Source: a virus
Strand: one strand, 5' to 3'
Length of the DNA: 64,000 nt
IMG/VR virus record: IMGVR_UViG_3300010370_000029
Coordinates: 23,474-87,473 of that record
In this document: piece by piece, positions 1 to 64,000 of the stretch
How the letters are laid out: each line of letters begins with the position of its first letter
Position numbering within the stretch: position 1 is the stretch's first letter
Notes under the pieces: model-generated
Told to the model about the DNA's origin: nothing
Databases searched by the model: none
Seen by the model: the letters and a program-made list of their open reading frames with translations, nothing else
Made by a program: the position numbers and the translations under genes

Positions 1-252
1 AATATTGTTGTGGGGTCATTGAAGGCTGGACACCAACCTCCGGCTTCCACTATTTCCGTACATCGGAAAAAGCAAACCAATACAATATACACCATTAATG
101 CATTAAATGCTCTTATCGCAAGTAAGAATGGTGGTATTATTGATAAGGCGTATAGGGTAAATTGGGATGAATTAAAGAATTCTATTCTAGTTACGGCCCA
201 CGGCCAATTAAAAATAGTTCGTACTAAAATACAACAAATTCTGAATTTCTAA
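1..252 (+). CDS. hypothetical phage protein, probably truncated at the window start
   Basis: Open frame ending at TAA 252 (HRKKQTNTIYTINALN...); the true start probably lies upstream of the window. Confidence 0.6.
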   Translation, partial: NIVVGSLKAGHQPPASTISVHRKKQTNTIYTINALNALIASKNGGIIDKAYRVNWDELKNSILVTAHGQLKIVRTKIQQILNF

Positions 253-259
253 ACTGCAC

Positions 260-288
260 TTGACAAACTAAATTTTTGGTAGTATACT
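260..288 (+). promoter_or_regulatory. sigma70-type promoter
   Basis: TTGACA(260-265)-17 bp-TATACT(283-288) upstream of the SSB gene. Confidence 0.8.
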
Positions 289-355
289 TCAAGACACTTG
301 GGGTAAACTACTTGTTATAAACACCCTAAACACTCTAAACACAAGGAGAAGTACA

Positions 356-1150
356 ATGGCGTTAGACATTAATGCACTAAAGAGCAAGCTGAACAGTTTC
401 AAGCGTACCGGCGGTGGGGACCGCGATACCGCTATCTGGAAGCCCAAGGAAGGCAAGACGGTCATCCGTATCGTCCCGTGGAAGGATAACCCCGCGAATC
501 CCTTTATCGAACTTTACTTCCACTATCTCGGCAACAAGACTTATCTTTCACCTCTCTCGTATGGTAATCGTGACCCGATTGCGGAGTTTGCTGATTCCGT
601 TCGGAATGATACCCAGCGTGAGCCCGATGCGAAGGCTCGGTATGCGGAGGCTCGTCCGTTTATGCCGAAGCTCCGTACCTACATTCCTGTCATCGTTCGT
701 GGTGAAGAGGATAAGGGTGTTCGCTTCTACTCGTTCGGTAAGACGGTCTATCAGGAACTTCTTTCCTACATCTCTGACCCCGATTACGGCGATATCACCG
801 ATGTTAAGACTGGTCGTGACATCGTAGTTGAGTACATTCCGAAGGAGAAGTCGGATACCAGTTTCGCCAAGACTTCGGTAAAGGTCAAGCCGTCACAGAC
901 TCCGCTTTCGTCGGACGCTTCACAGGCGAATCTGTGGATGACCACTCAGCCCGATATCAAGGAGCTTTATACGGAGCCGACCTACAACGAGCTGAAGGTC
1001 ACGCTTGAGAAGTATCTTGACCCTGATAATGCGGTCATCACTCCCGCTCGTGAGGCTGAGGAGCCGAAGGCTGTTACGGCTACCGCTGCCGCTCCAAAGG
1101 AGAACGTCAAGAACGCCGTTGATGCGTTTGACGAGCTGTTCAACGATTAA
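356..1150 (+). CDS. single-stranded DNA-binding protein, T4 gp32-like
   Basis: WKP..G...IRIVP, acidic C-terminal tail (DAFDELFND), AAGGAG RBS, located before recA. Confidence 0.8.
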   Translation: MALDINALKSKLNSFKRTGGGDRDTAIWKPKEGKTVIRIVPWKDNPANPFIELYFHYLGNKTYLSPLSYGNRDPIAEFADSVRNDTQREPDAKARYAEARPFMPKLRTYIPVIVRGEEDKGVRFYSFGKTVYQELLSYISDPDYGDITDVKTGRDIVVEYIPKEKSDTSFAKTSVKVKPSQTPLSSDASQANLWMTTQPDIKELYTEPTYNELKVTLEKYLDPDNAVITPAREAEEPKAVTATAAAPKENVKNAVDAFDELFND

Positions 1151-1156
1151 TTAACC

Positions 1157-1212
1157 AAAGACACGCTGTGGTGCTAGGTAGCCTTAAAACTACCTAGCCC
1201 CTGCGTGTTTTG
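1157..1212 (+). terminator. long stem-loop, terminator or processing site
   Basis: ACACGC/GCGTGT and GCTAGGTAG/CTACCTAGC inverted repeats followed by TTTTG. Confidence 0.6.
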
Positions 1213-1229
1213 TTACATAAAGGAACATT

Positions 1230-2393
1230 ATGGCTAAGGAAACAAAATCACCAAAGAAGCCAGTGCCATCCGCTGACCGCGATGAACTGGCCCAAGTTAT
1301 CGCAGATAGCTTGAACAAGTTGTACAAGGATGGACAAGTTGCCTACTTCCTTGATGGAGAAGAGGAAACCCCGACTGATTTGACCGATTTCATTTCAACG
1401 GGAAATACGATGTTGGATATCGCAATCAGTAATCGTCCGAACGGTGGTATTGCCGCCGGTCGTATCACAGAGTTGACGGGATTAGAAGCATCGGGTAAGT
1501 CGTTGGTCGGTGCACAACTTATTGCTACCACACAGAAGCGTGGTGGTGTTGCGGTTCTTATTGATACCGAAAATGCGGTCAATGATGAATTCTTCTCTGC
1601 CGTTGGTGTAGATATGAAGAAGTTGGTCTACGTTCAGCACGATACGGTTGAAGATATCTTTGATTCTATTGTGAACATCATCGAGAAGGTTCGTTCCGCT
1701 GCAAAGAAGGATAAGTTGGTCACTATCGTTGTTGACTCTGTTGCCGCCGCTTCGACCAAGACGGAAATGGCTGCGGACTTCAATAAGGATGGATACGCAA
1801 CGGCAAAGTCCATCATTATCAGTAAGGCGATGAGAAAGATTACGAATCTTTTGGGTCGTGAAAAGATTGCTCTCGTATTCACCAATCAGCTCCGTTTGAA
1901 GATGAACGCTCCTGCGTTCTCTGACCCCTACACCACTTCTGGTGGTAAGGCAATCGGATTCCACGCTTCGACTCGTATTCGTTTGTCACAAGTCGGTAAG
2001 TTGAAGGATTCGGCTGGGAACATCATTGGTATCACTACGAAGGCGGTCATCACCAAGAATCGTTTGGGCCCGCCATATCGTGAAGCTGAATTCAATATTT
2101 ACTTCAATCGTGGTATTGACGATTACAGCAGTTGGTTGGATGTCTTGAAAGAAAACGGCATCATCAAGCAATCTGGTGCATGGTATTCATACAATGATGA
2201 GAAGTTCCAAAGTAAGGAATTCCCAGCGTTCCTTGAAGCTGACCAAGAACGGAAGGCTGACTTGTACGATAAGATTTGTGAAGCGATGATTATGAAGTAC
2301 GAGAAGGACTTCGACCCATCTGCGGTCAACAAGGAATCAGCAGAGGATGAGGACGAGGTATCACCATCTAAAAAGCAACTATTAAATGACTGA
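1230..2393 (+). CDS. recA: RecA/UvsX recombinase
   Basis: Walker A GLEASGKS, IVVDSVAA, FTNQLR, TTSGGKAIGFHAS, GAWYSY. Confidence 0.95.
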   Translation: MAKETKSPKKPVPSADRDELAQVIADSLNKLYKDGQVAYFLDGEEETPTDLTDFISTGNTMLDIAISNRPNGGIAAGRITELTGLEASGKSLVGAQLIATTQKRGGVAVLIDTENAVNDEFFSAVGVDMKKLVYVQHDTVEDIFDSIVNIIEKVRSAAKKDKLVTIVVDSVAAASTKTEMAADFNKDGYATAKSIIISKAMRKITNLLGREKIALVFTNQLRLKMNAPAFSDPYTTSGGKAIGFHASTRIRLSQVGKLKDSAGNIIGITTKAVITKNRLGPPYREAEFNIYFNRGIDDYSSWLDVLKENGIIKQSGAWYSYNDEKFQSKEFPAFLEADQERKADLYDKICEAMIMKYEKDFDPSAVNKESAEDEDEVSPSKKQLLND

Positions 2394-3429
2394 TTTACTG
2401 AAGGTTTTCGATAGTATGAACTTCGATAGCGATAAGGGCACTGGATACAACTCCCGTGTCCTTATCGTAGATGCCCTTAACACATTCATGCGGAGTTATG
2501 CCGCTATTCCCACATTAGATGATGACGGGAATCATATCGGGGGAATGGCGGGATTTATGAAATCTTTGGGGTTTGCTATTCGTAGCTTCAAACCTACCAG
2601 AGTCGTGTTGGTATTTGATGGTAAGGGTGGGTCACAACGTCGGCGGAAGATTTACAAGAATTATAAGGCAAATCGGAAGCCACCCACTCGTTTGAATCGT
2701 TCGTATGATATGACTACGGATGAGCAAGAACGAGAGAATATGAAGTGGCAACTAGTGTCATTGGTAGAGATGGTAGAGTGCTTACCCGTATCTATTTTGG
2801 CATTAGATTATATTGAAGCAGATGATGCGATTGCCTATATGTCGGAGTTGGTTACAAAGAATGGTGGTACATCCATCATCTATTCTACTGACAAAGACTT
2901 TATGCAGATGGTCAATGAGAATGTCAAGGTCTATAATCCCGTCAAGAAAAAGACATTTGATATTGATATAATTCTGGAAACTTATGGCGTACACCCGTCA
3001 AACTTCGTATTCTATCGGTCACTGCTTGGAGATAAGAGTGACAACATTGATGGAATCAAGGGGGCTGGGGAAAAGACAATATTAAAGTATATTCCAGAGT
3101 TCGCTAACTCGACTGTTGAGGTCAATTTGGACTTGATTGAACAAAAATATGCTGATAGTAAAAAGAAGCCTAAGCTAATAGAAAACATTTTAGATAATAG
3201 TAGTATTGTAAATAGAAATTTGCAATTAATGAATTTGCGTGATGTAGATATTAACGTTGATGCAAAGATGAAAATCTTACATAAGTTTGAAGAAGGATGC
3301 CCACCGCTTCGGAAGGCGGACTTGACAAAGCTGATGTTTAAGACTAAGATTATATCATCTATCCAAAATTACGATGAATGGATTACTTTTTCATTTGGTC
3401 CACTAGCGAGATATTATGGTAAATCATAA
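2386..3429 (+). CDS. 5'-3' exonuclease / flap endonuclease (T4 RNase H, PolI N-terminal-like)
   Basis: LIVDALN, VFDG, YKANR, EADD, STDKD and GDKSDNIDGIKGAGEKT motifs. Confidence 0.92.
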   Translation: MTDLLKVFDSMNFDSDKGTGYNSRVLIVDALNTFMRSYAAIPTLDDDGNHIGGMAGFMKSLGFAIRSFKPTRVVLVFDGKGGSQRRRKIYKNYKANRKPPTRLNRSYDMTTDEQERENMKWQLVSLVEMVECLPVSILALDYIEADDAIAYMSELVTKNGGTSIIYSTDKDFMQMVNENVKVYNPVKKKTFDIDIILETYGVHPSNFVFYRSLLGDKSDNIDGIKGAGEKTILKYIPEFANSTVEVNLDLIEQKYADSKKKPKLIENILDNSSIVNRNLQLMNLRDVDINVDAKMKILHKFEEGCPPLRKADLTKLMFKTKIISSIQNYDEWITFSFGPLARYYGKS

Positions 3430-4801
3430 GCAATACGATAAGAATGTAGATACGCTGGCAAAGTTCGGTCCTAGCTTCCAGTCCAAGGCTGTGGCTGCGA
3501 TGCTGAACTCGCCTGATTTCTTGGCACAATCGTTTGACGTTATCAACCCGAACTTCTTTGAGTTGGAAGCGAATCAATGGATTGTGGAAACGACTTTGGA
3601 ATATTTCAACGATTATAAGGTGCTTCCGACGTTGGAAGTCTTTAAGGTTGAGATGAACAAGTCGGTCAAGGATGATACTCTTCGCACATCAATCGTTGAA
3701 TCGCTCCGCGGTATTTTCCAGAAGATGAAGGACAATGATTTGGATTATATCAAGGATAGTTTCTTGGATTTCGCCAAAAACCAAACGCTCAAGTCTGCGA
3801 TTATCAAGTCAGTAGATTTGTTGCAGATGGGTCAGTATGGTGAAATCAAGACCATTATCGATGGTGCGATGCGAAGTGGTCAGCCCAAGACGGTCGGTCA
3901 CGATTGGAAGAAGGATATTGAACTTCGTCTAATGAAGAACGCCCGTAATACTATCGCTACGGGGTGGGATGCTATCGACGTTCTTATCGGTGGTGGATTG
4001 GCGGGCGGTGAGCTCGGCGTGGTCATCGCTCCGTCTGGTATTGGTAAGAGTTGGGCATTGGCAACTATTGGAGCTAATGCATTGAAGGCTGGGAAGAAAG
4101 TGGTTCATTATACCCTCGAATTAAATGAAAATTATGTCGGTCTACGATATGATACGATTTATACGGGGATTGAGCCGGGTAAGGTACCAGAACACCCAGA
4201 AATCATTCGGGAGCTGGTTGAGCAAATTAAGGGTGAAATTATTATTAAATATTATCCGGCTCGAACCATTACCTCACATACGATTCAGGCCCACGTTCAG
4301 CAGATGGCATCGCTGGGATTCAAGCCCGATGTTATTATCGTAGATTACGCTGATTTGATGAGTGCCACAGCCCGTACCGACGCCCGACATCAAGAGCTGG
4401 GTGCTATCTATGAAGAACTTCGTGGGTTGGCTGGTGAGTTGGGAGTTCCTATTTGGACGGCTTCACAAACTCAGCGGTCCAGTATCCAAGATGAAGTCAT
4501 TCAAGCAGATAAGATTGCTGAGTCCTATGCCAAGATTATGACCGCTGACTTGGTTATCTCTATCTCACGGAAGCTGGAAGACAAGGTTCATAAGACGGGT
4601 CGAGCACACGTTATTAAGAACCGATTTGGGGCCGATGGTCAGACGCTCCCGATGATTATTGACGCCGGTATCGGGAAGATTGAGATTTTTGATGAGGCGT
4701 CAGCAAAAGGTATTATGTTAAAGAAACAGATGCAAAATGGTGAAACGGTTACGAAACAAAATCTGGCTAAGAAGTTGTTGCAAATGGATTTAGAAGATTA
4801 A
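3416..4801 (+). CDS. replicative DnaB/gp41-like helicase
   Basis: Walker A APSGIGKS, IIVDYAD, WTASQ, KNRFG. Confidence 0.92.
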   Translation: MVNHKQYDKNVDTLAKFGPSFQSKAVAAMLNSPDFLAQSFDVINPNFFELEANQWIVETTLEYFNDYKVLPTLEVFKVEMNKSVKDDTLRTSIVESLRGIFQKMKDNDLDYIKDSFLDFAKNQTLKSAIIKSVDLLQMGQYGEIKTIIDGAMRSGQPKTVGHDWKKDIELRLMKNARNTIATGWDAIDVLIGGGLAGGELGVVIAPSGIGKSWALATIGANALKAGKKVVHYTLELNENYVGLRYDTIYTGIEPGKVPEHPEIIRELVEQIKGEIIIKYYPARTITSHTIQAHVQQMASLGFKPDVIIVDYADLMSATARTDARHQELGAIYEELRGLAGELGVPIWTASQTQRSSIQDEVIQADKIAESYAKIMTADLVISISRKLEDKVHKTGRAHVIKNRFGADGQTLPMIIDAGIGKIEIFDEASAKGIMLKKQMQNGETVTKQNLAKKLLQMDLED

Positions 4802-4845
4802 AAAATATCGTTGGGTATTCACCGTATTTTTCGAGAAGCAGTATA

Positions 4846-4854
4846 GTATTTATT
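4846..4854 (+). promoter_or_regulatory. putative late-type promoter motif (TATTTAT)
   Basis: GTATTTATT about 40 nt before nrdJ; the motif recurs before other operon heads. Confidence 0.4.
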
Positions 4855-4889
4855 TAACCACTAACCCCTAACGATTTTGGAGTAGCAGT

Positions 4890-6740
4890 ATGCAATTAGA
4901 AGCAAAAATCCTTTCTGAAATCACGACCTTTATGAAGTACTCGAAGTACATTCCGAGTAAGCAACGCCGTGAAACGTGGAAAGAATTAGTTGACAGAAAC
5001 AAAGAGATGCATTTAAAGAAGTTCCCACAACTTACACAAGAAATTGAAGAAGCATATCAATTCGTTTACGATAAGAAGATTCTTCCATCCATGCGTTCAC
5101 TTCAATTTGCTGGTAAGCCAATTGAAATCAATAACGCTCGGTTATACAATTGCTGCTTCCTTCCAATCGACCACACGGATGCTTTCAGTGAAGTGATGTT
5201 CCTTCTTCTTTCTGGAACAGGTGTAGGTTATTCGGTACAGCGTGCACACGTAGAAAAGTTACCAGAAATTAATAAGCCAACCAAGTCCCGCCGTTACCTC
5301 GTCGGTGACAGTATCGAAGGTTGGGCAGATGCAGTGAAGGTGATGATTGCTGCATATATGAAGGGTAAGGCTCTTCCGATTTATGATTTTAGCGATGTTC
5401 GTCCAAAGGGCGCATTACTCTTGACCTCTGGTGGTAAGGCACCTGGTCCAGAACCGCTCAAGGATTGCTTACACAATATCCAAAAGATTTTCGACCGTAA
5501 GCAAAACGGCGATAAGCTCAGTACCCTTGAAGTACACGATATGTTGTGCTTCATCGCTGATGCAGTATTGTCTGGTGGTATTCGTCGTTCCGCAATGATT
5601 TCATTATTCGATTTGGACGATGATGATATGTTGACTTGTAAGTTCGGCAACTGGTGGGAAACCAATCCACAACGTGGTCGTTCAAACAATTCAGCAGTTA
5701 TCCTTCGTCACAAGGTTGAACAAGAAGTATTCTTAGACTTGTGGAAGAAGATTGAAATGAGTGGTTCAGGCGAACCAGGCTTCTTCTTTACGAACGATGC
5801 AAATTGGGGATTAAATCCTTGTGCAGAAATCAGTCTCCGTCCGTTCCAATTCTGTAACTTGACCACCATCAATGCTGGCGATATCAAGGACCAAGCTGAT
5901 TACAACGCCCGTGCAAAGGCAGCAGCGTTCATCGGAACACTTCAAGCAAGTTATACTAACTTCCATTATCTCCGTGATATTTGGAAACGCACCACAGAAA
6001 AGGAAGCACTTATCGGTGTTTCGATGACGGGTATTGCATCGGGTACTGTATTAAATTTGGATATGAAGGAAGCTGCTAATGTTGTGAAGGAAGAAAACGC
6101 ACGTGTGGCGGAAGTGATTGGGACCAACAAGGCTGCACGAACCACCACTGTCAAGCCCGAAGGAACCTCGTCACTAGTATTAGGAACTTCTTCTGGTATT
6201 CACGCTTGGCATAACGACTTCTATGTTCGTCGTGTCCGTGTTGGAAAGAACGAAAGTATCTACCAATACTTGGTTGACAATCATCCAGAAATTGTTGAGG
6301 ACGAATTCTTCAAGCCGAAGCAACAAGCAGTTATCTCCGTTCCACAAAAGGCTCCAAAGGGTGCTATCACTCGTCAAGAATCTGCACTCGACTTATTGGC
6401 TCGTACCAGTAAGGTCTGGAAGGAATGGGTAAAGGCTGGCCACCGTAAGGGTGAAAACAAGAATAACGTATCTGTCACCGTAACCATCAAGCCAGATGAA
6501 TGGGTTGGTGTTGGTGAATGGATGTGGGAGAATCGTGAGAACTTCACCGCATTGTCAGTTCTTCCATACTCAGACCACAGCTATATGCAAGCACCGTTCG
6601 AAGATATTGATGAAGCACAATACAACGAAATGGTTGGTCACTTACACAAGATTGACTTAACCAAGGTAGTTGAAGTCGAAGATAATACCGACCTTGCAGG
6701 TGAAGTTGCTTGTGGTGGCGGTGGGTGTGAGGTGCAATAA
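4890..6740 (+). CDS. nrdJ: class II (adenosylcobalamin-dependent) ribonucleotide reductase, monomeric RTPR type
   Basis: LPSMRSL, YNCCF, GGIRRSA, NPCAEI, TTVKPEGT, C-terminal CGGGGC; no R2 subunit gene in the window. Confidence 0.9.
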   Translation: MQLEAKILSEITTFMKYSKYIPSKQRRETWKELVDRNKEMHLKKFPQLTQEIEEAYQFVYDKKILPSMRSLQFAGKPIEINNARLYNCCFLPIDHTDAFSEVMFLLLSGTGVGYSVQRAHVEKLPEINKPTKSRRYLVGDSIEGWADAVKVMIAAYMKGKALPIYDFSDVRPKGALLLTSGGKAPGPEPLKDCLHNIQKIFDRKQNGDKLSTLEVHDMLCFIADAVLSGGIRRSAMISLFDLDDDDMLTCKFGNWWETNPQRGRSNNSAVILRHKVEQEVFLDLWKKIEMSGSGEPGFFFTNDANWGLNPCAEISLRPFQFCNLTTINAGDIKDQADYNARAKAAAFIGTLQASYTNFHYLRDIWKRTTEKEALIGVSMTGIASGTVLNLDMKEAANVVKEENARVAEVIGTNKAARTTTVKPEGTSSLVLGTSSGIHAWHNDFYVRRVRVGKNESIYQYLVDNHPEIVEDEFFKPKQQAVISVPQKAPKGAITRQESALDLLARTSKVWKEWVKAGHRKGENKNNVSVTVTIKPDEWVGVGEWMWENRENFTALSVLPYSDHSYMQAPFEDIDEAQYNEMVGHLHKIDLTKVVEVEDNTDLAGEVACGGGGCEVQ

Positions 6741-7045
6741 TGCAGGAGTTGACGTTACAACAGTTTGAAGAAAAGTTGGCATCCAAGGAACCCTTTGTCG
6801 TAGATTTTTGGGCTCCTTGGTGCCCAACCTGCATCGAAATGTTACCAACCGTAGAGGAATTAGCAAAGGAGTCAGAGATTCCTTTTTATAAGGTCAATGT
6901 TGATGAGCAACCAGAATTGAAAGAAAAGAACCGAATTAAGGCTATTCCAATGTTGATGTTCTATAAGGAAGGCCGGACAAGAGAATTCTTATACGGTAAG
7001 AATGAAAAGACCAAGATAGAGCAGAAGCTAAATCGCATCAAGTGA
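6740..7045 (+). CDS. thioredoxin
   Basis: DFWAPWCPTC, KVNVDE, IP motif. Confidence 0.9.
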   Translation: MQELTLQQFEEKLASKEPFVVDFWAPWCPTCIEMLPTVEELAKESEIPFYKVNVDEQPELKEKNRIKAIPMLMFYKEGRTREFLYGKNEKTKIEQKLNRIK

Positions 7046-7052
7046 GGTTATT

Positions 7053-7442
7053 ATGATAATTGATTTAACGCCAGAAACCTTCTTTCAGCACATAAAGAAA
7101 GAAGGACCGCTTCACGTGGTAATGCATTATGGAGCAACGTGTAATCCATGCAAAGTTACCATGCCTCAATATGAATTATTGGCGAATCATTTTGATGAAC
7201 ACAATATTACTAATGTGAAGTTTTATAGATTTCATCAATGGGAGCAGGAGTATAGACCCTTTATTGATGAACATAATCTAAATACAAAAGGTGTTCCAAC
7301 TTTTAGATATTTTTATTATGGTGATATCTTGGATGAAGAAACGCGAGTATATCACGATGCAAATCATATTAAAGAAAAAATAGTAGAAGTAGTAAAAGGA
7401 ATTGAAGATACAATGGGAGGTTTTAATTTACATGAAAGTTAA
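7053..7442 (+). CDS. thioredoxin-like protein
   Basis: CNPC redox motif and GVPTF cis-Pro loop. Confidence 0.8.
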   Translation: MIIDLTPETFFQHIKKEGPLHVVMHYGATCNPCKVTMPQYELLANHFDEHNITNVKFYRFHQWEQEYRPFIDEHNLNTKGVPTFRYFYYGDILDEETRVYHDANHIKEKIVEVVKGIEDTMGGFNLHES

Positions 7443-7878
7443 ACGATTATCACAAAATGCAACACCGCCACAAAAAGCACACGCTGGAGATTTAGGATAT
7501 GATTTATTTGCCAGTGAAGGCGCTGCAATTTTTCCAAGTGAAACGAAAGTGGTTAAAACAGGAATCGCTATTCAGTTTCCAGCAGGATATGGTGGGATTA
7601 TCAAGGACCGCTCCTCTGTGGCTACGAAGAAAGGATTGTTTACTGTGGCTGGGGTTATTGATAATGGGTATATTGGTGAAATTTGCATAGCTCTTCACAA
7701 CGGAACCGATAGCTTAGTTCATATAGCGCCTGGTGAAAAGATTGCACAACTTGTTCTTATTCCTACGGTAAGTTTTGATATAGAAGAAGTAGACGAGTTA
7801 GTATCGGCAGACCAACGTGGTGTTGGTGGGTTTGGGTCTACGGGTACCACGGCAGTCCCGCATGATTTATACAAGTGA
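7432..7878 (+). CDS. dut: trimeric dUTPase
   Basis: GYDL, DRSS, GVIDNGYIGE, IAQLV, RGVGGFGSTG; start placed at ATG 7432 behind GGAGG. Confidence 0.95.
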   Translation: MKVKRLSQNATPPQKAHAGDLGYDLFASEGAAIFPSETKVVKTGIAIQFPAGYGGIIKDRSSVATKKGLFTVAGVIDNGYIGEICIALHNGTDSLVHIAPGEKIAQLVLIPTVSFDIEEVDELVSADQRGVGGFGSTGTTAVPHDLYK

Positions 7879-7928
7879 GTAGACACTACTTATAGGAAAC
7901 CCCCAACCGAGATGTCGCATGAGAGTTT

Positions 7929-8309
7929 ATGTCACGGCGTAAGAATGGTAAGAAGGTTTCCAAGGTCAATACCATAGAAACAAAGGTTGCGACAATATTA
8001 GAATCAATGAACGTCCCGTTCGAACAACAAGTATCGATTGATAGATATACAGTAGATTTTCTCGTAGACAAGAAGTATATTGTGGAGTGTTATGGTGACT
8101 TTTGGCACTGTAATCCCCATCAATATACTTCTTCGTATTTTAATAGAGGTAAAAAGAAAACCGCAGAAGAAATCTGGGAACGTGATAATCAACGGAAAGA
8201 ACACTTCCAAAAATTGGGATATAAATTCCTTTGTTTGTGGGAAAGTGACATTCGTAACAACCCAAAGATTGTGCGGTCTAAAATAAAACGTAATATTAAG
8301 CTGGATTGA
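7929..8309 (+). CDS. Vsr/DUF559-like endonuclease
   Basis: VDF...VECYGDFWH, RD..R, LGY..L.LWE. Confidence 0.75.
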   Translation: MSRRKNGKKVSKVNTIETKVATILESMNVPFEQQVSIDRYTVDFLVDKKYIVECYGDFWHCNPHQYTSSYFNRGKKKTAEEIWERDNQRKEHFQKLGYKFLCLWESDIRNNPKIVRSKIKRNIKLD

Positions 8310-8334
8310 CAAACGGATGTGAAGCCGTTATACT
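8306..8334 (+). promoter_or_regulatory. sigma70-type promoter
   Basis: TTGACA-17-TATACT upstream of the DNA polymerase. Confidence 0.8.
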
Positions 8335-8356
8335 TAAAGGATAACGGAGGTTATTT

Positions 8357-10882
8357 ATGTATCAGGCAATTTACATTGAACGTGGTGAAGGATTTGGCAA
8401 CGATACCGTGCATTTATGGGATGACGAGCTAGGGTATCAGACCATTCCTTATAATAAATTTGATTATGCGTATAAGCCCGACCGCAATGGGCAATTCATC
8501 AGCATGACTGGTGTGCGGTTGGCAAAGGTCAAGCGCTATAAGCGAGATGACCCATCATTATTTGAGAGCGACCTTCCCCAAGAGACTCGCGTGCTCACCG
8601 ATTTATATCTGAACGAGGATAACGTTTCCCAAGGGCATAAGACGATGTTTTTCGACATCGAAGTGTCTATGGAAAATGGCGTGCCAAATATTGAGAATCC
8701 GAACAATGAAATTACGTCCATTGCGGTATATGACTCGGTGACGCAGGAATATACGGTATTGGTACTGGACAAGGCGGGAGTTCAACCAAGTCGTGAGTAT
8801 GATAATGTTAAGGTCGTAATGTATACATCGGAATTGGACTTGCTCTATGGATTTTTGGACCTGTATGAGCAGATTGGACCGACGATTGTTACTGGATGGA
8901 ATAGTGACTTTTTCGACATCCCATATCTCTATCATCGTATCAAGCAGCAGTGTGGACCAAATACCGCCGGTCGGTTGAGTCCGATTGGAAAGATTAAGTA
9001 TTCCAAGTTCCGTAGTCGGTACCAGATTGCGGGCGTATCTTCTCTAGACTATTTGACATTATATAAGAAGTTCACCTACACTCAACAGCCGAATTATCGT
9101 TTAGATACGATTGGTCGGTTGGAGGTGGGCATGGGAAAGGTCGAATATCAAGGGTCGCTCGATGAATTGTTCCGTAATGATTTGGAGAAGTTCATTGAGT
9201 ACAATCTTCAAGACGTACGCATCATCGTAGAGATGGACAAGAAGCTCAAGCTGATTGAGCTCGTTCGTGGTATTTGTCATTTGGGTCACGTTTCATATGA
9301 AGATTATTGGTTTAGTTCGAAGTTCTTGGAAGGCACGATTGTAACCTATCTTCATAGAAAGGGCATCATTGTAACAAACCGACCCGCTGGTGGTCGTGAG
9401 ATGATGGATAACAAGGTAGAAAATGATGAAGAAGGATTCGCTGGTGCGTTTGTGAAGGAACCGAATCCCGGTCTATATGAATGGGTCTATTCCCTCGACT
9501 TACAATCGCTGTATCCATCTATCATTATGAGTCTCAATATCAGCCCCGAAACCAAGATTGGATTTGTGACCAATTGGAATGTGGACAAGCATGCGGCTGG
9601 TGATATGCAGGAATATTTGATTCGTGGTACAACTGATGAGGAAGTGGTACGGTTGAGCCGTGAAGCGTTCTTGAAATATATGAAGATGGAAAGTCTGATG
9701 ATTAGTTCCAACGGCGTTCTATATAATGGAGGTGCGGTGGGGATTATTCCCGAAGTACTCGACAAGTGGTTCGCAGAACGCGTGGAATATAAGAATCTGA
9801 TGAAGAAATATAAGAATGAGGGTAATACCGAATTGGCTGAGTTCTACGACCGCCGACAGCACATTCAAAAGATTTTCTTGAATTCATTGTATGGTGTTCT
9901 TGGGCTGCCCATCTTCCGTTTCTTTGATATTGACAATGCACTTGCCGTCACCGCGTCTGGTCAAGATGTGATTAAGAAGTCTGCGGCGTTTGCCAATGAC
10001 TTGTATTGTTCAAAGCTGGAAGAGCAGAAAGATTATTGTACGTATATCGATACAGATTCGTTGTACTTCTCAGCAACTCCATTAATGCCAGAAACAGCAT
10101 CACAGAAAGAATTTACTATCAAGTTGGCTCGTGCGATGGAGAAGAAGCTGAACGAGTATTATAACGAAATGGCTGAACAGCTGTTCTTCTGTAAGAATCA
10201 TCGGTTGTATATCAAGGGTGAATCCGTTGCTCAGACCGCTATCTGGATTGCGAAGAAGCGGTATGCGATGAACGTGGTTTATGATTTGGAATCCAATCTT
10301 GAAGTGGCAAACAAGATGAAGGTCAAGGGATTGGATGTGGTTCGTTCATCGTTCCCGCCGGCGTTCCGTGACTTTATGAATAAGATGATGAAGGACATCT
10401 TGAATAAGGCAACGAAGGAAGAGATTGACCAAAAGGTACTGACGTTCCGTGATTCGATGGATAGTATGTCGTATCTGGAAGTCGCCAGAAACACGGCGGT
10501 CAAGAATATCTCTGAATATGATTTACGGACGGGGAAGCTAAACGATTTCCGTAAGGGAACTCCCGCCCACGTAAAGGCAGCAATCACCTATAATTCTTTG
10601 TTGAAGCATTTCAAGATTCAAAATAAATATGAAGCTATTTCGGATGGGGAAAAAGTGAAATGGTTATATCTGAAACAGAATCCGTGGAATCTCGAAGCGG
10701 TCGCTGTCAAGGGATATAATGACCCTCAGGAAATCGTTGAGATAGTAAATACTTATATTGATTATAATGCATTATTTGAGAACGAATTGCAGAAGAAATT
10801 AGAAGATTTTTATTCGGCATTGAAATGGGGTAATATACCCACCGAAGTTAATCAGAATGCTCAGGAATGGTTTAGTTTTTGA
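8357..10882 (+). CDS. family B DNA polymerase (gp43-like)
   Basis: Exo DIE, GWN..FFD, YN.QD; Pol DLQSLYPS, K..LNSLYG, YIDTDS, KKRY; no intein seen. Confidence 0.96.
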   Translation: MYQAIYIERGEGFGNDTVHLWDDELGYQTIPYNKFDYAYKPDRNGQFISMTGVRLAKVKRYKRDDPSLFESDLPQETRVLTDLYLNEDNVSQGHKTMFFDIEVSMENGVPNIENPNNEITSIAVYDSVTQEYTVLVLDKAGVQPSREYDNVKVVMYTSELDLLYGFLDLYEQIGPTIVTGWNSDFFDIPYLYHRIKQQCGPNTAGRLSPIGKIKYSKFRSRYQIAGVSSLDYLTLYKKFTYTQQPNYRLDTIGRLEVGMGKVEYQGSLDELFRNDLEKFIEYNLQDVRIIVEMDKKLKLIELVRGICHLGHVSYEDYWFSSKFLEGTIVTYLHRKGIIVTNRPAGGREMMDNKVENDEEGFAGAFVKEPNPGLYEWVYSLDLQSLYPSIIMSLNISPETKIGFVTNWNVDKHAAGDMQEYLIRGTTDEEVVRLSREAFLKYMKMESLMISSNGVLYNGGAVGIIPEVLDKWFAERVEYKNLMKKYKNEGNTELAEFYDRRQHIQKIFLNSLYGVLGLPIFRFFDIDNALAVTASGQDVIKKSAAFANDLYCSKLEEQKDYCTYIDTDSLYFSATPLMPETASQKEFTIKLARAMEKKLNEYYNEMAEQLFFCKNHRLYIKGESVAQTAIWIAKKRYAMNVVYDLESNLEVANKMKVKGLDVVRSSFPPAFRDFMNKMMKDILNKATKEEIDQKVLTFRDSMDSMSYLEVARNTAVKNISEYDLRTGKLNDFRKGTPAHVKAAITYNSLLKHFKIQNKYEAISDGEKVKWLYLKQNPWNLEAVAVKGYNDPQEIVEIVNTYIDYNALFENELQKKLEDFYSALKWGNIPTEVNQNAQEWFSF

Positions 10883-10889
10883 TATTTAT
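10881..10889 (+). promoter_or_regulatory. putative late-type promoter motif
   Basis: GATATTTAT upstream of the TonB-dependent receptor. Confidence 0.45.
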
Positions 10890-10947
10890 TTATTCACCCC
10901 TAGCGTCGAGCCACCCACAGACGGGGCTCGGTTATAGAGACTCTCTT

Positions 10948-13900
10948 ATGAGAAAAATGTTGGAAATTCTTTTAGCAACTGCGATGTTGTCTACCTCCGC
11001 TTATGCGCAAATCACCAGCGGAATCCTTCGTGGTACGGTTAAAGATTTTACAGGTAGTACAATTGAAAATGCAAATGTTACTGTGGTCTTTGTTCCAACC
11101 AATCAACGAATTGTTACGAAAACGACAACAGAAGGTCGGTTCACATTATCCAACTTAAAACCAGGTGGTCCATATACTGTATCGGTGACCGCATTGGGGT
11201 TCCGTCCAAAGTTTACGGATAATCTCACAGTTCGTTTGGGTGAAGCAACAAGCACAGATATTGAAATGGAAAAAATTGTTGTAGTATTAAATCAAGTATC
11301 GGTTATTGCAGACGTAGCAGCACAGGCACGTAAAGATGGTGCGGTGGCACAACTCAATCAAGAGAAGTTGCAAGTGCTTCCCACCCTATCTCGTAGTCTC
11401 CAAGATATGACCCGTATGACCCCACAAGGTAACGGGGTTTCTTTTGCGGGTTCCAACTATCGGTATAACAACTTGACGATTGATGGAGCAGCATCGAATG
11501 ATGCGTTCGGATTCAGTCAATCATCAGGTCAATCCACCGCATCAGTTCCAACGGGAACACCTGGTTCTCTTTCACGTTCACAACCTATTTCGCTTGACGC
11601 CATCGAACAAGTATCTGTGGTCATCGCACCCTATGATGTGAAGATTGGTAATTTCACAGGTGGTAGCGTGAATGCAGTTACTCGTTCAGGTACCAACACC
11701 ACCGAAGGTTCCATCTACTCATTCGGTCGTGTTCCACAATTTATCGGTGATGGTATCTCTGGTAAAATGCCAACCACCTTTAATGAATATCAAGCAGGTG
11801 GTCGTATCGGTGGTCCTATTATCAAGGACAAGTTGTTCTACTTTTTGAATTTTGAAATTGCACGTAGAGCAGACCCTATCCTATTTGCACCTGGTAATCC
11901 AGGCGTGTTAGCCACGGAAGCAGTTGCACAACAAGTTCGTGATAGTCTGGTGTCATTCGCAGCACGCTCTGGTGTTCCAAACTTTGATGCAGGAACCTTT
12001 GGGGCATATGATATTGAAGCAAATAGTGAAAAGTATTTCGGTCGTGTGGATTGGAATATTGGGAACTCTATCTTGACGGTTCGTAGTAATCTTGTCAATG
12101 CAGTCGCAGGAAACTTGGAACGTGGACAAGCGCTCACCAAGTTAGCCTCACAAGACTTCGACCATTTCAGTAGAGCTACCAACACCGTTGCTGAATTGAA
12201 ATCACAACTTGGAACAGGAGTATCTAATAGTTTGTTGTTAGGATATTCACTTGTTCGTGACCACAGAAATCCATATGGTAATGTGTTCGCACCACAAATT
12301 GAAATCCAAGATATTCAGTTTGGTCAAATCAATGCAGGTAGTGACCGTGAAGGGGTGGTGTATGGCACCAAAGTTCGCACCTATGAAGTGACTAACAATC
12401 TCACATGGTCTGTGGGGAAGCATACCCTTACCGCTGGTACTCACAATGAGTTCTACAATATTCAATACACCTTCGTGAATGGATACGCCGGTCGTTGGCA
12501 ATACGCAAATCTCGCATCGTTCTTCGCAAATCGTCCTAATCGTATCAGAGCAACATTTGATTTGACGGATAATAGTTTAGATTATGTATTGAACAACCCA
12601 GGAGCAAACTTTAATATCACCGTTCCAAGTGTGTATATCCAAGACGAAGTATCTGTCACCGACAACTTCAAGGTGACCGCAGGGGTTCGTGCAGACTGGA
12701 ATATGATGGATACACCAGTTCAAGCAGATGCGTTTACGAACATCACTCTCACGAACGGCACCAAACCATATAGTACCATCACCAACGATTATAGTAGAAG
12801 TTTGTTGATTGGTCCTCGTTTCGGATTCAACTGGCAAACAGACAGAGTGACTTATCGTGGTGGGGTTGGATATTTTCAAGGAAGAATGCCGTTCGCATGG
12901 TATGCCTATCCATTCATCCACAACGGATTGATTGTAGGAAACATTGATGCAAGACCAACCAATGTGGTTCCGTTGATTGTGGACCCACTTCGTCAAAGTT
13001 CATTGAGTAGCACCACGACATATGAAATGAATGTGATCGGGAACAAGTATGTTCAACCACAGATGCGTAGAATGAACTTGGCAACAGACATCAAGTTACC
13101 ATTTGATGCATTACTTGTACTGGATTGGACATTCACCAAGACATTAAACGACATCGTATTCACGAACATCGGATTACCCGCACCCGCAGGTAATCTCGCA
13201 GGTGGTGACCGCAGACCAGTCTACACCTCAACCAGATTAACAACCACTACAACTAATCCATACACATCAGTATTCGCACTCAATAATACTGATAAGGGTT
13301 ACAGATACAACGTCACAGCAAATCTCAGTAAGAAGTGGGACCACCTTGATGTGATGGCAGCATATAGTTATGGGGAAGCAAAGGATTTGGCAAACGGTCA
13401 ACGCAACTCGTTCCAATCACACGTGGAATACAATCAATTGGTGAAGGGTAACCAATATGACCTCACGTGGTCTAACTTTGATATTCGTCATCGTTTCGTG
13501 GTGAATGGTAGTTGGAACTGGAAGAACACCACCGTATCAGCAGTCTATACAGGTTCATCAGGTTCACCATTCTCCTATGTGTATTCTGGTGATTTAAATG
13601 GTGACGGGTCAAGTCATAATGATTTGTTGTATGTTCCACGCAATATTGATGAAATCAAGTTGGTTCCATCTGCTCGTCCTACGGGTCAAGTAGATACCAG
13701 AACAGCACAACAAATCTGGGAAGATTTAGATAGATTCATCAGTAATGACCCATATCTGTCCTCACATCGTGGTGAATACACCAAGAGAAACGGTGCAAGA
13801 ACTCCGTGGAATCACCGAGCAGATGTTCGTATCATCCAATCAGTCAAGAATGTAGATATTACATTTGACATCACTAACTTCGGTAATCTGTTGAACAAGG

Positions 13901-14085
13901 ATTGGGGTAAGTATTATTTCGTTCCAAATCTTAATAATCAAAATGTCTATCCACTCCAATATCGTTCAGGTCGTGGTGTGAATAGCGTTCCAACATTTAG
14001 TTTCGACCCACTAAATACCACTTATCAGACAGATGATTTAATGTCTCGTTGGCAGATGCAAGTGGGGATTCGAGTTAACTTCTAA
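10948..14085 (+). CDS. TonB-dependent receptor, Oar-like (N-terminal carboxypeptidase-regulatory-like domain, plug, beta-barrel)
   Basis: Signal peptide ending AYA-Q; plug motifs NNLTIDG, PISLDAIE, GNFTGGSVNAVTRSGTN; YIQDE; C-terminal QVGIRVNF; 1045 aa. Confidence 0.9.
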   Translation: MRKMLEILLATAMLSTSAYAQITSGILRGTVKDFTGSTIENANVTVVFVPTNQRIVTKTTTEGRFTLSNLKPGGPYTVSVTALGFRPKFTDNLTVRLGEATSTDIEMEKIVVVLNQVSVIADVAAQARKDGAVAQLNQEKLQVLPTLSRSLQDMTRMTPQGNGVSFAGSNYRYNNLTIDGAASNDAFGFSQSSGQSTASVPTGTPGSLSRSQPISLDAIEQVSVVIAPYDVKIGNFTGGSVNAVTRSGTNTTEGSIYSFGRVPQFIGDGISGKMPTTFNEYQAGGRIGGPIIKDKLFYFLNFEIARRADPILFAPGNPGVLATEAVAQQVRDSLVSFAARSGVPNFDAGTFGAYDIEANSEKYFGRVDWNIGNSILTVRSNLVNAVAGNLERGQALTKLASQDFDHFSRATNTVAELKSQLGTGVSNSLLLGYSLVRDHRNPYGNVFAPQIEIQDIQFGQINAGSDREGVVYGTKVRTYEVTNNLTWSVGKHTLTAGTHNEFYNIQYTFVNGYAGRWQYANLASFFANRPNRIRATFDLTDNSLDYVLNNPGANFNITVPSVYIQDEVSVTDNFKVTAGVRADWNMMDTPVQADAFTNITLTNGTKPYSTITNDYSRSLLIGPRFGFNWQTDRVTYRGGVGYFQGRMPFAWYAYPFIHNGLIVGNIDARPTNVVPLIVDPLRQSSLSSTTTYEMNVIGNKYVQPQMRRMNLATDIKLPFDALLVLDWTFTKTLNDIVFTNIGLPAPAGNLAGGDRRPVYTSTRLTTTTTNPYTSVFALNNTDKGYRYNVTANLSKKWDHLDVMAAYSYGEAKDLANGQRNSFQSHVEYNQLVKGNQYDLTWSNFDIRHRFVVNGSWNWKNTTVSAVYTGSSGSPFSYVYSGDLNGDGSSHNDLLYVPRNIDEIKLVPSARPTGQVDTRTAQQIWEDLDRFISNDPYLSSHRGEYTKRNGARTPWNHRADVRIIQSVKNVDITFDITNFGNLLNKDWGKYYFVPNLNNQNVYPLQYRSGRGVNSVPTFSFDPLNTTYQTDDLMSRWQMQVGIRVNF

Positions 14086-14108
14086 TTAATATGTTATAAT
14101 AGAAAGGC

Positions 14109-14137
14109 TTGACAGAACAGGGGGTGTATGATATATT
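14109..14137 (+). promoter_or_regulatory. sigma70-type promoter
   Basis: TTGACA-17-TATATT. Confidence 0.75.
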
Positions 14138-14153
14138 TCATACATCCCCTTTT
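14119..14153 (+). terminator. intrinsic terminator overlapping the promoter
   Basis: 13-bp stem AGGGGGTGTATGA/TCATACATCCCCT with loop TATATT, followed by T-run. Confidence 0.65.
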
Positions 14154-14167
14154 CTATGGAGATTGAT

Positions 14168-14290
14168 ATGTTGTTCAAGATTGGTGTGGTTCTCGTTTGT
14201 GCGTTCGCAATCTTTGTTATCTTTAGTGCAATCTACGCTCACATCTCTTACGCTCTTCTAAAGATTGACGAGGAGAGGAATAACCTATGA
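14168..14290 (+). CDS. small membrane peptide (40 aa)
   Basis: GGAG RBS; MLFKIGVVLVCAFAIFVIFSAIY...; ATGA overlap with the next ORF. Confidence 0.6.
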   Translation: MLFKIGVVLVCAFAIFVIFSAIYAHISYALLKIDEERNNL

Positions 14291-14358
14291 ACTTTGGACT
14301 AAAGATTTTCCTCATCAGTGTTGTGGTCATGTACATTCTTGACAAGGTAATCAAATGA
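14287..14358 (+). CDS. small membrane peptide (23 aa)
   Basis: GAGG RBS; MNFGLKIFLISVVVMYILDKVIK; ATGA overlaps at both ends. Confidence 0.5.
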   Translation: MNFGLKIFLISVVVMYILDKVIK

Positions 14359-15461
14359 AAATCGTAAAGTCTAGTGATTGGCTTATTTCGGAAAACAAGG
14401 CTGGTGGTGAGAAGTTCTGGCGGTTGCATATCCTCCAAGATAACAAAGAAGGAGGATTTTATACGCAGACGGAATGGTTTCAGATTAGTAAGACAGGCCG
14501 TGAAACCAAACGACAGTTCTCTTCACCCTATTATGCCGAACCCACGAATGTCGGTCGGTCAAACGAGCGTAACTCTGAGCAGCAGGCAGAGTTTGAGTTT
14601 GACGCCGTAATCAAGAAGCAGAAGGACAAGGGATTCCGTGCGAAGGGTGAGCGAAAGAATGTTCGTCCGATGCCGATGCTTGCACATAAGTTTACGGACC
14701 ACAAGAAGAAGGTAAATTTTCCTGCATACATTCAGCCCAAGTTGAATGGTATGCGTATGTTGTTTGACGGAGAGAACGGATGGAGCCGTGGAAATAAGGA
14801 AGTGATTCCCGAAGTCATTCAGCACTTGAAGTTTGACACAGGTGGGTTTATACTTGATGGTGAGTTGATGCTTCCGAACAATCAGCTCCTTCAAGAGAGT
14901 ATGAAGGCAATCAAGAAGTATCGCCCAGAGTTGTCCTCACAACTTCTCTATCACGTTTATGATATCGTAGATGAGGAACTTCCGTATGTGAAGCGTCATC
15001 AGTTGATTCTGGACATTTGTGCGAATGCACCGAAGAATGTCAAGATTGTCAAGACTGTTCGGGCAGATGATGAATCACAGGTATCTCACCTTCATAATCT
15101 CTTTGTCCAAGACGGATACGAGGGAACGATGATTCGTGATGAGGAAATGAAGTATGAGATTGGCAAGCGTTCGTATTCACTACTTAAACTAAAGGACTTT
15201 ACAGATGCAGAGTATCGTATTGTTGATGTTGTTGACGGCGACGGTAGTGATGTCGGCCTCGCCATTTTTGAATTGGAGACTGATTCTGGTGCACGTTTCA
15301 ATTGCCGTCCAGAGGGTTCGCAGGAGAATCGTGCAGACCTATTCAAGAATCGTCGTCAGTTGGTTGGCAAGTATCTGACGGTTAGGTACTTTGAGTTGAG
15401 TAAGGACGGTATTCCGATTTTCCCCGTGGGTGTATCTATTCGTGAGTGGGGTGAATTCTAA
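14355..15461 (+). CDS. ATP-dependent DNA ligase
   Basis: PMLA, QPKLNG (motif I), LDGEL, YDIV, EGTMIR, LLKLK, OB domain ending P.FP. Confidence 0.92.
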   Translation: MKIVKSSDWLISENKAGGEKFWRLHILQDNKEGGFYTQTEWFQISKTGRETKRQFSSPYYAEPTNVGRSNERNSEQQAEFEFDAVIKKQKDKGFRAKGERKNVRPMPMLAHKFTDHKKKVNFPAYIQPKLNGMRMLFDGENGWSRGNKEVIPEVIQHLKFDTGGFILDGELMLPNNQLLQESMKAIKKYRPELSSQLLYHVYDIVDEELPYVKRHQLILDICANAPKNVKIVKTVRADDESQVSHLHNLFVQDGYEGTMIRDEEMKYEIGKRSYSLLKLKDFTDAEYRIVDVVDGDGSDVGLAIFELETDSGARFNCRPEGSQENRADLFKNRRQLVGKYLTVRYFELSKDGIPIFPVGVSIREWGEF

Positions 15462-15931
15462 TGAGCACGACTCCCAACTGGGATTGTAGGTGTGGGGCTA
15501 TCCCGTGTTATACGCATCCACCGACACAATATGCACAGCAAATCGTAAATGAAATCCAACATCGGTATGACCGTGCTCTTGATACGATAAGTCATTTGCG
15601 TGATATGAATAGTAGGGCAAACGATGGTATAGAAGAATTACACAAAAAAATATCACGCCTTACAAACCTGTCGGAACATCACGAATGGGTTGCTAAAAAA
15701 TATAAGTTACAATACGAGAAGGTTGTTGCTGAGTTGGAGTTGGTCAAAGGTGCTATGAACGCAGATGACCAAAGATTGAGAGATGCAGAACGCAGAGTGT
15801 TCGGAGATATTACCTTTGGATGTGATGCCCCAGAACGGATGGCTGATGAGATAGAAGAATTACGGATACAATTAAACGTTGTGAGGAATTCTAATGAAAC
15901 AGTTCAAGATATACAGACCAAATATGAGTGA
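15461..15931 (+). CDS. hypothetical coiled-coil protein
   Basis: ORF with TAATG coupling to the ligase. Confidence 0.6.
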   Translation: MSTTPNWDCRCGAIPCYTHPPTQYAQQIVNEIQHRYDRALDTISHLRDMNSRANDGIEELHKKISRLTNLSEHHEWVAKKYKLQYEKVVAELELVKGAMNADDQRLRDAERRVFGDITFGCDAPERMADEIEELRIQLNVVRNSNETVQDIQTKYE

Positions 15932-16061
15932 TTATAAAGTTGTAGAAGGAAACAGCATGACTGTAACCGAAGATGGTAAAACCAATATTTGGAAGGATGG
16001 TGTGATTGTCGCATCCATTCCAAATAACATGCCAGTTATTATGGAGTCGGGGGAATCCTAA
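15894..16061 (+). CDS. hypothetical protein (55 aa)
   Basis: GAGG RBS; MKQFKIYRP...; TAATG coupling to the next gene. Confidence 0.55.
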   Translation: MKQFKIYRPNMSDYKVVEGNSMTVTEDGKTNIWKDGVIVASIPNNMPVIMESGES

Positions 16062-16396
16062 TGCTTGACCAAAACGTTATCATAGAACGACTGAGGTTTT
16101 ACGCCGACGCCTTCTACGGACTGCCGGGAAACCCGCAATTCTTGCGTCTCACCGAAGGTCAGGCCGAACTCCTTGCCGTTGATATTCGGAAGGTCTGTAA
16201 CGAACTGGAACGGGTCACCTGCACGTTGTGTGGTGGAACTGGTAAGAAAATCGTGGGAGAACACGAAACATTACAGGGTGAGTGGGTTTCCGATTATGCT
16301 CCGTGTAATCACAAGCCACCGCTCGGGAATACCATCCGATTGATGAATAATGCAAAAGGTGACTTGGGAAGCGATATCCAAAACAATCCGAGGTGA
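16061..16396 (+). CDS. hypothetical protein with CxxCGGTG zinc-finger-like motif
   Basis: CTLCGGTG...C. Confidence 0.6.
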   Translation: MLDQNVIIERLRFYADAFYGLPGNPQFLRLTEGQAELLAVDIRKVCNELERVTCTLCGGTGKKIVGEHETLQGEWVSDYAPCNHKPPLGNTIRLMNNAKGDLGSDIQNNPR

Positions 16397-16399
16397 CGT

Positions 16400-16609
16400 A
16401 TGAAACAGATTGACAAAGAAATGGCATATCATTACGCAAAAGAACTAGAAATGGATGCGATGTTTGATGGTACATCTAAGCAGAATCTTGCACGTGCCTA
16501 TCTACAACTTCTGGAAGATTATCGTTATAGTCACGAAAAGTTGACTGGACAAATTGCACGACTTCACGAACTCACACGACTTCAAGCGGCGAGGATATTG
16601 GATAAATGA
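16400..16609 (+). CDS. hypothetical protein
   Basis: GAGG RBS; resembles the next ORF (YA..L...LA.AYL.L.E). Confidence 0.6.
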   Translation: MKQIDKEMAYHYAKELEMDAMFDGTSKQNLARAYLQLLEDYRYSHEKLTGQIARLHELTRLQAARILDK

Positions 16610-16791
16610 CAAATAATATTTCAGTTGAAGATTATGCACGACAGATACTACGAGAACCAACACCAGACAATCTTATGTTATTTGAACTTGCCGCTTCGTA
16701 TATAGCATTGTACGAAGAACGAAAAGAACACGAAAAGGACTTGTCGGAATTGGTTGAACACGCCATTCGTGTGTACAATTCAAGATGGTAA
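16606..16791 (+). CDS. hypothetical protein
   Basis: ATGA overlap; resembles the previous ORF. Confidence 0.55.
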   Translation: MTNNISVEDYARQILREPTPDNLMLFELAASYIALYEERKEHEKDLSELVEHAIRVYNSRW

Positions 16792-16796
16792 ACTAA

Positions 16797-17084
16797 ATGA
16801 ACATACACTACCGAGTCTATTACAAGGGATATTCTTCATATGTTGAGTTTTCCCTTGCGTCCGATGTAGTTGACCGACACGAACGAGATATGGTGATGAC
16901 TTTAGCAATCAAGTATGACCCATATTTCAACGGATTGGGTGTTGATTATTCACGGGTGTCGAGGGTGATGCGAAAGGTCAAGGATACGTGGGAGCCTCGT
17001 CAATGGGTTATTCCACGACCGTTACAAATGCAGGAGAGTCCGTTGGCAACAACGACTGACCCTGTACTGCGATGGCCTGTATGA
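16797..17084 (+). CDS. hypothetical protein
   Basis: ORF in an operon-like run. Confidence 0.55.
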   Translation: MNIHYRVYYKGYSSYVEFSLASDVVDRHERDMVMTLAIKYDPYFNGLGVDYSRVSRVMRKVKDTWEPRQWVIPRPLQMQESPLATTTDPVLRWPV

Positions 17085-17182
17085 GTGTATTTTGGGTAGA
17101 GGTTTTGAAAATTATAATACTTTTCTTCGCAGTATATATTACCGTTTGGTTTATCTGGAATTGGTTTGACAATAAAATATAG
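17081..17182 (+). CDS. small membrane peptide (33 aa)
   Basis: ATGA overlap; MSVFWVEVLKIIILFFAVYITVWFIWNWF. Confidence 0.5.
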   Translation: MSVFWVEVLKIIILFFAVYITVWFIWNWFDNKI

Positions 17183-17192
17183 GATAACTAGT

Positions 17193-17411
17193 ATGTCTAA
17201 AATTATGGTAGAGATAAGTGGAGAAATGGTAGATAATATTATTCTGCAAGAGATACAAGACACCAAAGAGATGTTGACTGAACAGTTAGAACGGGTTAAA
17301 CTAAATGGTAAAGGTGATGTTTTTGATTTGGATGTAAAGACAGATATCAAACTTATTAAGAAGCACATTGAAGCATGTGATTTGATTTACAAGTATTACG
17401 GCGGTAAGTAA
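17193..17411 (+). CDS. hypothetical protein
   Basis: AGGA RBS before ATG 17193. Confidence 0.6.
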   Translation: MSKIMVEISGEMVDNIILQEIQDTKEMLTEQLERVKLNGKGDVFDLDVKTDIKLIKKHIEACDLIYKYYGGK

Positions 17412-17417
17412 TTATTC

Positions 17418-17536
17418 GGCACCGCAGTTGGTCGGGACAACGATAGTATGACACGGGCGCTACCCGAGGTTACAAGCATACTATGCTAGCCAAGGACTAG
17501 GTGAGAGCCTAGATGGGTTCGAATCCCACGGTGCCA
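17418..17536 (+). ncRNA. non-canonical tRNA-like RNA (119 nt)
   Basis: Acceptor stem GGCACCG/CGGTGCC+A; D-like arm GTTG/CAAC; T-arm TGGG-TTCGAAT-CCCA; 8-bp ATAGTATG/CATACTAT arm with a 26-nt insert instead of an anticodon loop; extra GAGA-tetraloop hairpin. Confidence 0.75.
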
Positions 17537-17551
17537 CTTTACGAGGAAACT

Positions 17552-17917
17552 ATGGAAGATAAAAAGAATCCAAATGCGTTAACCTATGGGATATCCCCAA
17601 GTGCTCCCGCATCAATTAAACCAGTAGAAGTGGATAAGTGGGTCGGCAAAGTCGAACCCACTTTTAAGCATTATTATGAGGAACGATATAACGATTTGGT
17701 TAGACAATACGAAGAGTTGGTCAAGGATTACGAAATCAATAAGATGTGTTATGAAGCCTCGCTTGGGTTTGAACCAAATATAGGGCAGGTCTACCACTTG
17801 TATCGTAAGGGTGATGGTAGTACATTTCTATCAATCGTAGAACCACAATACGCATTTTGGGGTAATCATATTGGTAGTTATAGATTGAACGCTCAATATG
17901 CATGGGAACAAGTCTAA
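17552..17917 (+). CDS. DUF2452-like protein
   Basis: A..GFEP..GQVYHLY....G..FLSI..P motif; GAGG RBS. Confidence 0.65.
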   Translation: MEDKKNPNALTYGISPSAPASIKPVEVDKWVGKVEPTFKHYYEERYNDLVRQYEELVKDYEINKMCYEASLGFEPNIGQVYHLYRKGDGSTFLSIVEPQYAFWGNHIGSYRLNAQYAWEQV

Positions 17918-18501
17918 TGGCGTTACAAGGATACACCGTCGAGCACATCAGCTTTTCCGATACTGTCCGTTCTTTTTTACGGAAATGGCACTATTCGGAT
18001 TATGTCAATATTCAAGAAAAACACACTTTTGGATTATTTCGTGAGGGTGTGTTTTTACCTGAACTGGTTGGGATATGTATTTATACTAGGCCGGCAGGAC
18101 CAAGTGCCGCGCAGAAGTATTATCCACAAGACCCCGATAAATGTCTGGAACTCAGGCGATTGTGTTTAGTGGATGATACTCCAAAGAACGCTGAAAGTTT
18201 CTTTGTGAGTCGGACATTAAAGTGGTTACGAAAAAATACGGATTGGAAGTTTGTCGTAAGTTATGCTGACCCAGAGCAAGGACATAAAGGTATCATCTAT
18301 CGGGCAGCTAACTTTAAGTATGAAGGTATCACCGCGCCTGGGTCATCACTACTGGTAGATGGGAAACCTTTTCACATTAGAACCTTGACAATGTTGGACC
18401 GTCCGTATGGAGTAGAAATCAATCAACGATATAAAGCTGGCGACCCCGGCGTACAGATTATAAAGACGGAACCTAAGCATATTTACACATATCAACTCTA
18501 G
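17917..18501 (+). CDS. Mom-family (GNAT-fold) DNA base-modification enzyme
   Basis: F...WHYS, LELRRLC, PKNAESFFVS, VVSYADPEQGHKGIIYRAANF.Y.G. Confidence 0.8.
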   Translation: MALQGYTVEHISFSDTVRSFLRKWHYSDYVNIQEKHTFGLFREGVFLPELVGICIYTRPAGPSAAQKYYPQDPDKCLELRRLCLVDDTPKNAESFFVSRTLKWLRKNTDWKFVVSYADPEQGHKGIIYRAANFKYEGITAPGSSLLVDGKPFHIRTLTMLDRPYGVEINQRYKAGDPGVQIIKTEPKHIYTYQL

Positions 18502-18510
18502 GAGGAAAGT

Positions 18511-18867
18511 ATGGGCATGTTCGACACACTAAAAGTAGAAACAAAGATTCCAGGACATTCAGATGTTCCTCTTGGAGAATTTCAAACGAAGAGTCTGGAC
18601 TGTACACTAGATTATTATGTTATAACAAATAATGGTGAATTATACAAGGAAGTTTGGGACTATGCATGGGTAGATGACCCCAACTCAGCGTTTAATGGGT
18701 ATTTTGATAAAGTAGAAGGTAGTTATCGCCGGGAGTACTTGACAAACTTCCACGGAGATATTATATTTTATAATGGTGAAGTGGTGGGTGGGAAGTGGAG
18801 AGATTATACCGCTCGATTCACCGAAGGTAAATTAACAAGAGTTTGGTACGAAGATAAACAACTTTAA
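18511..18867 (+). CDS. conserved phage hypothetical protein (MGMFD...FQTK family)
   Basis: GGAGG RBS; MGMFD, EFQTKSL, A.FT.GKL. Confidence 0.65.
   Translation: MGMFDTLKVETKIPGHSDVPLGEFQTKSLDCTLDYYVITNNGELYKEVWDYAWVDDPNSAFNGYFDKVEGSYRREYLTNFHGDIIFYNGEVVGGKWRDYTARFTEGKLTRVWYEDKQL
18739..18767 (+). promoter_or_regulatory. sigma70-type promoter inside the upstream gene, probably driving the clamp operon
   Basis: TTGACA-17-TATATT. Confidence 0.6.
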
Positions 18868-18881
18868 AGAGGTTAAAGGTT

Positions 18882-19601
18882 ATGGAAAAGTCAAAGCTGG
18901 AAAGGTTCATTTCAAAGTATAACATCGGCGGAGCATGTGAGAGCGTCAAGTGTGTATCTAATGGTACAGAGATGACTGTTCGCTCTATTTCTGATGACAA
19001 GAATGTATTGGCTGAGGTGACCAGCCACGATATCGGATTCCCCGAGGGTGAGTTCAGTATCTATGAGACGAAGAAGCTTCGTTCGCTTCTTGGTGTACTT
19101 GGAGAGAAGCTGAAGGTCGCTGCAAATAGTTCGTCGAATAAGGTTATCGGATTGAATCTTTCTGACTCCGATACGAAGGTGACGTTCGTTCTGGCGGATG
19201 AGTCGGTCATTCCGAAGGTTCCCGACTTAAAGAAGCTCCCGCCGGTGGATATCGAAATTGTCCTTGATGACAAGTTTGTGAACACGTTCGCTCGTGCGAA
19301 GGGCGCTCTGTCTGAGGTGGATACGTTCACCGTGATGAGTGATGGTACGGATGCGACTGTTGTAATCGGCTACTCGACGTTGAATACGAACCGCGTCAAT
19401 ATCAAGACTACGACCAAGACGAATACGAAGATTGACCCGATTAGTTTCTCCGCTAACTATTTGAAGGAAGTGCTACTGTCGAACAAGGAAATCAAGGATG
19501 GTATCTTGAAGGTCAGTTCGAAGGGTATCGCTGTTGCGGAATTCGTGGGTGAGGCGTTCACCTCGAAGTATTTCCTCGTCCAAATTGACACGAAGGACTA
19601 A
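18882..19601 (+). CDS. sliding clamp, T4 gp45-like
   Basis: 239 aa; F.IYE...L, F.LAD.S.I, VSSKG....F, Y.LV; close to clamp-loader genes. Confidence 0.75.
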   Translation: MEKSKLERFISKYNIGGACESVKCVSNGTEMTVRSISDDKNVLAEVTSHDIGFPEGEFSIYETKKLRSLLGVLGEKLKVAANSSSNKVIGLNLSDSDTKVTFVLADESVIPKVPDLKKLPPVDIEIVLDDKFVNTFARAKGALSEVDTFTVMSDGTDATVVIGYSTLNTNRVNIKTTTKTNTKIDPISFSANYLKEVLLSNKEIKDGILKVSSKGIAVAEFVGEAFTSKYFLVQIDTKD

Positions 19602-20782
19602 TGGCCGGCTTCGACGATTTCTTTGATACACCCAAGTTTGATTTCGACAAGGAGAAACAGCTCTTTGTCGAAAACTTGGACATGCTTAAGAGTATGTCTG
19701 TTCAAGAACAAACCTTGTACAAGAAGTATAAGGAAGTAAATGGGTATTATCAGAATTCGTTTGATAAGGCTCGTATTGTCAAGGCGAAGATTTGGACGCC
19801 TACTGACCTGAACAATAAGGAACAGACTGTCAAGGAAATACAAGCCCTTCAGCCCCGTATCCGTCTGGTGATGTCAAAGACCACCGACGAAATGGATTGG
19901 AATATGATTCGGGTGTTCTCGCATACAATGGAGTTTGACCAGAATCCCGGTCGGTTTGTGCGATTCCTTGTTTATGATGAGGTAACGGGGAAGTATCTTG
20001 GTGCGACTTCTTTGGGGAGTGACGTTATCGCTATCGGCTGCCGTGATGAATGGATTGGATGGGATAAGGATACGAAGCTGAAGGGGAAGTTGAATAATTC
20101 CGCCATCGGTACTTGTATTATGGCTACCCAGCCGTTCGGATATAATTTCTTGGGCGGGAAGCTTGTTGCTTCGATGTTGACTACGAAGGTTGTTGCCGAT
20201 ACGTGGGAAAAGATGTACAACAACGTTTTGGCTGGACTCACCACGACTTCACTGTATGGGTCTGAGTCTATGTACAATTCTATTCCGTTCTGGAAGAAGT
20301 TGGGGTCAAGTACTGGTGCGATTGGTATCAAGCCCGATGATGATGTCTATGGCAAGTGGCATGACTATCTGAAGCAGAACAAGCCCGACGAGTATAAGGA
20401 ACGATTCGTCAAGGATGACCCATCGAAGGGACCGGTCACTGGTATTAAGCAACAAATCATTTCGATGATTTTCCGTGAAGTGGGAGTCGGTGCGAGTAAG
20501 TACAAGCACGGCTTTGAACGTGGTGTATATTACGCTCCCCTTTACGAGAATACCCGTGAATTCCTGCGTGGGGAAATTGAGAAGGATAAGCTCATTCCCT
20601 TGACAAAGCTGAAGGACGATGTAGATTCCGTATTGAATTGGTGGAAGCCGAAGGCTATCGCCCGATATGAGAAGTTACATGAAGAAGGTCGGACAAAGGA
20701 TGGTATTCTGTATTATACTAATATGATTGGAATTAGTTGGGATGAGGCAAAGCGTATCTATCTTCCAGAGGTCGGCAGATGA
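19601..20782 (+). CDS. DUF4338/DruA-like protein (Mom-related GNAT fold), putative DNA modification enzyme
   Basis: NPGR, GSD....RD.WIGW, QPFGYNFLGGKL, TTTSLYG, W..LG...G, HG..RGVY. Confidence 0.7.
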   Translation: MAGFDDFFDTPKFDFDKEKQLFVENLDMLKSMSVQEQTLYKKYKEVNGYYQNSFDKARIVKAKIWTPTDLNNKEQTVKEIQALQPRIRLVMSKTTDEMDWNMIRVFSHTMEFDQNPGRFVRFLVYDEVTGKYLGATSLGSDVIAIGCRDEWIGWDKDTKLKGKLNNSAIGTCIMATQPFGYNFLGGKLVASMLTTKVVADTWEKMYNNVLAGLTTTSLYGSESMYNSIPFWKKLGSSTGAIGIKPDDDVYGKWHDYLKQNKPDEYKERFVKDDPSKGPVTGIKQQIISMIFREVGVGASKYKHGFERGVYYAPLYENTREFLRGEIEKDKLIPLTKLKDDVDSVLNWWKPKAIARYEKLHEEGRTKDGILYYTNMIGISWDEAKRIYLPEVGR

Positions 20783-21888
20783 GTTTTTTTGAAACAACGG
20801 TTGACATATCAAAATGTAAAAAGGTATTGGTAATCCCCAATATTACTAATTCTGCGAATATCGAAAAGGACTCCTTCGTGGATGTTATCTATAATCATAT
20901 TCGAGCATTAGAAAAGCTTGGGGATTATTATTGGCACATCCTACTTCCAGAGCCCGTAGCAAAGCTCAATTTGGAAAACGTCAAGCAACATATCGTAGAC
21001 ATCTCTGGCGATATGATTCATATGCGGGTAACGTTTCCACGAAAGGCTATCACGCTAATTCAAGAGCTGGAGTATGATGTAGTCTATTCACATCTTCCTG
21101 ACTGGTTTATGGTCAAGCGATATACCGATAAACCAATCGTCGGATATGCACATTGGTGGGAAATGAAATCGTGTAATGCTGAAGATAGAAAGAATCGTCA
21201 GCGGAATATCGTGGCAGAATTGCTGGGTGTGATGGGGATGAAGGTGTGTTATCTGAATACCCAAGACCAAAAGAATCGGGTATTGGATGAGGCTCGGCAA
21301 TGGTTTAATGATGAAAAGGTTCAAGAGCTGGACAGAATTCTCCAAGTCTGGCATTTGGGTGTTCCCGAAGGAAAGATTATTTCCGCTCCTACTGAAAAGG
21401 AAAAGATTATTGTATTCAATCATCGTGCCGCTGCATACAAGGGATATCCGCAATTTATTGAGCTAATAAAAGAGTATCGTGAGTCCAGACAAGACTTTGT
21501 GGTATGGGTTCCACAGCTGGAAGGAAAGCCGGAAGAATCGTGGATTGACAATACCAAAGTCCCGAAGCATGAGTACTATACCCGACTCCAGCGTTGCTCC
21601 GTAGGAATCCAAATGCGCCAATCAAACTATGGATGGAGCGTGGCAGCCACGGATTGTATGATGAATGGTACTGCGGTTATTTTCCAAGAGTCTGACTGCT
21701 ATCACGAAATTGACCCCGATGGTCTATTCTTCAAGTTTAAAAAGGATTTATTTGCTACGCTGGATAAGTTTTTGGACGATACGACATTTCGTCACGAACA
21801 AGGTGTACGAAGTATCCAACGTACAAAGGAATTGCAAGATAAAGAAAATAATATGTTATTATTGTTAAACGATAATTTAAGTACTTGA
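20779..21888 (+). CDS. GT-B glycosyltransferase (possible DNA base glycosyltransferase)
   Basis: YDVVYSHLP, FNHR...YKG, GWSVAATDCMMNG; ATGA overlap with the DUF4338 gene. Confidence 0.75.
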   Translation: MSFFETTVDISKCKKVLVIPNITNSANIEKDSFVDVIYNHIRALEKLGDYYWHILLPEPVAKLNLENVKQHIVDISGDMIHMRVTFPRKAITLIQELEYDVVYSHLPDWFMVKRYTDKPIVGYAHWWEMKSCNAEDRKNRQRNIVAELLGVMGMKVCYLNTQDQKNRVLDEARQWFNDEKVQELDRILQVWHLGVPEGKIISAPTEKEKIIVFNHRAAAYKGYPQFIELIKEYRESRQDFVVWVPQLEGKPEESWIDNTKVPKHEYYTRLQRCSVGIQMRQSNYGWSVAATDCMMNGTAVIFQESDCYHEIDPDGLFFKFKKDLFATLDKFLDDTTFRHEQGVRSIQRTKELQDKENNMLLLLNDNLST

Positions 21889-21913
21889 CAATAGCCAACA
21901 ATTGTATTAGATT
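21885..21913 (+). promoter_or_regulatory. sigma70-type promoter
   Basis: TTGACA-17-TAGATT. Confidence 0.6.
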
Positions 21914-21992
21914 TAATATGTTACAAAGATTACTCTTTTTGTGCCACAGAGCAATCTTCTAAATCAACGGCACTAAAACAAAAGGAGAAGTT

Positions 21993-23660
21993 ATGGCTGG
22001 GCTGACCCTCGTATCATCAGGAGCAAACGTCAAGTCGTGGACGTTTGATAAAATTTCTAAGGAGTATAGTACTACTCTCGTAGACACGCCAAAGTATCAG
22101 CGACCGGATGTGTTCGGCTTTGTACGGAACGGCAGCGGTAGTAATTGGCAGCGTAATCTCATCCGTTCTATTTTGATGGGCAATCCCATCCCTCAGCTCC
22201 ACTTTCGCTACGTATTCTCAAAGGGGCCAAATGGTCTAGAGTGGAAGTATGAGATTGTGGACGGAGGACATCGCACACGTACTGTATATTACTTTCTAAA
22301 CAATTGCATTAAAACTCCAATTGACTGTACGCTTACCGATGTTGACGGGAACCAGTACAACATTGGTGCTATGCATCTTTCACAGATTATACAGAAGTAT
22401 CCTGTGCTAGAGGATTACATCTATAATCTTTCTCTTAGCGTTGTAGAGTATGAAAATCTCACCGATGATGATGCAGAAACACTTTTTCTTACTCTTAATG
22501 ATTTGAACAAGATGTCTCCCGCTGACAAGCGGAACGCTATTAATAATATTATTGCGGATACGAACCGTAATCTTGGTGCGGTTGACTCCCCTAACGCTTT
22601 TTCGATGTTCACCAGCCGTTCATTCATTAAGAACGATTGGAAGGCTGACTACACCAGCTTGGATGCAGTCAGCCGAGAGTCGGATGAAATTGTATCGTGG
22701 GCGATGTACTATCTATACAGCGGTGGTATATTTGCAAAAGACTCCAGCGGAAAGCCGCGGTTCGCGGGTATGGACGCCCAATCAGTTCTCGACAAGATGT
22801 ATCGTGACGAGTATCTTATGAGGGAGTTGGCGGTACCGGGGTCTAAGATGGAAAAGAATCTGCGGTCACTACTGTCAATTGTTAATAATATTGTCGTTAA
22901 GAATCCGCGTCTTGATATTTTTAAAAAGGGCGGAAAGTGGTTCGCTGGTCCTCTAAAGAAGCTTATTATGCTAGTCGCTGAGATGCACAATGTAAACGGT
23001 ACTTTTAACTTTAGTAAAGTTAAAATTAATACCGACGACTTCTTTACCTCTTTCAATCGAGCGACCAGCGAACTGAAGAACGACAAGAACGTAAAGCCAC
23101 ACCTGCCATACCAGTCGTATATGCTGGTAAACAACAAGGTTCACGTAAATAGCGTTCAGCCGGATAATGTTGGTGATACAATATATCCGTTCCATAAAGT
23201 GTTTACGGGAGGCGCTCGACTTGACGATATGCTGTACATCTATTATCATTACGTCACCAAGGGTTATATGAATTTTGGAGTTACGAAATTGGATAAGCGT
23301 CGAGACTTTAATAAGGATATCGTAGATACTCTACTCACGGAACAGAAGAATTGCTGCCGGTTTTGCTCAAAGTTACTCACGGATGGTAATTACGCGGTAG
23401 ACCACATTGCTCCGCATTCTTTTGGTGGACCTACAATTCTGGAAAACAGCCAGATTCTCTGTTCTTCTTGTAACGGTCAGAAGTCGAATGGCATGACACT
23501 CCAAGATGTGGTACATCTCTGTGAGAGAATGAACGTAGACGTTCAACTTAAGGAAGTTGTAGTTGGACTGGCTCACGCAGTTATTACCTCTGGCGCAACT
23601 GACCGACTCTCGGAAGGTGATATCCGTACAGTAATTAAGCTGGTATTTGGCAAACAATAA
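21993..23660 (+). CDS. DUF262 (ParB/Srx-like) + HNH nuclease, GmrSD-like
   Basis: PKYQR, LIRSIL.G.PIP, IVDGGHR, F..LN; C-terminal CRFC..DHI.P...GG....NSQILCSSCN. Confidence 0.8.
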   Translation: MAGLTLVSSGANVKSWTFDKISKEYSTTLVDTPKYQRPDVFGFVRNGSGSNWQRNLIRSILMGNPIPQLHFRYVFSKGPNGLEWKYEIVDGGHRTRTVYYFLNNCIKTPIDCTLTDVDGNQYNIGAMHLSQIIQKYPVLEDYIYNLSLSVVEYENLTDDDAETLFLTLNDLNKMSPADKRNAINNIIADTNRNLGAVDSPNAFSMFTSRSFIKNDWKADYTSLDAVSRESDEIVSWAMYYLYSGGIFAKDSSGKPRFAGMDAQSVLDKMYRDEYLMRELAVPGSKMEKNLRSLLSIVNNIVVKNPRLDIFKKGGKWFAGPLKKLIMLVAEMHNVNGTFNFSKVKINTDDFFTSFNRATSELKNDKNVKPHLPYQSYMLVNNKVHVNSVQPDNVGDTIYPFHKVFTGGARLDDMLYIYYHYVTKGYMNFGVTKLDKRRDFNKDIVDTLLTEQKNCCRFCSKLLTDGNYAVDHIAPHSFGGPTILENSQILCSSCNGQKSNGMTLQDVVHLCERMNVDVQLKEVVVGLAHAVITSGATDRLSEGDIRTVIKLVFGKQ

Positions 23661-23674
23661 AATAGGAATATTCT

Positions 23675-24589
23675 ATGACAGAAAACACGTTGTGGATTGA
23701 GAAGTATCGCCCGAACACATTGGAAAACTATATTGGGAACGATGCCCTAAAGGCGAAGTTGGCTGATTATATTTCCAAGCAGGATATCCCGCATCTTTTA
23801 TTCTATGGAACTGCGGGTACGGGTAAGACCACCGCTGCCAAGATTTTATTAAAGAATATTGAGTGTGATTCGCTCAGTATCAACGCTTCTGATGAGCGTG
23901 GTATTGATGTGATTCGGGAAAAGATTAAGAACTTTGCGTCCACATCGGGGTTTGCTCCGTTGAAGATTGTATTCTTGGATGAGGCCGATTATCTGACACC
24001 AGACGCTCAGGCCGCACTTCGTAATATGATGGAAGTGTTCAGTCACCGTACAAGGTTTGTGCTGACTTGTAATTATGTGGAACGTATTATTCCTGCGATT
24101 ATCAGTCGGTGTCAGACCTCGGCATTGATTCCACCGTCGAAGAAAGATGTGGCGGTACATCTCACTCACATCTTGACGAAGGAGCAGGTGACATTCGAGA
24201 AACAGGCGATTGCTACCTTGGTTAATGCTTATTATCCTGATATTCGTCGGATTATTGGTACCGCTCAGTTACAGACCCGTGATGGGAAGCTGGTCATCAA
24301 TGTTCACGAAGTTATCGCTGGAGATAGTAAGTTGAAGATTCTGGATACTTTGACCAGTAATCAACCATCCGCTAGTAAGATGAATGAGATTCGTCAGATT
24401 GTGACTGACGCTGGGATTCGTGACTTTACTGAACTGTATCGGCTGCTTTATGATAAGGTTCAAGAGTATGCGTCCGACCGAATCCCACAGACGATTCTCG
24501 CTCTCGCAGAAGGTCAATATCGTGACGCATTTGTAGTAGATAAAGAAATTAATTTTATGGCAACGATGTATAACATTTTAATGTACTAA
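23675..24589 (+). CDS. clamp loader ATPase subunit (gp44/RFC-like)
   Basis: WIEKYRP, GTAGTGKT, NASDERG, LDEAD, SRC. Confidence 0.93.
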   Translation: MTENTLWIEKYRPNTLENYIGNDALKAKLADYISKQDIPHLLFYGTAGTGKTTAAKILLKNIECDSLSINASDERGIDVIREKIKNFASTSGFAPLKIVFLDEADYLTPDAQAALRNMMEVFSHRTRFVLTCNYVERIIPAIISRCQTSALIPPSKKDVAVHLTHILTKEQVTFEKQAIATLVNAYYPDIRRIIGTAQLQTRDGKLVINVHEVIAGDSKLKILDTLTSNQPSASKMNEIRQIVTDAGIRDFTELYRLLYDKVQEYASDRIPQTILALAEGQYRDAFVVDKEINFMATMYNILMY

Positions 24590-24598
24590 GAGGAAATT

Positions 24599-24928
24599 AT
24601 GACCAGTAAGTTTATCCCGCCCGACCCGCGCCAGATGCGTAATCAGCAGGCACCTGACCTTTCATTGGCTACCGATATTGTCTGTGAGAATTGCGGTAAT
24701 CTGACTTTCCAAGAAGTTCTCTTGATGAAGAAGGTATCCGCTCTCGTCTCACCAAACGGTAAGGAAGGAATTGTTCCTATTCCGACATTTTCTTGCGTAG
24801 CATGTGGATATGTGAACAAGATGTTCCGTCCGGTGACTCCGGCCGGCGCAGAAGAGCCGACCGAAGCGACTCGTACAGAAGCGGCTGAACCAGAGCCCAC
24901 TCGTCCGAAGCTCGTATTAGAGGACTAA
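24599..24928 (+). CDS. zinc-ribbon hypothetical protein
   Basis: CENCG...CVACG. Confidence 0.7.
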   Translation: MTSKFIPPDPRQMRNQQAPDLSLATDIVCENCGNLTFQEVLLMKKVSALVSPNGKEGIVPIPTFSCVACGYVNKMFRPVTPAGAEEPTEATRTEAAEPEPTRPKLVLED

Positions 24929-25773
24929 TGGAAACAACCTTCGTTGAGACTTCCCGTGTCACGGTGCGAGAAATATCGAAATCCGTGGCACGAGATTTCA
25001 TTCAGACTCATCACTATACACATAAGTTCAGTTCCACCCGATATGCCCTTGGGGTATTTTATGTGGAAGATGCCGAACATATATTCTTTGCTGGTGCGAA
25101 CGAGAAGCTCATTGGGTGTATGACCTATGGGCATCCCGTCAGCAATAGAACGGTGGATAGTATTGTGGATGGATTGGAACTTGACGAAGTGCTAGAATTG
25201 ACCCGCTTGGTGTGCTTGGACGGATATGGAAAGAATCTGGAAAGTTTTGTGATTTCCAAATCGTTTGAGTGGATGAAGAAGCATGACCCCAAGGTGAAAG
25301 TCTTGGTCAGTTATGCTGACCCCGAACAAGCACATACCGGCGGGATTTATCGGGCAACGAATTGGCTGTATCAAGGATGTGGGTATTCCAAGTTGATGCC
25401 AGATTTCAGTATCCGAATCAATGAAGATGACCTCTGGACGCATAGCCGTACCGTTGGAGCCCGTTGGGGTAATAAGTCGGTGGATAATCTGGCAAAGACT
25501 ATTGGTCAAACCTTCTATAGAAAAGAAGAAACGGCAAAACATCGGTATATCTATTTCCTTTGTGGGAAGAAGGAACGGAAACGGATGATAAAGGAATTAA
25601 AGATTCCCGTGTTCGGATATTCAGAAATCAAGCCGTATACCCAACTGATTCAGAAGGTGCATGTAAAGGATGGAGTAGTTGAACGTATTGAAATCCTGCA
25701 AGGGGTTGACAATGGCTGGTCAAACAAACAGATTGTAATGCAGGAGGATGAAGATGGCGAAGACTCTATTTGA
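24928..25773 (+). CDS. Mom-family DNA base-modification enzyme (second copy)
   Basis: FI..HHY, LELTRL, KNLESFVIS, LVSYADPEQAHTGGIYRATNWLYQG, KHRYIY. Confidence 0.8.
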   Translation: METTFVETSRVTVREISKSVARDFIQTHHYTHKFSSTRYALGVFYVEDAEHIFFAGANEKLIGCMTYGHPVSNRTVDSIVDGLELDEVLELTRLVCLDGYGKNLESFVISKSFEWMKKHDPKVKVLVSYADPEQAHTGGIYRATNWLYQGCGYSKLMPDFSIRINEDDLWTHSRTVGARWGNKSVDNLAKTIGQTFYRKEETAKHRYIYFLCGKKERKRMIKELKIPVFGYSEIKPYTQLIQKVHVKDGVVERIEILQGVDNGWSNKQIVMQEDEDGEDSI

Positions 25774-26185
25774 CCACATTAATGCAATTTATCAAGACCA
25801 GAAGAAGAACTATTTCGCTGGATTGGACGATGGGGAGAAACGGACCTATAGTAACTATATGGTCAACCGATTCCTCAGTATGAACATTCATCAGCTTCCG
25901 CTGGTCAATGAGATACAAAAATACAATTTACCATCCGATGTTCACTATTTATTCTTTGCGACCACGATTCCTCGCGGGAAGCAATATAACAAATATGTAA
26001 AGTCAAAGAACGAAACCAAGTATGAAGGTTGGTTAGTCACACTGGTTTCGAAGCATTTTACTGTGTCTGAAAGTGAAGCGATGATGTATTTGGATATTTA
26101 TTATGGGGAACATAAGGACGCCCTTCGGAGTTTATGTGAGGGGTATGGAATCGATAACAAAACACTAAAGAAAGCTAAGCTATGA
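25754..26185 (+). CDS. clamp loader small subunit (gp62-like)
   Basis: LFD.INAI, Y..YMVNRFLS, VNE.Q, YL.I motifs. Confidence 0.7.
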   Translation: MAKTLFDHINAIYQDQKKNYFAGLDDGEKRTYSNYMVNRFLSMNIHQLPLVNEIQKYNLPSDVHYLFFATTIPRGKQYNKYVKSKNETKYEGWLVTLVSKHFTVSESEAMMYLDIYYGEHKDALRSLCEGYGIDNKTLKKAKL

Positions 26186-26700
26186 CAGTAGCAACAGCAG
26201 AGAGAATGGTTACTATGGTTAAATTGACTTGGGCAGAATACTTCCGAAAAATCGCACATACAGTTAAACTGAAGTCGAAGGATAAGACTACCCAGATTGG
26301 TGCGGTTATTGTCGGTTCCAATAATGAAATCCGTTCTACGGGATACAATTCATTTCCACGTGGGATTGAAGATTTCCGTGAAGAACGGCAGGAACGTCCA
26401 GAGAAATATTATTGGATGGAACATGCTGAGCGAAATGCAATTATCAACGCCGCTCGTATTGGTGTATCAACCGACCGTTGTATTTTATTCCTAACGTGTG
26501 ACATTCCATGCGTTGATTGCACTCGTGCGATTATCAATTCTGGAATCAAGATTATATTCTGTGAACGTGGTGAAGGGGCAAAGGGTGACCACTGGAACGA
26601 ACATACCCAACGTAGTATACAGATGTTACAAGAAGCAAAGTGCACCGTTCATTATTATGGTGAAATAAAACCTTTTATTAATATTGGTGAACTACAATGA
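26182..26700 (+). CDS. dCMP deaminase
   Basis: S.D...QIGAVIV, GYN, HAERNAI, PCVDC. Confidence 0.92.
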   Translation: MTVATAERMVTMVKLTWAEYFRKIAHTVKLKSKDKTTQIGAVIVGSNNEIRSTGYNSFPRGIEDFREERQERPEKYYWMEHAERNAIINAARIGVSTDRCILFLTCDIPCVDCTRAIINSGIKIIFCERGEGAKGDHWNEHTQRSIQMLQEAKCTVHYYGEIKPFINIGELQ

Positions 26701-26930
26701 GTAACGGAAAAGGTGATAGCCCACGCCCGCTGAGCGTGGACGCTGAGACATATAAGAGCAATTGGGAACAAACATTTGGAAACACACCAGAAAAAGCACA
26801 AGCTCGTATATCAGAATCATTACACGAAATTCAACAAGAAATTAATCGACTCAGAGATATAGTTGATAACTGTGAATATAGCGGATTACCCAACACCTCA
26901 TCATACGAGGTTCACGGTGAACCTTTATAG
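26697..26930 (+). CDS. conserved phage hypothetical protein
   Basis: GKGD.PRP......Y..NW...FG. Confidence 0.6.
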   Translation: MSNGKGDSPRPLSVDAETYKSNWEQTFGNTPEKAQARISESLHEIQQEINRLRDIVDNCEYSGLPNTSSYEVHGEPL

Positions 26931-27141
26931 AAATCGTAAAGTAGAAAAAACATCTAAAGGTTATCGGTATGTATTGTTACAAGATGCACCAAACTCTATT
27001 CATCTTACGATACAAGATGGAGACAAGGCAATCTATGACCATCTTGCTAATTTACAATCCGAAGAAGATTTAAACAATAGAATTTCCACATTAGAAACAG
27101 AATTCACCGCATGGGTAACCAAAAATGAAGCCATTAGTTAA
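26917..27141 (+). CDS. hypothetical protein
   Basis: GAGG RBS before GTG 26917. Confidence 0.5.
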   Translation: MNLYRNRKVEKTSKGYRYVLLQDAPNSIHLTIQDGDKAIYDHLANLQSEEDLNNRISTLETEFTAWVTKNEAIS

Positions 27142-27454
27142 ATACCTCACCGAAGAAGATGCAATCGCCCGTGTAGGCAAGGGATGGGAGTCTCTTGTTC
27201 GTCGTGTTTATAATGCAAAGGTTGGGTTGGGGGTTCCTGTAGGAATTATCCAAGTAAAGGAAAAATGGGGTGGCCTTCGTATATATACTGAATATTACGT
27301 CCGTGAAATAGAAGATGTTATTACCGAAGTGGGACGAAAGAGTTTAGAGATTTGTGAACAATGTGGTTCTCCTGCGGGATTGGTGAAGAAGGGAACGTGG
27401 TATCAGACCCGATGCGAAGAGCACAGAGGCGATTGGACACCAGTAGAACAGTAA
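27125..27454 (+). CDS. conserved phage protein with zinc ribbon
   Basis: GW..L, QVKEKWGGLRIY, CEQCG...C..H. Confidence 0.7.
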   Translation: MKPLVKYLTEEDAIARVGKGWESLVRRVYNAKVGLGVPVGIIQVKEKWGGLRIYTEYYVREIEDVITEVGRKSLEICEQCGSPAGLVKKGTWYQTRCEEHRGDWTPVEQ

Positions 27455-27468
27455 TAATAGTTTATAAT

Positions 27469-27486
27469 AGACCCCGAAAGGGGTCT
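27469..27486 (+). terminator. hairpin terminator
   Basis: AGACCCC-GAAA-GGGGTCT. Confidence 0.6.
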
Positions 27487-27514
27487 TGACTTTTACGCCT
27501 CATTTGAGTATATT
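27486..27514 (+). promoter_or_regulatory. sigma70-type promoter
   Basis: TTGACT-17-TATATT. Confidence 0.65.
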
Positions 27515-27542
27515 TCATGTGTCTATTATCCAAAGGTTATTT

Positions 27543-28412
27543 ATGAACAAAGTATCGTACAGTCAGTATACAACGTGGGCAAATTGCCCAGAGTCTTGGC
27601 GCTTGAAGTATGTCGAGGGTCACAAGATTGATGATTCCTCCATCCATACCATTTTTGGTACCGCCATGCACGAAGTCATTCAAGAGTGGCTCGACATTCT
27701 TTTCAACAAGAGTGAATCATTTGCAAATGGTATAGACCTTGATGACAATCTAAAGACCAAGTTTCATGCGCTTTTCAAGGAAGCCGTCAAGGAAGTTGAT
27801 GGGGTCAAGGTGTTTCCGTGTGACCGCCCAACATTAGAAGAGTTCTACCACCAAGGCACACAGATTTTGTCGTATGTTCAGGCGAATCAGAAGAAGCTGT
27901 TCCCGAATCAGAATACCACGCTTGTTGGCATCGAATATCCGATTGATGTAGAGGTTCGTCCCGGCGTGAAGTATGTGGGGTTCGTAGACATCGTTACGAA
28001 GAACGAACGGACAGAACTCATTACTCTTTATGATTTAAAGACCAGTCGTGCCGGATGGACGCAGGCACAGAAGTCCGACAAGACTAAGATTAGTCAGTTG
28101 CTTCTCTACAAGAAGTTTATCTCTGAGCATTTCAACGTACCGCTAGAATCGGTTCGAGTTGAGTATATTATTCTGAAGCGTACCATTTCTGAGAATTCTC
28201 CGTATCCGATTCCGCGTGTCAGTCCGTTCGAACCGCCGCACGGAAAGCCGTCAATCAATCGGGCATGGACAGACTTTGAGAATTTCTTGACAGATTGTTT
28301 CAACGAGTCTGGTCAGTATAAGACTGATACGATTAAACATAAGGCAAGTAAGAGTGCCTGTAAGTATTGTGTATTCCGTGAACGTAAAGACCTTTGCAAG
28401 TACGGGGTGTAA
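27543..28412 (+). CDS. PD-(D/E)XK nuclease, Cas4/RecB-AddB-like with Fe-S cysteines
   Basis: SYSQ....CP, FGTAMHE, GFVD, DLKTS, QLLLY, CKYC...C. Confidence 0.85.
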   Translation: MNKVSYSQYTTWANCPESWRLKYVEGHKIDDSSIHTIFGTAMHEVIQEWLDILFNKSESFANGIDLDDNLKTKFHALFKEAVKEVDGVKVFPCDRPTLEEFYHQGTQILSYVQANQKKLFPNQNTTLVGIEYPIDVEVRPGVKYVGFVDIVTKNERTELITLYDLKTSRAGWTQAQKSDKTKISQLLLYKKFISEHFNVPLESVRVEYIILKRTISENSPYPIPRVSPFEPPHGKPSINRAWTDFENFLTDCFNESGQYKTDTIKHKASKSACKYCVFRERKDLCKYGV

Positions 28413-28413
28413 A

Positions 28414-29024
28414 ATGGAAAACCCGATGGTGAACTATAGCAAGATTATCGCTAATACGGCTAGTAACCATTACAATGTGCGGGATGAGTACAAGAACAAT
28501 ACAGTTGAACAGAATGTTGCCATCACGATGAGTGAGCAACGCAGGTTTTCCGTGGGATGTATCAATATCACGGGGGAACTGAATATCGGAATGATGATTC
28601 GTTCGGCGTGTCTTTTAGGTGCAGAAAACTTTTATATCTTTGGGCGAAAGAAATTTGATAGCGGTCTACCGTAGGTGCCGAGAAATACATTAATATCGTC
28701 CAATATAATTTTGATGACCCGATACACGCTGACGAATCAATCAACGAACGGTTGGAATATCTGTTGAAGTGGAATAGTGTCGTATTGTGTGAACACGGTG
28801 GTACAGAGATTGGGTCACATAAGGCTCGTCTATTGTACAAGGAAGAACTGGAAAATCCGTTGTTTATCTTCGGTTCAGAAAGTCACGGATTACCTATCGC
28901 CGTTGCAGAGAATCCGCACTTCTACAAGATGTCCATTCCGCAACGTGGTGTTCTCAGGTCGTTCAATGTGAGTGCCGCGATGAACATCATCGTGTGGGAT
29001 TATGTCAAGGAGATGTATCTGTGA
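28414..29024 (+). pseudogene. SpoU/TrmH-family RNA methyltransferase with a 1-nt frameshift at about 28660
   Basis: N-half NIGMMIRSACLLG; C-half FGSESHGL, IPQRG..RSFNVSAA; halves join as KKFD-x-RSTVGAEKY if one base is added in GAT AG CGG. Confidence 0.8.
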
Positions 29025-29419
29025 AGAAACGTTATAAGCAAATGATTGATACCCGTCGAGTGTATCAACTTGAAACAGATATGTACTATGACCGCCGTTT
29101 TGCGTATATCACGAAGCAACGGTCATTGGGTTATCTGGTACGATATGCCAAGAAGATTTGGAAGGCGGAGAAGATTAAAAAGGAAATACCTCTTATCCGA
29201 TTCGGTAAGGGGTTGCAGAAGTATAGTTGGTGTGATGGGGAGATATTAGAACTTGCCCCAACCCAACGGGACATCTTGACTCTCATACATGAGTTGGTTC
29301 ATGCGATTGGATATGATGACCACGATAAGAACTTTGCGGCAAAAGAGTTGGTCTTACTTGCGAAGTATACCTCTGTGAAGGTTGACGCATTACATGAAAT
29401 GTTTGAGGTTATGATATGA
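29021..29419 (+). CDS. HExxH metallopeptidase-like (SprT/zincin) protein
   Basis: LIHELVH....HD..F; AGGAG RBS before GTG 29021. Confidence 0.65.
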   Translation: MKKRYKQMIDTRRVYQLETDMYYDRRFAYITKQRSLGYLVRYAKKIWKAEKIKKEIPLIRFGKGLQKYSWCDGEILELAPTQRDILTLIHELVHAIGYDDHDKNFAAKELVLLAKYTSVKVDALHEMFEVMI

Positions 29420-29685
29420 TGAAGAAGTTAAAGGAAGCATCAGTACTGTTCTTTATCCAGATATTGAGTTATTCTATCTGGTGTATTAACTTTCGTGCTG
29501 TTGCCGATACCCATTACCACACAGCGGCAGTAAGTGATTTCTTAATCGCTTCTATTCAGTTCTTTGTGATTCGTAAGATTGCACACGGACAAGACCAATT
29601 CCACCAATGGGCAGGATATGCACTTGGGTCGGTGGTCGGAAGTTATGTAGGGATCTGGATTTCGGCAACCTTCCTCGGGGGATAA
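29416..29685 (+). CDS. small membrane protein
   Basis: Hydrophobic segments; YALGSVVGSYVGI. Confidence 0.65.
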   Translation: MMKKLKEASVLFFIQILSYSIWCINFRAVADTHYHTAAVSDFLIASIQFFVIRKIAHGQDQFHQWAGYALGSVVGSYVGIWISATFLGG

Positions 29686-29686
29686 G

Positions 29687-29842
29687 ATGGATATCTTTGT
29701 CGCAATAGGAATAATATTACTTGCAATATTTTTGACCCGTTGGATTATGGGTCCAAGTTATTGTATATGTCCATATTGCGGTCATACAATACGTCCATAT
29801 GTAGTTCATAAGTGTAAGGGTCACAGAGTTACGTGTAAGTAA
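29687..29842 (+). CDS. TM + Cys-rich microprotein (51 aa)
   Basis: N-terminal TM segment, CPYCGH...H.C. Confidence 0.45.
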   Translation: MDIFVAIGIILLAIFLTRWIMGPSYCICPYCGHTIRPYVVHKCKGHRVTCK

Positions 29843-29851
29843 GGAGACAGT

Positions 29852-30085
29852 ATGCCCCGTAAAAAGAAATTGGAACGTGTAGATTCGCTACGGTTGGACT
29901 TCAACGGAAAAATGCTCATACTGATTGATACTGATGAGTGGGGTCCGATTGAATTTAACGTGAACGATAAGGAAACCGTACTGGAAGTCATGCGGACATT
30001 AATTAACTGTAGCGATAATAATTGGTCAGTTGATTCGTATACTAAGACTGAAGCAAAGAAACTTAAAAAGATGGTAGACAAATGA
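29852..30085 (+). CDS. hypothetical protein
   Basis: AAGGAG RBS. Confidence 0.6.
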   Translation: MPRKKKLERVDSLRLDFNGKMLILIDTDEWGPIEFNVNDKETVLEVMRTLINCSDNNWSVDSYTKTEAKKLKKMVDK

Positions 30086-30747
30086 ATTTACTATTAGGCG
30101 ATATTCACGGGAATGCTGGAGTATTAAAAGAAGCGATAGCAGTCGCTAAAGAAGCACACGCTACCTCTATTGTTCAGCTTGGAGACTTTGGGTTGTTCCC
30201 AGATACCGAAGCGTGGTTCCGTGAAAATACAAAAGATGCACATATTCCAATTTATTTTATTGATGGGAATCACGACGATTGCCAACGCTGGGTAGAGTGT
30301 GACACCATAACCCAAGTATGGGATGACCGTAATTTGTTTTACATTCCACGCGGTACCGTAATGGAGTTAGACCATAGAACGGTCGCCGTGATGGGCGGGG
30401 CGTCTAGTATTAATAAGGCTTGGCTACTTCGTGATGGGCAGCATTGGGATGCAAACGAGGATATCACAGAAGCTCAGATTTCTCGTTTATTGAAGAATGC
30501 TGAAGGGAAAACGATTGATATGTTTTTTACTCATTGTCCACCACATTCAGTTATCCAACAAAACTTTGACCCGCTATGGAAGTTACACTTTGAAGTGAGC
30601 ATTGACTGGACTGACCCAAATCAACTTATCATAGAGGATTTGTGGCATAAATTGGGTACTACTGACATATACTCTGGGCATATGCATAAACGGGTGCAGG
30701 GTATAAATTATAGAATTGTAAATATAAATGAGCTTTTGGCAGTTTAA
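30082..30747 (+). CDS. calcineurin-like metallophosphoesterase
   Basis: GDIHG, LGDFG, GNHD, THCPP, GHMH. Confidence 0.9.
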   Translation: MNLLLGDIHGNAGVLKEAIAVAKEAHATSIVQLGDFGLFPDTEAWFRENTKDAHIPIYFIDGNHDDCQRWVECDTITQVWDDRNLFYIPRGTVMELDHRTVAVMGGASSINKAWLLRDGQHWDANEDITEAQISRLLKNAEGKTIDMFFTHCPPHSVIQQNFDPLWKLHFEVSIDWTDPNQLIIEDLWHKLGTTDIYSGHMHKRVQGINYRIVNINELLAV

Positions 30748-30750
30748 GAT

Positions 30751-30759
30751 GATACTTAT
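30751..30759 (+). promoter_or_regulatory. putative late-type promoter heading the glycan island
   Basis: GATACTTAT variant of the motif, 30-38 nt before ATG 30789. Confidence 0.4.
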
Positions 30760-30788
30760 CTATAGAATTCTATAGAAAGGTAATTGTT

Positions 30789-30956
30789 ATGGCTAAAAAG
30801 AAAATCAACAAAAATACTACCATTCAAGTTAAGACTGATATCTACGAACACGTTAAGCAGTTCTGTAGTCAACGTGGGATGCTTATTTCCTCACAAACAG
30901 AATTCTTGTGGGTTAATCTGATATCATCTAGTATGAGCGGCAGTATTTCTTTATAA
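30789..30956 (+). CDS. small putative ribbon-helix-helix DNA-binding protein (55 aa)
   Basis: AAGG RBS; TTIQVKTDIYEHVKQFCSQRGMLIS pattern. Confidence 0.5.
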   Translation: MAKKKINKNTTIQVKTDIYEHVKQFCSQRGMLISSQTEFLWVNLISSSMSGSISL

Positions 30957-30958
30957 GG

Positions 30959-32362
30959 ATGAAATATATGAGACAAGGTTATTTACCAAAAAATGAACGC
31001 AAGAAAATCCTCCTACTCTCGGATGACCTACGGGTTACATCTGGCGTAGGAGTAATGTCAAGAGAAATAGTCGAAGGTACTTGCCATCGGTATAATTGGA
31101 TACAAGTTGGTGCAGGCGTAAACCATCCCGATGCCGGCAAAATCCTAGACCTTTCAGAAGCACTAAAGAGTGAAGTGGGAGTAGATGACCCCTATGTTCG
31201 CATTTATCCATATAACGGATATGGTGATAGTCGGTTGATTCGCACATTAATTGAAACAGAAAAGCCAGATGCTATTCTGCACTTCACCGACCCCCGCTAT
31301 TGGATTTGGCTCTACCAGATGGAACACGAACTCCGTCAAAAGATGCCGCTGATGTATTACAACATTTGGGACGACCTTCCATATCCTATGTACAATCAAG
31401 GGTATTATATGTCGTGCGATTCACTATTCTCAATTAGTAAGCAGACATATAATATTAACAAGCAAGTACTCGGACCACGGAACCCGCGGCATCTTGCTTA
31501 TATCCCACACGGCATTAACACCAAGCGGTATCACTCACTTCCAGTTGATGACGCTGGTATGTTGGAAACTCGTAAGAAGTTATTTGGTGAAGCCGAAGTC
31601 GATTATGTTATCTTCTATAATAGTCGGAACATTCGCCGGAAGCAGACATCGGATATCATCTACGCCTTCAAGGTATTTATGTCGAAGCTCACACCAGAGC
31701 AACGTGAAAAAGTACGCTTAGTTCTCCATACACAGCCCGTGGATGACAACGGGACGGATTTACCAGCGGTCATTCGGGATGTGACGCCTGAAGTGCAGAA
31801 GTATATCATATTCTCTGCTGATAGAGTGGAAGCAGGATTCCTCAACCATCTGTATAATATCGCTGACGTATCTATCAATATGTCCAGTAACGAAGGATTC
31901 GGATTGGGTACGTGTGAAAGTATTGTGGCAGGTACTCCTATCATTGTCAACGTGACCGGTGGATTACAAGACCAATGTGGATTTATGGACGAGGAAGGAA
32001 ACTACCTTGACCCAGATAAGCATTTCACCTACGAATGGGGTAGCAATCACGATGGTCGGTACAAGAAGCACGGGGAATGGGCGTTCCCAATGTTCCCATC
32101 GAATCGCTCATTACAAGGGTCACCGTTGACTCCATATATCTTCGACGACCGTGCCTCGTTCGAAGACGCAGCAGACCGTATGATGGAAGTCTATAATATG
32201 TCACGTGAAGAACGTAAGCGCCGTGGTGAGCTCGGCCGTCAGTACGCTTTGGGAGCTGGTCAATTTACCGCAGAACGTATGTGTGAATTGTTTATAGAAA
32301 ATATTGATAAGGGATTCCAAGAATGGGTTCCAAGAAGTAAGTTTGAATTAGTTAAGGCATAA
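30959..32362 (+). CDS. GT-B (GT4-like) glycosyltransferase
   Basis: SGVG, IPHGI, RNIRRK, EGFGLGTCE...GTPII..VTGG. Confidence 0.88.
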   Translation: MKYMRQGYLPKNERKKILLLSDDLRVTSGVGVMSREIVEGTCHRYNWIQVGAGVNHPDAGKILDLSEALKSEVGVDDPYVRIYPYNGYGDSRLIRTLIETEKPDAILHFTDPRYWIWLYQMEHELRQKMPLMYYNIWDDLPYPMYNQGYYMSCDSLFSISKQTYNINKQVLGPRNPRHLAYIPHGINTKRYHSLPVDDAGMLETRKKLFGEAEVDYVIFYNSRNIRRKQTSDIIYAFKVFMSKLTPEQREKVRLVLHTQPVDDNGTDLPAVIRDVTPEVQKYIIFSADRVEAGFLNHLYNIADVSINMSSNEGFGLGTCESIVAGTPIIVNVTGGLQDQCGFMDEEGNYLDPDKHFTYEWGSNHDGRYKKHGEWAFPMFPSNRSLQGSPLTPYIFDDRASFEDAADRMMEVYNMSREERKRRGELGRQYALGAGQFTAERMCELFIENIDKGFQEWVPRSKFELVKA

Positions 32363-32387
32363 TAATTTTTACGATAGAGAGTATATT

Positions 32388-33719
32388 ATGAATACCGAAG
32401 TTAAACCGTTATGTATAGTCCGTGCTCCATGCGCCACCCGTTCTGGTTACGGAGATATGAGTCGTGACATCATCCGACATCTTATTGAATATGATAAGTA
32501 TGATGTTAAGGTTATCTCTGTGAATTGGGGTGAGACTCCAATGAACGCACTGAATCCAGATAATCCAAAGGATAAGATGATTATTGACCGTATCCTTACT
32601 CAAAATCTTATTCAAAAGCCAGACTTGTTTGTTACGATTACCATTCCTACAGAATTTGAAGCGTTAGGTAAATATAATATCGGTATCACGGCTGGTATCG
32701 AAACCACTGCCGCCTCTGCTCAATGGGTTGATGCTTGTAACCGAATGGATGCCGTGTTTACTATATCTGAGCATTCTAAGAATGTACTCCTTACTTCAAA
32801 GTATATGAGAACGGGCCCAAATGGAGAAAAGTTGGGTACACTTGAAGTAACCAAGCCAATCGAAGTTTTACATAATTGTATAGACCAATCAATTATGAAG
32901 AAGTTGGAATACGAAGCTGATATTCTTCCTTCGATTAAAACCGTGATGGAAACCATACCAGAAAAGTTCTGTTATCTTTTCGTTGGTCATTGGCTCCGTG
33001 GGGACTTTGGAGAAGATAGAAAGAATGTATCATTCTTGGTACGGGTATTCCTTGAAACATTTAAGCAAACCAAGGTAGCACCCCCGGCTCTTATTCTAAA
33101 GACCAGTGGTGGTGGGTTCTCCATTCTTGATAAGCGAGAAATGTTGAATAAGATAGACACTATCCGTAAGCAAGTAGTATTAGAAGAAGGTCAACCTATG
33201 CCAAATATTTATTTATTGCATGGTGAATTGACCGATGATGAAATGAATTCGTTGTATAATCACCCGAAGGTAAAGGCACACGTTAGTTTGACGAAGGGCG
33301 AAGGGTTTGGTCGTCCATTACTTGAAGCATCTATTAGTGGTAAGCCAGTTATCGCTTCGGGCTGGAGTGGTCATATGGACTTTTTAAACCCAGAAGATGC
33401 TGTACTGGTCGGCGGTGAACTTAAGCCTATCCACGAAAGTTCAGTATGGGATAATGTCTTGATTAAGGAATCGTCTTGGTTCGCTCCAGACTTACAACAG
33501 TCTGCTAATGCACTCGCTGCAGTCTTTATGGAATATGATGCGTTCCATAAGAGAGCAAAGAAGTTGGGGAAGGAAAACTTTAAGAAGTTCTCCTACAAGG
33601 CAATTCAAAAGCGTACGTGGGAACTCCTCGACAAGTACGTACCAGAATTCCCTAAGCAAGTTCAATTGGTTTTACCGAAGTTAAAAAAGATTGAATTACC
33701 CAAAAAGCAAGGTGAATAA
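32388..33719 (+). CDS. GT-B (GT4-like) glycosyltransferase
   Basis: SGYG, DRKN, GEGFGRPLLEA...GKPVIASGWSG. Confidence 0.88.
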   Translation: MNTEVKPLCIVRAPCATRSGYGDMSRDIIRHLIEYDKYDVKVISVNWGETPMNALNPDNPKDKMIIDRILTQNLIQKPDLFVTITIPTEFEALGKYNIGITAGIETTAASAQWVDACNRMDAVFTISEHSKNVLLTSKYMRTGPNGEKLGTLEVTKPIEVLHNCIDQSIMKKLEYEADILPSIKTVMETIPEKFCYLFVGHWLRGDFGEDRKNVSFLVRVFLETFKQTKVAPPALILKTSGGGFSILDKREMLNKIDTIRKQVVLEEGQPMPNIYLLHGELTDDEMNSLYNHPKVKAHVSLTKGEGFGRPLLEASISGKPVIASGWSGHMDFLNPEDAVLVGGELKPIHESSVWDNVLIKESSWFAPDLQQSANALAAVFMEYDAFHKRAKKLGKENFKKFSYKAIQKRTWELLDKYVPEFPKQVQLVLPKLKKIELPKKQGE

Positions 33720-34123
33720 TGCCACTACGTAGTGAACGCAGATTTATCAGTCTCAGTAACGTACAATCTGGGATGATGATTCAATTTAACTACTCCAAGA
33801 AGTCCGGTGGGAGCGGTCAGTATGTTGTATTGGTCGTAGACCCGAATCGTAAAAATGACCGAGCTACGGAACCACAACTACACGGGTTCGTCATAGATGA
33901 ATTGTCTGACACTGAATTGCTAGAATTCTTTGCATCTTTTCGTAAGAGTACTTCTCTGGACTATGAAGATAGAAAGAAGAGTGTGGTCGAGGGATTAAAC
34001 ACAGATGAAGCATACGAAACATTTGCGGCGTCGAAGTATGTTAAAGACCGCTCATACAGAACATTTAATTTAAGTGGGATGACTCAAGTACGTCAGATTT
34101 TGATTGGTTCAGTTGAAGATTAG
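33719..34123 (+). CDS. hypothetical protein, weak resemblance to T4 gp2-type DNA end protectors
   Basis: GMMIQFNY..K, LHG, SYRTF; resemblance only. Confidence 0.5.
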   Translation: MPLRSERRFISLSNVQSGMMIQFNYSKKSGGSGQYVVLVVDPNRKNDRATEPQLHGFVIDELSDTELLEFFASFRKSTSLDYEDRKKSVVEGLNTDEAYETFAASKYVKDRSYRTFNLSGMTQVRQILIGSVED

Positions 34124-34157
34124 TCTATTTATAGATATACCCTTTAACGGTACCGAC

Positions 34158-34301
34158 ATGCTGAATTCTGATAAGGAACGACCAAAGAAGTTTCCGATTT
34201 TAGATTTAGATGTATTGACTGAAAAGAAAACTTGGTGGGTGGTCTGGGAATATATTTTCTCTGGAAAACTCCGCCAACCGGATGATATAGATAAAAGTTG
34301 A
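34158..34301 (+). CDS. hypothetical microprotein
   Basis: ATG 34158 follows a CTATTTATA motif at 34125. Confidence 0.4.
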   Translation: MLNSDKERPKKFPILDLDVLTEKKTWWVVWEYIFSGKLRQPDDIDKS

Positions 34302-34308
34302 GAGTGTT

Positions 34309-34596
34309 ATGATTGATGAGAACGAGCAGATATGTCCACAAGAGGATTGTGTACCTGCGGAAGAGCTACCTTCGGTTATGCAGATGGCAAAGAATTTGTT
34401 TAACGATGGTAGTAAAATCGTTGGTAATGCAGTAAAAGGAAATAAAACGTTAGTTGAGGATGTGGTTCGTAACGAGCGATGGTCTACTTGTTTGAGTTGT
34501 CCTAAACTAAAAAATGATAGATGCGTGGAGTGTGGATGCTTTATGAAGGTTAAAGTGGCGTTCGTCACCTCCAAATGTCCAATAAATAATTGGTAA
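34309..34596 (+). CDS. Cys-rich zinc-binding protein (DUF6171-like)
   Basis: R...CLSCP....CVECGCFM..K......CP...W. Confidence 0.7.
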   Translation: MIDENEQICPQEDCVPAEELPSVMQMAKNLFNDGSKIVGNAVKGNKTLVEDVVRNERWSTCLSCPKLKNDRCVECGCFMKVKVAFVTSKCPINNW

Positions 34597-34602
34597 TATA
34601 TT

Positions 34603-35481
34603 ATGAAAAAGGTTACATTTATATATGCGTACGAGCCGACTGAAGTTTGGTCTACGCCGTTGTCCTTGATTGAAGAATTCAAGGGCAGAGGATGGGAGGT
34701 TGAGATAGTATCCATAGGAAGTAATCGCACGGGTATCTATCACGATAACAATCTCCGTGAATGGGTAGAGTCCAAGCCGCACACTGATATGGTATTATTT
34801 ATGGATTGGGGACGGTTTGATTCCCCATATTTAAATAAGGACTTGGTTCCCGCTGTGTGGGTACAAGAAAGTGGAGATGACCCACAGAATTATGCTAGAA
34901 ATTTTCCCAAAGCATCCAGATTCCACTTAACACTTACTCCTGATTATACTTCCTATCAATCCTACACAGTGGCTGGTATTAATGCTCTGTGGTGGACACA
35001 TTTTGCGGATACCAGACTCCACGTTCCTATGGATGTGGATATAGAGTACATAGCCGTTACTAGTCGTGGATTAGGCGGCAGTCAATTCCTTGACCATCTT
35101 ACTCACCATTCGGATGGCATGATTGGTAATAAAAACGGTATGATTGGTATAGAACATACTAAATTCCTACAAAGTGGCTTGATGGTAGTACAAAACAGCC
35201 GTTGGGGAGAAGTTACCCGTCGTCTCTTTGAAGCTATGGCGTGCGGCAGAATGGTATTAACGGATAGATTAGATACCTCACGTAAATTAGATGAATTATT
35301 TACAGATAAGGTAGATATCGTATATTACAATGATATGGCGGATTGTATCAACTTAATGAACTATTATGCAGAGAATCACGAAGAACGTGAGGCTATAGCA
35401 CAACGTGGTAGACTTAAAGTTTTGAACGGACATACGCAGGTTCAGCGGGTAGACACGTTACTGAGGGCTGTCGGGTTATGA
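34603..35481 (+). CDS. CgeB-like glycosyltransferase
   Basis: DDPQ, RLFEAMACG, EREAIA..G...V...HT...R. Confidence 0.85.
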   Translation: MKKVTFIYAYEPTEVWSTPLSLIEEFKGRGWEVEIVSIGSNRTGIYHDNNLREWVESKPHTDMVLFMDWGRFDSPYLNKDLVPAVWVQESGDDPQNYARNFPKASRFHLTLTPDYTSYQSYTVAGINALWWTHFADTRLHVPMDVDIEYIAVTSRGLGGSQFLDHLTHHSDGMIGNKNGMIGIEHTKFLQSGLMVVQNSRWGEVTRRLFEAMACGRMVLTDRLDTSRKLDELFTDKVDIVYYNDMADCINLMNYYAENHEEREAIAQRGRLKVLNGHTQVQRVDTLLRAVGL

Positions 35482-36221
35482 ACAAATTACCTATCGGATT
35501 AGGCATATTAGCTTGGCGGTCTGGACAAACGCTTATTGATACTCTAGCGACCTATCACGAAAATGGATTGTTTACGATGGTGGAAGATGCAGTAATCTTA
35601 TTTCAAGAGTTCTCTGAAACTGATAAGATGATTGCGGAACACTTTGAGGTACGGTATATTCCATTAGAAAATAACATCGGTATAGGAAAGGGATTTATTG
35701 AACTAGCTAAGAACACCAATCAGCCGTATTTTATGACATTGGAGCATGATTGGAATCTTATCGAAAACTTTATTACAACATTCGGTCGGCTACAATCTGG
35801 TATACACTTACTACAGAACGGATTTGATTGTGTACGGTATCGGCATCGAAAGTCTCCTGGATTCCCGCACTTCAGTTTCCGTCATCAAGGAAATGAACTC
35901 ACATACTACGATGAAGAGATTGGATGTACCTCTCCGCATCTATTAGACGCAGTACATTGGACAGAACATCCTAACGTTGCATTCTCTCCACTAATTGATA
36001 AACAAGAAGAGTACTATACTACAACAAGTAGATATGGTAACTGGACTAATAATCCATGCTTGTACAGTACGCAATTTTATATGGACACGGTTTCTCAGTT
36101 CTCTGGCGATGGTATTGCTCTCGAAGGTAACATCTCTAAATGGTGGGCACAACAACAATTCAAGGTTGCTCACGGAGAGGGGTTGTTTATGCATCTGGAT
36201 AAAGTAAAGTATGGCAGATAA
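35478..36221 (+). CDS. GT-A-like glycosyltransferase
   Basis: N.GIG.G, LEHDW, WTNNP. Confidence 0.65.
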   Translation: MNKLPIGLGILAWRSGQTLIDTLATYHENGLFTMVEDAVILFQEFSETDKMIAEHFEVRYIPLENNIGIGKGFIELAKNTNQPYFMTLEHDWNLIENFITTFGRLQSGIHLLQNGFDCVRYRHRKSPGFPHFSFRHQGNELTYYDEEIGCTSPHLLDAVHWTEHPNVAFSPLIDKQEEYYTTTSRYGNWTNNPCLYSTQFYMDTVSQFSGDGIALEGNISKWWAQQQFKVAHGEGLFMHLDKVKYGR

Positions 36222-36897
36222 ACGTATAGCATTAATATTGTCTGGTAAGTCTCGGAGTGGAATGTTCTGTTTTCCGTATATCTACGACGCCTTCTTAAAC
36301 AACAATTATAATGTAGATGTGTTCGTTCACACGTGGGATGATTATCGGGTATTGGACTTATATAAACCAAAGCAAATATTGATTGAACGTAATGAACAAG
36401 AAATTTTAGAATACTTGTTTCGGCAATTAACGTTATCAAACACTATGAGTTTTGAAGGAAGAATTGACAACGTTTTGCTAATGTATTATTCTTTAAAGCG
36501 GTCATTCGATATTATTGATGAACCATATGATTATGTAATTCGTAGCAGATTCGATGTCATTATTCAAGATAAATTTAATATCGAACCAATCATTACCGAA
36601 TTAGAAGAAGATAAATATGACATCTTCATTCCAGATGAAGTGTTTAATTTCGGTGGATATCAAGATAGAGTAGCAATTGGTAAGTTCGAAGCAATGAAAA
36701 CATATTGCGATACCATAGTAAATATCAACAGTATTGCTACCAGCATCAATCGGTGGCACCCAGAAACTTTCTTAAAGCACCAACTAGATTCAGAACAAAT
36801 TCGAGTAATGCAGCGTGATATCAATCACCGACTAGTACGTAGTAGTAGTGTTGTTACCAATTGGCCAGAAAATCCATTTAAATTCTTAGATTTATAA
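36211..36897 (+). CDS. putative glycosyltransferase (KxAxxxSG / YDxVIRxRxD family), copy 1
   Basis: IALILSG, DVFVHTW, YDYVIRSRFD, D..AIG, HPE. Confidence 0.6.
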   Translation: MADKRIALILSGKSRSGMFCFPYIYDAFLNNNYNVDVFVHTWDDYRVLDLYKPKQILIERNEQEILEYLFRQLTLSNTMSFEGRIDNVLLMYYSLKRSFDIIDEPYDYVIRSRFDVIIQDKFNIEPIITELEEDKYDIFIPDEVFNFGGYQDRVAIGKFEAMKTYCDTIVNINSIATSINRWHPETFLKHQLDSEQIRVMQRDINHRLVRSSSVVTNWPENPFKFLDL

Positions 36898-36908
36898 TTG
36901 AGGGAAGT

Positions 36909-37520
36909 ATGAAAGTAAAAATCGATGTCGGTGCAAATAGAGGCGCAGAAACAAAAGAGATGGCAGCAGATGGGTCAATCGTTTATGCGTTTGAACCAAC
37001 GTGGGAATTAATTACACAACATTTATGGCCACTTTCTTTTGAGAACTCTAATATTAGAATCATACCATTTGCAGTAGATGTGGAAAATTCATTTAAGAAG
37101 TTCAATGTTGCTGGATTTGGAGATTGGGGCTGCAGTAGCTTGCATGATTTTGCAAAGGACATTCATCAGAAGTGGCCCGACCGCCCAGACTTTCAAGTGA
37201 CACATGCATATATTGTTCCGACGATAACCCTATTCGATTTCTGTACATTGTATCAAATTGATGAGATTGATGAATTGCATATTGATGCACAAGGTAATGA
37301 TTTGAATGTTTTAAAGAGTCTGGGAAGTAAGGTCGATATAGTAAAGCAAGGCGTGGTTGAGGCAGCTAATGCGGTCAACCTTTACGACAACGTAAACAAT
37401 CGAATCGAAGATGTCAGAAAGTTTTTAACTGACAACGGGTTTGAAATTTATAGTGAAACTCAAAATGATTGGTTATCTGCTGAGATGAACGTACACTTTA
37501 AGAGGAAGTCTCATGACTAA
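36909..37520 (+). CDS. FkbM-family SAM-dependent methyltransferase
   Basis: IDVGANRG, VYAFEP, IDAQG.D..VL. Confidence 0.88.
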   Translation: MKVKIDVGANRGAETKEMAADGSIVYAFEPTWELITQHLWPLSFENSNIRIIPFAVDVENSFKKFNVAGFGDWGCSSLHDFAKDIHQKWPDRPDFQVTHAYIVPTITLFDFCTLYQIDEIDELHIDAQGNDLNVLKSLGSKVDIVKQGVVEAANAVNLYDNVNNRIEDVRKFLTDNGFEIYSETQNDWLSAEMNVHFKRKSHD

Positions 37521-38880
37521 ATTAATTATATTTGATTTGGATGGGGTATTAGTAGAAGCGAAAGAGATTCATTATGAAACTCTAAATTCTGCTATTGTTG
37601 ATGTGACCGGCAATTCTAATATGGCAATTTCGTGGGATGAGCATCTCTCAACATATGACGGATTAAAAACTAATGAGAAGCTAGAAATGCTCACCGAACG
37701 GAAGCAGTTAGACTCATCATTCCATAAGCAAATTTGGGAACGTAAGCAAAAGTACACGCTAGACGCATTATCTGACCTCCCACAAGATAAACGGCTCCAA
37801 GAGATATTCGCTTCATTAAAATCTGACGGATATATGACTGCATGCTGTTCGAACTCTATTCGTCGGTCTGTATTGACGATGTTATCCAAACTAGGATTAA
37901 TAGAGTATATGGACTTAATCATTTCTAATGAAGATGTCAAAAACAGCAAGCCTCATCCAGAAATGTACTGGAAAGCGATGAGTATGATGGGTGTTCTTCC
38001 AGAAGAAACGTTAATAGTTGAAGATTCTCCTCCTGGGTTATTAGCGGCATCCAGAAGTCGTGCAAATATATTAAGAGTAAATAACCCGCGTGACTTGACA
38101 AAAGAAAAATTATATGATAAGTTACAAGAGAAGAAGTCTTTTACAATTCCTAAATGGCAAGGTGGTAAGATGAACGTATTAATTCCAATGGCAGGTGCAG
38201 GTAGTAGATTCCAACAGGCCGGCTATACATTTCCAAAACCCTTAATTGATGTTCGTGGAAAGCCAATGATTCAAGTGGTTGCTGAGAACTTGAATATTGA
38301 CGCCACATTTATTTATGTGGTGCAAAAGGAACATCGTGAGAAGTATAATCTTGATACGTTACTCAATCTCATTACACCAAATTGCAAAATTGTGGAAGTG
38401 AATGGCATGACCGAGGGCGCGGCATGTACTACCTTACTCGCCAAAGAACACATCAATACAGATGAACCCTTATTGATGGCAAACTCCGACCAGTTTGTTG
38501 AGTGGGATTCTAACGAGTTTATGTACAAGATGGTGGAACAAAACCTTGATGGGGGTATTGTAACATTTAGAGCTACCCACCCTAAGTGGTCATTTGCTAA
38601 GGTGGATTCCCAAGGGTATGTGACCGAAGTTGCCGAAAAGAATCCCATTTCGGATATAGCGACGGTTGGTATCTATTATTGGAAGCGGGGGTCTGATTAC
38701 GTAAAGTTTGCCGAACAGATGATTGAAAAGAACATTCGAGTAAATAACGAATTCTATGTCTGCCCCGTGTTCAACCAGGCACTTGAATCTGGTTTGAAGG
38801 TTAAGCCATTTGATGTACCCAAAATGTGGGGACTCGGAACCCCAGAAGATTTGAAGTATTTCTTAGAAAACCAGCAGTAA
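37513..38880 (+). CDS. HAD phosphatase + sugar nucleotidyltransferase fusion
   Basis: FDLDGVL, KPHP, VEDS; then IPMAGAGSRF..AGY..PKPLI, ANSDQ, AEK, GLGTPED. Confidence 0.85.
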   Translation: MTKLIIFDLDGVLVEAKEIHYETLNSAIVDVTGNSNMAISWDEHLSTYDGLKTNEKLEMLTERKQLDSSFHKQIWERKQKYTLDALSDLPQDKRLQEIFASLKSDGYMTACCSNSIRRSVLTMLSKLGLIEYMDLIISNEDVKNSKPHPEMYWKAMSMMGVLPEETLIVEDSPPGLLAASRSRANILRVNNPRDLTKEKLYDKLQEKKSFTIPKWQGGKMNVLIPMAGAGSRFQQAGYTFPKPLIDVRGKPMIQVVAENLNIDATFIYVVQKEHREKYNLDTLLNLITPNCKIVEVNGMTEGAACTTLLAKEHINTDEPLLMANSDQFVEWDSNEFMYKMVEQNLDGGIVTFRATHPKWSFAKVDSQGYVTEVAEKNPISDIATVGIYYWKRGSDYVKFAEQMIEKNIRVNNEFYVCPVFNQALESGLKVKPFDVPKMWGLGTPEDLKYFLENQQ

Positions 38881-38885
38881 TTTGT

Positions 38886-39593
38886 ATGAAAGTAGCATTA
38901 CTGTTGTCAGGGTTAGCCCGTAAGGTAGAAGATGGATATAATGCAACGTGGAAGCATGTTATAGAAAATTATGACACCGATGTTTATCTACACGCATGGA
39001 AAGATGAGGAATGGGAAAGGGTACCACAGATATACGACAACAAGGTGAAATCATTACAAATACAAGACCCATTCAAATTTACCCATTTTAAGCAAGGTAT
39101 TTCATTACCACACAAAGATACATCAAGACCGCTTCCACAATACGATGTGATGAGTTGTTTTAGACAGTTCCCTATGGTCTATAGTTGGCAAAAGACATAT
39201 CAGAATCTATATGACACAAATATTTCATACGATTTTGTTATACGGAGTCGGTATGATATGGGAGTAAATAGTCCGATTGATTTACATTTGCTTGACAACG
39301 ACTTAATATATCACGGACTTGGTGGGGCACATTACGATGACAATCTCTGCATAGCAAATCATATGCACTCAGAAATATTATTCCATAATGTATTTGATAA
39401 ATTAATAGAATATTCTAGAGAAACTGGAATTTTAAATAGTGCAGAATCAAGCTGGACTATGATACTCAATAGAGCTGGACTACTTGATAAAGTACGTTCA
39501 ACCCATCTACTGGCATTCAAATTGTTTAGAGATAACTGGTTATGGTGGGGCGATGAGAATGGAAATATAATTTCGGAAAGGAAACTTACCTAA
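38886..39593 (+). CDS. putative glycosyltransferase (same family), copy 2
   Basis: MKVALLLSG, DVYLHAW, YDFVIRSRYD. Confidence 0.6.
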   Translation: MKVALLLSGLARKVEDGYNATWKHVIENYDTDVYLHAWKDEEWERVPQIYDNKVKSLQIQDPFKFTHFKQGISLPHKDTSRPLPQYDVMSCFRQFPMVYSWQKTYQNLYDTNISYDFVIRSRYDMGVNSPIDLHLLDNDLIYHGLGGAHYDDNLCIANHMHSEILFHNVFDKLIEYSRETGILNSAESSWTMILNRAGLLDKVRSTHLLAFKLFRDNWLWWGDENGNIISERKLT

Positions 39594-39612
39594 GCTTAAG
39601 AGAAAACAGATT

Positions 39613-40785
39613 ATGGTATCAAACAATATCCCTTTATTTAAAGTTTGGATGAACCCACTAGCGAAAGAAGAAGTCGCAAAGGTATTAGACAGTGGATACA
39701 TTGGACAGGGCCCTAAGGTCGATGAATTTGAAGAACAACTTCGTCAGTACTTGGGGGTCGAGCATTTAGTTACACTGAACTCTGGTACATCTGGACTACA
39801 TTTAGCGTTACATATGTTAAAGCAACCATACGTGCTGGTAGACGGATATAGTGAAATTGATTGGCCGGGATTGAATGTCGGTGATGAAGTACTTACCACC
39901 TCGTTGACCTGTACCGCTACAAACTTTCCGATATTAGCCAACGGGTTAAATATTAAATGGGTTGACCTCGACCCGACTACGTTGAATATGGACTTGGATG
40001 ATTTGGAACGTAAGCTCTCTCCAACCACCAAAGTAATCATAGCCATGCATTGGGGAGGATACCCATTAGATTTGGACAGATTACAACTTATCAAGAAAAA
40101 GTGTAAAGAGAAGTTTGGGTTCTCACCAGTTATTTTACAAGACTGTGCTCATGCGATGGGTTCTTTATATAAGAACAAGAGTCTCGCAACTTACGGTGAC
40201 TTAACTATGTACAGTCTCCAAGCTATTAAGCATATAACATCGGTGGATGGTGGTATCTTAGTAGTTCCTCCTCACTTGAATAAGCGGGCACGGCTTTTAC
40301 GTTGGTATGGAATTGACCGTGATGAAAAGGGACGTACGGATTTTAGATGCGAGGCAGATATCCCAGAGTGGGGATTCAAGTTCCATATGAATGACGTATG
40401 TGCTACTGTTGGTATGGCAAACTTACAAGATGTAAATCATATTGTCGATACCCATAAGAGTAACGCAAAATACTACGACACAAATCTTTCGGATGTCTCT
40501 GGAGTGACGACCTTAACTAGACATCCAGAACGGGATTCAGCATTCTGGATTTATAGTATGTTGGTGCAAGATAGACCTGGGTTTTACCGCTGGATGAAAG
40601 AGTGCAACATCACGGTATCTCAGGTACACGAACGAAACGATAAGCACAGTGGATTACAACAGTTTAAGACTGAGCTTCCAGTATTGGATAGAACTATTGG
40701 TAATGTTGTTTCTATTCCGGTCGGCTGGTGGGTAACCGAGGAACAACGTGAATATATCGTTGATTGTATAAAGAAGGGCTGGTAA
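39613..40785 (+). CDS. DegT/DnrJ/EryC1/StrS sugar aminotransferase
   Basis: GPKV.EFE, NSGTSGL, DCAHA, SLQAIKHIT..DGG. Confidence 0.92.
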   Translation: MVSNNIPLFKVWMNPLAKEEVAKVLDSGYIGQGPKVDEFEEQLRQYLGVEHLVTLNSGTSGLHLALHMLKQPYVLVDGYSEIDWPGLNVGDEVLTTSLTCTATNFPILANGLNIKWVDLDPTTLNMDLDDLERKLSPTTKVIIAMHWGGYPLDLDRLQLIKKKCKEKFGFSPVILQDCAHAMGSLYKNKSLATYGDLTMYSLQAIKHITSVDGGILVVPPHLNKRARLLRWYGIDRDEKGRTDFRCEADIPEWGFKFHMNDVCATVGMANLQDVNHIVDTHKSNAKYYDTNLSDVSGVTTLTRHPERDSAFWIYSMLVQDRPGFYRWMKECNITVSQVHERNDKHSGLQQFKTELPVLDRTIGNVVSIPVGWWVTEEQREYIVDCIKKGW

Positions 40786-41252
40786 TGTTGTTATTTCGTC
40801 CAATCACCGTAGACGATGCCCCGTTTATTAATAGGGTTCGTAATGGGTATGCTAAAGAATTCTTACACACTGACAAGACATTCACGTTGGAAGAAACCGT
40901 TGCGTGGATAGGACTGGCAACCAATAACATTCCATACTGGATAATAGAGTTGGATAGAATTGTCGTAGGATATTTTAGATTGAGTATCCAAGAAGATAAA
41001 CTTTATATTGGCGCGGACATAGCACCAGAACACACGGGAAAGGGTATAGCAAAACAATCTTATAAATTCTTCATTCCATTTGTTTTGGAAAAGTACAATA
41101 CAAACGAGTTGTATTTAGAAGTATTATCAACCAATCACAGAGCAAAACGTTTGTATGATTCATTGGGGTTTGTTGAAATCAGCAGATACCCTATGGAAAA
41201 AAATGGTGAATCTATTGAATCTATCGTAATGAAATATGAAAATAGGAATTAA
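40785..41252 (+). CDS. GNAT N-acetyltransferase (PseH-like)
   Basis: TGKGIAK, LEVLSTN.RA..LY..LGF; TAATG coupling to the aminotransferase. Confidence 0.82.
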   Translation: MLLFRPITVDDAPFINRVRNGYAKEFLHTDKTFTLEETVAWIGLATNNIPYWIIELDRIVVGYFRLSIQEDKLYIGADIAPEHTGKGIAKQSYKFFIPFVLEKYNTNELYLEVLSTNHRAKRLYDSLGFVEISRYPMEKNGESIESIVMKYENRN

Positions 41253-41907
41253 TTTAGTAGGCGTTTCTTACAATGACGGGATGTTTGGTCGGTATAGAAA
41301 CTATGAAGATGCCGTAGGTGGATTTTTTGCAAATGTGGTGACCCCTTTACGTGACGAGGGGCACGACATATATTTCTATTTGTATAGCTACGATAGCCAA
41401 AAGAAGAATGACATCTTGAATACGTACACACCAGTAAAAAAGTCTGTGTTTGTTGATGCTGGGTTGAATAAAGTTGGTGGTGGGGATAAGCTACCGAATG
41501 GACTTAAGGTTATTTCTAACTCGTACATTAATAGTTTAAATCAATTACTTGGCGAAGATTTAGATTTAGTAATCTCTACCAGATATGATATCAACTTCTT
41601 CAAGAACCCATTTAAAGAATACCACTACGATTTCACAAAGTGTAACTTTTTGTGGAGAGAGCCGGAGTTCATGCATATCCCGATTGTCAACGACACGTTC
41701 ATCGTATTTCCATATAGCATGACACAGAACTTAATAAATGCTATTTTTGAAATGGAGGTCAATCCGCCGTATGGAGTTGGAGTGGCTATGCACAATATCT
41801 TTGTTACAATGGCAAATCAAGTCGGTATAGAAAACGTCAGATGGGTATGTGACGAATTTAAAACCGCAACACAAAACAATCTTTATAAATTGATGAGAAA
41901 CGAATAA
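41236..41907 (+). CDS. putative glycosyltransferase (same family), copy 3
   Basis: MKIGINLVG, LDLVISTRYD, VNDTF. Confidence 0.5.
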   Translation: MKIGINLVGVSYNDGMFGRYRNYEDAVGGFFANVVTPLRDEGHDIYFYLYSYDSQKKNDILNTYTPVKKSVFVDAGLNKVGGGDKLPNGLKVISNSYINSLNQLLGEDLDLVISTRYDINFFKNPFKEYHYDFTKCNFLWREPEFMHIPIVNDTFIVFPYSMTQNLINAIFEMEVNPPYGVGVAMHNIFVTMANQVGIENVRWVCDEFKTATQNNLYKLMRNE

Positions 41908-42671
41908 TGAGTAAACCGATTAGTGCGTTCTTGTGGGCATGGAGAAACTATGAAGCGGGGTCAAAGTCTTTACGTAGTTTACGGAGATTTTATCCAGACG
42001 CAGATTTGTTTATTCAAGTTGACTACGAAGGTGATGTAGAAAATTATACAAAGATAGCTGAACAACTTGATGCTACTGTAAATCGTAATGCGTTTCAATT
42101 AGGGTATTGTGGTGATTTCGGTTATGTAACGGTCGGTCGTACTCATTGGCCAAGAACCCATTCGTTTGAATGGTTAAATAATTTGTATAAGGCTTGTTGT
42201 TCTACGGATTCAAAGTATATGATTATTCTTGAAGAGGATGATTTTATTTTACGTCCGATAACTTTACTCCAGCAAGACTTATCAATTGCTATACATCCTA
42301 CTTGTCCTTCACCCACCGGTATTAACAGACCAAACAAGATTGATGGGAGACTGTTAGAATATTCTAAGCAACGAGGTGGGATAAGCGAAGCGCCTGGGTA
42401 TGGGGCAGGAGGCGGTGCCTTTGTTAACCGAGAGCATTACATATCCGCATGGGAACGCTGTAAGGAAGAGTTGTGGAATGATTATGATACCTTAGCGGGG
42501 TATAGTCATATAGTTGGATGGCAAGACTTTATCGTTCAATATGTAATGATGTTGGGTGGATACCCAGTAATACAAAATCCATATCTTGCCGAGCATTGGG
42601 AAGTTGGAGAACGGTGGGACACATTCGAAATCATCACGGGATTTAAAAACCATACATTGGTAGAAATATAA
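41907..42671 (+). CDS. GT-A-like glycosyltransferase
   Basis: L.SLR..YP, Y.IILEEDD, GGG; context. Confidence 0.6.
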   Translation: MSKPISAFLWAWRNYEAGSKSLRSLRRFYPDADLFIQVDYEGDVENYTKIAEQLDATVNRNAFQLGYCGDFGYVTVGRTHWPRTHSFEWLNNLYKACCSTDSKYMIILEEDDFILRPITLLQQDLSIAIHPTCPSPTGINRPNKIDGRLLEYSKQRGGISEAPGYGAGGGAFVNREHYISAWERCKEELWNDYDTLAGYSHIVGWQDFIVQYVMMLGGYPVIQNPYLAEHWEVGERWDTFEIITGFKNHTLVEI

Positions 42672-43471
42672 TGAAAATAGCCATAATAGGATGTATAACA
42701 AAATACGGTGTGGATGATATCAAACCTTACGTAAATTCCATCGCAAAGTCTGGATTTACGGGAAAGAAGATTATGTTGGTATATGATGTTCCAGAAGCCA
42801 CCACACAGTTTTTAAATGACAGTGGTTGGGAAGTCTATGAGGGACAACTACAGCAACACATCATCGTACAGCGGTTCCACGATGTTAGCCAGCTGTGTAA
42901 CTTATTGGATGATGATGTTCTCATATGGACCGATGTTAAGGACGTTATATTCCAACAAGACCCCACGGAATGGTTAGCGAAGAATATGAAAAAGCCCATA
43001 CTAGCTACGTCAGAAGCCATCACCTTCAAAGATGAAGAGTGGGCAGTAGTAAATGCTGGGACATCCTTCCCAGAGGAATGGGAGTCTCTACAACACAAGC
43101 CTTCGTATTGTGCTGGAACCATCGTTGGTCAGCGTGAATATATCAGAGATTTATTCAATGAAATATATCGGTGGTCATTAACCACCAGTAACCCATCTCA
43201 ACTAAGTGACCAAGCCGCATACAATGTGTTAATTAACTTAAAACACTTTGAGAATGATGTACAATTTGTAAAACAGAATGAGGGGCTAGTGGTTCATATG
43301 GGAGTGTCGTGGATTAAACGGCATACCCATACGGATAAACTTTTAGAGACACCACCTTTTGTTTCTGTTGATTGGACGGTAACCTCTGAAAACTCTGATA
43401 CGTTTTGTATCGTGCATCAGTACGACCGTGACCCACAATTAAAACAATATTTACTTAAAAAGTATGCTTGA
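42671..43471 (+). CDS. GT-A-like glycosyltransferase
   Basis: TDVKDVIFQ.DP, CAG...G, DQAAYN, HQYDR. Confidence 0.7.
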   Translation: MKIAIIGCITKYGVDDIKPYVNSIAKSGFTGKKIMLVYDVPEATTQFLNDSGWEVYEGQLQQHIIVQRFHDVSQLCNLLDDDVLIWTDVKDVIFQQDPTEWLAKNMKKPILATSEAITFKDEEWAVVNAGTSFPEEWESLQHKPSYCAGTIVGQREYIRDLFNEIYRWSLTTSNPSQLSDQAAYNVLINLKHFENDVQFVKQNEGLVVHMGVSWIKRHTHTDKLLETPPFVSVDWTVTSENSDTFCIVHQYDRDPQLKQYLLKKYA

Positions 43472-44372
43472 GATTGTTATCTTTATCCTGCCCACGGAGT
43501 TAAGTGAACTACGAACTACTATTAAACGGTTGCGGGAATCTGCCAAGTTATTATTTCCACAACACCGACATCGATTTAATGTAATTATGGGCGTATCTGA
43601 TGAAATCGTGGATTGGTCACGGAGTGAATGGACACGGCAACAATGTAAAGAAGAATTTGAAGATATCGCTAAATTGGTAGATTGGACAGAATCAAAGTTC
43701 ACGGTGTCTACCACTATCAACGGATGTACCACAGCTAGAAAGCACAAGGCGTTTGACACTAACGCAACTTGGTATTTGTGGTTGGATGTCGATATTATTT
43801 TCCCAGAAGAAACATTATATACAACATTTAATTCTGTTGAAATAATAGAGGATGCTGGAATTAATAAATTTGTATTGACTCCATCAACGGTTCGGCTGTG
43901 GGACAGTACATGGGATTGTCTGGTATCTCCCAGATTCCTTGATAAGCCATTGGGGTATGAACGGCAAAACAATCCATATGAAGATGCCGTCTTGTCTAAT
44001 ATAACAGAATTTACTTTATCAGAAGTGCGTAACACTTCACAAGGGCAACCCTATATGAAATTTGCGGGTGGGTGGTTTACGATAATATCGCATGCCCTCT
44101 TGACAACCGTTCCAATTCCAGATAGCTTTAGTCATTATGGATTAGAAGATACATATATTATGTGGGGAACGCACATACTCAGCGACCCCAATATAAAGCA
44201 ATTTAGAAATGAAGAACTTGTTGTGTGTGAGAATTATTTTGACCGTGATGTTTATTTAAAAAATAAGATTAAATTAATTGACCGGCGTGAAGAATATAAG
44301 AATCACAACACACAAATGTTTAATATAGAGTTGAACAATCTTTTAAGAGGTTATAATGCAAATAGACTATGA
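43464..44372 (+). CDS. GT2-like glycosyltransferase
   Basis: WLDVDI, GGW, YGLED. Confidence 0.65.
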   Translation: MLEIVIFILPTELSELRTTIKRLRESAKLLFPQHRHRFNVIMGVSDEIVDWSRSEWTRQQCKEEFEDIAKLVDWTESKFTVSTTINGCTTARKHKAFDTNATWYLWLDVDIIFPEETLYTTFNSVEIIEDAGINKFVLTPSTVRLWDSTWDCLVSPRFLDKPLGYERQNNPYEDAVLSNITEFTLSEVRNTSQGQPYMKFAGGWFTIISHALLTTVPIPDSFSHYGLEDTYIMWGTHILSDPNIKQFRNEELVVCENYFDRDVYLKNKIKLIDRREEYKNHNTQMFNIELNNLLRGYNANRL

Positions 44373-44718
44373 TTTCAAAAATCCAGATATCGTTGCACAA
44401 ATAGAACGAGAATACCCTGAAATGATGGGCATGTACAAGCAGATTATGATGGAACAATATGAAACGTTCTGTCTGAAACAGTCCAACTATGGTCCCGGTA
44501 ATATCTCTGTTGGTACCTCTCTCGTAACCCAAGAAGATATTAAGTTGTCGTTGACGGGACTCTGGTTCCGTATGAACGATAAGATTCAGCGGTTGAAGCA
44601 GCTAGTCGTATTAGGTAAGCAGGACAATGTGGGAGAGGCAGTGGAAGATACCTTCCAAGACCTATCGGTATACGGGGTCATCTGTCAGTTGGTTAATCGT
44701 GGTAAGTGGGCAAAATAA
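44356..44718 (+). CDS. nucleotide-modification-associated domain 1 (DUF1599, MazG-like) protein
   Basis: K..NYG..NI, R.NDK..RL, E..EDTF.DL..Y. Confidence 0.75.
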   Translation: MQIDYDFKNPDIVAQIEREYPEMMGMYKQIMMEQYETFCLKQSNYGPGNISVGTSLVTQEDIKLSLTGLWFRMNDKIQRLKQLVVLGKQDNVGEAVEDTFQDLSVYGVICQLVNRGKWAK

Positions 44719-44740
44719 CTTTATAATAGGAGAATACGTA

Positions 44741-44926
44741 ATGCCGAAGTGGAGTTTTAATGGACGAATTGACGATGATGACTTTGAATTCGAAGATGAT
44801 TTCAATGTAGACGAACAATACACGGGATTCCAAAAGATTGGCCGCCGGAGTCGTCAAGAGGAAGAGGCACGTGGTCAAAAGAAAAAGTCCAGCGTGAAAC
44901 ACCAAAAGCGTCCAGATAAAGAATAA
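44741..44926 (+). CDS. small charged hypothetical protein
   Basis: AGGAG RBS; acidic N-half, basic C-half. Confidence 0.6.
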   Translation: MPKWSFNGRIDDDDFEFEDDFNVDEQYTGFQKIGRRSRQEEEARGQKKKSSVKHQKRPDKE

Positions 44927-44931
44927 TATTA

Positions 44932-44940
44932 CTATTTATT
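44932..44940 (+). promoter_or_regulatory. putative late-type promoter motif
   Basis: CTATTTATT about 30 nt before ATG 44964. Confidence 0.45.
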
Positions 44941-44963
44941 ATAGTATCCTTTTCTGGTGAAAT

Positions 44964-46535
44964 ATGCGAAAGCTCCTAAAAGAATTCTTATCATACATTC
45001 GAGAAGAAAAAGTAGAACGTAAGCCTGGCACCGCTTGGCAAACGGCAGGTGGTATTTGGTATGGAAAAAATACCTCTGGGGAAACTCTAAAGACGGGTCG
45101 CGGGGAAACTGCAAAGGCAGCGGCTGAACGATTTGCAAAAGGTCTTGCTGCTCCAACTCAGGCCAAGGGGGAAGAACCCTCTACTGATAAAAAGGCGACG
45201 GCGGCTACCACACAGCCGACCACGACAAAAGTTGCGCAACCGCAACCTACGGCAAAGCCGGACGTACCACAAAGTCAAGAAGTTCCGATGTCCAACGCTC
45301 CCGGTAATATTCCCCCAAAGCCACTAACCAAGGGGTCTGCTGCCCGTGATGAGCAAATCTTAAAAGATACAGAAGTTGCGATGGAATCACGTGGATTTGA
45401 TAGTCCTGATGAATCTACACGGTTCCAAACATTTACCAAATTGTGGAGAGCCTTTCTTGGTGCCCCATCATACGAAGAACAAGTTAACGCAGTCAGAGAA
45501 ATGGCGAACTTGAAGATGATTGAGGGTGGAGCAAGTGGTAAAAAGATTTATATGACTCCTACCACCGGACTTACTCCAAAACATATGTGTGGACAAGCCG
45601 GAACCGCAGTCACCAAGCTAATGAGTCAAATTATCGCAGACGAAGGTATTGAAATTGGTATGCGTGGAAACGCTGCGGATAGAGCATTAGCAGATTTAAG
45701 TGGTAAGCATAATGAAGCAGGGGTAGCCGCACATTTATTCCCCAGTAAAGAAAATGAAGATGCGTATAAGAGCGTCGAAAGTAGATATAGTCAACTAGGC
45801 GGTGATGCTAAGGCAGCGGATGAACGTAACAAGCTTGCGGCGCAGGCTGTTCGTAATGCATTACCCCAAGGTGCAAAGATTACTAATTGTCTGCAAGTCG
45901 GAGGTGTAGGTAAAACTCGTTTGAAAGAATTGGGTATTGACCCAAAAACCGACCCAACGGATATTTTATTAGATTATGAAGTTGGTGGTAAGAAGGGTAT
46001 TATGAAAATCTCGGCAAAGATTTATACCGACCCACGCAACATCACAATGAAAAATTCTGGCGTTAAGAAAGCTGGTGTGGACTATTTAGGAGAACCAGAA
46101 GGTGGTGCTATTGACCGAGCATGGCCTGATATGTTACGAAAGTATAAGTGGACTCCCGATACTCCAGACGAAGAAAAGGTAAAGTTAAAGTCAGCATTAA
46201 AGCAAGAATATCTTAAAAAGTACGCTGGAGAGATGGAAAAGCTTGCTAATACAAATGAAGGTCAAAAGCGTTTATTAAAAATGTGGAGAGCAGTTCACGG
46301 GTGTGGTAAAAACGTCCACACTTTAGTTATCAATAAATCTACAAACCAATCAGAGCTAAAGTCTCCATCACATTATTGCGAACCAAAGATTCCATTCAAA
46401 GTAAAATACGATGGAGTAAAGGTAGTGATTGAGATGAATACCGGTGGTCCACAGACATTACAAATTGATTTAAAGACTGAGGATAAGGGCAGTCCGAAAT
46501 TATTGTTTAGACATATTGTAAGAGACAAAAAGTAA
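44964..46535 (+). CDS. hypothetical protein, possible restriction-endonuclease-fold C-terminal domain
   Basis: LLKE..IREE N-terminus, P/T/Q-rich linker, G..NE ... TDI ... ISAK pattern. Confidence 0.55.
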   Translation: MRKLLKEFLSYIREEKVERKPGTAWQTAGGIWYGKNTSGETLKTGRGETAKAAAERFAKGLAAPTQAKGEEPSTDKKATAATTQPTTTKVAQPQPTAKPDVPQSQEVPMSNAPGNIPPKPLTKGSAARDEQILKDTEVAMESRGFDSPDESTRFQTFTKLWRAFLGAPSYEEQVNAVREMANLKMIEGGASGKKIYMTPTTGLTPKHMCGQAGTAVTKLMSQIIADEGIEIGMRGNAADRALADLSGKHNEAGVAAHLFPSKENEDAYKSVESRYSQLGGDAKAADERNKLAAQAVRNALPQGAKITNCLQVGGVGKTRLKELGIDPKTDPTDILLDYEVGGKKGIMKISAKIYTDPRNITMKNSGVKKAGVDYLGEPEGGAIDRAWPDMLRKYKWTPDTPDEEKVKLKSALKQEYLKKYAGEMEKLANTNEGQKRLLKMWRAVHGCGKNVHTLVINKSTNQSELKSPSHYCEPKIPFKVKYDGVKVVIEMNTGGPQTLQIDLKTEDKGSPKLLFRHIVRDKK

Positions 46536-46771
46536 TGGAAATTAAAAAAGAAATATTCAAGCGAGTCCCGCCGGGTGATCGGTGGGTAGCAGTTGACATC
46601 CCCGATGGATTGGTTTATACTCCATTAACAGAAGCCTTAGAGGCACATTTTCAACAGCACGGAACACGACAATTTTATATTGACGCGGTAGCAGGATATA
46701 TTTATAAGGTAGACACCGCTCCAGACCCGGCGCCGGTAGTCAAACAATTTTCGATTTACGGGGATTATTAA
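46535..46771 (+). CDS. hypothetical protein
   Basis: TAATG coupling. Confidence 0.6.
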   Translation: MEIKKEIFKRVPPGDRWVAVDIPDGLVYTPLTEALEAHFQQHGTRQFYIDAVAGYIYKVDTAPDPAPVVKQFSIYGDY

Positions 46772-46773
46772 AA

Positions 46774-47622
46774 ATGAATATAATGGTTACGGGTGGAGCA
46801 GGATTCATTGGTACTAACTTAATTAAAAGATTACTCCGCGACGGGCATACAATAATCTCCGTTGACAATTATGATAGTGGATTGAAGAATAACGAACAGA
46901 CTGGGGCTGCCTACGTAGCCGCAGATATAACCGATATCGTACGGTTAACATCAATAAAAGTTGATTTGTGTTATCATCTGGCAGCACTATCACGCATTCA
47001 ACCATCATTTAAAAATCCATCAGAAACCTTCCGCGTCAATGTCAAAGGAACGGAAGCGGTGGCTGAATGGTGCCGCATCAATAATACAAAGTTAGTATAT
47101 GCTGGGTCATCCTCTCGTTGGCATAATCCATACCAGTCCCCCTATGCGATGTACAAGCATTTGGGAGAAGAAGTTCTAAAGATGTATAGAACTATTTACA
47201 AGACTAATTTTGAAATCGCTAGGTTCTACAATGTCTATGGTCCGCATGAAATTGTGGATGGAGACTGGGCAGCTGTAATTGGTATCTGGCGCCGTCAAGT
47301 CCGCGATGGATTGCCAATCACAATTGTCGGTGATGGAGAACAACGGCGTGATTTTACACACGTTGATGATATTGTTGATGGTCTAGTTCGTATTGGTATG
47401 TACGATGAACATCATACCGATGCATGGGAGTTGGGAACTGGAATGAACTATTCGATTAACGAAGTATACGAAATGTTTAAACAACATTTTGGAGCTGAGA
47501 AAGTCCACATTGCCGACCAACCCGGTAACTATAGACAAACATTACGAGAGAATGATGATTCATTAACACGGTTGAATTGGAAACCGTCTGATAAACTTAG
47601 GGAGTACATCAATAGTCTATGA
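46774..47622 (+). CDS. NAD-dependent sugar epimerase/dehydratase
   Basis: GGAGFIG, HLAA, YAMYK, RFYNVYGP, GDGEQRRDF. Confidence 0.92.
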   Translation: MNIMVTGGAGFIGTNLIKRLLRDGHTIISVDNYDSGLKNNEQTGAAYVAADITDIVRLTSIKVDLCYHLAALSRIQPSFKNPSETFRVNVKGTEAVAEWCRINNTKLVYAGSSSRWHNPYQSPYAMYKHLGEEVLKMYRTIYKTNFEIARFYNVYGPHEIVDGDWAAVIGIWRRQVRDGLPITIVGDGEQRRDFTHVDDIVDGLVRIGMYDEHHTDAWELGTGMNYSINEVYEMFKQHFGAEKVHIADQPGNYRQTLRENDDSLTRLNWKPSDKLREYINSL

Positions 47623-48587
47623 AAATTTTAGTAACAGGCGGAAACGGGTTCATTGGTAGTAATTTTATAGAATATATTTTAGAGAATACGGATATGGAGG
47701 TCATTAATATAGACCTCTTGACGTATGCGGGTGTCTCTCCACATCCTAAATCATCCAGATATACTTTCTATCAGATGGACATTGCCTATGATGAAGTATA
47801 TGACCTCCTCGTAAAGCACCAGCCAGATTATATTGTAAACTTTGCAGCGGAAACTCACGTTGACCGCTCAATTGAATTTCCCGATGCGTTTGTTCAAACG
47901 AATGTATTTGGAACCTATAATTTATTGCGGTGTTTATTAAAGTACCACAAGACTAATAAATTTAAATTCATACATATTTCAACTGATGAAGTCTTTGGTC
48001 AATTAAAATTAAACGATACGCCGTTTTCCGAAAAGACTCCATATTCGCCTAACAGTCCATATTCCGCTACGAAGGCATCAGCCGACCACTTGGTACGCGC
48101 GTTTCACCATACTTACGGACTTCCGGCGATTGTTACGAATTGTTCAAACAACTACGGCCCACGGCAGTTTCCAGAGAAGTTCATTCCCGTGGTTATCTTG
48201 AACGCTTATATGGACAAGCGTATTCCTGTTTATGGGTCTGGTTTTAATGTAAGAGATTGGTTACACGTAACTGACCACTGTAATGCTATTCTACGTGTTT
48301 TAGAGAGTGGTAAAATTGGTGATACGTATGTCATCGGCGGTGAATCCGAACGTACTAACATTGATGTAGCCCGACATATCTTGACGATTATGAGAAAGCC
48401 AATTTCGTTAATAGACCACGTGTTGGATAGAAAAGGACACGACTTCAGATATGCAGTTGACATTTGCCACATCAAGCACGAATTGGGATGGAGGCCTTCA
48501 ATTAAATTTCAAGATGGGTTAGTAAAAACTATTGATTGGTACTTAAACAATATGGAGTGGGTAAGGTCATGCGTAAACTTGGGATAA
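47619..48587 (+). CDS. rmlB: dTDP-glucose 4,6-dehydratase
   Basis: GGNGFIG, FAAETHVDRSI, HISTDEV, YSATK, NCSNNYGP, RKGHDFRY. Confidence 0.95.
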   Translation: MKILVTGGNGFIGSNFIEYILENTDMEVINIDLLTYAGVSPHPKSSRYTFYQMDIAYDEVYDLLVKHQPDYIVNFAAETHVDRSIEFPDAFVQTNVFGTYNLLRCLLKYHKTNKFKFIHISTDEVFGQLKLNDTPFSEKTPYSPNSPYSATKASADHLVRAFHHTYGLPAIVTNCSNNYGPRQFPEKFIPVVILNAYMDKRIPVYGSGFNVRDWLHVTDHCNAILRVLESGKIGDTYVIGGESERTNIDVARHILTIMRKPISLIDHVLDRKGHDFRYAVDICHIKHELGWRPSIKFQDGLVKTIDWYLNNMEWVRSCVNLG

Positions 48588-49474
48588 TCTTAGCGGGTGG
48601 TAAGTCTACACGATTGTATCCATCCACGTTAGTTACCACAAAACAATTACTTCCTGTCTATGACAAGCCGTTGATTTATTATCCGTTGACCACATTGATG
48701 TTAGCGGGTATTCGTGATGTCATTATAATTTCTTCTACACATGAAAAGGAACGCTTTAAGGAATTATTCAGCAATTGTAAGACGGAGTTAGGGATTGATG
48801 TGACGGTATTGGAACAAAAGATACCACTTGGTATTGCCGATGCCTTTAATATTGTAAGAGAAGAGATGGGACATAAGTATGTCTCTAACTTTGACAGACA
48901 CGTGCTGATATTGGGAGATAATATATTCTACGGAGCAGGATTTAGTGACCAACTATTGCACGCTGGAAACAATATCAATGCGCATGTCTTTTTACATACG
49001 GTGTCCGATTCAGAACGATTTGGTGTTGCTGAACTTGGTGAAAATAATGTAGTGGTTCACGTAGAAGAGAAACCAAAATCACCTAGAAGTAATTTGGCAA
49101 TTACTGGACTTTACTTTTATCCTCCCGACGTATACGATAAGGTAAAACGTCTACACCCCTCAGCGCGTGGTGAATTAGAAATTACTGATGTAAACGAATT
49201 ATATCTACGTGAAGGAAAATTGTTCGCTACCAAGTTACAACGCGGAATGGTATGGTTTGACGCTGGAACTCCCGATGCCTTGTTAGAATCGTCTAACTTT
49301 ATTAAGTTTATTCAGTCCTATCAAAGTATTTTAATAGGAAGTCCTCACGAAATTTCTATTCGAAAAAAGTGGGTGACTCAACTGGATATAACTGGATTTC
49401 TTAGCGCATGCAAGAACACACAATACGGCAAATACCTAATTAACTTATTTGACAATGAAAGTAGAACACACTAA
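48569..49474 (+). CDS. rmlA: glucose-1-phosphate thymidylyltransferase
   Basis: GIILAGGKSTRLYP, KQLLPVYDKP, LGDN, EEKP, SARGELEITD, WFDAGT. Confidence 0.95.
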   Translation: MRKLGIILAGGKSTRLYPSTLVTTKQLLPVYDKPLIYYPLTTLMLAGIRDVIIISSTHEKERFKELFSNCKTELGIDVTVLEQKIPLGIADAFNIVREEMGHKYVSNFDRHVLILGDNIFYGAGFSDQLLHAGNNINAHVFLHTVSDSERFGVAELGENNVVVHVEEKPKSPRSNLAITGLYFYPPDVYDKVKRLHPSARGELEITDVNELYLREGKLFATKLQRGMVWFDAGTPDALLESSNFIKFIQSYQSILIGSPHEISIRKKWVTQLDITGFLSACKNTQYGKYLINLFDNESRTH

Positions 49475-49997
49475 ATTACCAGAAGTATATGTACTCCATC
49501 CGTCTGTTCATAACGACCTGCGGGGTATGTTTTTCGAAAGTTTCAATCTTAATAAGTTTTTAGAGTTGACTAACACCGATGTTACATTTGTGCAAGACAA
49601 TCAAAGTGTGTCCTATAAAAACGTTCTTCGTGGGCTGCACTATCAAAAACCAAACGGACAAGGCAAATTGGTACGAGTCACACATGGTTCGATATTTGAT
49701 GTTGCGGTAGATATACGAAAGGAGTCTCCAACATTTAAACAATGGGTAGGAGTAGAACTATCAGCTGATAATAAAAAACAATTATGGGTTCCCGATGGAT
49801 TCGCTCACGGATTTCTTGCATTAACTGATATGGTGACAGTGCAATACAAAGTCACAGAGTATTATAATAAAGCACATGAAAAGTCTATCAGATGGGATGA
49901 CCCTACCATAAACATAAAATGGCCATTATCGGATAACCCTATCTTATCAGAAAAAGATGCGGCCGCCCCTTTACTAAATGACATAGAGATGTTATAA
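49455..49997 (+). CDS. rmlC: dTDP-4-dehydrorhamnose 3,5-epimerase
   Basis: D.RG.F.E, QDNQS.S...LRGLHYQ, DVAVD.R, GFAHGF, LSEKD. Confidence 0.95.
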   Translation: MKVEHTKLPEVYVLHPSVHNDLRGMFFESFNLNKFLELTNTDVTFVQDNQSVSYKNVLRGLHYQKPNGQGKLVRVTHGSIFDVAVDIRKESPTFKQWVGVELSADNKKQLWVPDGFAHGFLALTDMVTVQYKVTEYYNKAHEKSIRWDDPTINIKWPLSDNPILSEKDAAAPLLNDIEML

Positions 49998-50012
49998 TAC
50001 TAGGATACGTAA

Positions 50013-50798
50013 ATGAAAGTTTTAATAGTTGGTAGTGGATGGATTGGAACAAGAATGCAAAATGAGTTGAATCGTCGTGGTCACACCATTACGATAAGCA
50101 CTCACACAAATGTATTTGACATTTTAGCACAAGAAGAATTTGATTGGGTTATAAATTGTGCAGGGGTTACTGGAATTCCTAACATAGATGCGTGTGAAAA
50201 GAACAAGTCAGAAACCTATCTAGGTAATGCAGTGTTTCCAATTCAATTACATCATATTGTAAGTAAGACCCGTGCTAGATTGGCCCACGTATCAAGTGGG
50301 TGCATCTATGAAGGGACCATTGATGATATCAACGCCTTACCTAACTTTTTTGGAAGTACATACTCCATTAGTAAAGGCATTTCCGATGCCTATTTAAAGG
50401 ACAAGGCACAAGTCTATCGTATTCGACTACCATTTACTGGTATTGATGAACCAAAGAATTTCCTTGCTAAAATTCTGAAGTATGCTAAGACTGGAAAGTT
50501 ATTCGATGGAGGTCACAACTCCATAACCGATTTAGACGAGGCAATTGAAGTGGCCTGTACCTTGATTGAAACGGATGCACCAAACGGCCCGTATAACTTG
50601 GTTAATCGTGGTTCTATTACTATGCATGAGATTGTTGATATGATTGGGGTTACGGCAAATTGGTATACCGAAGAAGAGTTTAAAAACGCTTCGGCAGCAT
50701 CTCGACCAAATTGTATAATCCCCTCACATCCAGCTATGAGTTCGGTTAAAGACGCACTACAAAAAGCATTATCCACATTACTTGAAAAGACAATTTAA
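50013..50798 (+). CDS. NDP-4-keto-6-deoxyhexose reductase (RmlD-like, plant NRS/ER subtype)
   Basis: G.GWIG, NCAGVTG.PNIDACE, SSGCIYE, PNFFGSTYS.SK, RIRLP, P.NF..KI. Confidence 0.85.
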   Translation: MKVLIVGSGWIGTRMQNELNRRGHTITISTHTNVFDILAQEEFDWVINCAGVTGIPNIDACEKNKSETYLGNAVFPIQLHHIVSKTRARLAHVSSGCIYEGTIDDINALPNFFGSTYSISKGISDAYLKDKAQVYRIRLPFTGIDEPKNFLAKILKYAKTGKLFDGGHNSITDLDEAIEVACTLIETDAPNGPYNLVNRGSITMHEIVDMIGVTANWYTEEEFKNASAASRPNCIIPSHPAMSSVKDALQKALSTLLEKTI

Positions 50799-50808
50799 GA
50801 GAGGTTGT

Positions 50809-51477
50809 ATGAAAGCAAAACTAGTTTCCTTTACAGTACCGTGTACGGAAGATTTACCATTAGATTCCGATGTATTGGACTTAATCGCATATTGTGCTCG
50901 GGTGAGTAATCCCAGCAATCAACAGAACACCGACACTTCTGATAAGTTGATTAAGTATCTGGTCAAGCATAAGCATTGGTCACCGTTCGAGATGGCAAAC
51001 GCCACTATTGAAATTGAGACGACCCGTGATATCGCTCGTCAGATTCTTCGTCATCGTTCGTTCACATTCCAAGAGTTCAGTCAGCGTTACGCCGACCCAG
51101 TGAAGGAATTGACGTTCGAGACGCGGGAGGCAAGACTCCAAGACCAAAAGAATCGTCAGAATTCTATTGAGACTGATGACACTCAATTACAAGAAATGTG
51201 GGAAAAGATGCAATGGGAACTTATTGAAAAGTCCAAGGGGCTGTATACGTGGGCCATCAGCCAAGGTATCGCAAAGGAAGTCGCTCGGGCAGTCTTACCC
51301 GAAGGTCTTACGATGTCCCGTATGTACGTAAATGGGACGATTCGTTCGTGGATTCACTATATCGATATCCGTTCCGATATGGCTACTCAAAAGGAACATC
51401 GGGACATCGCCTTGGCATGTGCAAAGGCAATTAGTGAAATCTTCCCGATGATTAACGATTTCGCACACAATGCCTAA
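50809..51477 (+). CDS. thyX: flavin-dependent thymidylate synthase
   Basis: HWSPFE, RQILRHRSFTFQEFSQRY, EVARAVLP, QKEHR. Confidence 0.95.
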   Translation: MKAKLVSFTVPCTEDLPLDSDVLDLIAYCARVSNPSNQQNTDTSDKLIKYLVKHKHWSPFEMANATIEIETTRDIARQILRHRSFTFQEFSQRYADPVKELTFETREARLQDQKNRQNSIETDDTQLQEMWEKMQWELIEKSKGLYTWAISQGIAKEVARAVLPEGLTMSRMYVNGTIRSWIHYIDIRSDMATQKEHRDIALACAKAISEIFPMINDFAHNA

Positions 51478-52126
51478 ACGAATTGGAGCTGGTAATAAAG
51501 GCGGTCGAGCACTCCCGATATCACGGGCGGAAATCGAACATGCCCAAGCCAACACCAAGAGTAATATGGAAGCCGCCCGATTCCTTGGGGTTGGGTTTGA
51601 ACGATACAAGCGATACGCCAAAATATACCAGCTCTTTGATTCTCATGCCAATCCCACAGGAATCGGTACTCCAAAAGGATTTGGTTCTAGAGCCAGTGTG
51701 GTCAAACTTAAAGATATCTTTGCGAATAAATACCCTGGGTATAATTTGGTTCGGTTGAAGAATCGAATGATTGCCAGAAACCTTCTACGAGAAGAATGTG
51801 CGTTATGTGGGTTTAAAGAAAAGCGTATCACCGATAGTAAGTCACCTTTATTAATCACATTTAAAAACGGTGTGAAGGATTTCGCCCAAAACAATCTTCA
51901 ATTATTATGTTATAATTGTTTATTCTTGACTACTGGCGCACCTACGGTAGCTCATAAAGGATATATAGAAAAGTCGTTTGGTGACCCCGAAAAGATACCT
52001 AAAGTCTGGCAGGTTGACCCAAGACCCGGCGATATGAAAGAGCTCGATGCGGACGAACCTGACAATACGGAAGATGGGTTTGATGACATCCGTGACGAAA
52101 TCATGCGAGAGCTTGGTCGAGAATAA
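51470..52126 (+). CDS. HTH + degenerate HNH-like zinc-finger protein
   Basis: SN.EAARFLGV, CALCG...NL.LLCYNC; the catalytic His appears to be absent. Confidence 0.6.
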   Translation: MPKRIGAGNKGGRALPISRAEIEHAQANTKSNMEAARFLGVGFERYKRYAKIYQLFDSHANPTGIGTPKGFGSRASVVKLKDIFANKYPGYNLVRLKNRMIARNLLREECALCGFKEKRITDSKSPLLITFKNGVKDFAQNNLQLLCYNCLFLTTGAPTVAHKGYIEKSFGDPEKIPKVWQVDPRPGDMKELDADEPDNTEDGFDDIRDEIMRELGRE

Positions 52127-52146
52127 TAGCTTATATTAAACCCCAC

Positions 52147-52175
52147 TTGACAATGCGGGGTGTATTCGTTATACT
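52147..52175 (+). promoter_or_regulatory. sigma70-type promoter
   Basis: TTGACA-17-TATACT. Confidence 0.75.
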
Positions 52176-52255
52176 ATATACATACCTCTGGTGACGGTGC
52201 ATTATCCGATAAGCGGGTACACCAACAGAGATAACATCCCTACAGGGAGATTAGT

Positions 52256-52405
52256 ATGACTAACACTGTTACGACCCCGAAGGCCACGAATACCCCGAAG
52301 AAGTCTGCTGGGTGGGGACGCGGCTGGCATCTGAAGAAGGAGTTTATCGCTCCTACGGGTGAGAAGTACAGCTTCGGTAAGCTCATCACTGTCGAGAGCA
52401 AGTAA
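52256..52405 (+). CDS. small basic protein (49 aa)
   Basis: GGGAG RBS; GWGRGWHLKKEF...G..Y..G. Confidence 0.65.
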   Translation: MTNTVTTPKATNTPKKSAGWGRGWHLKKEFIAPTGEKYSFGKLITVESK

Positions 52406-52470
52406 CACTTGACGGTTTCCAACATTCCGTTATATTTATTGTACCCACCTCAAATGTGACGGAGTGTTTT

Positions 52471-52644
52471 ATGGAATTCGTTGAAGAGCTAGTTGCCGAG
52501 CTATCTCTTTCAGAATTTCGGTCTACGGTTCAAAAAGTCTTTTTGGGAAACTGGAATGTCCAGATGTACTACGAAGCGATGGGACTTGATTGGGATGATG
52601 AGATAGAAGCAGCGGAGGCAAAAGAAAACGACGACCTGAACTAG
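52471..52644 (+). CDS. small acidic hypothetical protein
   Basis: GGAG RBS; upstream TTGACG-16-TATATT, with the -10 overlapping a TATTTAT motif. Confidence 0.55.
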   Translation: MEFVEELVAELSLSEFRSTVQKVFLGNWNVQMYYEAMGLDWDDEIEAAEAKENDDLN

Positions 52645-52655
52645 GTCGTCGTTTT
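52625..52655. terminator. bidirectional intrinsic terminator
   Basis: AAAACGACGACCT-GAACT-AGGTCGTCGTTTT between convergent genes. Confidence 0.85.
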
Positions 52656-52669
52656 TATTTTATATACTG

Positions 52670-53113
52670 TTATGTTGTACAACCACCAGTACTGGTTACT
52701 GTTCCCGAGGAGTTAGTACACCAATATGAACTAAAGTCTGTGAAGCAGTATACGTTAAAGTTTCCGCTACATGCTCCACCGCCACTACTATATAAGTTAC
52801 AACTACTAGCTAAAGCTCCGCAATTATTACTATAAACTGTTTGTGTAAACGAGTATGCTCCGCCACCACAATCTGATCCTGCCGTTCCACTACTGTCTAC
52901 ATAATACGTCCCCGTGTTACAACATTGGGTATACGAATACCATTCACTCATACTCGCGGGATTCGTCGAGGACGGCGGGGTAGAGCACCCACTATTTAAC
53001 GTAATATATCCACCATTTTCTGCGGTATCTAATGATATTTCTGCAGTAGAGGACCGTCCTAGTTCTCCATTAATTTGAGACATTGCGATTTGTCCTGATG
53101 CTGGTAACGTCAT
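52670..53113 (-). CDS. Cys/Gly/Ser-rich fibre-tip (adhesin-like) protein
   Basis: N-terminal LP.SG.I..S.I..E.G motif typical of phage fibre-associated proteins; about 10 Cys. Confidence 0.6.
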
Positions 53114-53129
53114 AAGATTAACCCAGATA

Positions 53130-54134
53130 TTATGGTATTAGTTGTACAAACTGGTTTGTACTGGTGTATTCGCACGAGTTTGGTCCATATACAGCAGATG
53201 AAGTACATGGCGAAATACAACCTGTGTATGTTGCATCTCTAAAATATGCTGTGAGTGTTAGCTTATATCCTCCAGCTGGCATGGTATTGGCAAAAATTCT
53301 TCCTGTGAACGACAAAGCTCCACCCGATAAATCAATAGACTGACCATCTAAATTATTATTAGATGTATCTTTTAATTTATAAATAGGAAGAGAGGAGCCA
53401 GTTGGACTGAGTTCCGCTTGTTGAATGTATAACGTTCCAGCTCGATCACTTACGAAATTTGTGCTAAAATTAAATGTTATGTCGTTGTTTACCGTTCTAA
53501 TAAGACCTGTTTGTTGTGTGAAATTAAACGTTGGGTCTCCTGGTTGAAAATCATCCCATGCAAAATAACTAAAATCATAATCATAATTTATACTTGTATT
53601 TCTCTGGTTGGTTTTTCCAAAACATGCGTCACGTTGGAATGGCCCTGCGTTTGTAGTATTACCAACTGCTACTTGAATTTTATTACGCAATAATTCATTA
53701 ACCGCTGCTCCGGCATTTGTATAATACGAATTAAGTATAGACCCAGAATCTCCTGTGGCATAAAGTCTTGGGTCAGACGAACTAATAAATGTATCGGCCG
53801 GTCTGGTCAGCGGATTAGCAGGATGCACCACCCCAGAAATACTACTGGTGTATACGTTACTGAATACAAGATTAGACCCACTTGTAGTTAATGAGTCATA
53901 TGGGATAATAATACCTTTACTACCGTCTTCGTTTGATGAATCCATCTGCGCATACATTTCACTAGAAAGTATTGACTGAGAAGCCATCAATCCATTTCTC
54001 AATAGCGCAGCACTCGCGGACAGTGCTGAGGATGTTCCTGCATTTGCCCCAATATATCTTTTCTCGTAAAAATACGGAGAGCTACCTATAGCTGCGGTTG
54101 TATTCGGGTCAAAAACTGCATAAAATCTAGCCAT
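53130..54134 (-). CDS. putative virion structural protein
   Basis: S/T/N-rich, beta-rich C-terminal part; in the fibre operon; GAGG RBS. Confidence 0.55.
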
Positions 54135-54156
54135 AATAATTCCTCAAATATATTTG

Positions 54157-55680
54157 TTATGCACAAGCGTCATTTAAGTCTAAACACTTCCATTCTGCTT
54201 GATTCGTATTACAATTCCACGTTAAATAATATACACCAGTTCCGCATGGGTTGGATGGGACACCAGAACCAGAAGGTCCGGTTAGTCCTTGGTTACCTTG
54301 CGCACCAGTATCCCCTTGTGCTCCTGGTGGGCCGGTTGGTCCGGGTGACCCTGGTGCACCAGTAGCACCTTGTGGACCAGTTGTACCCGTGTTACCAGTT
54401 GGTCCTTGATTACCTTGTGAACCTGTCGGGCCCGTTAATCCAGTAAATCCTTGGAATCCTTGTGGGCCTGTTGGGCCGGTAGGTCCGGTAGGTCCGGTTG
54501 GGCCTTGGTTTCCTTGTGGGCCTTGTCTGCCCTGTGCACCGGTGTCACCTTGCGTACCTTCTGAACCTTGCCGCCCTTGTGGACCCTGATTACCTTGCGG
54601 TCCCTGTCTACCTTGTGGACCAGTTGGACCTGGGTTACCTATATCACCTTGAACACCTTGCGGCCCCTGATTGCCTTGTGGGCCTTGACGGCCTTGTGGA
54701 CCCAAATTGCCTTGTGGTCCCAAATTTCCTTGTGGTCCAAGCGGTCCTTGATTACCTTGTAGTCCAAGCGGTCCTTGGTTGCCCTGAGGGCCTTGTAATC
54801 CTTGATAACCTTGTATACCAGGAAGACCCATTACACCCGCAACACCTTGTGGGCCTTGTCTACCCTGTGGACCTTGGTTACCTTGTGTACCCGCACTTCC
54901 TGGTACACCAGGAAGACCCATAACACCTACATCACCCTGTGGTCCCTGCGGCCCTGCTGGTCCTTGCATACCTTGTACACCAGGAAGACCCATAACACCT
55001 ACATCACCTTGCGGACCTTGACTACCTTGCGGTCCAAATGGTCCTTGGCTACCCTGCATTCCAGGAAGACCCATTACACCAGCAACACCTTGCGAACCAA
55101 TGCCTTGCGGTCCAAATGGTCCTTGTGGTCCTTGGGTACCCTGTATACCAGGAAGACCCATTACACCCGCAACACCTTGTGGACCTTGAATACCTTGTGG
55201 ACCCAAGGGCCCTTGATAACCTTGTATACCAGGAAGACCCATCACGCCAACATCACCTTGACTACCTTGTGGCCCTGTGGGCCCCTGGATGCCTTGATGT
55301 CCTTGTGGGCCTTGTAATCCTTGATATCCTCTTACCCCTTGATGTCCTTGGTCACCTTGAACACCCTGTGGCCCCAGCGGTCCTTGTACGCCAGGCAACC
55401 CCATAACACCGGATTGGCCTTGGGGCCCACTAGAGCCCGTTGAGCCTTGTGCGCCCTGTGGTCCACCTGACGGTCCTTGTGCACCTTGTGGACCTGTATT
55501 TCCTTGTGGTCCGATGCCACCACCGCCAATGATGTGCCCGCCGGGGGTGGTACCATCATGCAATCTTAGTTCATATAAACTAATATCTGCTGATAATTCA
55601 CCCGGCCGGCCAGTATATACATCATTCTGGCCTTGACTACCTCTCAATATTTGAAATTGCGTGATATTATTATCTGGCAT
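54157..55680 (-). CDS. collagen-like fibre protein with an Mtd-N/hyaluronidase-type N-terminal anchor
   Basis: N-terminal Q..RG...YTG..GE...D...LRLHDG.T.GG; about 430 aa of Gly-X-Y (GxQ, GPT); Cys-rich C-terminus. Confidence 0.9.
54270..55515 (-). repeat. Gly-X-Y coding repeats, including 7 GVMGLPG units
   Basis: 9-nt periodicity; recurrent CCAGGAAGACCCAT on the + strand. Confidence 0.85.
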
Positions 55681-55708
55681 AGTATTATAATTAAATTATT
55701 ACCTCTAT

Positions 55709-55717
55709 ATAAATATC
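55709..55717 (-). promoter_or_regulatory. putative late-type promoter of the fibre operon
   Basis: GATATTTAT on the minus strand about 30 nt before ATG 55680. Confidence 0.5.
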
Positions 55718-55761
55718 TGATTATACTGGGTTTAACCAATTATTACCCTTTTATGGAACCA

Positions 55762-55820
55762 GAATATTAATGAAATCTTAATGTTTCTTCACTTTACTTT
55801 TACGTACGGCGGGTTATATT
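55762..55820 (+). promoter_or_regulatory. promoter with tandem 11-bp operator repeats (copy 1)
   Basis: GAATATTAATGAAATCTTAATGTTTCTTCACTTTAC; TTTACT-16-TATATT. Confidence 0.65.
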
Positions 55821-55849
55821 TCATATATAACCTCAAACGACAGGAAACT

Positions 55850-57997
55850 ATGGCTACCAAACATCACAGCTCGTATTGGATTGATGACAACTCTGTGTTC
55901 GATTTCGATTCAACCGACATTAACAAAGAGAATGATGTAAGTTCTGGTATTGACCGCGTGGTGAAGCTTGCTACGATTCGTCGAGCTATTACCAATTTCG
56001 TTCGTATTCTTACGAATGATTCGTCCATCATTGTTAAGTATTCGTCTGGTAAGGAATCGTATACGGATGGTAAGCAGGTGATTATTTCCGCCGACGATAA
56101 TCCGAAAAACTTTGACCCGATGGTGGGACTCGCTCTGCATGAGGGGTCACATTGTCTCCTTTCTGATTTCCCGTTTCTGGCACATATTTCTACGCACCAA
56201 GATGTGTTCTATGCCGCGCTTCATCCGAAGCTTCGGAAGATGGTTAAGTTGCACAAGCTGGATGCGAGTGCTTCCGATTATTATGAGAAGGAGCACCAGA
56301 ACCAGTCGGCGCTTCGTACTTTGTTCCGTCATATCAAGACGTTGATGAATGTTATTGAGGACCGCCGTATTGACTCTTATGTATATAAGATGGCACCGGG
56401 GTATCGTCCGTATTATGACGCGATGTACACCAAGTATTTCTTCAATACGGATGTGGAGAAGAATCTGAAGTATAATCGCGATTGGCGGAAGCCGACTGTT
56501 GAGAATTATGTGAATTGGCTTCTGATGATTTTTTCCCCGCACTTCGACAAGAAGGCGTTGCCGGGTCTTGGCAAGATGGTGAAGATGATTGACTTGCCGA
56601 ACATTCACCGCTTCGATGAGAAGAAGATGCCAGAGTGGACTACGTGGCGGCTGTCTCGTGATGATTCGTTAATCAACCCGATTCTCTCTTTGCGGCATCC
56701 GTCCGATACTCTGCAAGCGTATGACTATGAGCAGTTCCCGCTTCTGTGGAAGATGTCGAATGAGCTGATGATTGAGATTCTAAAGCGTGCAAAGTTCCAC
56801 GCCGATATTGAGGAAGATAGTGAGTCTAACGCGATGGATGGTCTATCTATTGAGTCCGACGAGGATACTGATGATATAAAGAATGAGGGAATGCCGAATT
56901 ACGATCTTCCCCAGAATCGATACAATGAAAAGAAGGCGAATAGTGCGATTGAAAAGATGAAGGATATGATGGACCAGACTGCGAAGAAGAAGAAGCTCAA
57001 GAAGAATGAGCAGACGCAGATTGATTCGATTGATTCTGCTTCGGCGGATATGACGGAAAACTCTGACCCGATTTATGGAAAGATTCCGTGTCTCGTCACG
57101 AAGAAGCTTACGAAGGAGATTATGGTCGCTGATTGGTTCCCGTTCGCTAATAGCTGGGCAATTCGTGACCGCCGTACGTTGAACCACGATTATAATTATA
57201 GTTATCGTGGATTCCTCAATGGGTTGAAGATGGGGCAGATTCTCGCCCACAAGTTGCAAGTTCGTAACGAGCCGCAGATTACACACTTCACTCGTCAAGA
57301 GCACGGCAAGATTGACCGCCGTATCCTCTCACAGCTGGGAATGGATATTGAGAACGTGTTCAAGCGGACTACGGTGGATTCGTACAATCCCGTCCTTCTC
57401 TATCTCTCTGTTGATGCCTCTGGCTCGATGGGTGGCAGAAAGTGGGAACGTGTAATGACGGTGATGACGGCGCTCGCCTACGCTTCCGATAAGATTCGGA
57501 ATCTCGAAGTGGTGATTTCGCTTCGTGGGAATCTTGGAACGGGTATCCCGATGGTCGCCGTGGTGTATGACAGTCGAGTGGATAACTTTGTAAAGGCGAA
57601 GGCACTGTTCCCGTATCTGTGTTCGAATGGGTCTACGCCGGAAGGTCTGTGTTATCCCGCGACGATGGACTTGATTAAGGAGTGCGCTAAGACTCACACT
57701 ACGTACTTTATCAACTTCTCTGATGGTGAGCCGGGGTGCTCATTCAAGCACAATGGTCGGCACTTTGATTATGGTGGTGAGCAGGCGTTTAAGCAGACCA
57801 AGAATTGTGTTCGAGTGATGCGAGAGATGGGTGTTCGGATTATGAGTTATTTCATCAGCGATTATCAGCACCACGAACAGTCATATATCCGTAGAATGTT
57901 TCGTACTATGTACGGACAAGAAGCGGAGTTTGTGGATGTGGCGAGTGTGGTGAATGTCCTAAAAACCTTAAATAAGCTCCTACTGGTCAAGGAATAA
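55850..57997 (+). CDS. VWA-domain protein with N-terminal HExxH domain (CobT-like MoxR partner)
   Basis: LHEGSH, N..EDRRID; MIDAS DASGSM, GSTPE, FSDGEP. Confidence 0.85.
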   Translation: MATKHHSSYWIDDNSVFDFDSTDINKENDVSSGIDRVVKLATIRRAITNFVRILTNDSSIIVKYSSGKESYTDGKQVIISADDNPKNFDPMVGLALHEGSHCLLSDFPFLAHISTHQDVFYAALHPKLRKMVKLHKLDASASDYYEKEHQNQSALRTLFRHIKTLMNVIEDRRIDSYVYKMAPGYRPYYDAMYTKYFFNTDVEKNLKYNRDWRKPTVENYVNWLLMIFSPHFDKKALPGLGKMVKMIDLPNIHRFDEKKMPEWTTWRLSRDDSLINPILSLRHPSDTLQAYDYEQFPLLWKMSNELMIEILKRAKFHADIEEDSESNAMDGLSIESDEDTDDIKNEGMPNYDLPQNRYNEKKANSAIEKMKDMMDQTAKKKKLKKNEQTQIDSIDSASADMTENSDPIYGKIPCLVTKKLTKEIMVADWFPFANSWAIRDRRTLNHDYNYSYRGFLNGLKMGQILAHKLQVRNEPQITHFTRQEHGKIDRRILSQLGMDIENVFKRTTVDSYNPVLLYLSVDASGSMGGRKWERVMTVMTALAYASDKIRNLEVVISLRGNLGTGIPMVAVVYDSRVDNFVKAKALFPYLCSNGSTPEGLCYPATMDLIKECAKTHTTYFINFSDGEPGCSFKHNGRHFDYGGEQAFKQTKNCVRVMREMGVRIMSYFISDYQHHEQSYIRRMFRTMYGQEAEFVDVASVVNVLKTLNKLLLVKE

Positions 57998-58016
57998 AAG
58001 AATAAATCAGAAACAG

Positions 58017-58049
58017 GAAACCTCCACAGAAATGTGGGGGTTTTCTTTT
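58017..58049 (+). terminator. intrinsic terminator
   Basis: AAACCTCCACA-GAAA-TGTGGGGGTTT followed by T-run. Confidence 0.8.
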
Positions 58050-58056
58050 ATTATAT

Positions 58057-58065
58057 TATATTTAT
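58057..58065 (+). promoter_or_regulatory. putative late-type promoter motif
   Basis: TATATTTAT about 30 nt before ATG 58091. Confidence 0.5.
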
Positions 58066-58090
58066 ATACTGACCTCAACTTGGTATACTG

Positions 58091-59455
58091 ATGACGCAAC
58101 ATAAGATTGTAAAGATTCCAGATTGGGTAACCCCAGAAAGTGAAGATTACCTAAATCAGATAGGTAAAGACGGATGGGAGCTGGTCCATCTTTATAATCA
58201 ACATGCATATATGAAGGCTACAACGGGTGGGTCACTTGAAAGTGGTTCACTCAATCCTGCATTAGACGCATTTGGTCGTCAACGCGTTTCTGATGTATTT
58301 ACACTTGGTGACTATAAGCATTTATATACCATCAATGATAACTTTATAGATTTCACCACGGCAAGTGCAGATATACAACACAATGTAAATCAATCATTAG
58401 TTACACTTTCCACTGGCGCAGTATCATCTAGTCGTGCAGTACATCAAACCAAAATGTATCACAACTATATGCCTGGAAAGAGTCAAATGATTCTTAGTAG
58501 TTTTGTGTTTGGTAATGCAGAAGCAGGAGTTACCAAGCGCACTGGGTACTATGATGACTATAATGGTATTTTCTTAGAACAAGACAGAACTGGAAGTTTG
58601 CAATTAGTCATTCGTTCTGCTACAAATGGTACCGCATCACTCACAGAAGAAAGAGTCAAACAAGAAAATTGGAATGTAAATACTTTGTTGTCTGGTAGTT
58701 TCCAATTAGATATGAGTAAAACACAATTATTTTACACTGACTTCCAATGGTTAGCAGTTGGTCGTGTTCGTTGTGGATTCGTATATAAAGGAACAACTAT
58801 TATCTGCCATGTGTTTGACCACACTAACGAATTAGCAATACCGTATATGAGTAATCCAAATCTTCCAGTACGTTGTGAAATATTTAACAACGGTGCAGAA
58901 GCTGGAAGTATGAAACAAATTTGTGCTACTGTTGGTAGTGAAGGTGGATATGCAGAAAGTGGTGTTGCATGGGAACTCAGTAGTCCAACACTTCGTAATG
59001 TTACGGCAAGTGCAACTATGCCAGTAATGGCAATACGATTGAAAAATTCGTATGGTGGATTACAAAATCGTGCATTCGTTCGATTAGAACAAGTTGCCGC
59101 ATTTACCGAAGACCAAACTGCGAGATACAACCTTGTTAAGATTCCAAACTCTGCTTCGCTTGTGGGTGGGTCTTGGGTATCTGTAAATGATGATTCTGTT
59201 GTAGAATATAATGTCGGTGCAACATCATACGTTTCTGGTTCAACTTTCTTAGGTGGATTCATCTTCGCAGGTGGTACTGGTGGTGGTAATAATATCGCAG
59301 GTCAACAACAAACACCCGCACCAAATGCAAAGGGTAACTTCATCGCACAAAATTTCCAAAGTAATGATAGTGAAATCTATGCACTGGTTATGAAGAATAT
59401 GACCGCTACCGCAACAGACGTTGGTTGTTCGATTACCTGGAAGGAAGTTTACTAA
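58091..59455 (+). CDS. conserved phage virion-associated protein (DAFGR.RVS family) with a DUF4177-like N-terminus
   Basis: LN.IG.DGWELV; DAFGRQRVS, Y.PGKSQ, DFQWL.VG.VR.GF, NLPVR.EI, W.E. Confidence 0.65.
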   Translation: MTQHKIVKIPDWVTPESEDYLNQIGKDGWELVHLYNQHAYMKATTGGSLESGSLNPALDAFGRQRVSDVFTLGDYKHLYTINDNFIDFTTASADIQHNVNQSLVTLSTGAVSSSRAVHQTKMYHNYMPGKSQMILSSFVFGNAEAGVTKRTGYYDDYNGIFLEQDRTGSLQLVIRSATNGTASLTEERVKQENWNVNTLLSGSFQLDMSKTQLFYTDFQWLAVGRVRCGFVYKGTTIICHVFDHTNELAIPYMSNPNLPVRCEIFNNGAEAGSMKQICATVGSEGGYAESGVAWELSSPTLRNVTASATMPVMAIRLKNSYGGLQNRAFVRLEQVAAFTEDQTARYNLVKIPNSASLVGGSWVSVNDDSVVEYNVGATSYVSGSTFLGGFIFAGGTGGGNNIAGQQQTPAPNAKGNFIAQNFQSNDSEIYALVMKNMTATATDVGCSITWKEVY

Positions 59456-59496
59456 TTTTCTTGATATATATAATCACACTTAACTGAGTACTTACT

Positions 59497-59703
59497 ATGC
59501 CGTGGAAATATTTTATTTCACCAATTCCATCATCGTCAGCAACAAACACTACCTGGTTAAATGCGGTTGGGTCTAATGTATCCCATTCGTATACTCTTGC
59601 TCCATCCGGAAGTTGGCAACTACTACAAGTAGTTCCGATGTCTCCAGTCATCGAAAACGGAAACGGTTCGGTGATGTGTTATTTTATATCGGGTTCATAC
59701 TAA
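59497..59703 (+). CDS. small hypothetical protein
   Basis: Follows GATATATAT motif at 59463; C-terminus NGSVMCYFISGSY. Confidence 0.55.
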   Translation: MPWKYFISPIPSSSATNTTWLNAVGSNVSHSYTLAPSGSWQLLQVVPMSPVIENGNGSVMCYFISGSY

Positions 59704-59711
59704 ATTAACAT

Positions 59712-59819
59712 ATGGCAAAACCTACAGTTAATGTTAGTGGTGGGGGTGATAGTTCAGTAACTAATATAAATGGTGGCGGCCAAATACTATGTTATATGTT
59801 ATCGGGTTCTAAATATTAA
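59712..59819 (+). CDS. microprotein (35 aa), C-terminus paralogous to the previous ORF
   Basis: GGQILCYMLSGSKY. Confidence 0.45.
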   Translation: MAKPTVNVSGGGDSSVTNINGGGQILCYMLSGSKY

Positions 59820-59840
59820 TTTAAATTAATAATTTATAAT

Positions 59841-59868
59841 AAGGACACCTCCGGGTGTCCTTTTTTAT
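59841..59868 (+). terminator. intrinsic terminator
   Basis: AAGGACACC-TCCG-GGTGTCCTT followed by T-run. Confidence 0.85.
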
Positions 59869-59881
59869 TACTTTATATTAG

Positions 59882-59941
59882 GAATCTTAATGAAATCTTA
59901 ATGTTCGTTCACTTTACAAATACAATTGTGTGGTGTATATT
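59882..59941 (+). promoter_or_regulatory. promoter with tandem 11-bp operator repeats (copy 2)
   Basis: GAATCTTAATGAAATCTTAATGTTCGTTCACTTTAC; TTTACA-17-TATATT. Confidence 0.65.
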
Positions 59942-59979
59942 TCAGTATAATGAAAAACTCCCCACACATTGAGGTAAGC

Positions 59980-61152
59980 ATGAACACGATGATTGTTAAG
60001 GTTCTCGACGATATGACCGCTGTTGACCCGACCGGAAAGGATGTGACCCGTAAGGTTCCTCTCCATTCCCGTAAGCGAGCACTTCAGAACGATTGTGCTC
60101 TCCGTCTGGCTACGACCAAGACAGGTAAGACGCAGTGGCGTGATACCGACCTTACCGACTACGAGGCATTGGTCAAGCAGGCCGTCCCTACCAAAAAGGT
60201 GAATAATGTGAAGAATGAGCTTGAGCAGGATGTCATTGATTTCCTCTCCAAGTGCGAGGAGTTGAAGCCCGACCATCTCATCATTTCCCCGCTCAAGTGG
60301 CGGTATCTGATGCGCTCGGTACTCCGTGGCAAGAATATTCTGATGACCGGCCCTTCGGGGTGTGGTAAGACTCTGGCGGCTCAGACTATCGCCGGTGCGC
60401 TTGACGGTCGTGAGTTCTTCTACTTCAATATCGGTGCCACCCAAGACCCGCGTTCGACGCTTATCGGTAATACCCATTATAGCAAGGACAAGGGTACGTT
60501 CGTCGCCGAGGCTCTGTTCGTCAAGGCGATTCAGACTCCGAACGCCATCATCCTTCTTGACGAGTTGACCCGTGGTCACGCTGACGCCTGGAATATTCTG
60601 ATGACGGTGCTCGACGAGAATCAGCGATATCTCCGAATTGACGAAATGCCGAATACTCCGACGATTAAGGTCGCCAATGGTGTCACCTTCATCGCTACGG
60701 CGAATATCGGAGCTGAGTATACCGCCACTCGCGTTCTTGACCGAGCGATGCTGGACCGATTCGCTTCGATTGTCGAGATGGAGCCGCTCAGTCGGTCGGA
60801 TGAGGTTACCCTTCTCCAGATGACGTATCCCGAGGTCGAGGTCAACCTTGTTGAGTCTATCGCTGAGATTGCCGACCATACCCGTCAGCAGGTTCGTAGT
60901 GAGGATCCGAAGGTCACTACCTCCATTTCGTCACGTATCACGGTCGAGATGGCTGGACTCTTGAATGACGGATTCTCGCTCGCTGAGACGGCTGAGGCCT
61001 GTATCTACCCCTTCTTCTCGAACGCCGGTGGGAACGACTCTGAGCGAACCTACATGCGACAGCTCGTCCAGAAGTACCTCCCCGTGGAGGGTGGGGCCGA
61101 GACTCCGTGGCAGTCGGTCACGGATACCACTAATAATAACTCTAATTTCTAA
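59980..61152 (+). CDS. MoxR/CbbQ/CobS-type AAA+ ATPase
   Basis: GPSGCGKT, LLDELTR, ATANIG, DRAMLDRF, SSR; GAGG RBS before ATG 59980. Confidence 0.9.
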   Translation: MNTMIVKVLDDMTAVDPTGKDVTRKVPLHSRKRALQNDCALRLATTKTGKTQWRDTDLTDYEALVKQAVPTKKVNNVKNELEQDVIDFLSKCEELKPDHLIISPLKWRYLMRSVLRGKNILMTGPSGCGKTLAAQTIAGALDGREFFYFNIGATQDPRSTLIGNTHYSKDKGTFVAEALFVKAIQTPNAIILLDELTRGHADAWNILMTVLDENQRYLRIDEMPNTPTIKVANGVTFIATANIGAEYTATRVLDRAMLDRFASIVEMEPLSRSDEVTLLQMTYPEVEVNLVESIAEIADHTRQQVRSEDPKVTTSISSRITVEMAGLLNDGFSLAETAEACIYPFFSNAGGNDSERTYMRQLVQKYLPVEGGAETPWQSVTDTTNNNSNF

Positions 61153-61164
61153 TACGAGGTCACA

Positions 61165-61431
61165 ATGAGTAATCACGAATTCAGTATCAAGGTTACCGCC
61201 TACGGCAAGACGGTCACTATCGCTCAGGTCGAGGACGCAGTAGATATCCACGAATTCCTTGATATGTGTAAGGCACTCGCTACAGGTATCGGGTTTCTGG
61301 ATGACAGTTGGCAGGATGCGGTGGTCCAACTGGCAGACGAGTATACTGCTGACCGCCGGGCTCCCAATAGGGGTGAGGAGCTTCTTATCCAAACGATGCT
61401 GGGAAAGCACGTCAACGGAACAGAGTGTTAA
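61165..61431 (+). CDS. hypothetical protein
   Basis: GAGG RBS. Confidence 0.65.
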   Translation: MSNHEFSIKVTAYGKTVTIAQVEDAVDIHEFLDMCKALATGIGFLDDSWQDAVVQLADEYTADRRAPNRGEELLIQTMLGKHVNGTEC

Positions 61432-61455
61432 TAAATAGTATTTAACAAAACCCTA

Positions 61456-61485
61456 TTGACAACCTGTGGTCACCCCCACTAGATT
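61456..61485 (+). promoter_or_regulatory. sigma70-type promoter
   Basis: TTGACA-18-TAGATT. Confidence 0.5.
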
Positions 61486-61530
61486 TAATAATAATAGTAG
61501 TATAGATACCAGTATAACAGGAGAGACTAT

Positions 61531-61710
61531 ATGACACGCCATATCATAGCAGACCAATTCCCACATGAATGCAATAGCTGTCGGCGCTCAGTAGTCCCCA
61601 ATAGCAGGAGTGTATACGAAAAGGACGGCAGGTATTTCTGCAGTCTCCAGTGTATCTATACGTACTATGAAGGGGAAAGACCAGCAGAGAATGACGACCT
61701 TATACCATAA
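61531..61710 (+). CDS. TRASH/MYM-like zinc-finger microprotein (59 aa)
   Basis: AGGAG RBS; CNSC...YFCSLQC. Confidence 0.6.
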   Translation: MTRHIIADQFPHECNSCRRSVVPNSRSVYEKDGRYFCSLQCIYTYYEGERPAENDDLIP

Positions 61711-61743
61711 GAACAGTACCGTATATAATATAAAGTGTTATTA

Positions 61744-61794
61744 GATATCAAAGATATATCGGAGTGATATCATTTCTATAGAATAGGGATATCA
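61744..61794. repeat. three phased GATATCA repeats (22-bp period)
   Basis: At 61744, 61766 and 61788 in non-coding DNA. Confidence 0.7.
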
Positions 61795-61891
61795 CGCGCC
61801 GGAGATGCGCTCGTGTTCATCTATCGCGAGCAAAAAAATTTCTGTAGTAGAGCGTGTTTTCTATACAATCTTTTCAATGGAGTTGCGAGAT

Positions 61892-62074
61892 ATGTTCAAA
61901 GTGAATGACTATGTACAAATTATTAATCACTCTGAGCCCGCATGTAATGGGCAATATGGGACGATACATGAAATTCAAGTGGCCTATAATGGTCGTACGC
62001 TCTACTATATGGTCACGCTGGATGATTCCTTTGATGTATGTAGCTGTATTGACGATGAATTGATGGAAGCGTGA
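61892..62074 (+). CDS. KOW/SH3-like small protein
   Basis: FKVND.V.I....GQ.G.I......Y.V.LD......EL. Confidence 0.6.
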   Translation: MFKVNDYVQIINHSEPACNGQYGTIHEIQVAYNGRTLYYMVTLDDSFDVCSCIDDELMEA

Positions 62075-62079
62075 CCGCT

Positions 62080-62160
62080 ATGAACTATGCCGTATTGTAT
62101 TTATTCCTAATTGTACTGGCCCTCGCATTCTTTGCGGGAGCCGATGGAGATGACGAGTAG
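62080..62160 (+). CDS. small membrane peptide (26 aa)
   Basis: MNYAVLYLFLIVLALAFFAG. Confidence 0.4.
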   Translation: MNYAVLYLFLIVLALAFFAGADGDDE

Positions 62161-62211
62161 TCTCCGTTTTATCACTTTTTGACCACGTTTTATCATTTTT
62201 GAGGTATTGTT

Positions 62212-62382
62212 ATGAAAGCTGTAGACATTTATAATTCGCTAGGAAAAGCCGTTGCCGTGCATCCCCACCTGCCAATTGTGGTGCGGGGACTGGATGACAA
62301 TGGGAATGAGGTTGACATCAAGCTCAAGGGTATCGTGCAGTTGGGGAGCGAGCAGTGGGGACCGGTAATCGTACTAAAGTAG
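62212..62382 (+). CDS. hypothetical protein (56 aa)
   Basis: GAGG RBS. Confidence 0.55.
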   Translation: MKAVDIYNSLGKAVAVHPHLPIVVRGLDDNGNEVDIKLKGIVQLGSEQWGPVIVLK

Positions 62383-62515
62383 TCCCCATTCCCGTTAATA
62401 TGTTATAATGACAGGCCGGCTGACATTTTGACTTATTAAATTGTTACAATATTGTTACATTCGTTTTATCATATTTTGACCCCGTTTTATCATTTTTTTG
62501 GGTATTGACTTTTCT

Positions 62516-62689
62516 ATGATTAAAAACATCAAGCGGGACGAGCAGGGCCGTGTGGAGTCCGGCACCTGCCACTGCGGCCACAAGGTGTGGCTCGGTGAAT
62601 TCACCTGTGAGTGCGACCGCTGTGGTCGCCTCTATAACTGGGCAGGGCAGGAGCTCATGCCCGTCGAGCTCTGGGAGGAGGACTACTAG
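62516..62689 (+). CDS. zinc-ribbon microprotein
   Basis: CHCG...CDRCG..YN..GQEL. Confidence 0.6.
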   Translation: MIKNIKRDEQGRVESGTCHCGHKVWLGEFTCECDRCGRLYNWAGQELMPVELWEEDY

Positions 62690-62864
62690 GACCTGTCCAG
62701 CTTTGACGCAGGGGGCTGTCCAGGTTTGACGGTCCCTAATAATATGTTATAATGACAGGCGGGTGCGACATTTTGACATTTAAGCATTAACGCCCCGAAC
62801 AGGTACCGAACTACCGATAACAAGTATTATGTAAAGTGGTTTTATCATTTTGTTTTATCATTTT

Positions 62865-63059
62865 TCACGCCGGCCGTACATCGTCGGAACGGATGACGGC
62901 ACAGCGCCCCATCACCCCGAGGGCATCCCGATATCCCATGCGTCTCGCTTCCTTTATACTATTAGCGACCACAATGGTCTGCCACGTATAGTGCGCAGTC
63001 TTGCAGGTATAGACCCACTGCTTGCGCCCCGATAGGTGGGGGAGTTTTTTAGTTATCAT
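62865..63059 (-). CDS. hypothetical protein
   Basis: ATGA overlap with the upstream minus-strand ORF. Confidence 0.5.
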   Translation of the reverse strand: MITKKLPHLSGRKQWVYTCKTAHYTWQTIVVANSIKEARRMGYRDALGVMGRCAVIRSDDVRPA

Positions 63060-63241
63060 GCACCCACCATCATGAGCAACTCCTCGGCCCCGTACACCTT
63101 GGGCTTGCCGCAGCTCTCGCATTCATACTTGCGGGCATCGGGCTCCACGCCGTACGCCTCATCGCCACACGCGAGGCAGAACCCCATATCCTCCCCAGAC
63201 TCTACGGCGTCGATAATCTGCTGCATGGAAATCTTCGGCAT
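63056..63241 (-). CDS. zinc-ribbon protein
   Basis: GFCLACG.....VEPDA..Y.CESCG...VYG. Confidence 0.7.
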   Translation of the reverse strand: MPKISMQQIIDAVESGEDMGFCLACGDEAYGVEPDARKYECESCGKPKVYGAEELLMMVGA

Positions 63242-63243
63242 TT

Positions 63244-63387
63244 TTACTTTCCCTCCTGTTGGGCGATGAGCCGTTCGAGCACCTTGCCCTTCCACGGGGC
63301 CGGCTCGGGCTTGTGAGTCTCGTGCCACAGCGCGTCCTCTAGGAGCTGCTGGAAAAACTGCTCTGCGGTCATTTCCTTATTGCTCAT
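63244..63387 (-). CDS. hypothetical protein
   Basis: GAGG RBS before MSNKEMTAEQFF. Confidence 0.55.
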   Translation of the reverse strand: MSNKEMTAEQFFQQLLEDALWHETHKPEPAPWKGKVLERLIAQQEGK

Positions 63388-63397
63388 TTTTTTCCTC

Positions 63398-63817
63398 TTA
63401 CTTGGTGAGAGTGTAGGGCTTGTTCCAGCTTCCCACATTGACATCGTAGTAGTACGCGGTGTCAAAGTAGTCCGTCTGAATGTCGGAGCGGTCGTACCAG
63501 TCCGCACCCTTCATCGCGGGGATGATTTCGGAAAGGAAGGCGAGAGCCGTGCCAGTGTAGTGCTCCTGATACCAGTAGGGATTAATGCTCAGCTCGTAAC
63601 GCTTCCGCATCTCGTCCTTATTCAGCTCGACGTTGACGTAGCCGAACATCCGCTGCGTCGAAAGGTCGCCGATGAAATCAATCGGACCAGCGGTCAGCTT
63701 GAGCACGATAGTGGAATGATTACGAACGGACAGCGAACCCTTCATGCCATACTTGGCGAGGATGGGCTTCACCTTCGCGGCGATGGTCTGCTTCTTGGTC
63801 TGATTCATGTAAGCCAC
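63398..63817 (-). CDS. LPD29-like phage protein
   Basis: K.SLSV.....I; D.SD.QTDYFD..YY; AAGGAG RBS. Confidence 0.6.
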   Translation of the reverse strand: MAYMNQTKKQTIAAKVKPILAKYGMKGSLSVRNHSTIVLKLTAGPIDFIGDLSTQRMFGYVNVELNKDEMRKRYELSINPYWYQEHYTGTALAFLSEIIPAMKGADWYDRSDIQTDYFDTAYYYDVNVGSWNKPYTLTK

Positions 63818-63847
63818 TGCGTTGTTCTCCTTTGAGGTTATGGTCTA

Positions 63848-63875
63848 AATATAACCGATTATTGAATAGAATCAA
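63848..63875 (-). promoter_or_regulatory. sigma70-type promoter
   Basis: Minus strand TTGATT-16-TATATT. Confidence 0.5.
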
Positions 63876-64000
63876 GAGCATTTGCGCATTTTCTTCATTT
63901 CGTTACAATTGGACAAGGTTAGGAATAAAAGCTGGACAAGCGGCGGCGGTGATAAAACATCGACATTTCGTATTCGGGGTTTGTTCGGTTTGTCCTATCA

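Follow-up and report, generated by a model that had tools for sequence, protein, structure and literature searches.

To our knowledge, only a few outer-membrane transporters have been described from phages, and no function has been tested for any of them. The Lom protein of phage lambda, an 8-strand barrel, is expressed from the prophage. TonB-dependent transporters (TBDTs) of phages have been interpreted as serving uptake (PMC9723777), and huge phages transcribe their outer-membrane protein genes in nature (bioRxiv 10.64898/2026.10.24.761521). Full-length TBDTs include the 'SusC' of Mar_Mega_1 (PMC9723777; BFVD A0A8D9FQQ5) and a 22-strand receptor of Lak phages (bioRxiv 10.64898/2026.10.24.761521), which are interpreted as uptake or outer-membrane-remodelling genes. 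The Oar subclass of TBDTs is defined by a CarboxypepD_reg N-terminal extension, PF13620 or PF13715 (PMC6434023). Oar of Myxococcus xanthus possesses a signal peptide, a PF13620 extension, a TonB-box plug and a large barrel within about 1,000-1,100 aa (PMC6434023), and exports PopC.

The window analysed here is a stretch of 64,000 nucleotides from the IMG/VR virus record IMGVR_UViG_3300010370_000029 (positions 23,474 to 87,473 of the record). The record is a linear 87-kb fragment, about 46% complete, and its source is a freshwater phage. The window harbours a full-length TBDT gene whose product resembles Oar of M. xanthus in signal peptide, extension, plug, barrel and size. Unlike Oar, it has no linked cargo, is phage-borne, and has its sister genes in Gemmatimonadota. 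The TBDTs of Mar_Mega_1 and Lak phages are SusC-like or Bacteroidota-linked and belong to phages larger than 200 kb, whereas the window TBDT is Oar-type, of Gemmatimonadota ancestry, and part of a cassette that can be swapped and has one boundary at the site of signal-peptide cleavage. A0A8D9FQQ5 matched the model of the window protein in Foldseek with an E of 2.6e-30. Phage TBDTs were thus already reported in huge phages, and the Gemmatimonadota-derived, swappable Oar-type cassette is a new variant. Like the lambda morons Lom and Bor, the window gene encodes an accessory protein of the outer membrane, sits between essential phage genes, and carries a promoter-like signal and a terminator of its own. 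Unlike Lom, it is found in a phage whose replication module is T4-like and whose record, about 46% complete, showed no lysogeny genes. A SusC/RagA-type PUL transporter was considered and rejected, with no SusD-like gene adjacent and an NCBIfam match of 18 bits against a cut-off of 645.

The TBDT coding sequence occupies positions 10948-14085 (plus strand, like the other window features below), within an open frame at 10879-14085. It starts at the first ATG (10948) and encodes 1045 aa plus stop, the length given in the original prediction. As also predicted, it lies between a family B DNA polymerase (PolB; 8357..10882; phrog_262 E 1.5e-184; PF00136, PF03104) and an ATP-dependent DNA ligase (14355..15461; phrog_114 E 2e-67; PF01068, PF14743). 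The predicted signal peptide (residues 1-21; 10948..11010), MRKMLEILLATAMLSTSAYA|Q, ends at a putative AYA|Q cleavage site, and the AQ|[IV]TSG junction (…AYA|QITSG in the window copy) is invariant in 24 aligned phage and Gemmatimonadota copies. A carboxypeptidase-regulatory-like extension follows (residues 22-110; 11011..11277), matched by CarboxypepD_reg PF13620 at residues 27-108 (Pfam, E 8.9e-18) and all-beta in the model with a pLDDT of about 80-89. The putative TonB box, LNQVSVIA (residues 114-121; 11287..11310), lies in a flexible linker (residues 111-128, pLDDT <50 in the AlphaFold2 model), and its pattern L-x-x-V-x-V-x-[AGS] is common to phage, Gemmatimonadota, Bacteroidota and clade-B viral copies.

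The plug domain (about residues 129-278; 11332..11781) is supported by family profile, Foldseek and conservation. Pfam Plug PF07715 did not match the TBDT at E <= 0.01; the family profile matched the plug of PqqU and YncD (E 4e-5). The beta-barrel with long loops (11782..14082) was recognised by Foldseek and by OMP_b-brl_4 PF25183 (Pfam, E 1e-39). It ends in a C-terminal aromatic beta-signal, …SRWQMQVGIRVNF (…GIRVNF), in which the SRWQMQxGxRxxF pattern is conserved and the last residue is almost always Phe (at least 90% of 123 aligned sequences). Pfam, AlphaFold2/Foldseek and the conserved motifs bear out the earlier description of a complete TBDT with signal peptide, plug and terminal Phe, and on sequence and model an intact TBDT is confirmed, Oar-type by its domain architecture. 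Genes for TonB_C and ExbB were absent from the 87-kb fragment, and the protein must therefore fit the TonB system of the host.

Structure prediction, proposed earlier as a check together with dN/dS and a phylogeny against host TBDTs, gave an AlphaFold2 model with the TBDT fold over its full length. The model has a pLDDT of 87.8 and was built on a 123-sequence alignment; an earlier 20-sequence alignment gave a plug pLDDT of 59. Its whole length matches solved TBDTs in Foldseek, the barrel fold reaching TM (target) values of 0.63-0.80, and DSSP assigns 23-24 long strands, of which some fall within loops. The closest solved folds are FusA (4zgv; E 9e-31), a ferredoxin receptor, and YddB (6ofr; E 4e-28). 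Both share the plug-in-barrel fold over the whole mature part (TM (target) 0.63 and 0.70, respectively), but lack the carboxypeptidase-like extension and are only 11-12% identical to the window protein, an identity so low that their substrates are not transferable. A first PDB profile search returned nothing at E <= 0.001, and a wider profile gave weak plug and barrel matches.

Directly 3' of the PolB stop lies a TATTTAT promoter-like motif, TATTTATTTATT (10883..10894), a putative promoter. The original prediction had assigned the gene its own upstream TATTTAT motif. The motif is present, intergenic and placed ahead of gene starts: intergenic DNA, 6.8% of the record, holds 11 of the 30 plus-strand copies, nine of these being 31-65 nt before a gene start. 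On the other hand, TATTTAT is not enriched in the whole window (26 copies vs 19.4 ± 4.8), and the motif, kept in the related loci L104 and L072, is changed in L002. The 5' leader contains a hairpin (10906..10931; -15.5 kcal/mol) with a z-score of -1.4, weak alone, whose stems vary yet remain complementary in the window, L002/L072 and L104. An Rfam search of leader and gene found nothing credible, which rules out a known riboswitch. The predicted downstream terminator was recovered as an intrinsic terminator at 14119..14150, with a 13-bp stem followed by TTTTCT and compensatory stem changes in the relatives L002, L003 and L104. Leader and terminator signals are conserved in phage relatives, consistent with the earlier view that the gene is under phage-type signals.

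The TBDT is real phage cargo and no chimera, as each of its two junctions is present in several contigs assembled independently: the one with PolB in at least six and the one with the ligase in at least three, from at least five samples, in agreement with the original rejection of a chimeric assembly. That prediction was to be given up if the gene proved nearly identical to a bacterial chromosomal gene and lacked other phage-borne homologues; the nearest bacterial genes are 55-61% identical, and phage-borne homologues are many. A-ending codons are, as first noticed, commoner than in the replication neighbours, with four-fold A at 0.35 vs 0.19-0.28. The structural genes have 0.37-0.41, and the TBDT ranks 23rd of 63 genes. 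Foreign codon usage as a sign of recent capture was rejected, since the composition of the TBDT is that of phage structural genes. Full-length TBDTs are indeed unusual in phages: tblastn gave one match against 50,697 GenBank phage records, and BFVD holds one full TBDT fold. The window gene combines cellular ancestry, phage genes on both flanks and purifying selection, as expected of an auxiliary gene.

The nearest cellular homologues are chromosomal genes of Gemmatimonadaceae (loci L022-L028), with 55-61% identity over the full length and, against the copy in a Gemmatimonadaceae MAG, 66-73% nucleotide identity. They share with the phage copy the domain order, loop lengths, AQ|ITSG site and SRWQMQxGxRxxF end. 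Unlike the phage copy, they are 20-70 aa longer and are solitary chromosomal genes away from any phage genes, in loci with a GC of 0.57-0.68, whereas phage copies have a GC of 0.42, phage codon preferences, and a phage leader and terminator. In the phylogeny, the phage copies form one clade (support 100) nested among Gemmatimonadota copies, from which an ancestor of the phage group captured the TBDT. Clade B is a second, low-GC phage lineage with a related TBDT (AU test p = 7.3e-7), which these phages acquired independently. TBDTs were thus captured at least twice, from two phyla. Sequences P0004-P0010 are regarded as probable phage copies solely on their place in the tree, their length and their amino-acid composition (GARP/FYMINK 0.81-0.90 vs 1.09-1.61). 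Genomes G062, G102 and G162, which are flagged as unpublished, support none of the conclusions drawn here.

A diderm host had been predicted, and two independent cassettes now point specifically to Gemmatimonadota. This phylum is described as common in lakes and soils, with few cultured members (PMC11651109). For phages that infect it, the TBDT provides a tangible marker linked to the host. A comparison of about 80 kb of phage DNA with 301 Gemmatimonadota genomes gave no CRISPR-spacer-like match; what did match was limited to the TBDT gene, collagen-like repeats and a gene for GDP-mannose dehydratase. Genome G019 has a 24-nt exact match, which was rejected as a spacer because it sits in a glutaredoxin-like gene outside any array. 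The neighbourhood of the Gemmatimonadaceae orthologue, with RND efflux, a two-component system and PEP mutase, held no hint of a substrate.

In the close relative L104, the same slot retains leader, hairpin, signal peptide and terminator, but encodes a different TBDT as the mature part. This TBDT, too, has its closest cellular relatives in Gemmatimonadota (69-72%), and it is of the classical Plug/TonB_dep_Rec type, not the PF25183 type. Homology between window and L104 resumes at the terminator (14119-14150), and the 5' recombination boundary of the cassette is the predicted signal-peptide cleavage site. L104 thus shows that the TBDT in this slot can be exchanged for one of another type. The same mature protein also occurs in other phage backbones (96-98%), and members of the 74% clade carry it immediately 3' of the RNR gene, with a CxxC thioredoxin-like gene after it. 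Together, promoter-like motif, leader hairpin, signal peptide, mature protein and terminator make up a self-contained mobile cassette.

Among phage TBDT copies, dN/dS is 0.04-0.11, i.e. purifying selection at the same level as in PolB (0.045-0.097) and RNR (0.05-0.10). One related copy, L001, carries an in-frame TAG. Between the phage and Gemmatimonadota consensus, conservation is 0.81 in the plug, 0.71 in long loops and 0.66 in strands, with regions classed from DSSP as long loops or short turns irrespective of membrane side, and loop lengths are kept. The conserved plug and long loops would fit a transporter that still binds its substrate and gates its passage; recognition of the loops by a phage receptor-binding protein would likewise lead one to expect their conservation. 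The original prediction offered three functions, namely auxiliary uptake, superinfection exclusion by TonB titration, and a decoy receptor. Uptake appears to fit best, because purifying selection equals that on PolB and RNR and the plug and long loops are best kept, and pure TonB titration and decoy roles are weakened, because neither needs conserved loops and plug.

A mobile, selected auxiliary uptake cassette dependent on host TonB is the best reading, and we hold it with moderate confidence. During infection, host Sec would export the phage TBDT, host BAM would fold it into the outer membrane, and host TonB-ExbBD would energise it via the TonB box, by which the infected cell may gain extra or different uptake of a scarce substrate limiting phage production. 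Expression, outer-membrane insertion, TonB coupling and import as the selected function are what we infer from gene and model. Several points count against this reading: the phage GC of 0.42 is 15-25 points lower than in Gemmatimonadota, the putative host phylum; TonB and ExbB genes are missing from the fragment; the spacer comparison gave no match; the surroundings of the orthologue suggest no substrate; and L001 has its in-frame TAG.

The main rival to uptake is superinfection control, or editing of the receptor landscape, in which the protein would mask or displace host outer-membrane proteins or compete for TonB, barring later phages or bacteriocins. We regard it as possible but doubtful. 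A cassette swapped in a close relative and hopping between co-occurring phages would suit it, such a pattern being typical of arms-race loci, and the moron-like possession of a promoter-like motif and terminator as well as the conserved TonB-box motif count in its favour. However, the dN/dS values show no diversifying selection, long loops are as conserved as strands, and titration or masking needs no conserved plug or loops. That no lysogeny genes were seen is a weak point against it, as the record is only 46% complete. Receptor interference has been proposed for huge-phage outer-membrane proteins (preprint 10.64898/2026.10.24.761521), which we counted for superinfection control. Cofactor import for phage enzymes, either of corrinoid for the B12-dependent class II RNR or of iron, is unlikely, although the phage's own RNR is of class II and has a B12-type insertion domain and the TBDT adjoins the RNR gene in the 74% clade. 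The protein, of about 1,000 aa, is Oar-type and not BtuB-like (BtuB ranks 46th among the fold matches), and its leader lacks a cobalamin riboswitch or other Rfam element. Moreover, the RNR gene is not adjacent in the window or in two further backbones, and L104 has a different TBDT at the slot.

Export instead of import, with a phage or host protein released across the outer membrane before lysis, as by Myxococcus Oar with the protease PopC, is distinctly improbable. The top fold match, FusA, recognises a protein, ferredoxin, yet no candidate cargo gene accompanies the cassette across four or five contexts, and the L104 replacement is of the classical type rather than PF25183. The architecture is that of the Oar subclass, i.e. 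CarboxypepD_reg extension, plug with TonB box and large barrel (PMC6434023), but this likeness is one of architecture. That the gene is a chimera of the assembly, a host contaminant or a functionless passenger in decay is hardly credible. The in-frame TAG stop of L001 and the linear, fragmentary record would be compatible with it; against it stand identical junctions in contigs from at least five samples, phage-like GC and codon usage, nearest cellular genes at most 61% identical, dN/dS as low as in PolB, and conserved flanking phage signals.

Selection strength, repeated capture and cassette exchange argue that refitting the host outer membrane pays off for phages in nutrient-poor fresh water. 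More tentatively, the locus may be a plug-and-play outer-membrane slot, with leader and signal peptide as docking site, where TBDTs captured from the host phylum are exchanged by recombination at the cleavage site and travel among unrelated phages that infect together. In that case, phages would re-equip infected Gemmatimonadota cells with the transporter or receptor surface that pays locally, the pay-off being nutrient uptake or control over the entry of other phages. The slot would also be among the first gene-level links of a phage group to Gemmatimonadota hosts. Because the leader and signal peptide are conserved while the mature part can be exchanged, the locus offers a natural system in which transporter types can be compared in one phage background.

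Downstream of the TBDT gene, a predicted sigma70-like promoter (14109-14137; TTGACA-17-TATATT) overlaps the terminator and would read into the ligase unit. Two small putative hydrophobic ORFs of 40 aa and 22 aa lie between terminator and ligase (14169..14357), the first of which is conserved in L002, L003 and L104.

The plus-strand open frame at 10879-14085 of the window has its first ATG at 10948. The protein from this ATG begins MRKMLEILLATAMLSTSAYAQ…, comprises 1045 aa and ends in …GIRVNF. A Pfam search detected the carboxypeptidase-regulatory-like domain PF13620 at residues 27-108 (E 9e-18) and PF25183, a large outer-membrane barrel family (E 1e-39), and no usable match was obtained in NCBIfam or PHROGs. 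Structure modelling from an alignment of 123 sequences gave pLDDT 87.8 and pTM 0.85 (only pLDDT 59 with 20 sequences). In Foldseek the model matched solved TonB-dependent transporters (TBDTs) over the full length, the best being the ferredoxin receptor FusA (E 9e-31) followed by YddB (E 4e-28), with siderophore, haem and colicin receptors ranking below. By sequence alone, matches of the family profile are limited to the PqqU/YncD plug (E 4e-5), a Cir barrel segment and carboxypeptidase-like domains. Phage and cellular copies share the signal-peptide cleavage site AQ/ITSG, a TonB-box-like strand LNQVSVIA in a disordered linker (residues 114-121), and the C-terminal SRWQMQxGxRxxF. The gene product is a TonB-dependent transporter, and its domain architecture assigns it to the Oar subclass in the definition of PMC6434023. 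A SusC-like identity was rejected, since both a SusD-type partner gene and a match to the SusC family model are absent. The original prediction of an intact Oar-type receptor between DNA polymerase and ligase, with signal peptide, plug and C-terminal end, is borne out by the open frame, the Pfam and Foldseek matches, the conserved motifs and the neighbouring genes.

These neighbours are a family B polymerase (PolB, 8357-10882, plus strand) upstream and an ATP-dependent ligase (14355-15461, plus strand) downstream. The surrounding T4-like replication module encodes, in order, gp32-like, RecA/UvsX-like, 5'-3' exonuclease, DnaB-like helicase, RNR, PolB, TBDT and ligase; the RNR is a class II ribonucleotide reductase with a B12-type insertion domain. 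The record is a linear IMG/VR virus contig of 87,473 bp with a CheckV completeness of 46%, so the full phage may be about twice as long as the fragment. Its initial 23 kb carry collagen-like tail-fibre genes and further large genes, and no TonB or ExbB gene was found in the 87,473-bp fragment. The TBDT is real phage cargo. Its junctions speak against a chimeric assembly: the PolB-TBDT junction recurs in the related contigs L002, L003, L004, L007, L074 and L084, and the TBDT-ligase junction in L002, L003 and L074. At least five separate metagenomes are represented among them, with protein identities of 87-97%.

The GC content of the TBDT equals that of the phage. Across the whole record (G000), replication genes favour G/T-ending codons (four-fold A 0.15-0.28), while tail and structural genes and the TBDT favour A/T-ending ones (0.34-0.44). 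The A-ending codons noticed earlier are indeed more frequent in the TBDT (four-fold A 0.35) than in its replication neighbours (0.19-0.28), but they are not unusual, as the TBDT ranks 23rd of 63 genes and structural genes have 0.37-0.41. Four-fold A at this level indicates a phage "late or structural" codon style and not a foreign composition.

The predicted downstream terminator was found as a strong terminator at 14119-14150, with compensatory stem changes among relatives. For the TATTTAT motif upstream of the TBDT the outcome is divided: there is no enrichment across the whole window, although 11 of the 30 plus-strand copies fall in intergenic DNA, which makes up 6.8%, and nine of these 11 cluster 31-65 nt upstream of gene starts, including those of the tail-fibre, RNR and TBDT genes. 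A leader hairpin at 10906-10931, whose z-score alone is weak (-1.4), has its pairing maintained by three different stems (in the window, L002/L072 and L104), and may be a transcript-stabilising or regulatory element. In the region 14109-14357, a sigma70-like promoter (TTGACA-17-TATATT, with TG) overlaps the TBDT terminator. Between this promoter and the ligase gene are two small hydrophobic ORFs of 40 and 22 aa, the former kept in L002, L003 and L104.

Four observations show that the TBDT cassette (promoter-like motif, leader hairpin, signal peptide, mature TBDT and terminator) is mobile. The close relative L104, with PolB and ligase each 88% identical to those of the window, carries in the same slot a different TBDT of 905 aa with PF13620, Plug PF07715 and PF00593/PF14905. 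Its cassette adds genes for a GT2 glycosyltransferase and a calcineurin-like metallophosphoesterase after the TBDT (13929-15372). DNA homology between L104 and the window covers the PolB end, TATTTATTTATT, CACCCCT, the hairpin, the ribosome-binding region and the signal-peptide codons, ends at the AQ cleavage site, and returns at the terminator, right after the final stop codon of the cassette. The mature Oar-type protein is also present, at 96-98% identity, in L072, L075, L076 and L093, between homologues of window genes 25748-26185 and 26182-26700, on a related backbone whose core genes share just 47-82% identity with their window counterparts. It is found again in L001/L085, an unrelated phage with another ligase type, PhoH and an exonuclease, where the neighbouring genes have no match to those of the window and the copy has a different signal peptide. 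The L001 copy (97% identical) has one in-frame TAG (10526-10528) at window TTG (Leu176), with a dN/dS of 0.036 in the remainder; the TAG may reflect a recent loss of function, an error in sequencing or recoding of the stop codon. Among other placements, a clade of phage copies about 74% identical to the window TBDT (contigs up to 105 kb) has the gene immediately 3' of the class II RNR gene and 5' of a CxxC thioredoxin-like gene, and the L079 copy (78%) has yet another gene context. Right after the latter, L079 has by appearance a tRNA 3'-end-like sequence (GGTTCGATTCC…, 13127-13260).

A search of 5.8 billion proteins with the window TBDT returned low-GC-type sequences of 1041-1051 aa at 61-97% identity, Gemmatimonadota-type sequences at 49-61%, and everything else at about 43% and below. 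The best reference-genome matches were Gemmatimonadaceae and Gemmatimonadales MAGs (55-61%), with Bacteroidota at just 31-40%. Genomes marked as unpublished support none of the conclusions drawn here. Near-identity to a bacterial chromosomal gene, which would have spoken against phage cargo, was not seen, the best cellular match being 61%, and phage-borne homologues exist. The Gemmatimonadota loci have a GC of 0.57-0.68 and no other phage-like gene; one is surrounded by RND efflux, two-component and PEP-mutase genes. The phylogeny against host TBDTs that had been suggested gave mutually consistent trees (FastTree, 166 sequences; IQ-TREE, 53 sequences), in which the phage copies form a single clade (support 100) nested inside a Gemmatimonadota clade (support 98), with Gemmatimonas-type sequences basal. 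Composition may have affected the trees, but such bias would tend to separate the phage clade from the high-GC Gemmatimonadota, the opposite of the result. Protein hits P0004-P0010 fall within the phage clade, with GARP/FYMINK of 0.81-0.90 like phage copies versus 1.09-1.61 in Gemmatimonadota. The TBDT gene is still alignable to its orthologue in a Gemmatimonadaceae MAG (66-73% nucleotide identity).

For the L104 TBDT, the closest cellular relatives among 301 sampled genomes are the Gemmatimonadota G299 (72%), G280 (71%) and G015 (69%), and the named matches in the protein search are all Gemmatimonadaceae. These three genomes match the Oar-type window protein at 32-33% at most, which places the origins of the two cassettes in separate lineages of the same phylum. 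Because both are of Gemmatimonadota ancestry, we infer that this is the likeliest host phylum. The phage GC lies 15-25 points below that of Gemmatimonadota genomes, and a comparison of about 80 kb of phage DNA with the 301 Gemmatimonadota genomes turned up no match resembling a spacer.

A second, independent TBDT capture is represented by the viral contigs L013 and L015-L018 (GC 0.29-0.34, up to 195 kb), whose TBDTs are 36-38% identical to that of the window. They form a separate clade with low-GC sister sequences, one labelled as a Bacteroidetes MAG, and a tree constrained to unite the two viral clades is worse by 428 log-likelihood units (AU p = 7.3e-7). Besides the TBDT, L016 shares seven genes with the window phage (39-67%) and L015 two. 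In L013, L015, L016 and L017 the gene directly after the TBDT encodes a signal peptide or lipoprotein-like N-terminus, and its product (528 aa without Pfam match in L016) may be a surface partner protein. Contigs with more distant PolB relatives (42-46%) lack a TBDT within 10 kb of that gene.

The proposed dN/dS comparison among phage copies gave low pairwise values of 0.05-0.11 (0.036-0.041 for two recently exchanged copies), on par with PolB (0.045-0.097), RNR (0.05-0.10) and DnaB (0.04-0.12) for the same pairs; dS is saturated in distant pairs, so the values can be relied on only where dS is below 1. Beside these values and the recurring junctions, an artefact or a decaying passenger gene is a minor alternative. 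Agreement between the phage and Gemmatimonadota consensus sequences was 0.81 in the plug, 0.71 in long loops (set apart from short turns), 0.66 in barrel strands, 0.56 in the N-terminal extension and 0.43 in the signal peptide, and loop lengths are likewise preserved. This pattern would not be expected for a mere TonB sink or surface shield. It would be expected of a working, substrate-specific transporter and would also fit a surface recognised by something else.

We give an auxiliary uptake transporter about an even chance of being the correct reading. The infected cell would synthesise the phage TBDT, host Sec and BAM would place it into the outer membrane, and host TonB would power it. The FusA/YddB fold matches and the protein handling of Oar hint at a large substrate, by analogy and as a lead at 11-12% identity; Oar-like export is a minor possibility. 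The main rival, superinfection control or editing of the receptor landscape, is less likely: a cassette that is swapped and hops would suit it, but no sign of diversifying selection was seen. Import of a cofactor for the B12-dependent RNR, to which the TBDT adjoins in one clade, is a minor alternative, as the TBDT does not resemble BtuB and no riboswitch was found in its leader.

Phage TBDTs are rare but already known. Megaphage Mar_Mega_1 encodes a SusC-like receptor interpreted as a carbohydrate-uptake gene (PMC9723777); BFVD contains no other full TBDT fold. A Lak phage has a transcribed 22-strand TonB-dependent receptor for which the authors discussed receptor interference (bioRxiv 10.64898/2026.10.24.761521). 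A tblastn search of GenBank phages gave a single match, a 6-kb faecal fragment at 30% identity. Whereas the Mar_Mega_1 receptor is SusC-like, the window TBDT combines Oar-type architecture with Gemmatimonadota ancestry, which is new for a phage TBDT. Also new are selection as strong as on replication genes and a cassette that is delimited at the signal peptide, undergoes allelic replacement and spreads from phage to phage.

Elsewhere in the window, a GDP-mannose 4,6-dehydratase-like gene (47619-48587) within a sugar-nucleotide/glycosyltransferase block (about 30-50 kb) has 66-76% nucleotide identity (short pieces up to 84%) in 40 of the 301 genomes of Gemmatimonadota, the one phylum compared. 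Genes for a 738-aa protein without Pfam match (55781-57997) and a MoxR-like AAA ATPase (59926-61152) have an odd composition (third-position A 0.06-0.08, local GC about 0.49). As homologues of each also occur in L015 and L109, two low-GC phage contigs, the pair is conserved within this phage group.

What the first reader, a model, noticed from the sequence alone, without database searches (positions are those of the whole stretch)
17418..17536. Anticodon-less tRNA-like RNA next to Mom-family enzymes: possible dedicated aminoacyl carrier for DNA modification
Seen: a 119-nt intergenic element has a perfect 7-bp acceptor stem (GGCACCG/CGGTGCC, discriminator A, no encoded CCA), a GTTG/CAAC D-like arm with GG in the loop, and a canonical TTCGAAT T-loop on a 4-bp stem. 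The anticodon arm is replaced by an 8-bp helix enclosing a 26-nt insert (with a CGGG/CCCG hairpin), and the variable region is about 29 nt with a CTAGGT-GAGA-GCCTAG hairpin. It keeps the tRNA elbow and acceptor end but has no 7-nt decoding loop. It lies 380 nt upstream of, and apparently in the same transcription unit as, a Mom-family gene. Known: Mu Mom has been reported to use aminoacyl-tRNA (Gly-tRNA) as its donor, while earlier work proposed acetyl-CoA; T4 encodes tRNA-like RNAs C and D of unknown function. Inference: this RNA could be a non-translational aminoacyl carrier for the Mom-like enzymes (A73 plus a long variable arm suits anticodon-independent synthetases such as LeuRS), or a decoy for host anticodon nucleases.
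Basis: partly seen in the sequence, partly recalled or inferred. Interest (0 to 1): 0.8.

Follow-up and report, generated by a model that had tools for sequence, protein, structure and literature searches.

The report
Phage tRNA-shaped RNA without anticodon
This is a real, strongly conserved gene for a tRNA look-alike that keeps the acceptor end and elbow of a tRNA but cannot read codons; it defines an undescribed RNA family of freshwater T4-like phages, and its closeness to Mom DNA-modifying genes looks positional, not functional.

Summary
The 119-nt element at 17418-17536 is exactly as described. It is one member of a family found in more than 100 viral and metagenomic loci. All four helices are supported by compensatory changes (17 of 22 pairs; 99% of cells paired). 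These are a 7-bp acceptor stem, a 4-bp D stem, an 8-10-bp helix in place of the anticodon arm, and a T stem of only 4 bp. The model scores 61-123 bits on full-length members against 32 bits or less on ordinary tRNAs. ARAGORN (default) and Rfam find nothing.

The Mom-donor idea is weakened. In this phage clade the RNA sits at a fixed place after the DNA ligase gene, at the edge of a variable gene island. The next gene may be Mom, DUF2452, an amidase or an HExxH protein. At least one module has no Mom gene. In a second phage group the RNA lies inside the tRNA gene cluster, once 5 nt after tRNA-Arg, which is the layout of T4 RNA D and C. Close Mom relatives in other phages have no such RNA.

My best reading is a trans-acting, non-decoding tRNA mimic matured like the phage's own tRNAs, with function unproven. 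The scan met this same 119-nt sequence before in two other genomes.

The parts
17418..17424 (+). Acceptor stem, 5' strand (GGCACCG)
   Evidence: Pairs with 17529-17535. Five of 7 pairs show compensatory changes across homologues. G1-C72 is the commonest pair, G2-C71 is invariant and C3-G70 is nearly invariant.
17425..17426 (+). Linker C8 A9 (C8 replaces the usual U8)
   Evidence: CA or CG in all members.
17427..17441 (+). D arm: stem GTTG/CAAC with the 7-nt loop GTCGGGA (contains the G18 G19 equivalents)
   Evidence: Three of 4 stem pairs covary (GTTG/CAAC, GTCG/CGAC, GACT/AGTC, GTGG/CCAC). The loop is invariant except for one GACGGGA.
17442..17442 (+). G26 equivalent
   Evidence: Invariant.
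17443..17484 (+). Rebuilt 'anticodon' arm: 8-bp helix ATAGTATG/CATACTAT around a 26-nt loop. The loop holds the conserved motif GGG(Y)(K)CGCTAC(Y)..GTTA and, in this subtype, the inner hairpin CGGG-CGCTA-CCCG (17454-17466).
   Evidence: Seven of 8 helix pairs have compensatory changes. The helix is 8-10 bp in relatives. No conserved 7-nt loop or anticodon is present.
17485..17496 (+). Conserved single-stranded segment GCTA(N)GCCAAGGA at the start of the variable region
   Evidence: GCCAAGGA is identical in all members and GCTA in nearly all (GTTA in two). No pairing partner was found.
17497..17512 (+). Optional GNRA-capped variable hairpin (CTAGGT-GAGA-GCCTAG)
   Evidence: A 14-nt insertion present in about half of the family. 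Relatives have CTTAGG-GAAA-CCTATG, and CTTAGA-GAAA-TCTATG with a G-C to A-U change.
17514..17528 (+). T arm: 4-bp stem TGGG/CCCA with the loop TTCGAAT
   Evidence: The loop is invariant. Stem variants GGGG/CCCC, GGAG/CTCC and GAGG/CCTC covary. Only 4 nt separate the loop from the acceptor strand in every member.
17529..17536 (+). Acceptor stem 3' strand (CGGTGCC) plus discriminator A17536. CTT follows, so CCA is not encoded.
   Evidence: The discriminator is A in most members and G, C or U in others. Many of these phages' own CCA-less tRNA genes are followed by the same C-T-T.
17543..17917 (+). Next gene, with RBS GAGGA and ATG at 17552: a DUF2452 protein. Context only.
   Evidence: Pfam PF10504, 1e-08. 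No terminator-like site lies between the RNA and this gene.
17917..18501 (+). Mom-family gene 1. Context only: a member of the variable island next to the RNA.
   Evidence: PF25680, 1.3e-35. The census shows which genes occupy this slot.
14355..15461 (+). ATP-dependent DNA ligase. Context only: the conserved upstream landmark of the RNA in group-1 phages.
   Evidence: PF01068, 1.4e-19. Synteny.

Best explanation
The element is the gene of a stable, non-decoding, tRNA-shaped RNA. It belongs to an undescribed family confined to a clade of freshwater T4-like phages that also carry about 25-31 tRNA genes and a tmRNA.

Shown: a conserved L-shape scaffold made of a 7-bp acceptor stem, D arm, T arm, and D- and T-loops that can form the elbow. 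The anticodon arm is replaced by a covarying 8-10-bp helix whose large loop carries an invariant GGG..CGCUAC motif. A 12-nt invariant single strand, GCUA(N)GCCAAGGA, lies in the variable region. There is one copy per genome.

Inferred: it is transcribed within a polycistronic unit and cut out by the tRNA maturation enzymes (RNase P, a 3' endonuclease, CCA-adding enzyme), just like the phage's CCA-less tRNAs. It then acts in trans as a tRNA mimic. The acceptor end and elbow would engage a tRNA-binding partner, and the rebuilt arm and conserved single strand would serve as a specificity handle for a phage or host protein. The shortened 11-bp acceptor/T stack and the missing anticodon would keep it out of decoding.

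Its closeness to Mom genes is positional. In group-1 phages the RNA marks the border of a hypervariable accessory-gene island. In group-2 phages it sits in the tRNA cluster, the layout of T4 RNAs C and D. It resembles those two RNAs in context and shares a short motif with RNA D. The actual partner and biological role are unknown.
For: Structure and selection:
- Covariation in all four helices.
- Model R1 gives 61-123 bits for full-length family members and 32 bits or less for ordinary tRNAs.

Distribution:
- Not a known family. ARAGORN finds 0 genes, Rfam has 0 matches at gathering score, and the best sub-threshold match is tRNA-Sec at 16.3 bits against a cut-off of 47.
- Seen only in viral and metagenome contigs here. 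There are 32 viral and 82 metagenome pattern hits, 65 of them confirmed by the model. None of the 15 pattern hits in 185,579 species genomes is a family member.
- Runs holding the sequence are mostly freshwater, drinking-water and aquatic metagenomes.
- One copy in each of 28 records.
- These phages have large tRNA sets and a tmRNA. The RNA lies in the tRNA cluster in G012 and 5 nt after tRNA-Arg in G027.

Maturation:
- The phage tRNAs lack CCA, and many are followed by C-T-T as this RNA is.

Independence from Mom:
- Fixed position after the ligase gene, with a variable next gene starting 1-22 nt after the RNA in most loci: Mom, DUF2452, Amidase_2 or an HExxH protein.
- Mom-less modules and Mom relatives without the RNA.

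T4 parallel:
- In T4 the order is tRNA-Arg, rnaD, rnaC.
- The invariant rnaD hairpin loop GUCGCUA carries the family's motif GGGTCGCTAC.
Against: No direct evidence of expression, processing, CCA addition or a partner. One true metatranscriptome contig of a relative ends at C72 but carries about 50 nt of 5' leader, and contigs cannot define ends.

The motif shared with T4 rnaD scores only 7.7 bits. That gives E = 1.9 for a T4-sized genome, and the match is suggestive only if the search space is restricted to rnaC and rnaD. R1 does not detect rnaC or rnaD on the correct strand.

Fifteen of 28 viral records do have a Mom gene within 600 nt of the RNA, in three different arrangements. A functional link in that subset therefore cannot be dismissed.

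One near-identical relative (L002/L022) lacks the first 8 nt because of an 80-nt deletion. The RNA may be dispensable, or that assembly may be defective.
Confidence: 0.6

Rival explanations
1. Dedicated aminoacyl carrier. After CCA addition the RNA is charged by an anticodon-independent host synthetase. It then donates the aminoacyl group to the phage's Mom-family GNAT enzymes for DNA hypermodification, and is kept away from the ribosome by the missing anticodon and the 11-bp acceptor/T stack.
For: Mu Mom transfers glycine from Gly-tRNAGly to N6 of dA in DNA (PMC13219725). Staphylococcus keeps non-proteogenic tRNAGly isoacceptors for the Fem transferases (PMC7826273).

The RNA lies less than 40 nt upstream of Mom in 7 viral records and about 400 nt upstream in 5. 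It lies 190 nt downstream of a different Mom subtype in 3.

The top of the acceptor stem (G1-C72, G2-C71, C3-G70) is conserved while pairs 4-7 vary freely, as expected of an identity set.
Against: The RNA persists where Mom is absent: the G017 module, and group-2 phages where it lies in the tRNA cluster.

Whatever gene follows the RNA starts just as close to it, so adjacency is not specific to Mom.

Mom homologues of about 70% identity occur without the RNA, and Mu Mom works with host tRNAGly.

The acceptor end (G1-G2-C3, A73) does not match the bacterial Gly set recalled from general knowledge (G1-C2-G3, U73). The discriminator and pair 1:72 vary within the family.

The long variable arm that a SerRS-type recognition would need is missing in half of the members.
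Confidence: 0.12
2. Decoy or sponge for a host factor that acts on the acceptor end or elbow of tRNAs. Examples are toxins that pyrophosphorylate, extend or acetylate the 3' end, or a processing nuclease. The RNA would protect the phage's large tRNA pool.
For: It sits beside a variable island of accessory or counter-defence-type genes (Mom, HExxH protein, amidase), and a GmrSD-like nuclease gene lies nearby. These phages invest heavily in tRNAs and a tmRNA. The acceptor end and elbow are the best-conserved tRNA features.
Against: A single-copy gene, with no evidence of high abundance. The invariant loop and single-strand motifs are not needed for a simple decoy. No candidate target was identified. 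A decoy for anticodon nucleases is implausible without an anticodon loop.
Confidence: 0.13
3. Mainly a cis-acting element. A tRNA-like processing and stability signal recruits RNase P or a 3' endonuclease to split the polycistronic transcript, defining the 5' end of the downstream mRNA, whose RBS follows within 1-22 nt in most loci.
For: In most loci the next ORF starts 1-22 nt after the RNA, whatever gene it is. No terminator-like site lies nearby. The upstream ORF's stop codon lies 6 nt before the RNA.
Against: A processing signal does not need an invariant 11-nt loop motif, an invariant 12-nt single strand and a covarying 8-10-bp extra helix. In group 2 the RNA lies among tRNA genes that already provide such signals.
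Confidence: 0.1
4. An unusual decoding tRNA: intron-containing tRNA-Ser(ACU), as ARAGORN calls it in intron mode, or a decaying pseudo-tRNA or attP remnant.
For: ARAGORN -i calls tRNA-Ser(ACT) with a 30-nt insert at position 32/33.
Against: The supposed anticodon loop AUACUAU is the 3' strand of the long helix. It covaries with the 5' strand in relatives (CTTATTAG, TTTACTAC, TATATCGT), so no anticodon is conserved. The insert position is non-canonical, and there is no group I intron or bulge-helix-bulge signature. The second hit of the same ARAGORN mode lies inside a 454-aa ORF, so the mode is permissive. Strong purifying selection and covariation exclude decay. Covariation in the acceptor stem excludes an attP copy of a host tRNA.
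Confidence: 0.02

Closest known systems
Phage T4 stable RNAs C and D (species 1 and 2 RNAs; rnaC 139 nt, rnaD 119 nt), function unknown for about 50 years
   Same: Small stable RNAs of a T4-type phage encoded with the tRNA genes. In T4 the order is tRNA-Arg, rnaD, rnaC. In G027 this RNA starts 5 nt after tRNA-Arg, and in G012 it lies inside the tRNA cluster. rnaC has a TTCGAAT T arm and a closing terminal stem. The invariant 5' hairpin loop of rnaD, GUCGCUA, carries the family's loop motif GGGTCGCTAC. The roles of the T4 RNAs are unknown (PMC3014915).
   Different: No significant overall similarity: R1 does not hit them on the right strand, and the motif match is 7.7 bits. rnaD has no T arm and rnaC has no D arm. 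Here one RNA combines a complete tRNA scaffold with the motif loop. Homology is a lead, not shown.
Non-proteogenic tRNAGly isoacceptors of Staphylococcus aureus, donors for FmhB/FemA/FemB (PMC7826273)
   Same: tRNA-shaped molecules specialised for a job outside the ribosome, with D- and T-arm changes that reduce use in translation. The client enzymes are GNAT-fold, aminoacyl-tRNA-dependent transferases, the class Mom belongs to (PMC13219725).
   Different: Those are complete tRNAs with a Gly anticodon, charged by GlyRS. This RNA has no anticodon arm, no Gly acceptor identity and no shown charging, and its distribution is not tied to the transferase gene.
tRNA-like domain of tmRNA
   Same: Acceptor stem plus T arm, with a long helix where the anticodon stem would be. 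Non-decoding. These phages also encode a tmRNA.
   Different: tmRNA has G3-U70 (alanine identity; from general knowledge), no D stem, pseudoknots and a tag reading frame, and is about 340 nt. This RNA has C3-G70, a full D arm and no reading frame, and ARAGORN does not call it a tmRNA.
Canonical tRNA (Rfam RF00005) and tRNA-Sec (RF01852)
   Same: 7-bp acceptor stem, 4-bp D stem with a GG loop, TTCGAAT T-loop, unpaired discriminator, and the CCA-less gene style of the phage's own tRNAs.
   Different: No 5-bp anticodon stem with a 7-nt loop. The T stem is 4 bp instead of 5. C8 and G14 replace U8 and A14. The variable region carries an invariant 12-nt strand. No Rfam tRNA match, and tRNA-Sec scores 16.3 bits against a cut-off of 47.

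Membership tests
Canonical tRNA | Detected by tRNA finders and the Rfam tRNA model | tested here: not met
   ARAGORN default finds 0 genes. Rfam gives 0 matches at gathering score, and no RF00005 match up to E = 10.
Canonical tRNA | 5-bp anticodon stem with a 7-nt loop and a conserved anticodon | tested here: not met
   The arm is an 8-10-bp covarying helix with a 19-30-nt loop in all 50 or so distinct members.
Canonical tRNA | 7-bp acceptor stem, D arm with GG, T-loop TTCRANY | tested here: met
   However, the T stem is 4 bp, giving an 11-bp acceptor/T stack.
Intron-containing tRNA | A conserved anticodon stem-loop is restored once a defined intron is removed | tested here: not met
   The 'loop' in the ARAGORN -i model is the 3' strand of the covarying helix, and it is not conserved in relatives.
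tRNA-Sec (RF01852) | Score at or above the gathering cut-off of 47 bits; 8+5 or 9+4 acceptor/T stack | tested here: not met
   16.3 bits, E = 1.3. The stack is 7+4.
tmRNA | tRNA-like domain with G3-U70, a tag reading frame and pseudoknots | tested here: not met
   C3-G70. ARAGORN tmRNA mode finds 0 in this contig. True tmRNAs lie elsewhere in related phages.
T4 rnaC/rnaD-type stable RNAs | Encoded next to or within the phage tRNA cluster, same strand | tested here: met
   Met in group-2 phages (G012, G027). Not met in this window, where the RNA lies between the ligase and clamp genes.
T4 rnaC/rnaD-type stable RNAs | Sequence or structure homology to rnaC or rnaD | tested here: inconclusive
   R1 gives no significant same-strand hit. 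The shared motif GGGTCGCTAC in the invariant rnaD hairpin scores 7.7 bits, E = 1.9 genome-wide.
Dedicated non-ribosomal aminoacyl carrier (Staphylococcus NP-tRNAGly type) | Aminoacylated by a synthetase | not testable with these tools
   Needs an in-vitro charging assay. The discriminator and pair 1:72 vary within the family.
Dedicated non-ribosomal aminoacyl carrier (Staphylococcus NP-tRNAGly type) | Co-distribution with the client transferase (Mom) | tested here: not met
   The RNA occurs without Mom (G017 and group 2). Mom relatives occur without the RNA.

The most novel reading that the evidence does not exclude
In the Mom-bearing phages, the RNA is a purpose-built, anticodon-less aminoacyl carrier that feeds tRNA-dependent DNA hypermodification by the Mom-fold enzymes. 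This would be the first RNA evolved solely as a donor for DNA modification. The conserved loop it shares with T4 RNA D would be the handle recognised by a factor common to T4-type phages, which would also give T4 RNAs C and D their first function.
Probability: 0.12. Interest if true: 0.9.

Novelty: new variant of a known kind. Interest (0 to 1): 0.6.

Why it matters
Non-decoding tRNA look-alikes are rare. Each well-understood case, such as tmRNA, Y-RNA-type tRNA modules and the Staphylococcus cell-wall tRNAs, revealed a new use of the tRNA scaffold.

This family has unusually clean comparative support and sharply defined invariant motifs, so the search for a partner is a tractable experiment. 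It also offers the first comparative handle on T4 RNAs C and D, which have had no known function since the 1970s.

The work also shows that the attractive link to tRNA-dependent DNA modification by Mom rests mostly on gene neighbourhood in one phage lineage. That should temper claims based on adjacency alone.

Tried and rejected
- **Rfam and ARAGORN:** Rfam at gathering and at E up to 10, and ARAGORN in default and tmRNA modes, gave nothing. ARAGORN intron mode is permissive. Its second call (window 58701-58835) lies inside a 454-aa ORF.
- **Phage collection:** A DNA search of annotated phages with the 1.5-kb region matched only the Mom coding part. No cultured phage carries the RNA.
- **Species genomes:** The 15 pattern hits in species genomes were not family members.
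- **Public runs:** All four laid runs were contigs. They give no information on 5' or 3' ends, CCA or abundance. The uncovered flanks mean nothing.
- **Antisense targets:** A search for targets of the conserved loop in four phage records found only the gene's own opposite strand and chance near-matches.
- **Pseudoknot:** Inspection by eye for pairing between the loop motif and the GCUA(N)GCCAAGGA strand found only a 3-bp GGC/GCC possibility and no covariation.
- **Parent tRNA:** No clear parent was found among the phages' own tRNAs. The best partial resemblances are the D loops of tRNA-Glu and tRNA-Asp, and the acceptor stem of G027 tRNA-Met. GCCAAGGA also occurs in tRNA-Gly(GCC) anticodon arms, which accounts for 47 ordinary tRNA hits, but no matching stem exists here.
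- **c10 protein:** I tested whether this protein, which follows the RNA in some Mom-less loci, could be another tRNA-dependent transferase. It has no Pfam family and carries an invariant HExxH motif, so it is more likely a metalloprotein.
- **Group-2 neighbours:** These are a DsbA-like regulator, an endolysin-like protein, a non-specific endonuclease and a phosphoesterase. None is tRNA-related.
- **Not run:** No structure or complex prediction, because no tool here models RNA.

Full report
**1. The observation**

The sequence at 17418-17536 reads as follows:
- GGCACCG, the 5' strand of the acceptor stem
- CA
- GTTG-GTCGGGA-CAAC, the D arm
- G
- ATAGTATG, then 26 nt containing CGGG-CGCTA-CCCG, then CATACTAT
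- GCTAGCCAAGGA
- CTAGGT-GAGA-GCCTAG
- A
- TGGG-TTCGAAT-CCCA, the T arm
- CGGTGCC, the 3' strand of the acceptor stem
- A, the discriminator

It fills the gap between an 81-aa ORF that ends at 17411 and a DUF2452 gene. That gene has its RBS at 17543 and its ATG at 17552. A Mom-family gene follows at 17917.

ARAGORN in default mode finds no tRNA or tmRNA in the window. Rfam finds nothing at gathering thresholds. The best sub-threshold match is tRNA-Sec at 16.3 bits against a cut-off of 47.

Only 4 nt lie between the T-loop and the acceptor strand, so the acceptor/T stack is 11 bp instead of 12.

**2. It is a conserved RNA family**

- The window comes from an 87-kb IMG/VR phage contig, estimated to be 46% complete.
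- Close relatives found through the DUF2452 protein already showed a variant with compensatory changes in the acceptor stem and the long helix.
- Three DNA patterns taken from conserved segments recovered further members from viral contigs and metagenomes.
- A covariance model built from six sequences (R1) separates the family cleanly. Full-length members score 61-123 bits and ordinary tRNAs score 32 bits or less.
- In 15 distinct sequences, 98.5% of cells are paired and 17 of 22 pairs carry compensatory changes. In 40 distinct metagenomic sequences the figures are 99.3% and 17 of 22. No shuffle of 500 reaches these values, and registers slid by one to three columns collapse to 35-60% pairing.
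- All four helices covary, including the D stem (GTTG/CAAC, GTCG/CGAC, GACT/AGTC, GTGG/CCAC).
- Invariant or nearly invariant: C8, the D loop GTCGGGA, G26, the loop motif GGG(Y)(K)CGCTAC(Y) followed by GTTA, the single strand GCTA(N)GCCAAGGA, the T-loop, and G2-C71 and C3-G70.
- Variable: acceptor pairs 4-7; pair 1:72 (G-C, G-U, U-A or A-U); the discriminator (mostly A, also G, C and U); the length of the long helix (8-10 bp, sometimes with an internal loop); and the presence of the GNRA-capped variable hairpin, a 14-nt insertion in about half of the members.

This rules out a decaying pseudo-tRNA and an attP copy of a host tRNA.

It also rules out ARAGORN's intron-mode call of tRNA-Ser(ACU). 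That model's 'anticodon loop' is the covarying 3' strand of the long helix and is not conserved.

**3. Where it occurs**

All confirmed members lie in viral or metagenome contigs. None of the 15 pattern hits in one genome for each of 185,579 species is a family member. Public runs that hold the sequence are mostly freshwater, drinking-water and aquatic metagenomes.

Each of 28 viral records has exactly one copy. The phages are T4-like in their replication genes: ligase, sliding clamp and clamp loader (and earlier first-stage notes seen). They are rich in translation RNAs. G016 (167 kb, 89% complete) has 31 tRNA genes and a tmRNA. G012 has 24 tRNA genes and a tmRNA.

**4. The link to Mom**

For the link:
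- Mu Mom is now known to transfer glycine from Gly-tRNAGly to N6 of adenine in DNA (PMC13219725).
- Eighteen of the 28 records contain Mom genes.
- The RNA lies less than 40 nt upstream of Mom in seven records and about 400 nt upstream in five. It lies 190 nt downstream of a different Mom subtype in three.

Against the link:
- A census of 102 instances shows that in group-1 phages the RNA has a fixed place after the DNA ligase gene and a small ORF. In most loci the next gene starts 1-22 nt after the RNA. That gene is Mom, DUF2452, an Amidase_2 protein or an HExxH protein of unknown family, in many combinations, followed by a conserved small gene and the clamp gene. The RNA therefore marks the border of a variable island, and Mom is one of several cargo genes there.
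- G017 has the RNA and the whole module but neither Mom copy in its record. It carries a TET-associated glycosyltransferase and a methylase-like gene instead.
- In group-2 phages the RNA lies in a different region altogether: inside the tRNA cluster in G012 and 5 nt downstream of tRNA-Arg(TCG) in G027. Records of up to 62 kb hold no Mom gene.
- Conversely, 33 loci in other phage contigs encode Mom proteins 61-74% identical to this window's Mom-1 but have no family member within 3 kb. Twelve of their records, up to 105 kb long, have none anywhere.
- The acceptor end does not match the bacterial glycine identity set as I recall it. The variable discriminator and first pair do not fit one conserved synthetase identity.

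The records are fragments, though, so a role in the Mom-bearing lineage cannot be excluded.

**5. What it most likely is**

The RNA keeps the parts of a tRNA that maturation enzymes and many tRNA-binding proteins read: the acceptor helix, discriminator, elbow-forming D and T loops, and the G26 junction.

The phages' own tRNA genes lack CCA, and many are followed by C-T-T, as this RNA is. No terminator separates it from its neighbours.

I infer that it is excised from a polycistronic transcript by RNase P and a 3' endonuclease, receives CCA, and accumulates as a stable RNA that cannot decode.

The invariant loop and the invariant single strand are the obvious candidates for a specific partner, and none could be identified. 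No antisense target exists in the phage records, no convincing internal pairing was found, and the neighbouring proteins are unrelated to tRNA biology.

One true metatranscriptome run contains a 168-nt contig of a relative that ends at C72. This is compatible with a 3' end there but proves nothing.

**6. Comparison with known RNAs**

The closest analogues in context are T4 RNAs C and D, which have no known function (PMC3014915):
- They follow tRNA-Arg in the T4 tRNA cluster, the same layout as in G027.
- rnaC has a TTCGAAT T arm and a closing terminal stem.
- The 5' 45 nt of rnaD are invariant across five T-even-type phages. They form a 5-bp hairpin whose 7-nt loop GUCGCUA lies within GGGTCGCTAC, an exact instance of the family's loop motif.
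- The match is short. It scores 7.7 bits and has E = 1.9 for a T4-sized genome, or roughly 1e-3 if only rnaC and rnaD are counted as the search space.
- R1 does not detect either RNA.

I therefore report this as a lead, not as homology.

The Staphylococcus non-proteogenic tRNAGly species (PMC7826273) are the best mechanistic precedent for a tRNA set aside for a GNAT-fold transferase, but they are complete, anticodon-bearing tRNAs. The tRNA-like domain of tmRNA shares the idea of a long helix in place of the anticodon stem but differs in every defining feature.

**7. Verdict**

The RNA is real and belongs to an undescribed family under strong structural selection. The Mom-donor reading is only partly supported and is now a minority hypothesis, at about 0.12.

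The scan met this identical 119-nt sequence before in two other genomes, and an earlier follow-up favoured the Mom idea. The new points here are:
- the family's second genomic context, inside tRNA clusters
- the variable-island explanation for Mom adjacency
- Mom relatives that lack the RNA
- the 11-bp acceptor/T stack
- the motif shared with T4 RNA D

Noticed in passing
G016:C1:58231-58319 (L258) and G012:C1:14397-14483, minus strand (L265): Both phages encode a normally shaped class-II tRNA that ARAGORN calls tRNA-Ser with anticodon ACT (A34). This is an unusual anticodon for bacteria or phages, and it could mean A-to-I editing or a miscall.
   Followed up: no
G016:C1:38245-38582, G012:C1:26346-26683, G027:C1:24312-24651: These freshwater T4-like phages each carry a tmRNA gene with the tag GNYNLALAA, as well as large tRNA sets where the record covers the cluster: 31 genes in G016 and 24 in G012.
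   Followed up: no
L002:2205-2324 and L022:11647-11766 (IMGVR_UViG_3300008261_000032): A contig nearly identical to the window has an 80-nt deletion, equivalent to window 17346-17425. It fuses the upstream ORF to position 9 of the RNA and removes the 5' acceptor strand. This is either a natural loss-of-function variant or an assembly artefact.
   Followed up: partly
L027:4060-4974, with homologues P0001-P0042: A 285-305-aa protein family seen only in this phage clade, with no Pfam match. It has an invariant HExxH motif (LYHEMIHW) and many invariant residues, and it is a frequent cargo gene of the island next to the RNA.
   Followed up: partly
L148:10242-11489 and L148:9012-10238, minus strand (G017); also L150: In Mom-less relatives, the slots held here by the DruA-like and GT4 genes are occupied by a TET-associated glycosyltransferase (PF20691) and a methylase-like protein. 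The same replication module therefore hosts alternative DNA-modification cassettes.
   Followed up: no
window 21993-23657: A 555-aa protein with an N-terminal GmrSD/DUF262 domain and an HNH nuclease domain sits inside the modification cluster.
   Followed up: no
window 58701-58835, minus strand: The ARAGORN intron-mode call of tRNA-Gly(ACC) with a 39-nt intron lies inside a 454-aa ORF (58091-59455). It is a false positive.
   Followed up: yes
L151:2054-2172, minus strand (T4 rnaD), with L272-L275: Across five T-even-type phages, the first 45 nt and the last 25 nt or so of rnaD are invariant while the middle diverges. The 5' part forms an anticodon-arm-like hairpin: a 5-bp stem and the 7-nt loop GUCGCUA, with U at the position of U33.
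   Followed up: partly

What the first reader, a model, noticed from the sequence alone, without database searches (positions are those of the whole stretch)
17917..26185. Three Mom-fold enzymes and a glycosyltransferase interleaved with the clamp and clamp-loader genes: replisome-coupled DNA hypermodification system
Seen: the order is Mom-like 1, hypothetical, gp45 clamp, DUF4338/DruA-like, GT-B, DUF262-HNH, gp44, zinc ribbon, Mom-like 2, gp62. The DUF4338 gene is translationally coupled to the clamp (TAATG) and to the glycosyltransferase (ATGA), and Mom-like 2 overlaps gp62. The two Mom copies share SYADPEQ.H.G.IY.A.N but differ in length and sequence. Known: Mom modifies adenine N6 post-replicatively, and GT-B enzymes glycosylate phage bases (T4 AGT/BGT). 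Inference: several acyl or aminoacyl transferases and a glycosyltransferase may act at the clamp-loaded fork, giving more than one, possibly stacked and undescribed, base modification. No hydroxymethylase or TET gene is present in this window, so the glycosyltransferase acceptor could be a group installed by the DUF4338 enzyme.
Basis: partly seen in the sequence, partly recalled or inferred. Interest (0 to 1): 0.75.

Follow-up and report, generated by a model that had tools for sequence, protein, structure and literature searches.

The report
Mom, DruA-like and glycosyltransferase genes in phage replisome operon
An uncultured large T4-like lake phage keeps two Mom-type DNA-adenine-modifying enzymes, a third Mom-shaped enzyme of the unexplained DruA family and a phage-specific sugar transferase wedged between its sliding-clamp and clamp-loader genes. 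This set recurs in many relatives and most likely disguises the phage DNA in a way not yet described.

Summary
The gene order, the TAATG/ATGA overlaps, the Mom2/gp62 overlap and the shared SYADPEQ motif are all present.

- **Mom1 and Mom2** are true homologues of Mu Mom (PDB 8bv8). They keep its conserved catalytic residues.
- **The DUF4338 protein** is a DruA-family GNAT. Its best solved structural match is Mom (Z 9.7), statistically tied with other GNATs.
- **The glycosyltransferase (GT)** is a GT4-like GT-B enzyme from a small family that is almost entirely phage-borne.

New findings here:
- DruA-GT is a conserved coupled pair. It is directly adjacent in 35 of 59 relatives and in 24 of 27 loci of a lineage where the GT is only about 37% identical.
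- The pair always lies inside the polymerase/clamp/clamp-loader cluster, though at three different positions.
- In 6 of 6 cyanomyophage isolates inspected, DruA alone sits between gp44 and gp62.
- All three near-complete relatives carry 2 Mom + 1 DruA + 1 GT.
- A GmrSD-like DUF262-HNH nuclease joins the pair in three separate arrangements.
- Two contigs binned to bacterial genomes (the longer in clear bacterial context) carry the GT beside a ParB_N-DruA fusion.

This points to DNA as the target. The chemistry, the GT acceptor and any physical coupling to the replisome remain unshown. This scan has already noted the same module on at least 10 other genomes. Rated a new variant of a known kind.

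The parts
17552..17917 (+). DUF2452-like gene. Its stop overlaps the Mom1 start (TAATG). Present and absent together with Mom1 in relatives.
   Evidence: PF10504 E 1.3e-8. Synteny. Junction. The longer ORF from 17513 starts inside the tRNA-like element.
17902..18501 (+). Mom1: short, very divergent Mom-family GNAT. Predicted aminoacyl-tRNA-dependent DNA base modifier. Alternative start at 17917.
   Evidence: PF25680 123 bits and phrog_1384 1e-46. phmmer to Mu Mom 8bv8 E 1.8e-10 with the Mu R111, S124, D149 and Y159 equivalents kept. Long branch in the Mom tree.
18511..18867 (+). 118-aa protein of unknown function.
   Evidence: phrog_1615 E 1.5e-6. Conserved only in the closest relatives.
18882..19601 (+). 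Probable gp45-type sliding clamp.
   Evidence: No Pfam or PHROG hit. hhalign E 5.5e-4 to HTVC008M gp45. ESM-Atlas gp45-slide_C cluster at 0.95. PCNA_C E 0.0025 in the L024 homologue. Lies next to gp44 in relatives.
19601..20782 (+). DruA/DUF4338-family GNAT-fold protein. Overlaps the clamp stop (TAATG) and the GT start (ATGA).
   Evidence: PF14236 117 bits. PADLOC DruA1 1e-26. AF2 pLDDT 88.8. Best PDB match is Mu Mom: Foldseek prob 1.0, VIA Z 9.7 over 173 aa. 3,490 homologues in metagenomes.
20779..21888 (+). GT4-like GT-B glycosyltransferase and partner of DruA. Carries a conserved, disordered N-terminal M-x-F-[FW]-[ED] peptide.
   Evidence: AF2 pLDDT 86. Z 24-26 to PimB', PglA, BshA and MshA. 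Only 163 cluster representatives among 1.84e9 proteins. Two hits in 185,579 species genomes. N-terminal peptide.
21993..23660 (+). GmrSD-like DUF262 (ParB-like) + HNH nuclease with its own promoter-like site. A sporadic cassette member.
   Evidence: GmrSD_N 39.7 bits and HNH 33.5 bits. At this spot only in the window and L007. Homologues lie between DruA and GT in other relatives and after the GT in L121.
23675..24589 (+). gp44 clamp-loader ATPase.
   Evidence: phrog_168 3e-80 plus AAA and DNA_pol3_delta2 domains.
24599..24928 (+). Zinc-ribbon protein. A lineage-wide occupant of the gp44-gp62 interval.
   Evidence: Two CxxC pairs in the translation. Only weak Zn-ribbon Pfam hits. Conserved in most relatives.
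24928..25773 (+). Mom2: full-length Mom-family enzyme with an extra acidic C-terminal tail. Overlaps gp62.
   Evidence: PF25680 160 bits and phrog_1384 2e-52. 8bv8 E 9.6e-8. Invariant H29, Y30, R93, S106, D131 and Y141 in alignment A3.
25748..26185 (+). gp62 clamp-loader small subunit.
   Evidence: PF16790 48 bits and phrog_225 2e-24.
26182..26700 (+). dCMP deaminase. Its start overlaps the gp62 stop (ATGA). Indicates an ordinary dTMP supply.
   Evidence: PF00383 E 1.5e-18. ThyX at window 50782-51477.

Best explanation
The region is the clamp/clamp-loader operon of an uncultured ~190-kb T4-like phage. An accessory DNA-modification set has lodged in it.

Module 1 is the two Mom paralogues. Like Mu Mom, each most likely takes an amino acid from a charged tRNA and puts it on a base of double-stranded phage DNA. 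In Mu the target is adenine N6 and the product is carbamoylmethyl-adenine. Two paralogues suggest two specificities, for amino acid, base or sequence context.

Module 2 is the translationally coupled pair of DruA-like GNAT and GT4-like glycosyltransferase. The pair is an evolutionary unit and most likely also acts on DNA. The GNAT would install or alter a group and the GT would add a sugar from an NDP-sugar, in an order not yet known.

The GmrSD-like DUF262-HNH nuclease, present in only some relatives, would tell modified from unmodified DNA (host or rival phage).

Expression from the replisome operon gives early, stoichiometric supply of these enzymes. Riding on the clamp is possible but unproven.

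Shown: the family and fold assignments, the conserved catalytic residues of the Moms, and the conserved linkage.

Inferred: DNA as the target of DruA and the GT, the order of steps, the donors, and an anti-restriction role.
For: Moms:
- Pfam and PHROG hits. Direct homology to solved Mu Mom with the catalytic residues kept.
- Published mechanism: Gly-tRNA(Gly) donor, dsDNA substrate, post-replicative (PMC13219725).

DruA:
- GNAT fold. Mom is the top solved match and has the longest aligned span.
- Literature calls DUF4338 a GNAT (PMC10853773). A cyanophage homologue was judged Mom-like by its authors (PMC12801897).

Linkage:
- DruA lies directly upstream of the GT in 35 of 59 informative loci of this lineage, with a gap of +1 or -4 nt.
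- The same holds in 24 of 27 loci of a lineage where the GT is ~37% and DruA 27% identical, all with a 4-nt overlap.
- The cassette Mom-Mom-DruA-GT is contiguous and abuts PolB in another sub-lineage.
- All three genomes that are at least 95% complete hold 2 Mom + 1 DruA + 1 GT.

DNA as target:
- GmrSD_N-HNH genes join the pair in three independent arrangements.
- Two contigs binned to bacterial genomes carry the GT beside a ParB_N(GHRR)-DruA fusion. The 70-kb one has clear bacterial neighbours; the 9.8-kb one was not examined further.
- A GT4-like phage enzyme that glycosylates DNA exists (HY126, PDB 9ir0; PMC13326640).

The GT family is nearly phage-only.
Against: - No experiment or read-level signal shows any modified base in this phage.
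- The DruA and Mom profiles show no sequence homology. Mom's structural lead over ordinary GNATs is under 1 Z unit.
- The GT fold matches small-molecule, lipid and polysaccharide GT4 enzymes as well as, or better than, DNA glycosyltransferases.
- The phage carries about ten other GTs, a dTDP-sugar/aminosugar pathway and a collagen-like protein. Protein or glycan glycosylation is therefore active in this genome.
- No hydroxylated base precursor pathway was found to give the GT an acceptor.
- DruA occurs without the GT in isolates. The GT occurs without an adjacent DruA in 24 of 59 loci.
- Position in the replisome cluster could reflect common descent plus known insertion-prone intervals.
- The Mu-essential R151 aligns with Glu in both Moms.
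Confidence: 0.55

Rival explanations
1. Only the two Moms modify DNA. The DruA-GT pair works on something else: a protein (phage clamp or loader, or a host factor) or a small molecule. This would resemble GT4 + GNAT pairs such as MshA/MshD in mycothiol synthesis. Its place in the operon reflects timing of expression only.
For: - The top GT structural matches are MshA, BshA, PimA/PimB' and PglA, which use small-molecule or lipid acceptors.
- DruA keeps a near-canonical GNAT Q-x-x-G-x-N motif after beta-4, as read from alignment A1.
- No acceptor-making pathway for a base was found.
- The genome is rich in other glycosylation genes.
Against: - DUF262/ParB-type DNA-binding or nuclease domains are linked or fused to the pair repeatedly.
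- The pair forms a contiguous cassette with two Moms.
- Mom is DruA's best structural match.
Confidence: 0.25
2. The phage DruA-like protein is a counter-defence decoy or dominant-negative subunit against host Druantia type I. The GT is an unrelated neighbour.
For: - It matches the DruA1 defence model over nearly its full length.
- Phages often carry homologues of defence proteins (Phold preprint).
Against: - No DruB-E genes are nearby.
- There are about 65 invariant positions across 30 diverse phage sequences, including GNAT core motifs, which argues for catalysis.
- The 4-nt overlap with the GT is conserved across lineages.
- Homologues occur in phages of Synechococcus and Pelagibacter. Druantia I was not shown in those hosts and was not tested here.
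Confidence: 0.07
3. There is no functional unit. The genes are independent morons that collected in insertion-tolerant gaps of the T4-like replication cluster.
For: - The gp45-gp44-gp62 intervals hold variable small ORFs in cyanophages.
- The DUF262-HNH gene has its own promoter-like site and is sporadic.
- The slot after the GT holds an unrelated 439-aa gene in close relatives.
Against: - The DruA-GT overlap persists at 27-37% identity, across three different operon positions, and in a bacterial context with the opposite orientation.
- The four genes co-occur in all near-complete genomes.
Confidence: 0.1

Closest known systems
Bacteriophage Mu Mom (Pfam PF25680; PDB 8bv8; Silva et al., Nat Commun 2026, PMC13219725)
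   Same: - Mom1 and Mom2 are sequence homologues with the conserved catalytic residues and the insertion before the last strand.
- The DruA-like protein has the same GNAT fold, with Mom as its best solved match.
- A phage-encoded, presumably post-replicative, anti-restriction role is expected.
   Different: - Mu has a single late-expressed mom gene under Com/C control.
- Here there are two divergent paralogues plus DruA and a GT, all inside the replication operon.
- The Mu-essential R151 is not conserved.
- The donor amino acid, target base and product are unknown.
DruA (DUF4338, PF14236) of the type I Druantia defence system
   Same: The same protein family by Pfam and PADLOC models, of similar length. 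DruA's function is unknown. Its GNAT fold has been noted in the literature (PMC10853773).
   Different: - No DruB-E partners are present.
- The gene is phage-encoded, coupled to a GT, and sits among clamp and clamp-loader genes.
- Bacterial relatives found here are ParB_N fusions next to the GT, not Druantia operons.
Phage DNA glycosyltransferases (T4 alpha/beta-glucosyltransferases; HY126/RB69 5-hydroxycytosine arabinosyltransferases, PDB 9ir0, PMC13326640)
   Same: A GT-B fold enzyme encoded by a T4-like phage among DNA-metabolism genes. 9ir0 is among the structural matches (rank 18, E 2.9e-9).
   Different: - No sequence relation to these enzymes.
- No thymidylate-synthase-type enzyme that would make a hydroxylated pyrimidine acceptor, in the own contig or in a complete relative.
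- The match is no better than to any other GT4 enzyme.
GmrSD / type IV modification-dependent restriction enzymes
   Same: An N-terminal DUF262 (GmrSD_N) domain plus a His-Me-finger nuclease. Associated with sugar-modified DNA biology.
   Different: - The C-terminal nuclease is a classical HNH (PF01844), not DUF1524.
- It is encoded by the phage itself next to a GT.
- Its specificity is unknown.
Cyanomyophage 'T4-like gene cluster 1216' putative cytoplasmic protein (e.g. S-SSM7 gp173, S-SM2 gp144; S-SCSM2R ORF152, annotated as mom)
   Same: Homologous DruA-like genes (27-31% identity) lodged in the clamp-loader operon, directly before gp62.
   Different: These isolates have no partner GT and no true Mom nearby. 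The window's lineage moved the gene to the gp45/gp44 interval and coupled it to a GT.

Membership tests
Mom family (PF25680) | Score above the Pfam gathering threshold, and direct homology to Mu Mom | tested here: met
   Mom1 scores 123.2 bits and Mom2 159.9 bits against a cut-off of 27.1. phmmer to 8bv8 gives E 1.8e-10 and 9.6e-8.
Mom family (PF25680) | Residues shown essential and conserved in Mu Mom: R111 and S124, plus H58, Y59, D149 and Y159 | tested here: met
   The HMMER alignment to 8bv8 was mapped with a +9 offset (the S124A mutation is visible at chain position 115). The equivalents H29, Y30, R93, S106, D131 and Y141 are invariant in 14 Mom copies.
Mom family (PF25680) | Mu-essential R151 | tested here: inconclusive
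   It aligns with Glu in the ADPEQ motif of both copies. The position varies among relatives. The alignment could shift, and the invariant His136 lies nearby.
Mom family (PF25680) | HTH-like insertion before the last beta-strand | tested here: inconclusive
   Both copies have the segment with the invariant H172, R174 and K204-H205-x-Y207. No structure was predicted for them.
Mom family (PF25680) | Aminoacyl-tRNA-dependent modification of adenine in dsDNA | not testable with these tools
   Needs expression followed by nucleoside LC-MS.
DruA / DUF4338 (PF14236) | Score above the gathering threshold and near full-length match to DruA models | tested here: met
   116.6 bits against a cut-off of 27. 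PADLOC PDLC00002 E 1.1e-26, covering residues 81-353 against positions 88-369 of 407.
DruA / DUF4338 (PF14236) | GNAT fold | tested here: met
   AF2 model with pLDDT 88.8. VIA Z 9.7 to Mom and about 9 to many other GNATs, over residues 78-340.
Druantia type I system | DruA encoded together with DruB-DruE (a DUF1998 helicase) | tested here: not met
   The neighbours are the clamp, GT, nuclease and clamp loader. This is a member of the protein family, not of the defence system.
GT-B / GT4 glycosyltransferases | Two-Rossmann GT-B fold | tested here: met
   Z 24-26 with 320-335 residues aligned to PimB', PglA, BshA and MshA.
GT-B / GT4 glycosyltransferases | Pfam GT4/GT1 score above the gathering threshold | tested here: not met
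   Glyco_transf_4 scores 23.6 against 28.5. Glycos_transf_1 scores 19.0 against 26.4. This is a divergent family and is filed by fold only.
GT-B / GT4 glycosyltransferases | Donor-binding Arg/Lys pair and acidic residues of the C-terminal domain | tested here: inconclusive
   H215, R216, K221, D292 and S305 are invariant and E304 nearly invariant in 15 sequences. Their assignment to GT4 motifs is by inspection only.
Phage DNA glycosyltransferases | Specific relation to a GT with a proven DNA acceptor, and presence of a hydroxylated base pathway | tested here: inconclusive
   9ir0 ranks 18th, no better than other GT4 enzymes. No PF00303 or PF12851 match in the own contig or in complete relative G001 (the PF12851 model matched none of the 14 control genomes, so that negative is weak). 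ThyX only.
GmrSD-type type IV restriction enzymes | DUF262 N-domain plus a C-terminal His-Me nuclease | tested here: met
   GmrSD_N scores 39.7 bits against 33.2. HNH scores 33.5 against 21.4. The nuclease is classical HNH rather than DUF1524.
T4-type clamp and clamp loader (gp45/gp44/gp62) | Family matches for all three proteins | tested here: inconclusive
   gp44 and gp62 are clear. gp45 rests on weak evidence only; a PDB profile search found nothing.

The most novel reading that the evidence does not exclude
The DruA-like GNAT is a second kind of DNA base acyl- or aminoacyl-transferase. Its product, or the carboxamide/hydroxyl group left by a Mom paralogue, is then glycosylated by the dedicated GT. 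The result would be a sugar-on-amino-acid-on-base hypermodification with no known precedent. The enzymes would reach nascent DNA through short terminal aromatic peptides that bind the sliding clamp. The same chemistry would explain DruA in Druantia type I as a DNA-marking subunit. It would also explain the bacterial ParB-DruA + GT pairs as a modification system.
Probability: 0.15. Interest if true: 0.9.

Novelty: new variant of a known kind. Interest (0 to 1): 0.62.

Why it matters
Mom was shown only in 2026 to be a tRNA-dependent DNA aminoacyltransferase. What its many homologues and multi-paralogue sets do is open. DruA is a widespread defence-system protein of unknown function.

Here DruA has thousands of phage homologues and a fixed partner GT. 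It also recurs with a ParB/DUF262 nuclease partner and sits at a fixed address in the replisome operon. That gives a concrete, cheap experiment for both questions: co-express the genes and run nucleoside LC-MS.

If the pair modifies DNA, abundant lake and ocean T4-like phages carry an undescribed DNA modification. That would affect restriction, sequencing and virome analysis.

Tried and rejected
- Megablast of the region and tblastn of the GT against 50,697 phage records found nothing. The nearest isolate by PolB is Microcystis phage Mel-JY01 at 43%. It did not appear among the DruA or GT matches in that collection.
- hhalign of the DruA profile against the Mom profile gave no signal.
- PDB sequence searches for DruA, the GT and the clamp gave no hits.
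- NCBIfam gave nothing for DruA, the GT or the clamp.
- The GT is not a paralogue of the two large downstream GTs.
- A T4 late-promoter motif scan and a terminator scan gave nothing above chance.
- Rfam and default ARAGORN found no RNA gene in the region.
- The covariance model of the tRNA-like element found it only in the closest relatives. It is therefore not a general partner of the module.
- A clamp-binding C-terminal tag on the modification enzymes, a lead from earlier scan notes, is not present in this genome. Only PolB and ligase share EW..F-COOH.
- An N-terminal PIP-like reading of DruA (MAGFDDFF) is not conserved outside the closest relatives.

Full report
**What is in the window**

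The window is part of an 87,473-bp IMG/VR viral contig that CheckV rates 46% complete. It encodes a T4-type replication set: gp32, a UvsX-like RecA, a 5'-3' exonuclease, a DnaB-like helicase, a class II ribonucleotide reductase, PolB, an ATP-dependent ligase, a dCMP deaminase and ThyX. It also encodes a TonB-dependent-receptor-like barrel, about ten glycosyltransferases, a dTDP-sugar/aminosugar pathway and a collagen-like protein. No isolate is close. The best PolB match is Microcystis phage Mel-JY01 at 43%, and megablast of the region finds nothing.

**Checking the observation**

All ten genes are on the + strand at the stated places.

| Gene | Coordinates | Evidence |
|---|---|---|
| Mom1 | 17902/17917-18501 | PF25680, 123 bits |
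| Mom2 | 24928-25773 | PF25680, 160 bits |
| DruA | 19601-20782 | PF14236, 117 bits |
| GT | 20779-21888 | sub-threshold GT4/GT1 hits only |
| DUF262-HNH | 21993-23660 | GmrSD_N + HNH |
| gp44 | 23675-24589 | phrog_168, 3e-80 |
| gp62 | 25748-26185 | PF16790, 48 bits |

The clamp (18882-19601) has no Pfam or PHROG hit. It rests on four weak lines: hhalign E 5.5e-4 to a pelagiphage gp45, an ESM-Atlas neighbour cluster carrying gp45-slide_C at 0.95, a weak PCNA_C hit in a homologue, and its size and position.

- TAATG at clamp/DruA.
- ATGA at DruA/GT.
- TAATG at Zn-ribbon/Mom2.
- A 26-nt Mom2/gp62 overlap.
- ATGA at gp62/dCMP deaminase.

The two Moms share VSYADPEQ.H.G.IYRA.N and are 34% identical over 152 aa.

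**The two Moms**

Both match the sequence of solved Mu Mom (8bv8; E 1.8e-10 and 9.6e-8). Silva et al. (Nat Commun 2026, PMC13219725) showed three things about Mom:
- It transfers glycine from Gly-tRNA(Gly) to N6 of adenine in dsDNA, post-replicatively. An on-base rearrangement then gives carbamoylmethyl-adenine.
- R111 and S124 are essential and conserved. H58, Y59, D149, R151 and Y159 also matter.
- An HTH-like insertion is required.

I mapped the HMMER alignment using the visible S124A substitution as an anchor. The equivalents of H58, Y59, R111, S124, D149 and Y159 are invariant in 14 Mom copies from this phage group. R151 aligns with Glu. The insertion segment is present.

In a tree, Mom1 sits on a very long branch. 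The tandem alpha/beta Moms of other sub-lineages arose by a duplication separate from the Mom1/Mom2 split. Different sub-lineages therefore keep two or more paralogues by different routes.

**The DruA-like protein**

An AF2 model from a 30-sequence alignment has pLDDT 88.8. Foldseek against the PDB ranks Mu Mom first (prob 1.0, E 1e-3), followed by GNAT acetyltransferases. VIA-align gives Z 9.7 over 173 residues for Mom, against Z about 9 over 134-149 residues for ordinary GNATs. Mom therefore has the longest aligned span, but the lead is under 1 Z unit. Profile-profile comparison with the Mom alignment finds nothing.

The literature already calls DUF4338 a GNAT (PMC10853773). It has also noticed DruA-like proteins in cyanophages (Phold preprint). 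One cyanophage homologue was annotated 'mom' on structural grounds (PMC12801897). So 'three Mom-fold enzymes' is fair if read as two Moms plus one GNAT nearest to Mom.

**The glycosyltransferase**

The AF2 model (pLDDT 86) is a GT4-like GT-B enzyme with Z 24-26 to PimB', PglA, BshA and MshA. The DNA arabinosyltransferase of phage HY126 (9ir0; PMC13326640) appears at rank 18, no better than the rest. Viral matches include Arthrobacter phage GTs and the Bacillus phage SP-15 GT. The fold therefore does not tell the acceptor.

The family is small and nearly phage-only:
- 163 cluster representatives among 1.84 billion proteins.
- No hit in 50,697 phage isolate records.
- Two hits in 185,579 species genomes.

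**Synteny, the main new result**

Eighty related loci were fetched with the GT and forty more with a distant homologue. Genes were placed by tblastn and by HMMs built from my alignments.

*Adjacency.* Among loci with enough upstream sequence:
- In the window's lineage, DruA lies directly before the GT in 35 of 59 loci, with a gap of +1 or -4 nt.
- In a lineage where the GT is about 37% and DruA 27% identical to the window's, DruA lies directly before the GT in 24 of 27 loci, all with a 4-nt overlap.

*Position.* The pair occupies three different slots, always inside the replication cluster:
- clamp | DruA-GT | gp44 (the window and close kin).
- gp44 | DruA-GT | gp62 (the distant lineage).
- thioredoxin-Mom-Mom-DruA-GT | PolB (a third group).

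*Genome content.* All three relatives that are at least 95% complete hold exactly two Moms, one DruA and one GT. In one of them the Moms lie 19 kb from the pair.

*Isolates.* In 6 of 6 cyanomyophage isolates inspected, the DruA-like gene sits between gp44 and gp62 without a GT. In two pelagiphages it lies a few kb before gp45.

DruA is thus a long-standing resident of the clamp-loader operon of aquatic T4-like phages. The GT is its partner in uncultured lineages.

**The nuclease and the bacterial fusion**

The DUF262-HNH gene is at this exact spot only in the window and one near-identical contig. Close relatives carry an unrelated 439-aa gene there. Even so, GmrSD_N-HNH homologues lie between DruA and the GT in another sub-lineage, and directly after the GT in the distant lineage.

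The only two hits among the species genomes are lake MAG contigs, one of 70 kb and one of 9.8 kb. There a GT that is 43% identical faces a 734-aa ParB_N(GHRR)-DruA fusion whose DruA part is 39% identical to the window's. Only the 70-kb contig was examined further. Its neighbours are bacterial genes: a resolvase, an S41 peptidase, a MiaB-like enzyme and a sigma-54 activator.

ParB_N and DUF262 belong to the same DNA-binding/nuclease superfamily (my own background knowledge, not tested here). The repeated link and the fusion are the best evidence here that DruA and the GT work on DNA.

**What is not shown**

- No modified base has been seen.
- No thymidylate-synthase-type hydroxymethylase or hydroxylase and no TET/JBP match was found in the contig or in a complete relative. 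The TET/JBP model matched none of the 14 control genomes either, so that negative is weak. Other relatives carry an ordinary-scoring ThyA. The GT acceptor is therefore open.
- Replisome coupling rests on gene position. PolB ends in EWFSF and the ligase in EWGEF, a plausible clamp tag, but Mom1, Mom2, DruA and the GT do not end that way.
- The GT does carry an N-terminal M-x-F-[FW]-[ED] peptide. It is essentially invariant in about 70 loci, disordered in the model and missing from the bacterial homologues. DruA starts MAGFDDFFD or MKFWDT. These peptides are leads for clamp binding, not evidence.
- Earlier notes of this scan report the same module on at least 10 other genomes, with similar readings. 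I treated these as leads only.

**Verdict**

The best reading (confidence 0.55) is an accessory DNA-modification set made of two Mom-type aminoacyl-tRNA-dependent base modifiers plus a coupled DruA-GT pair, with an optional modification-aware nuclease. It is expressed from the replisome operon.

The rivals are a non-DNA target for DruA-GT (0.25), chance neighbours (0.10) and an anti-Druantia decoy (0.07).

It is a new variant of a known kind, namely phage DNA hypermodification clusters of the Mom type. It offers a clear bench test that would also address what DruA does.

Noticed in passing
window 17418-17537 (+): A tRNA-like RNA with a 7-bp acceptor stem, D arm, long class-II variable arm and TTCGAAT T-loop, but a 30-nt insert in the anticodon loop. 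ARAGORN calls it 'tRNA-Ser(act)' only in intron mode. It is 100% identical in relatives whose flanking proteins are 87-93% identical. Compared with a 76%-identical copy, 7 of 29 pairs show compensatory changes. It occurs only in the closest relatives. It lies ~365 nt before Mom1, and Mom enzymes use charged tRNA.
   Followed up: partly
window 17552-17917: A DUF2452-like gene overlaps the Mom1 start (TAATG). It is present and absent together with Mom1 in relatives, and both are missing in L015. It may be a Mom1 partner. The ORF listed from 17513 starts inside the tRNA-like element, so ATG 17552 is the likelier start.
   Followed up: partly
L134:5986-9329 and L133:4282-7619: Lake MAG contigs (one binned to Arenimonas, one to an uncultured bacterium; only L134's neighbours were checked and are bacterial). 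A GT homologue (43% identical) is convergent with a 734-aa ParB_N(GHRR)-DruA fusion. A resolvase lies nearby in L134. This may be a bacterial DNA-marking or defence pair.
   Followed up: partly
window 8357-10882 and 14355-15461: PolB ends in ...QEWFSF and the ATP-dependent ligase in ...REWGEF. The shared C-terminal E-W-x-x-F tag is a plausible clamp-binding peptide of this phage.
   Followed up: no
window 10879-14085: A complete 1068-aa TonB-dependent-receptor-like outer-membrane barrel (CarboxypepD_reg + OMP_b-brl_4) lies between PolB and ligase. This is unusual phage cargo and hints at a Gram-negative, perhaps Bacteroidota, host.
   Followed up: no
window 30959-51477 and contig upstream (L005:4335-9183): About ten further glycosyltransferases, an FkbM methyltransferase, a HAD-nucleotidyltransferase fusion, a DegT aminotransferase, a GNAT, RmlA/B/D-like enzymes and 2OG-Fe(II) oxygenases. 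A collagen-like protein lies at 54157-55680 (-). Together this is a large glycan or protein-glycosylation capacity that could also supply the NDP-sugar for the DruA-linked GT.
   Followed up: no
L008:9117-10436: In close relatives the slot after the GT holds a 439-aa protein with no Pfam or PADLOC match, in place of the DUF262-HNH nuclease.
   Followed up: partly
L037, L041, L058, L060 (first 2 kb): Relatives of the clamp-DruA-GT-gp44 type carry arrays of 6-10 ordinary tRNA genes (including Gly, Ser and Thr) about 4 kb upstream of the clamp.
   Followed up: no
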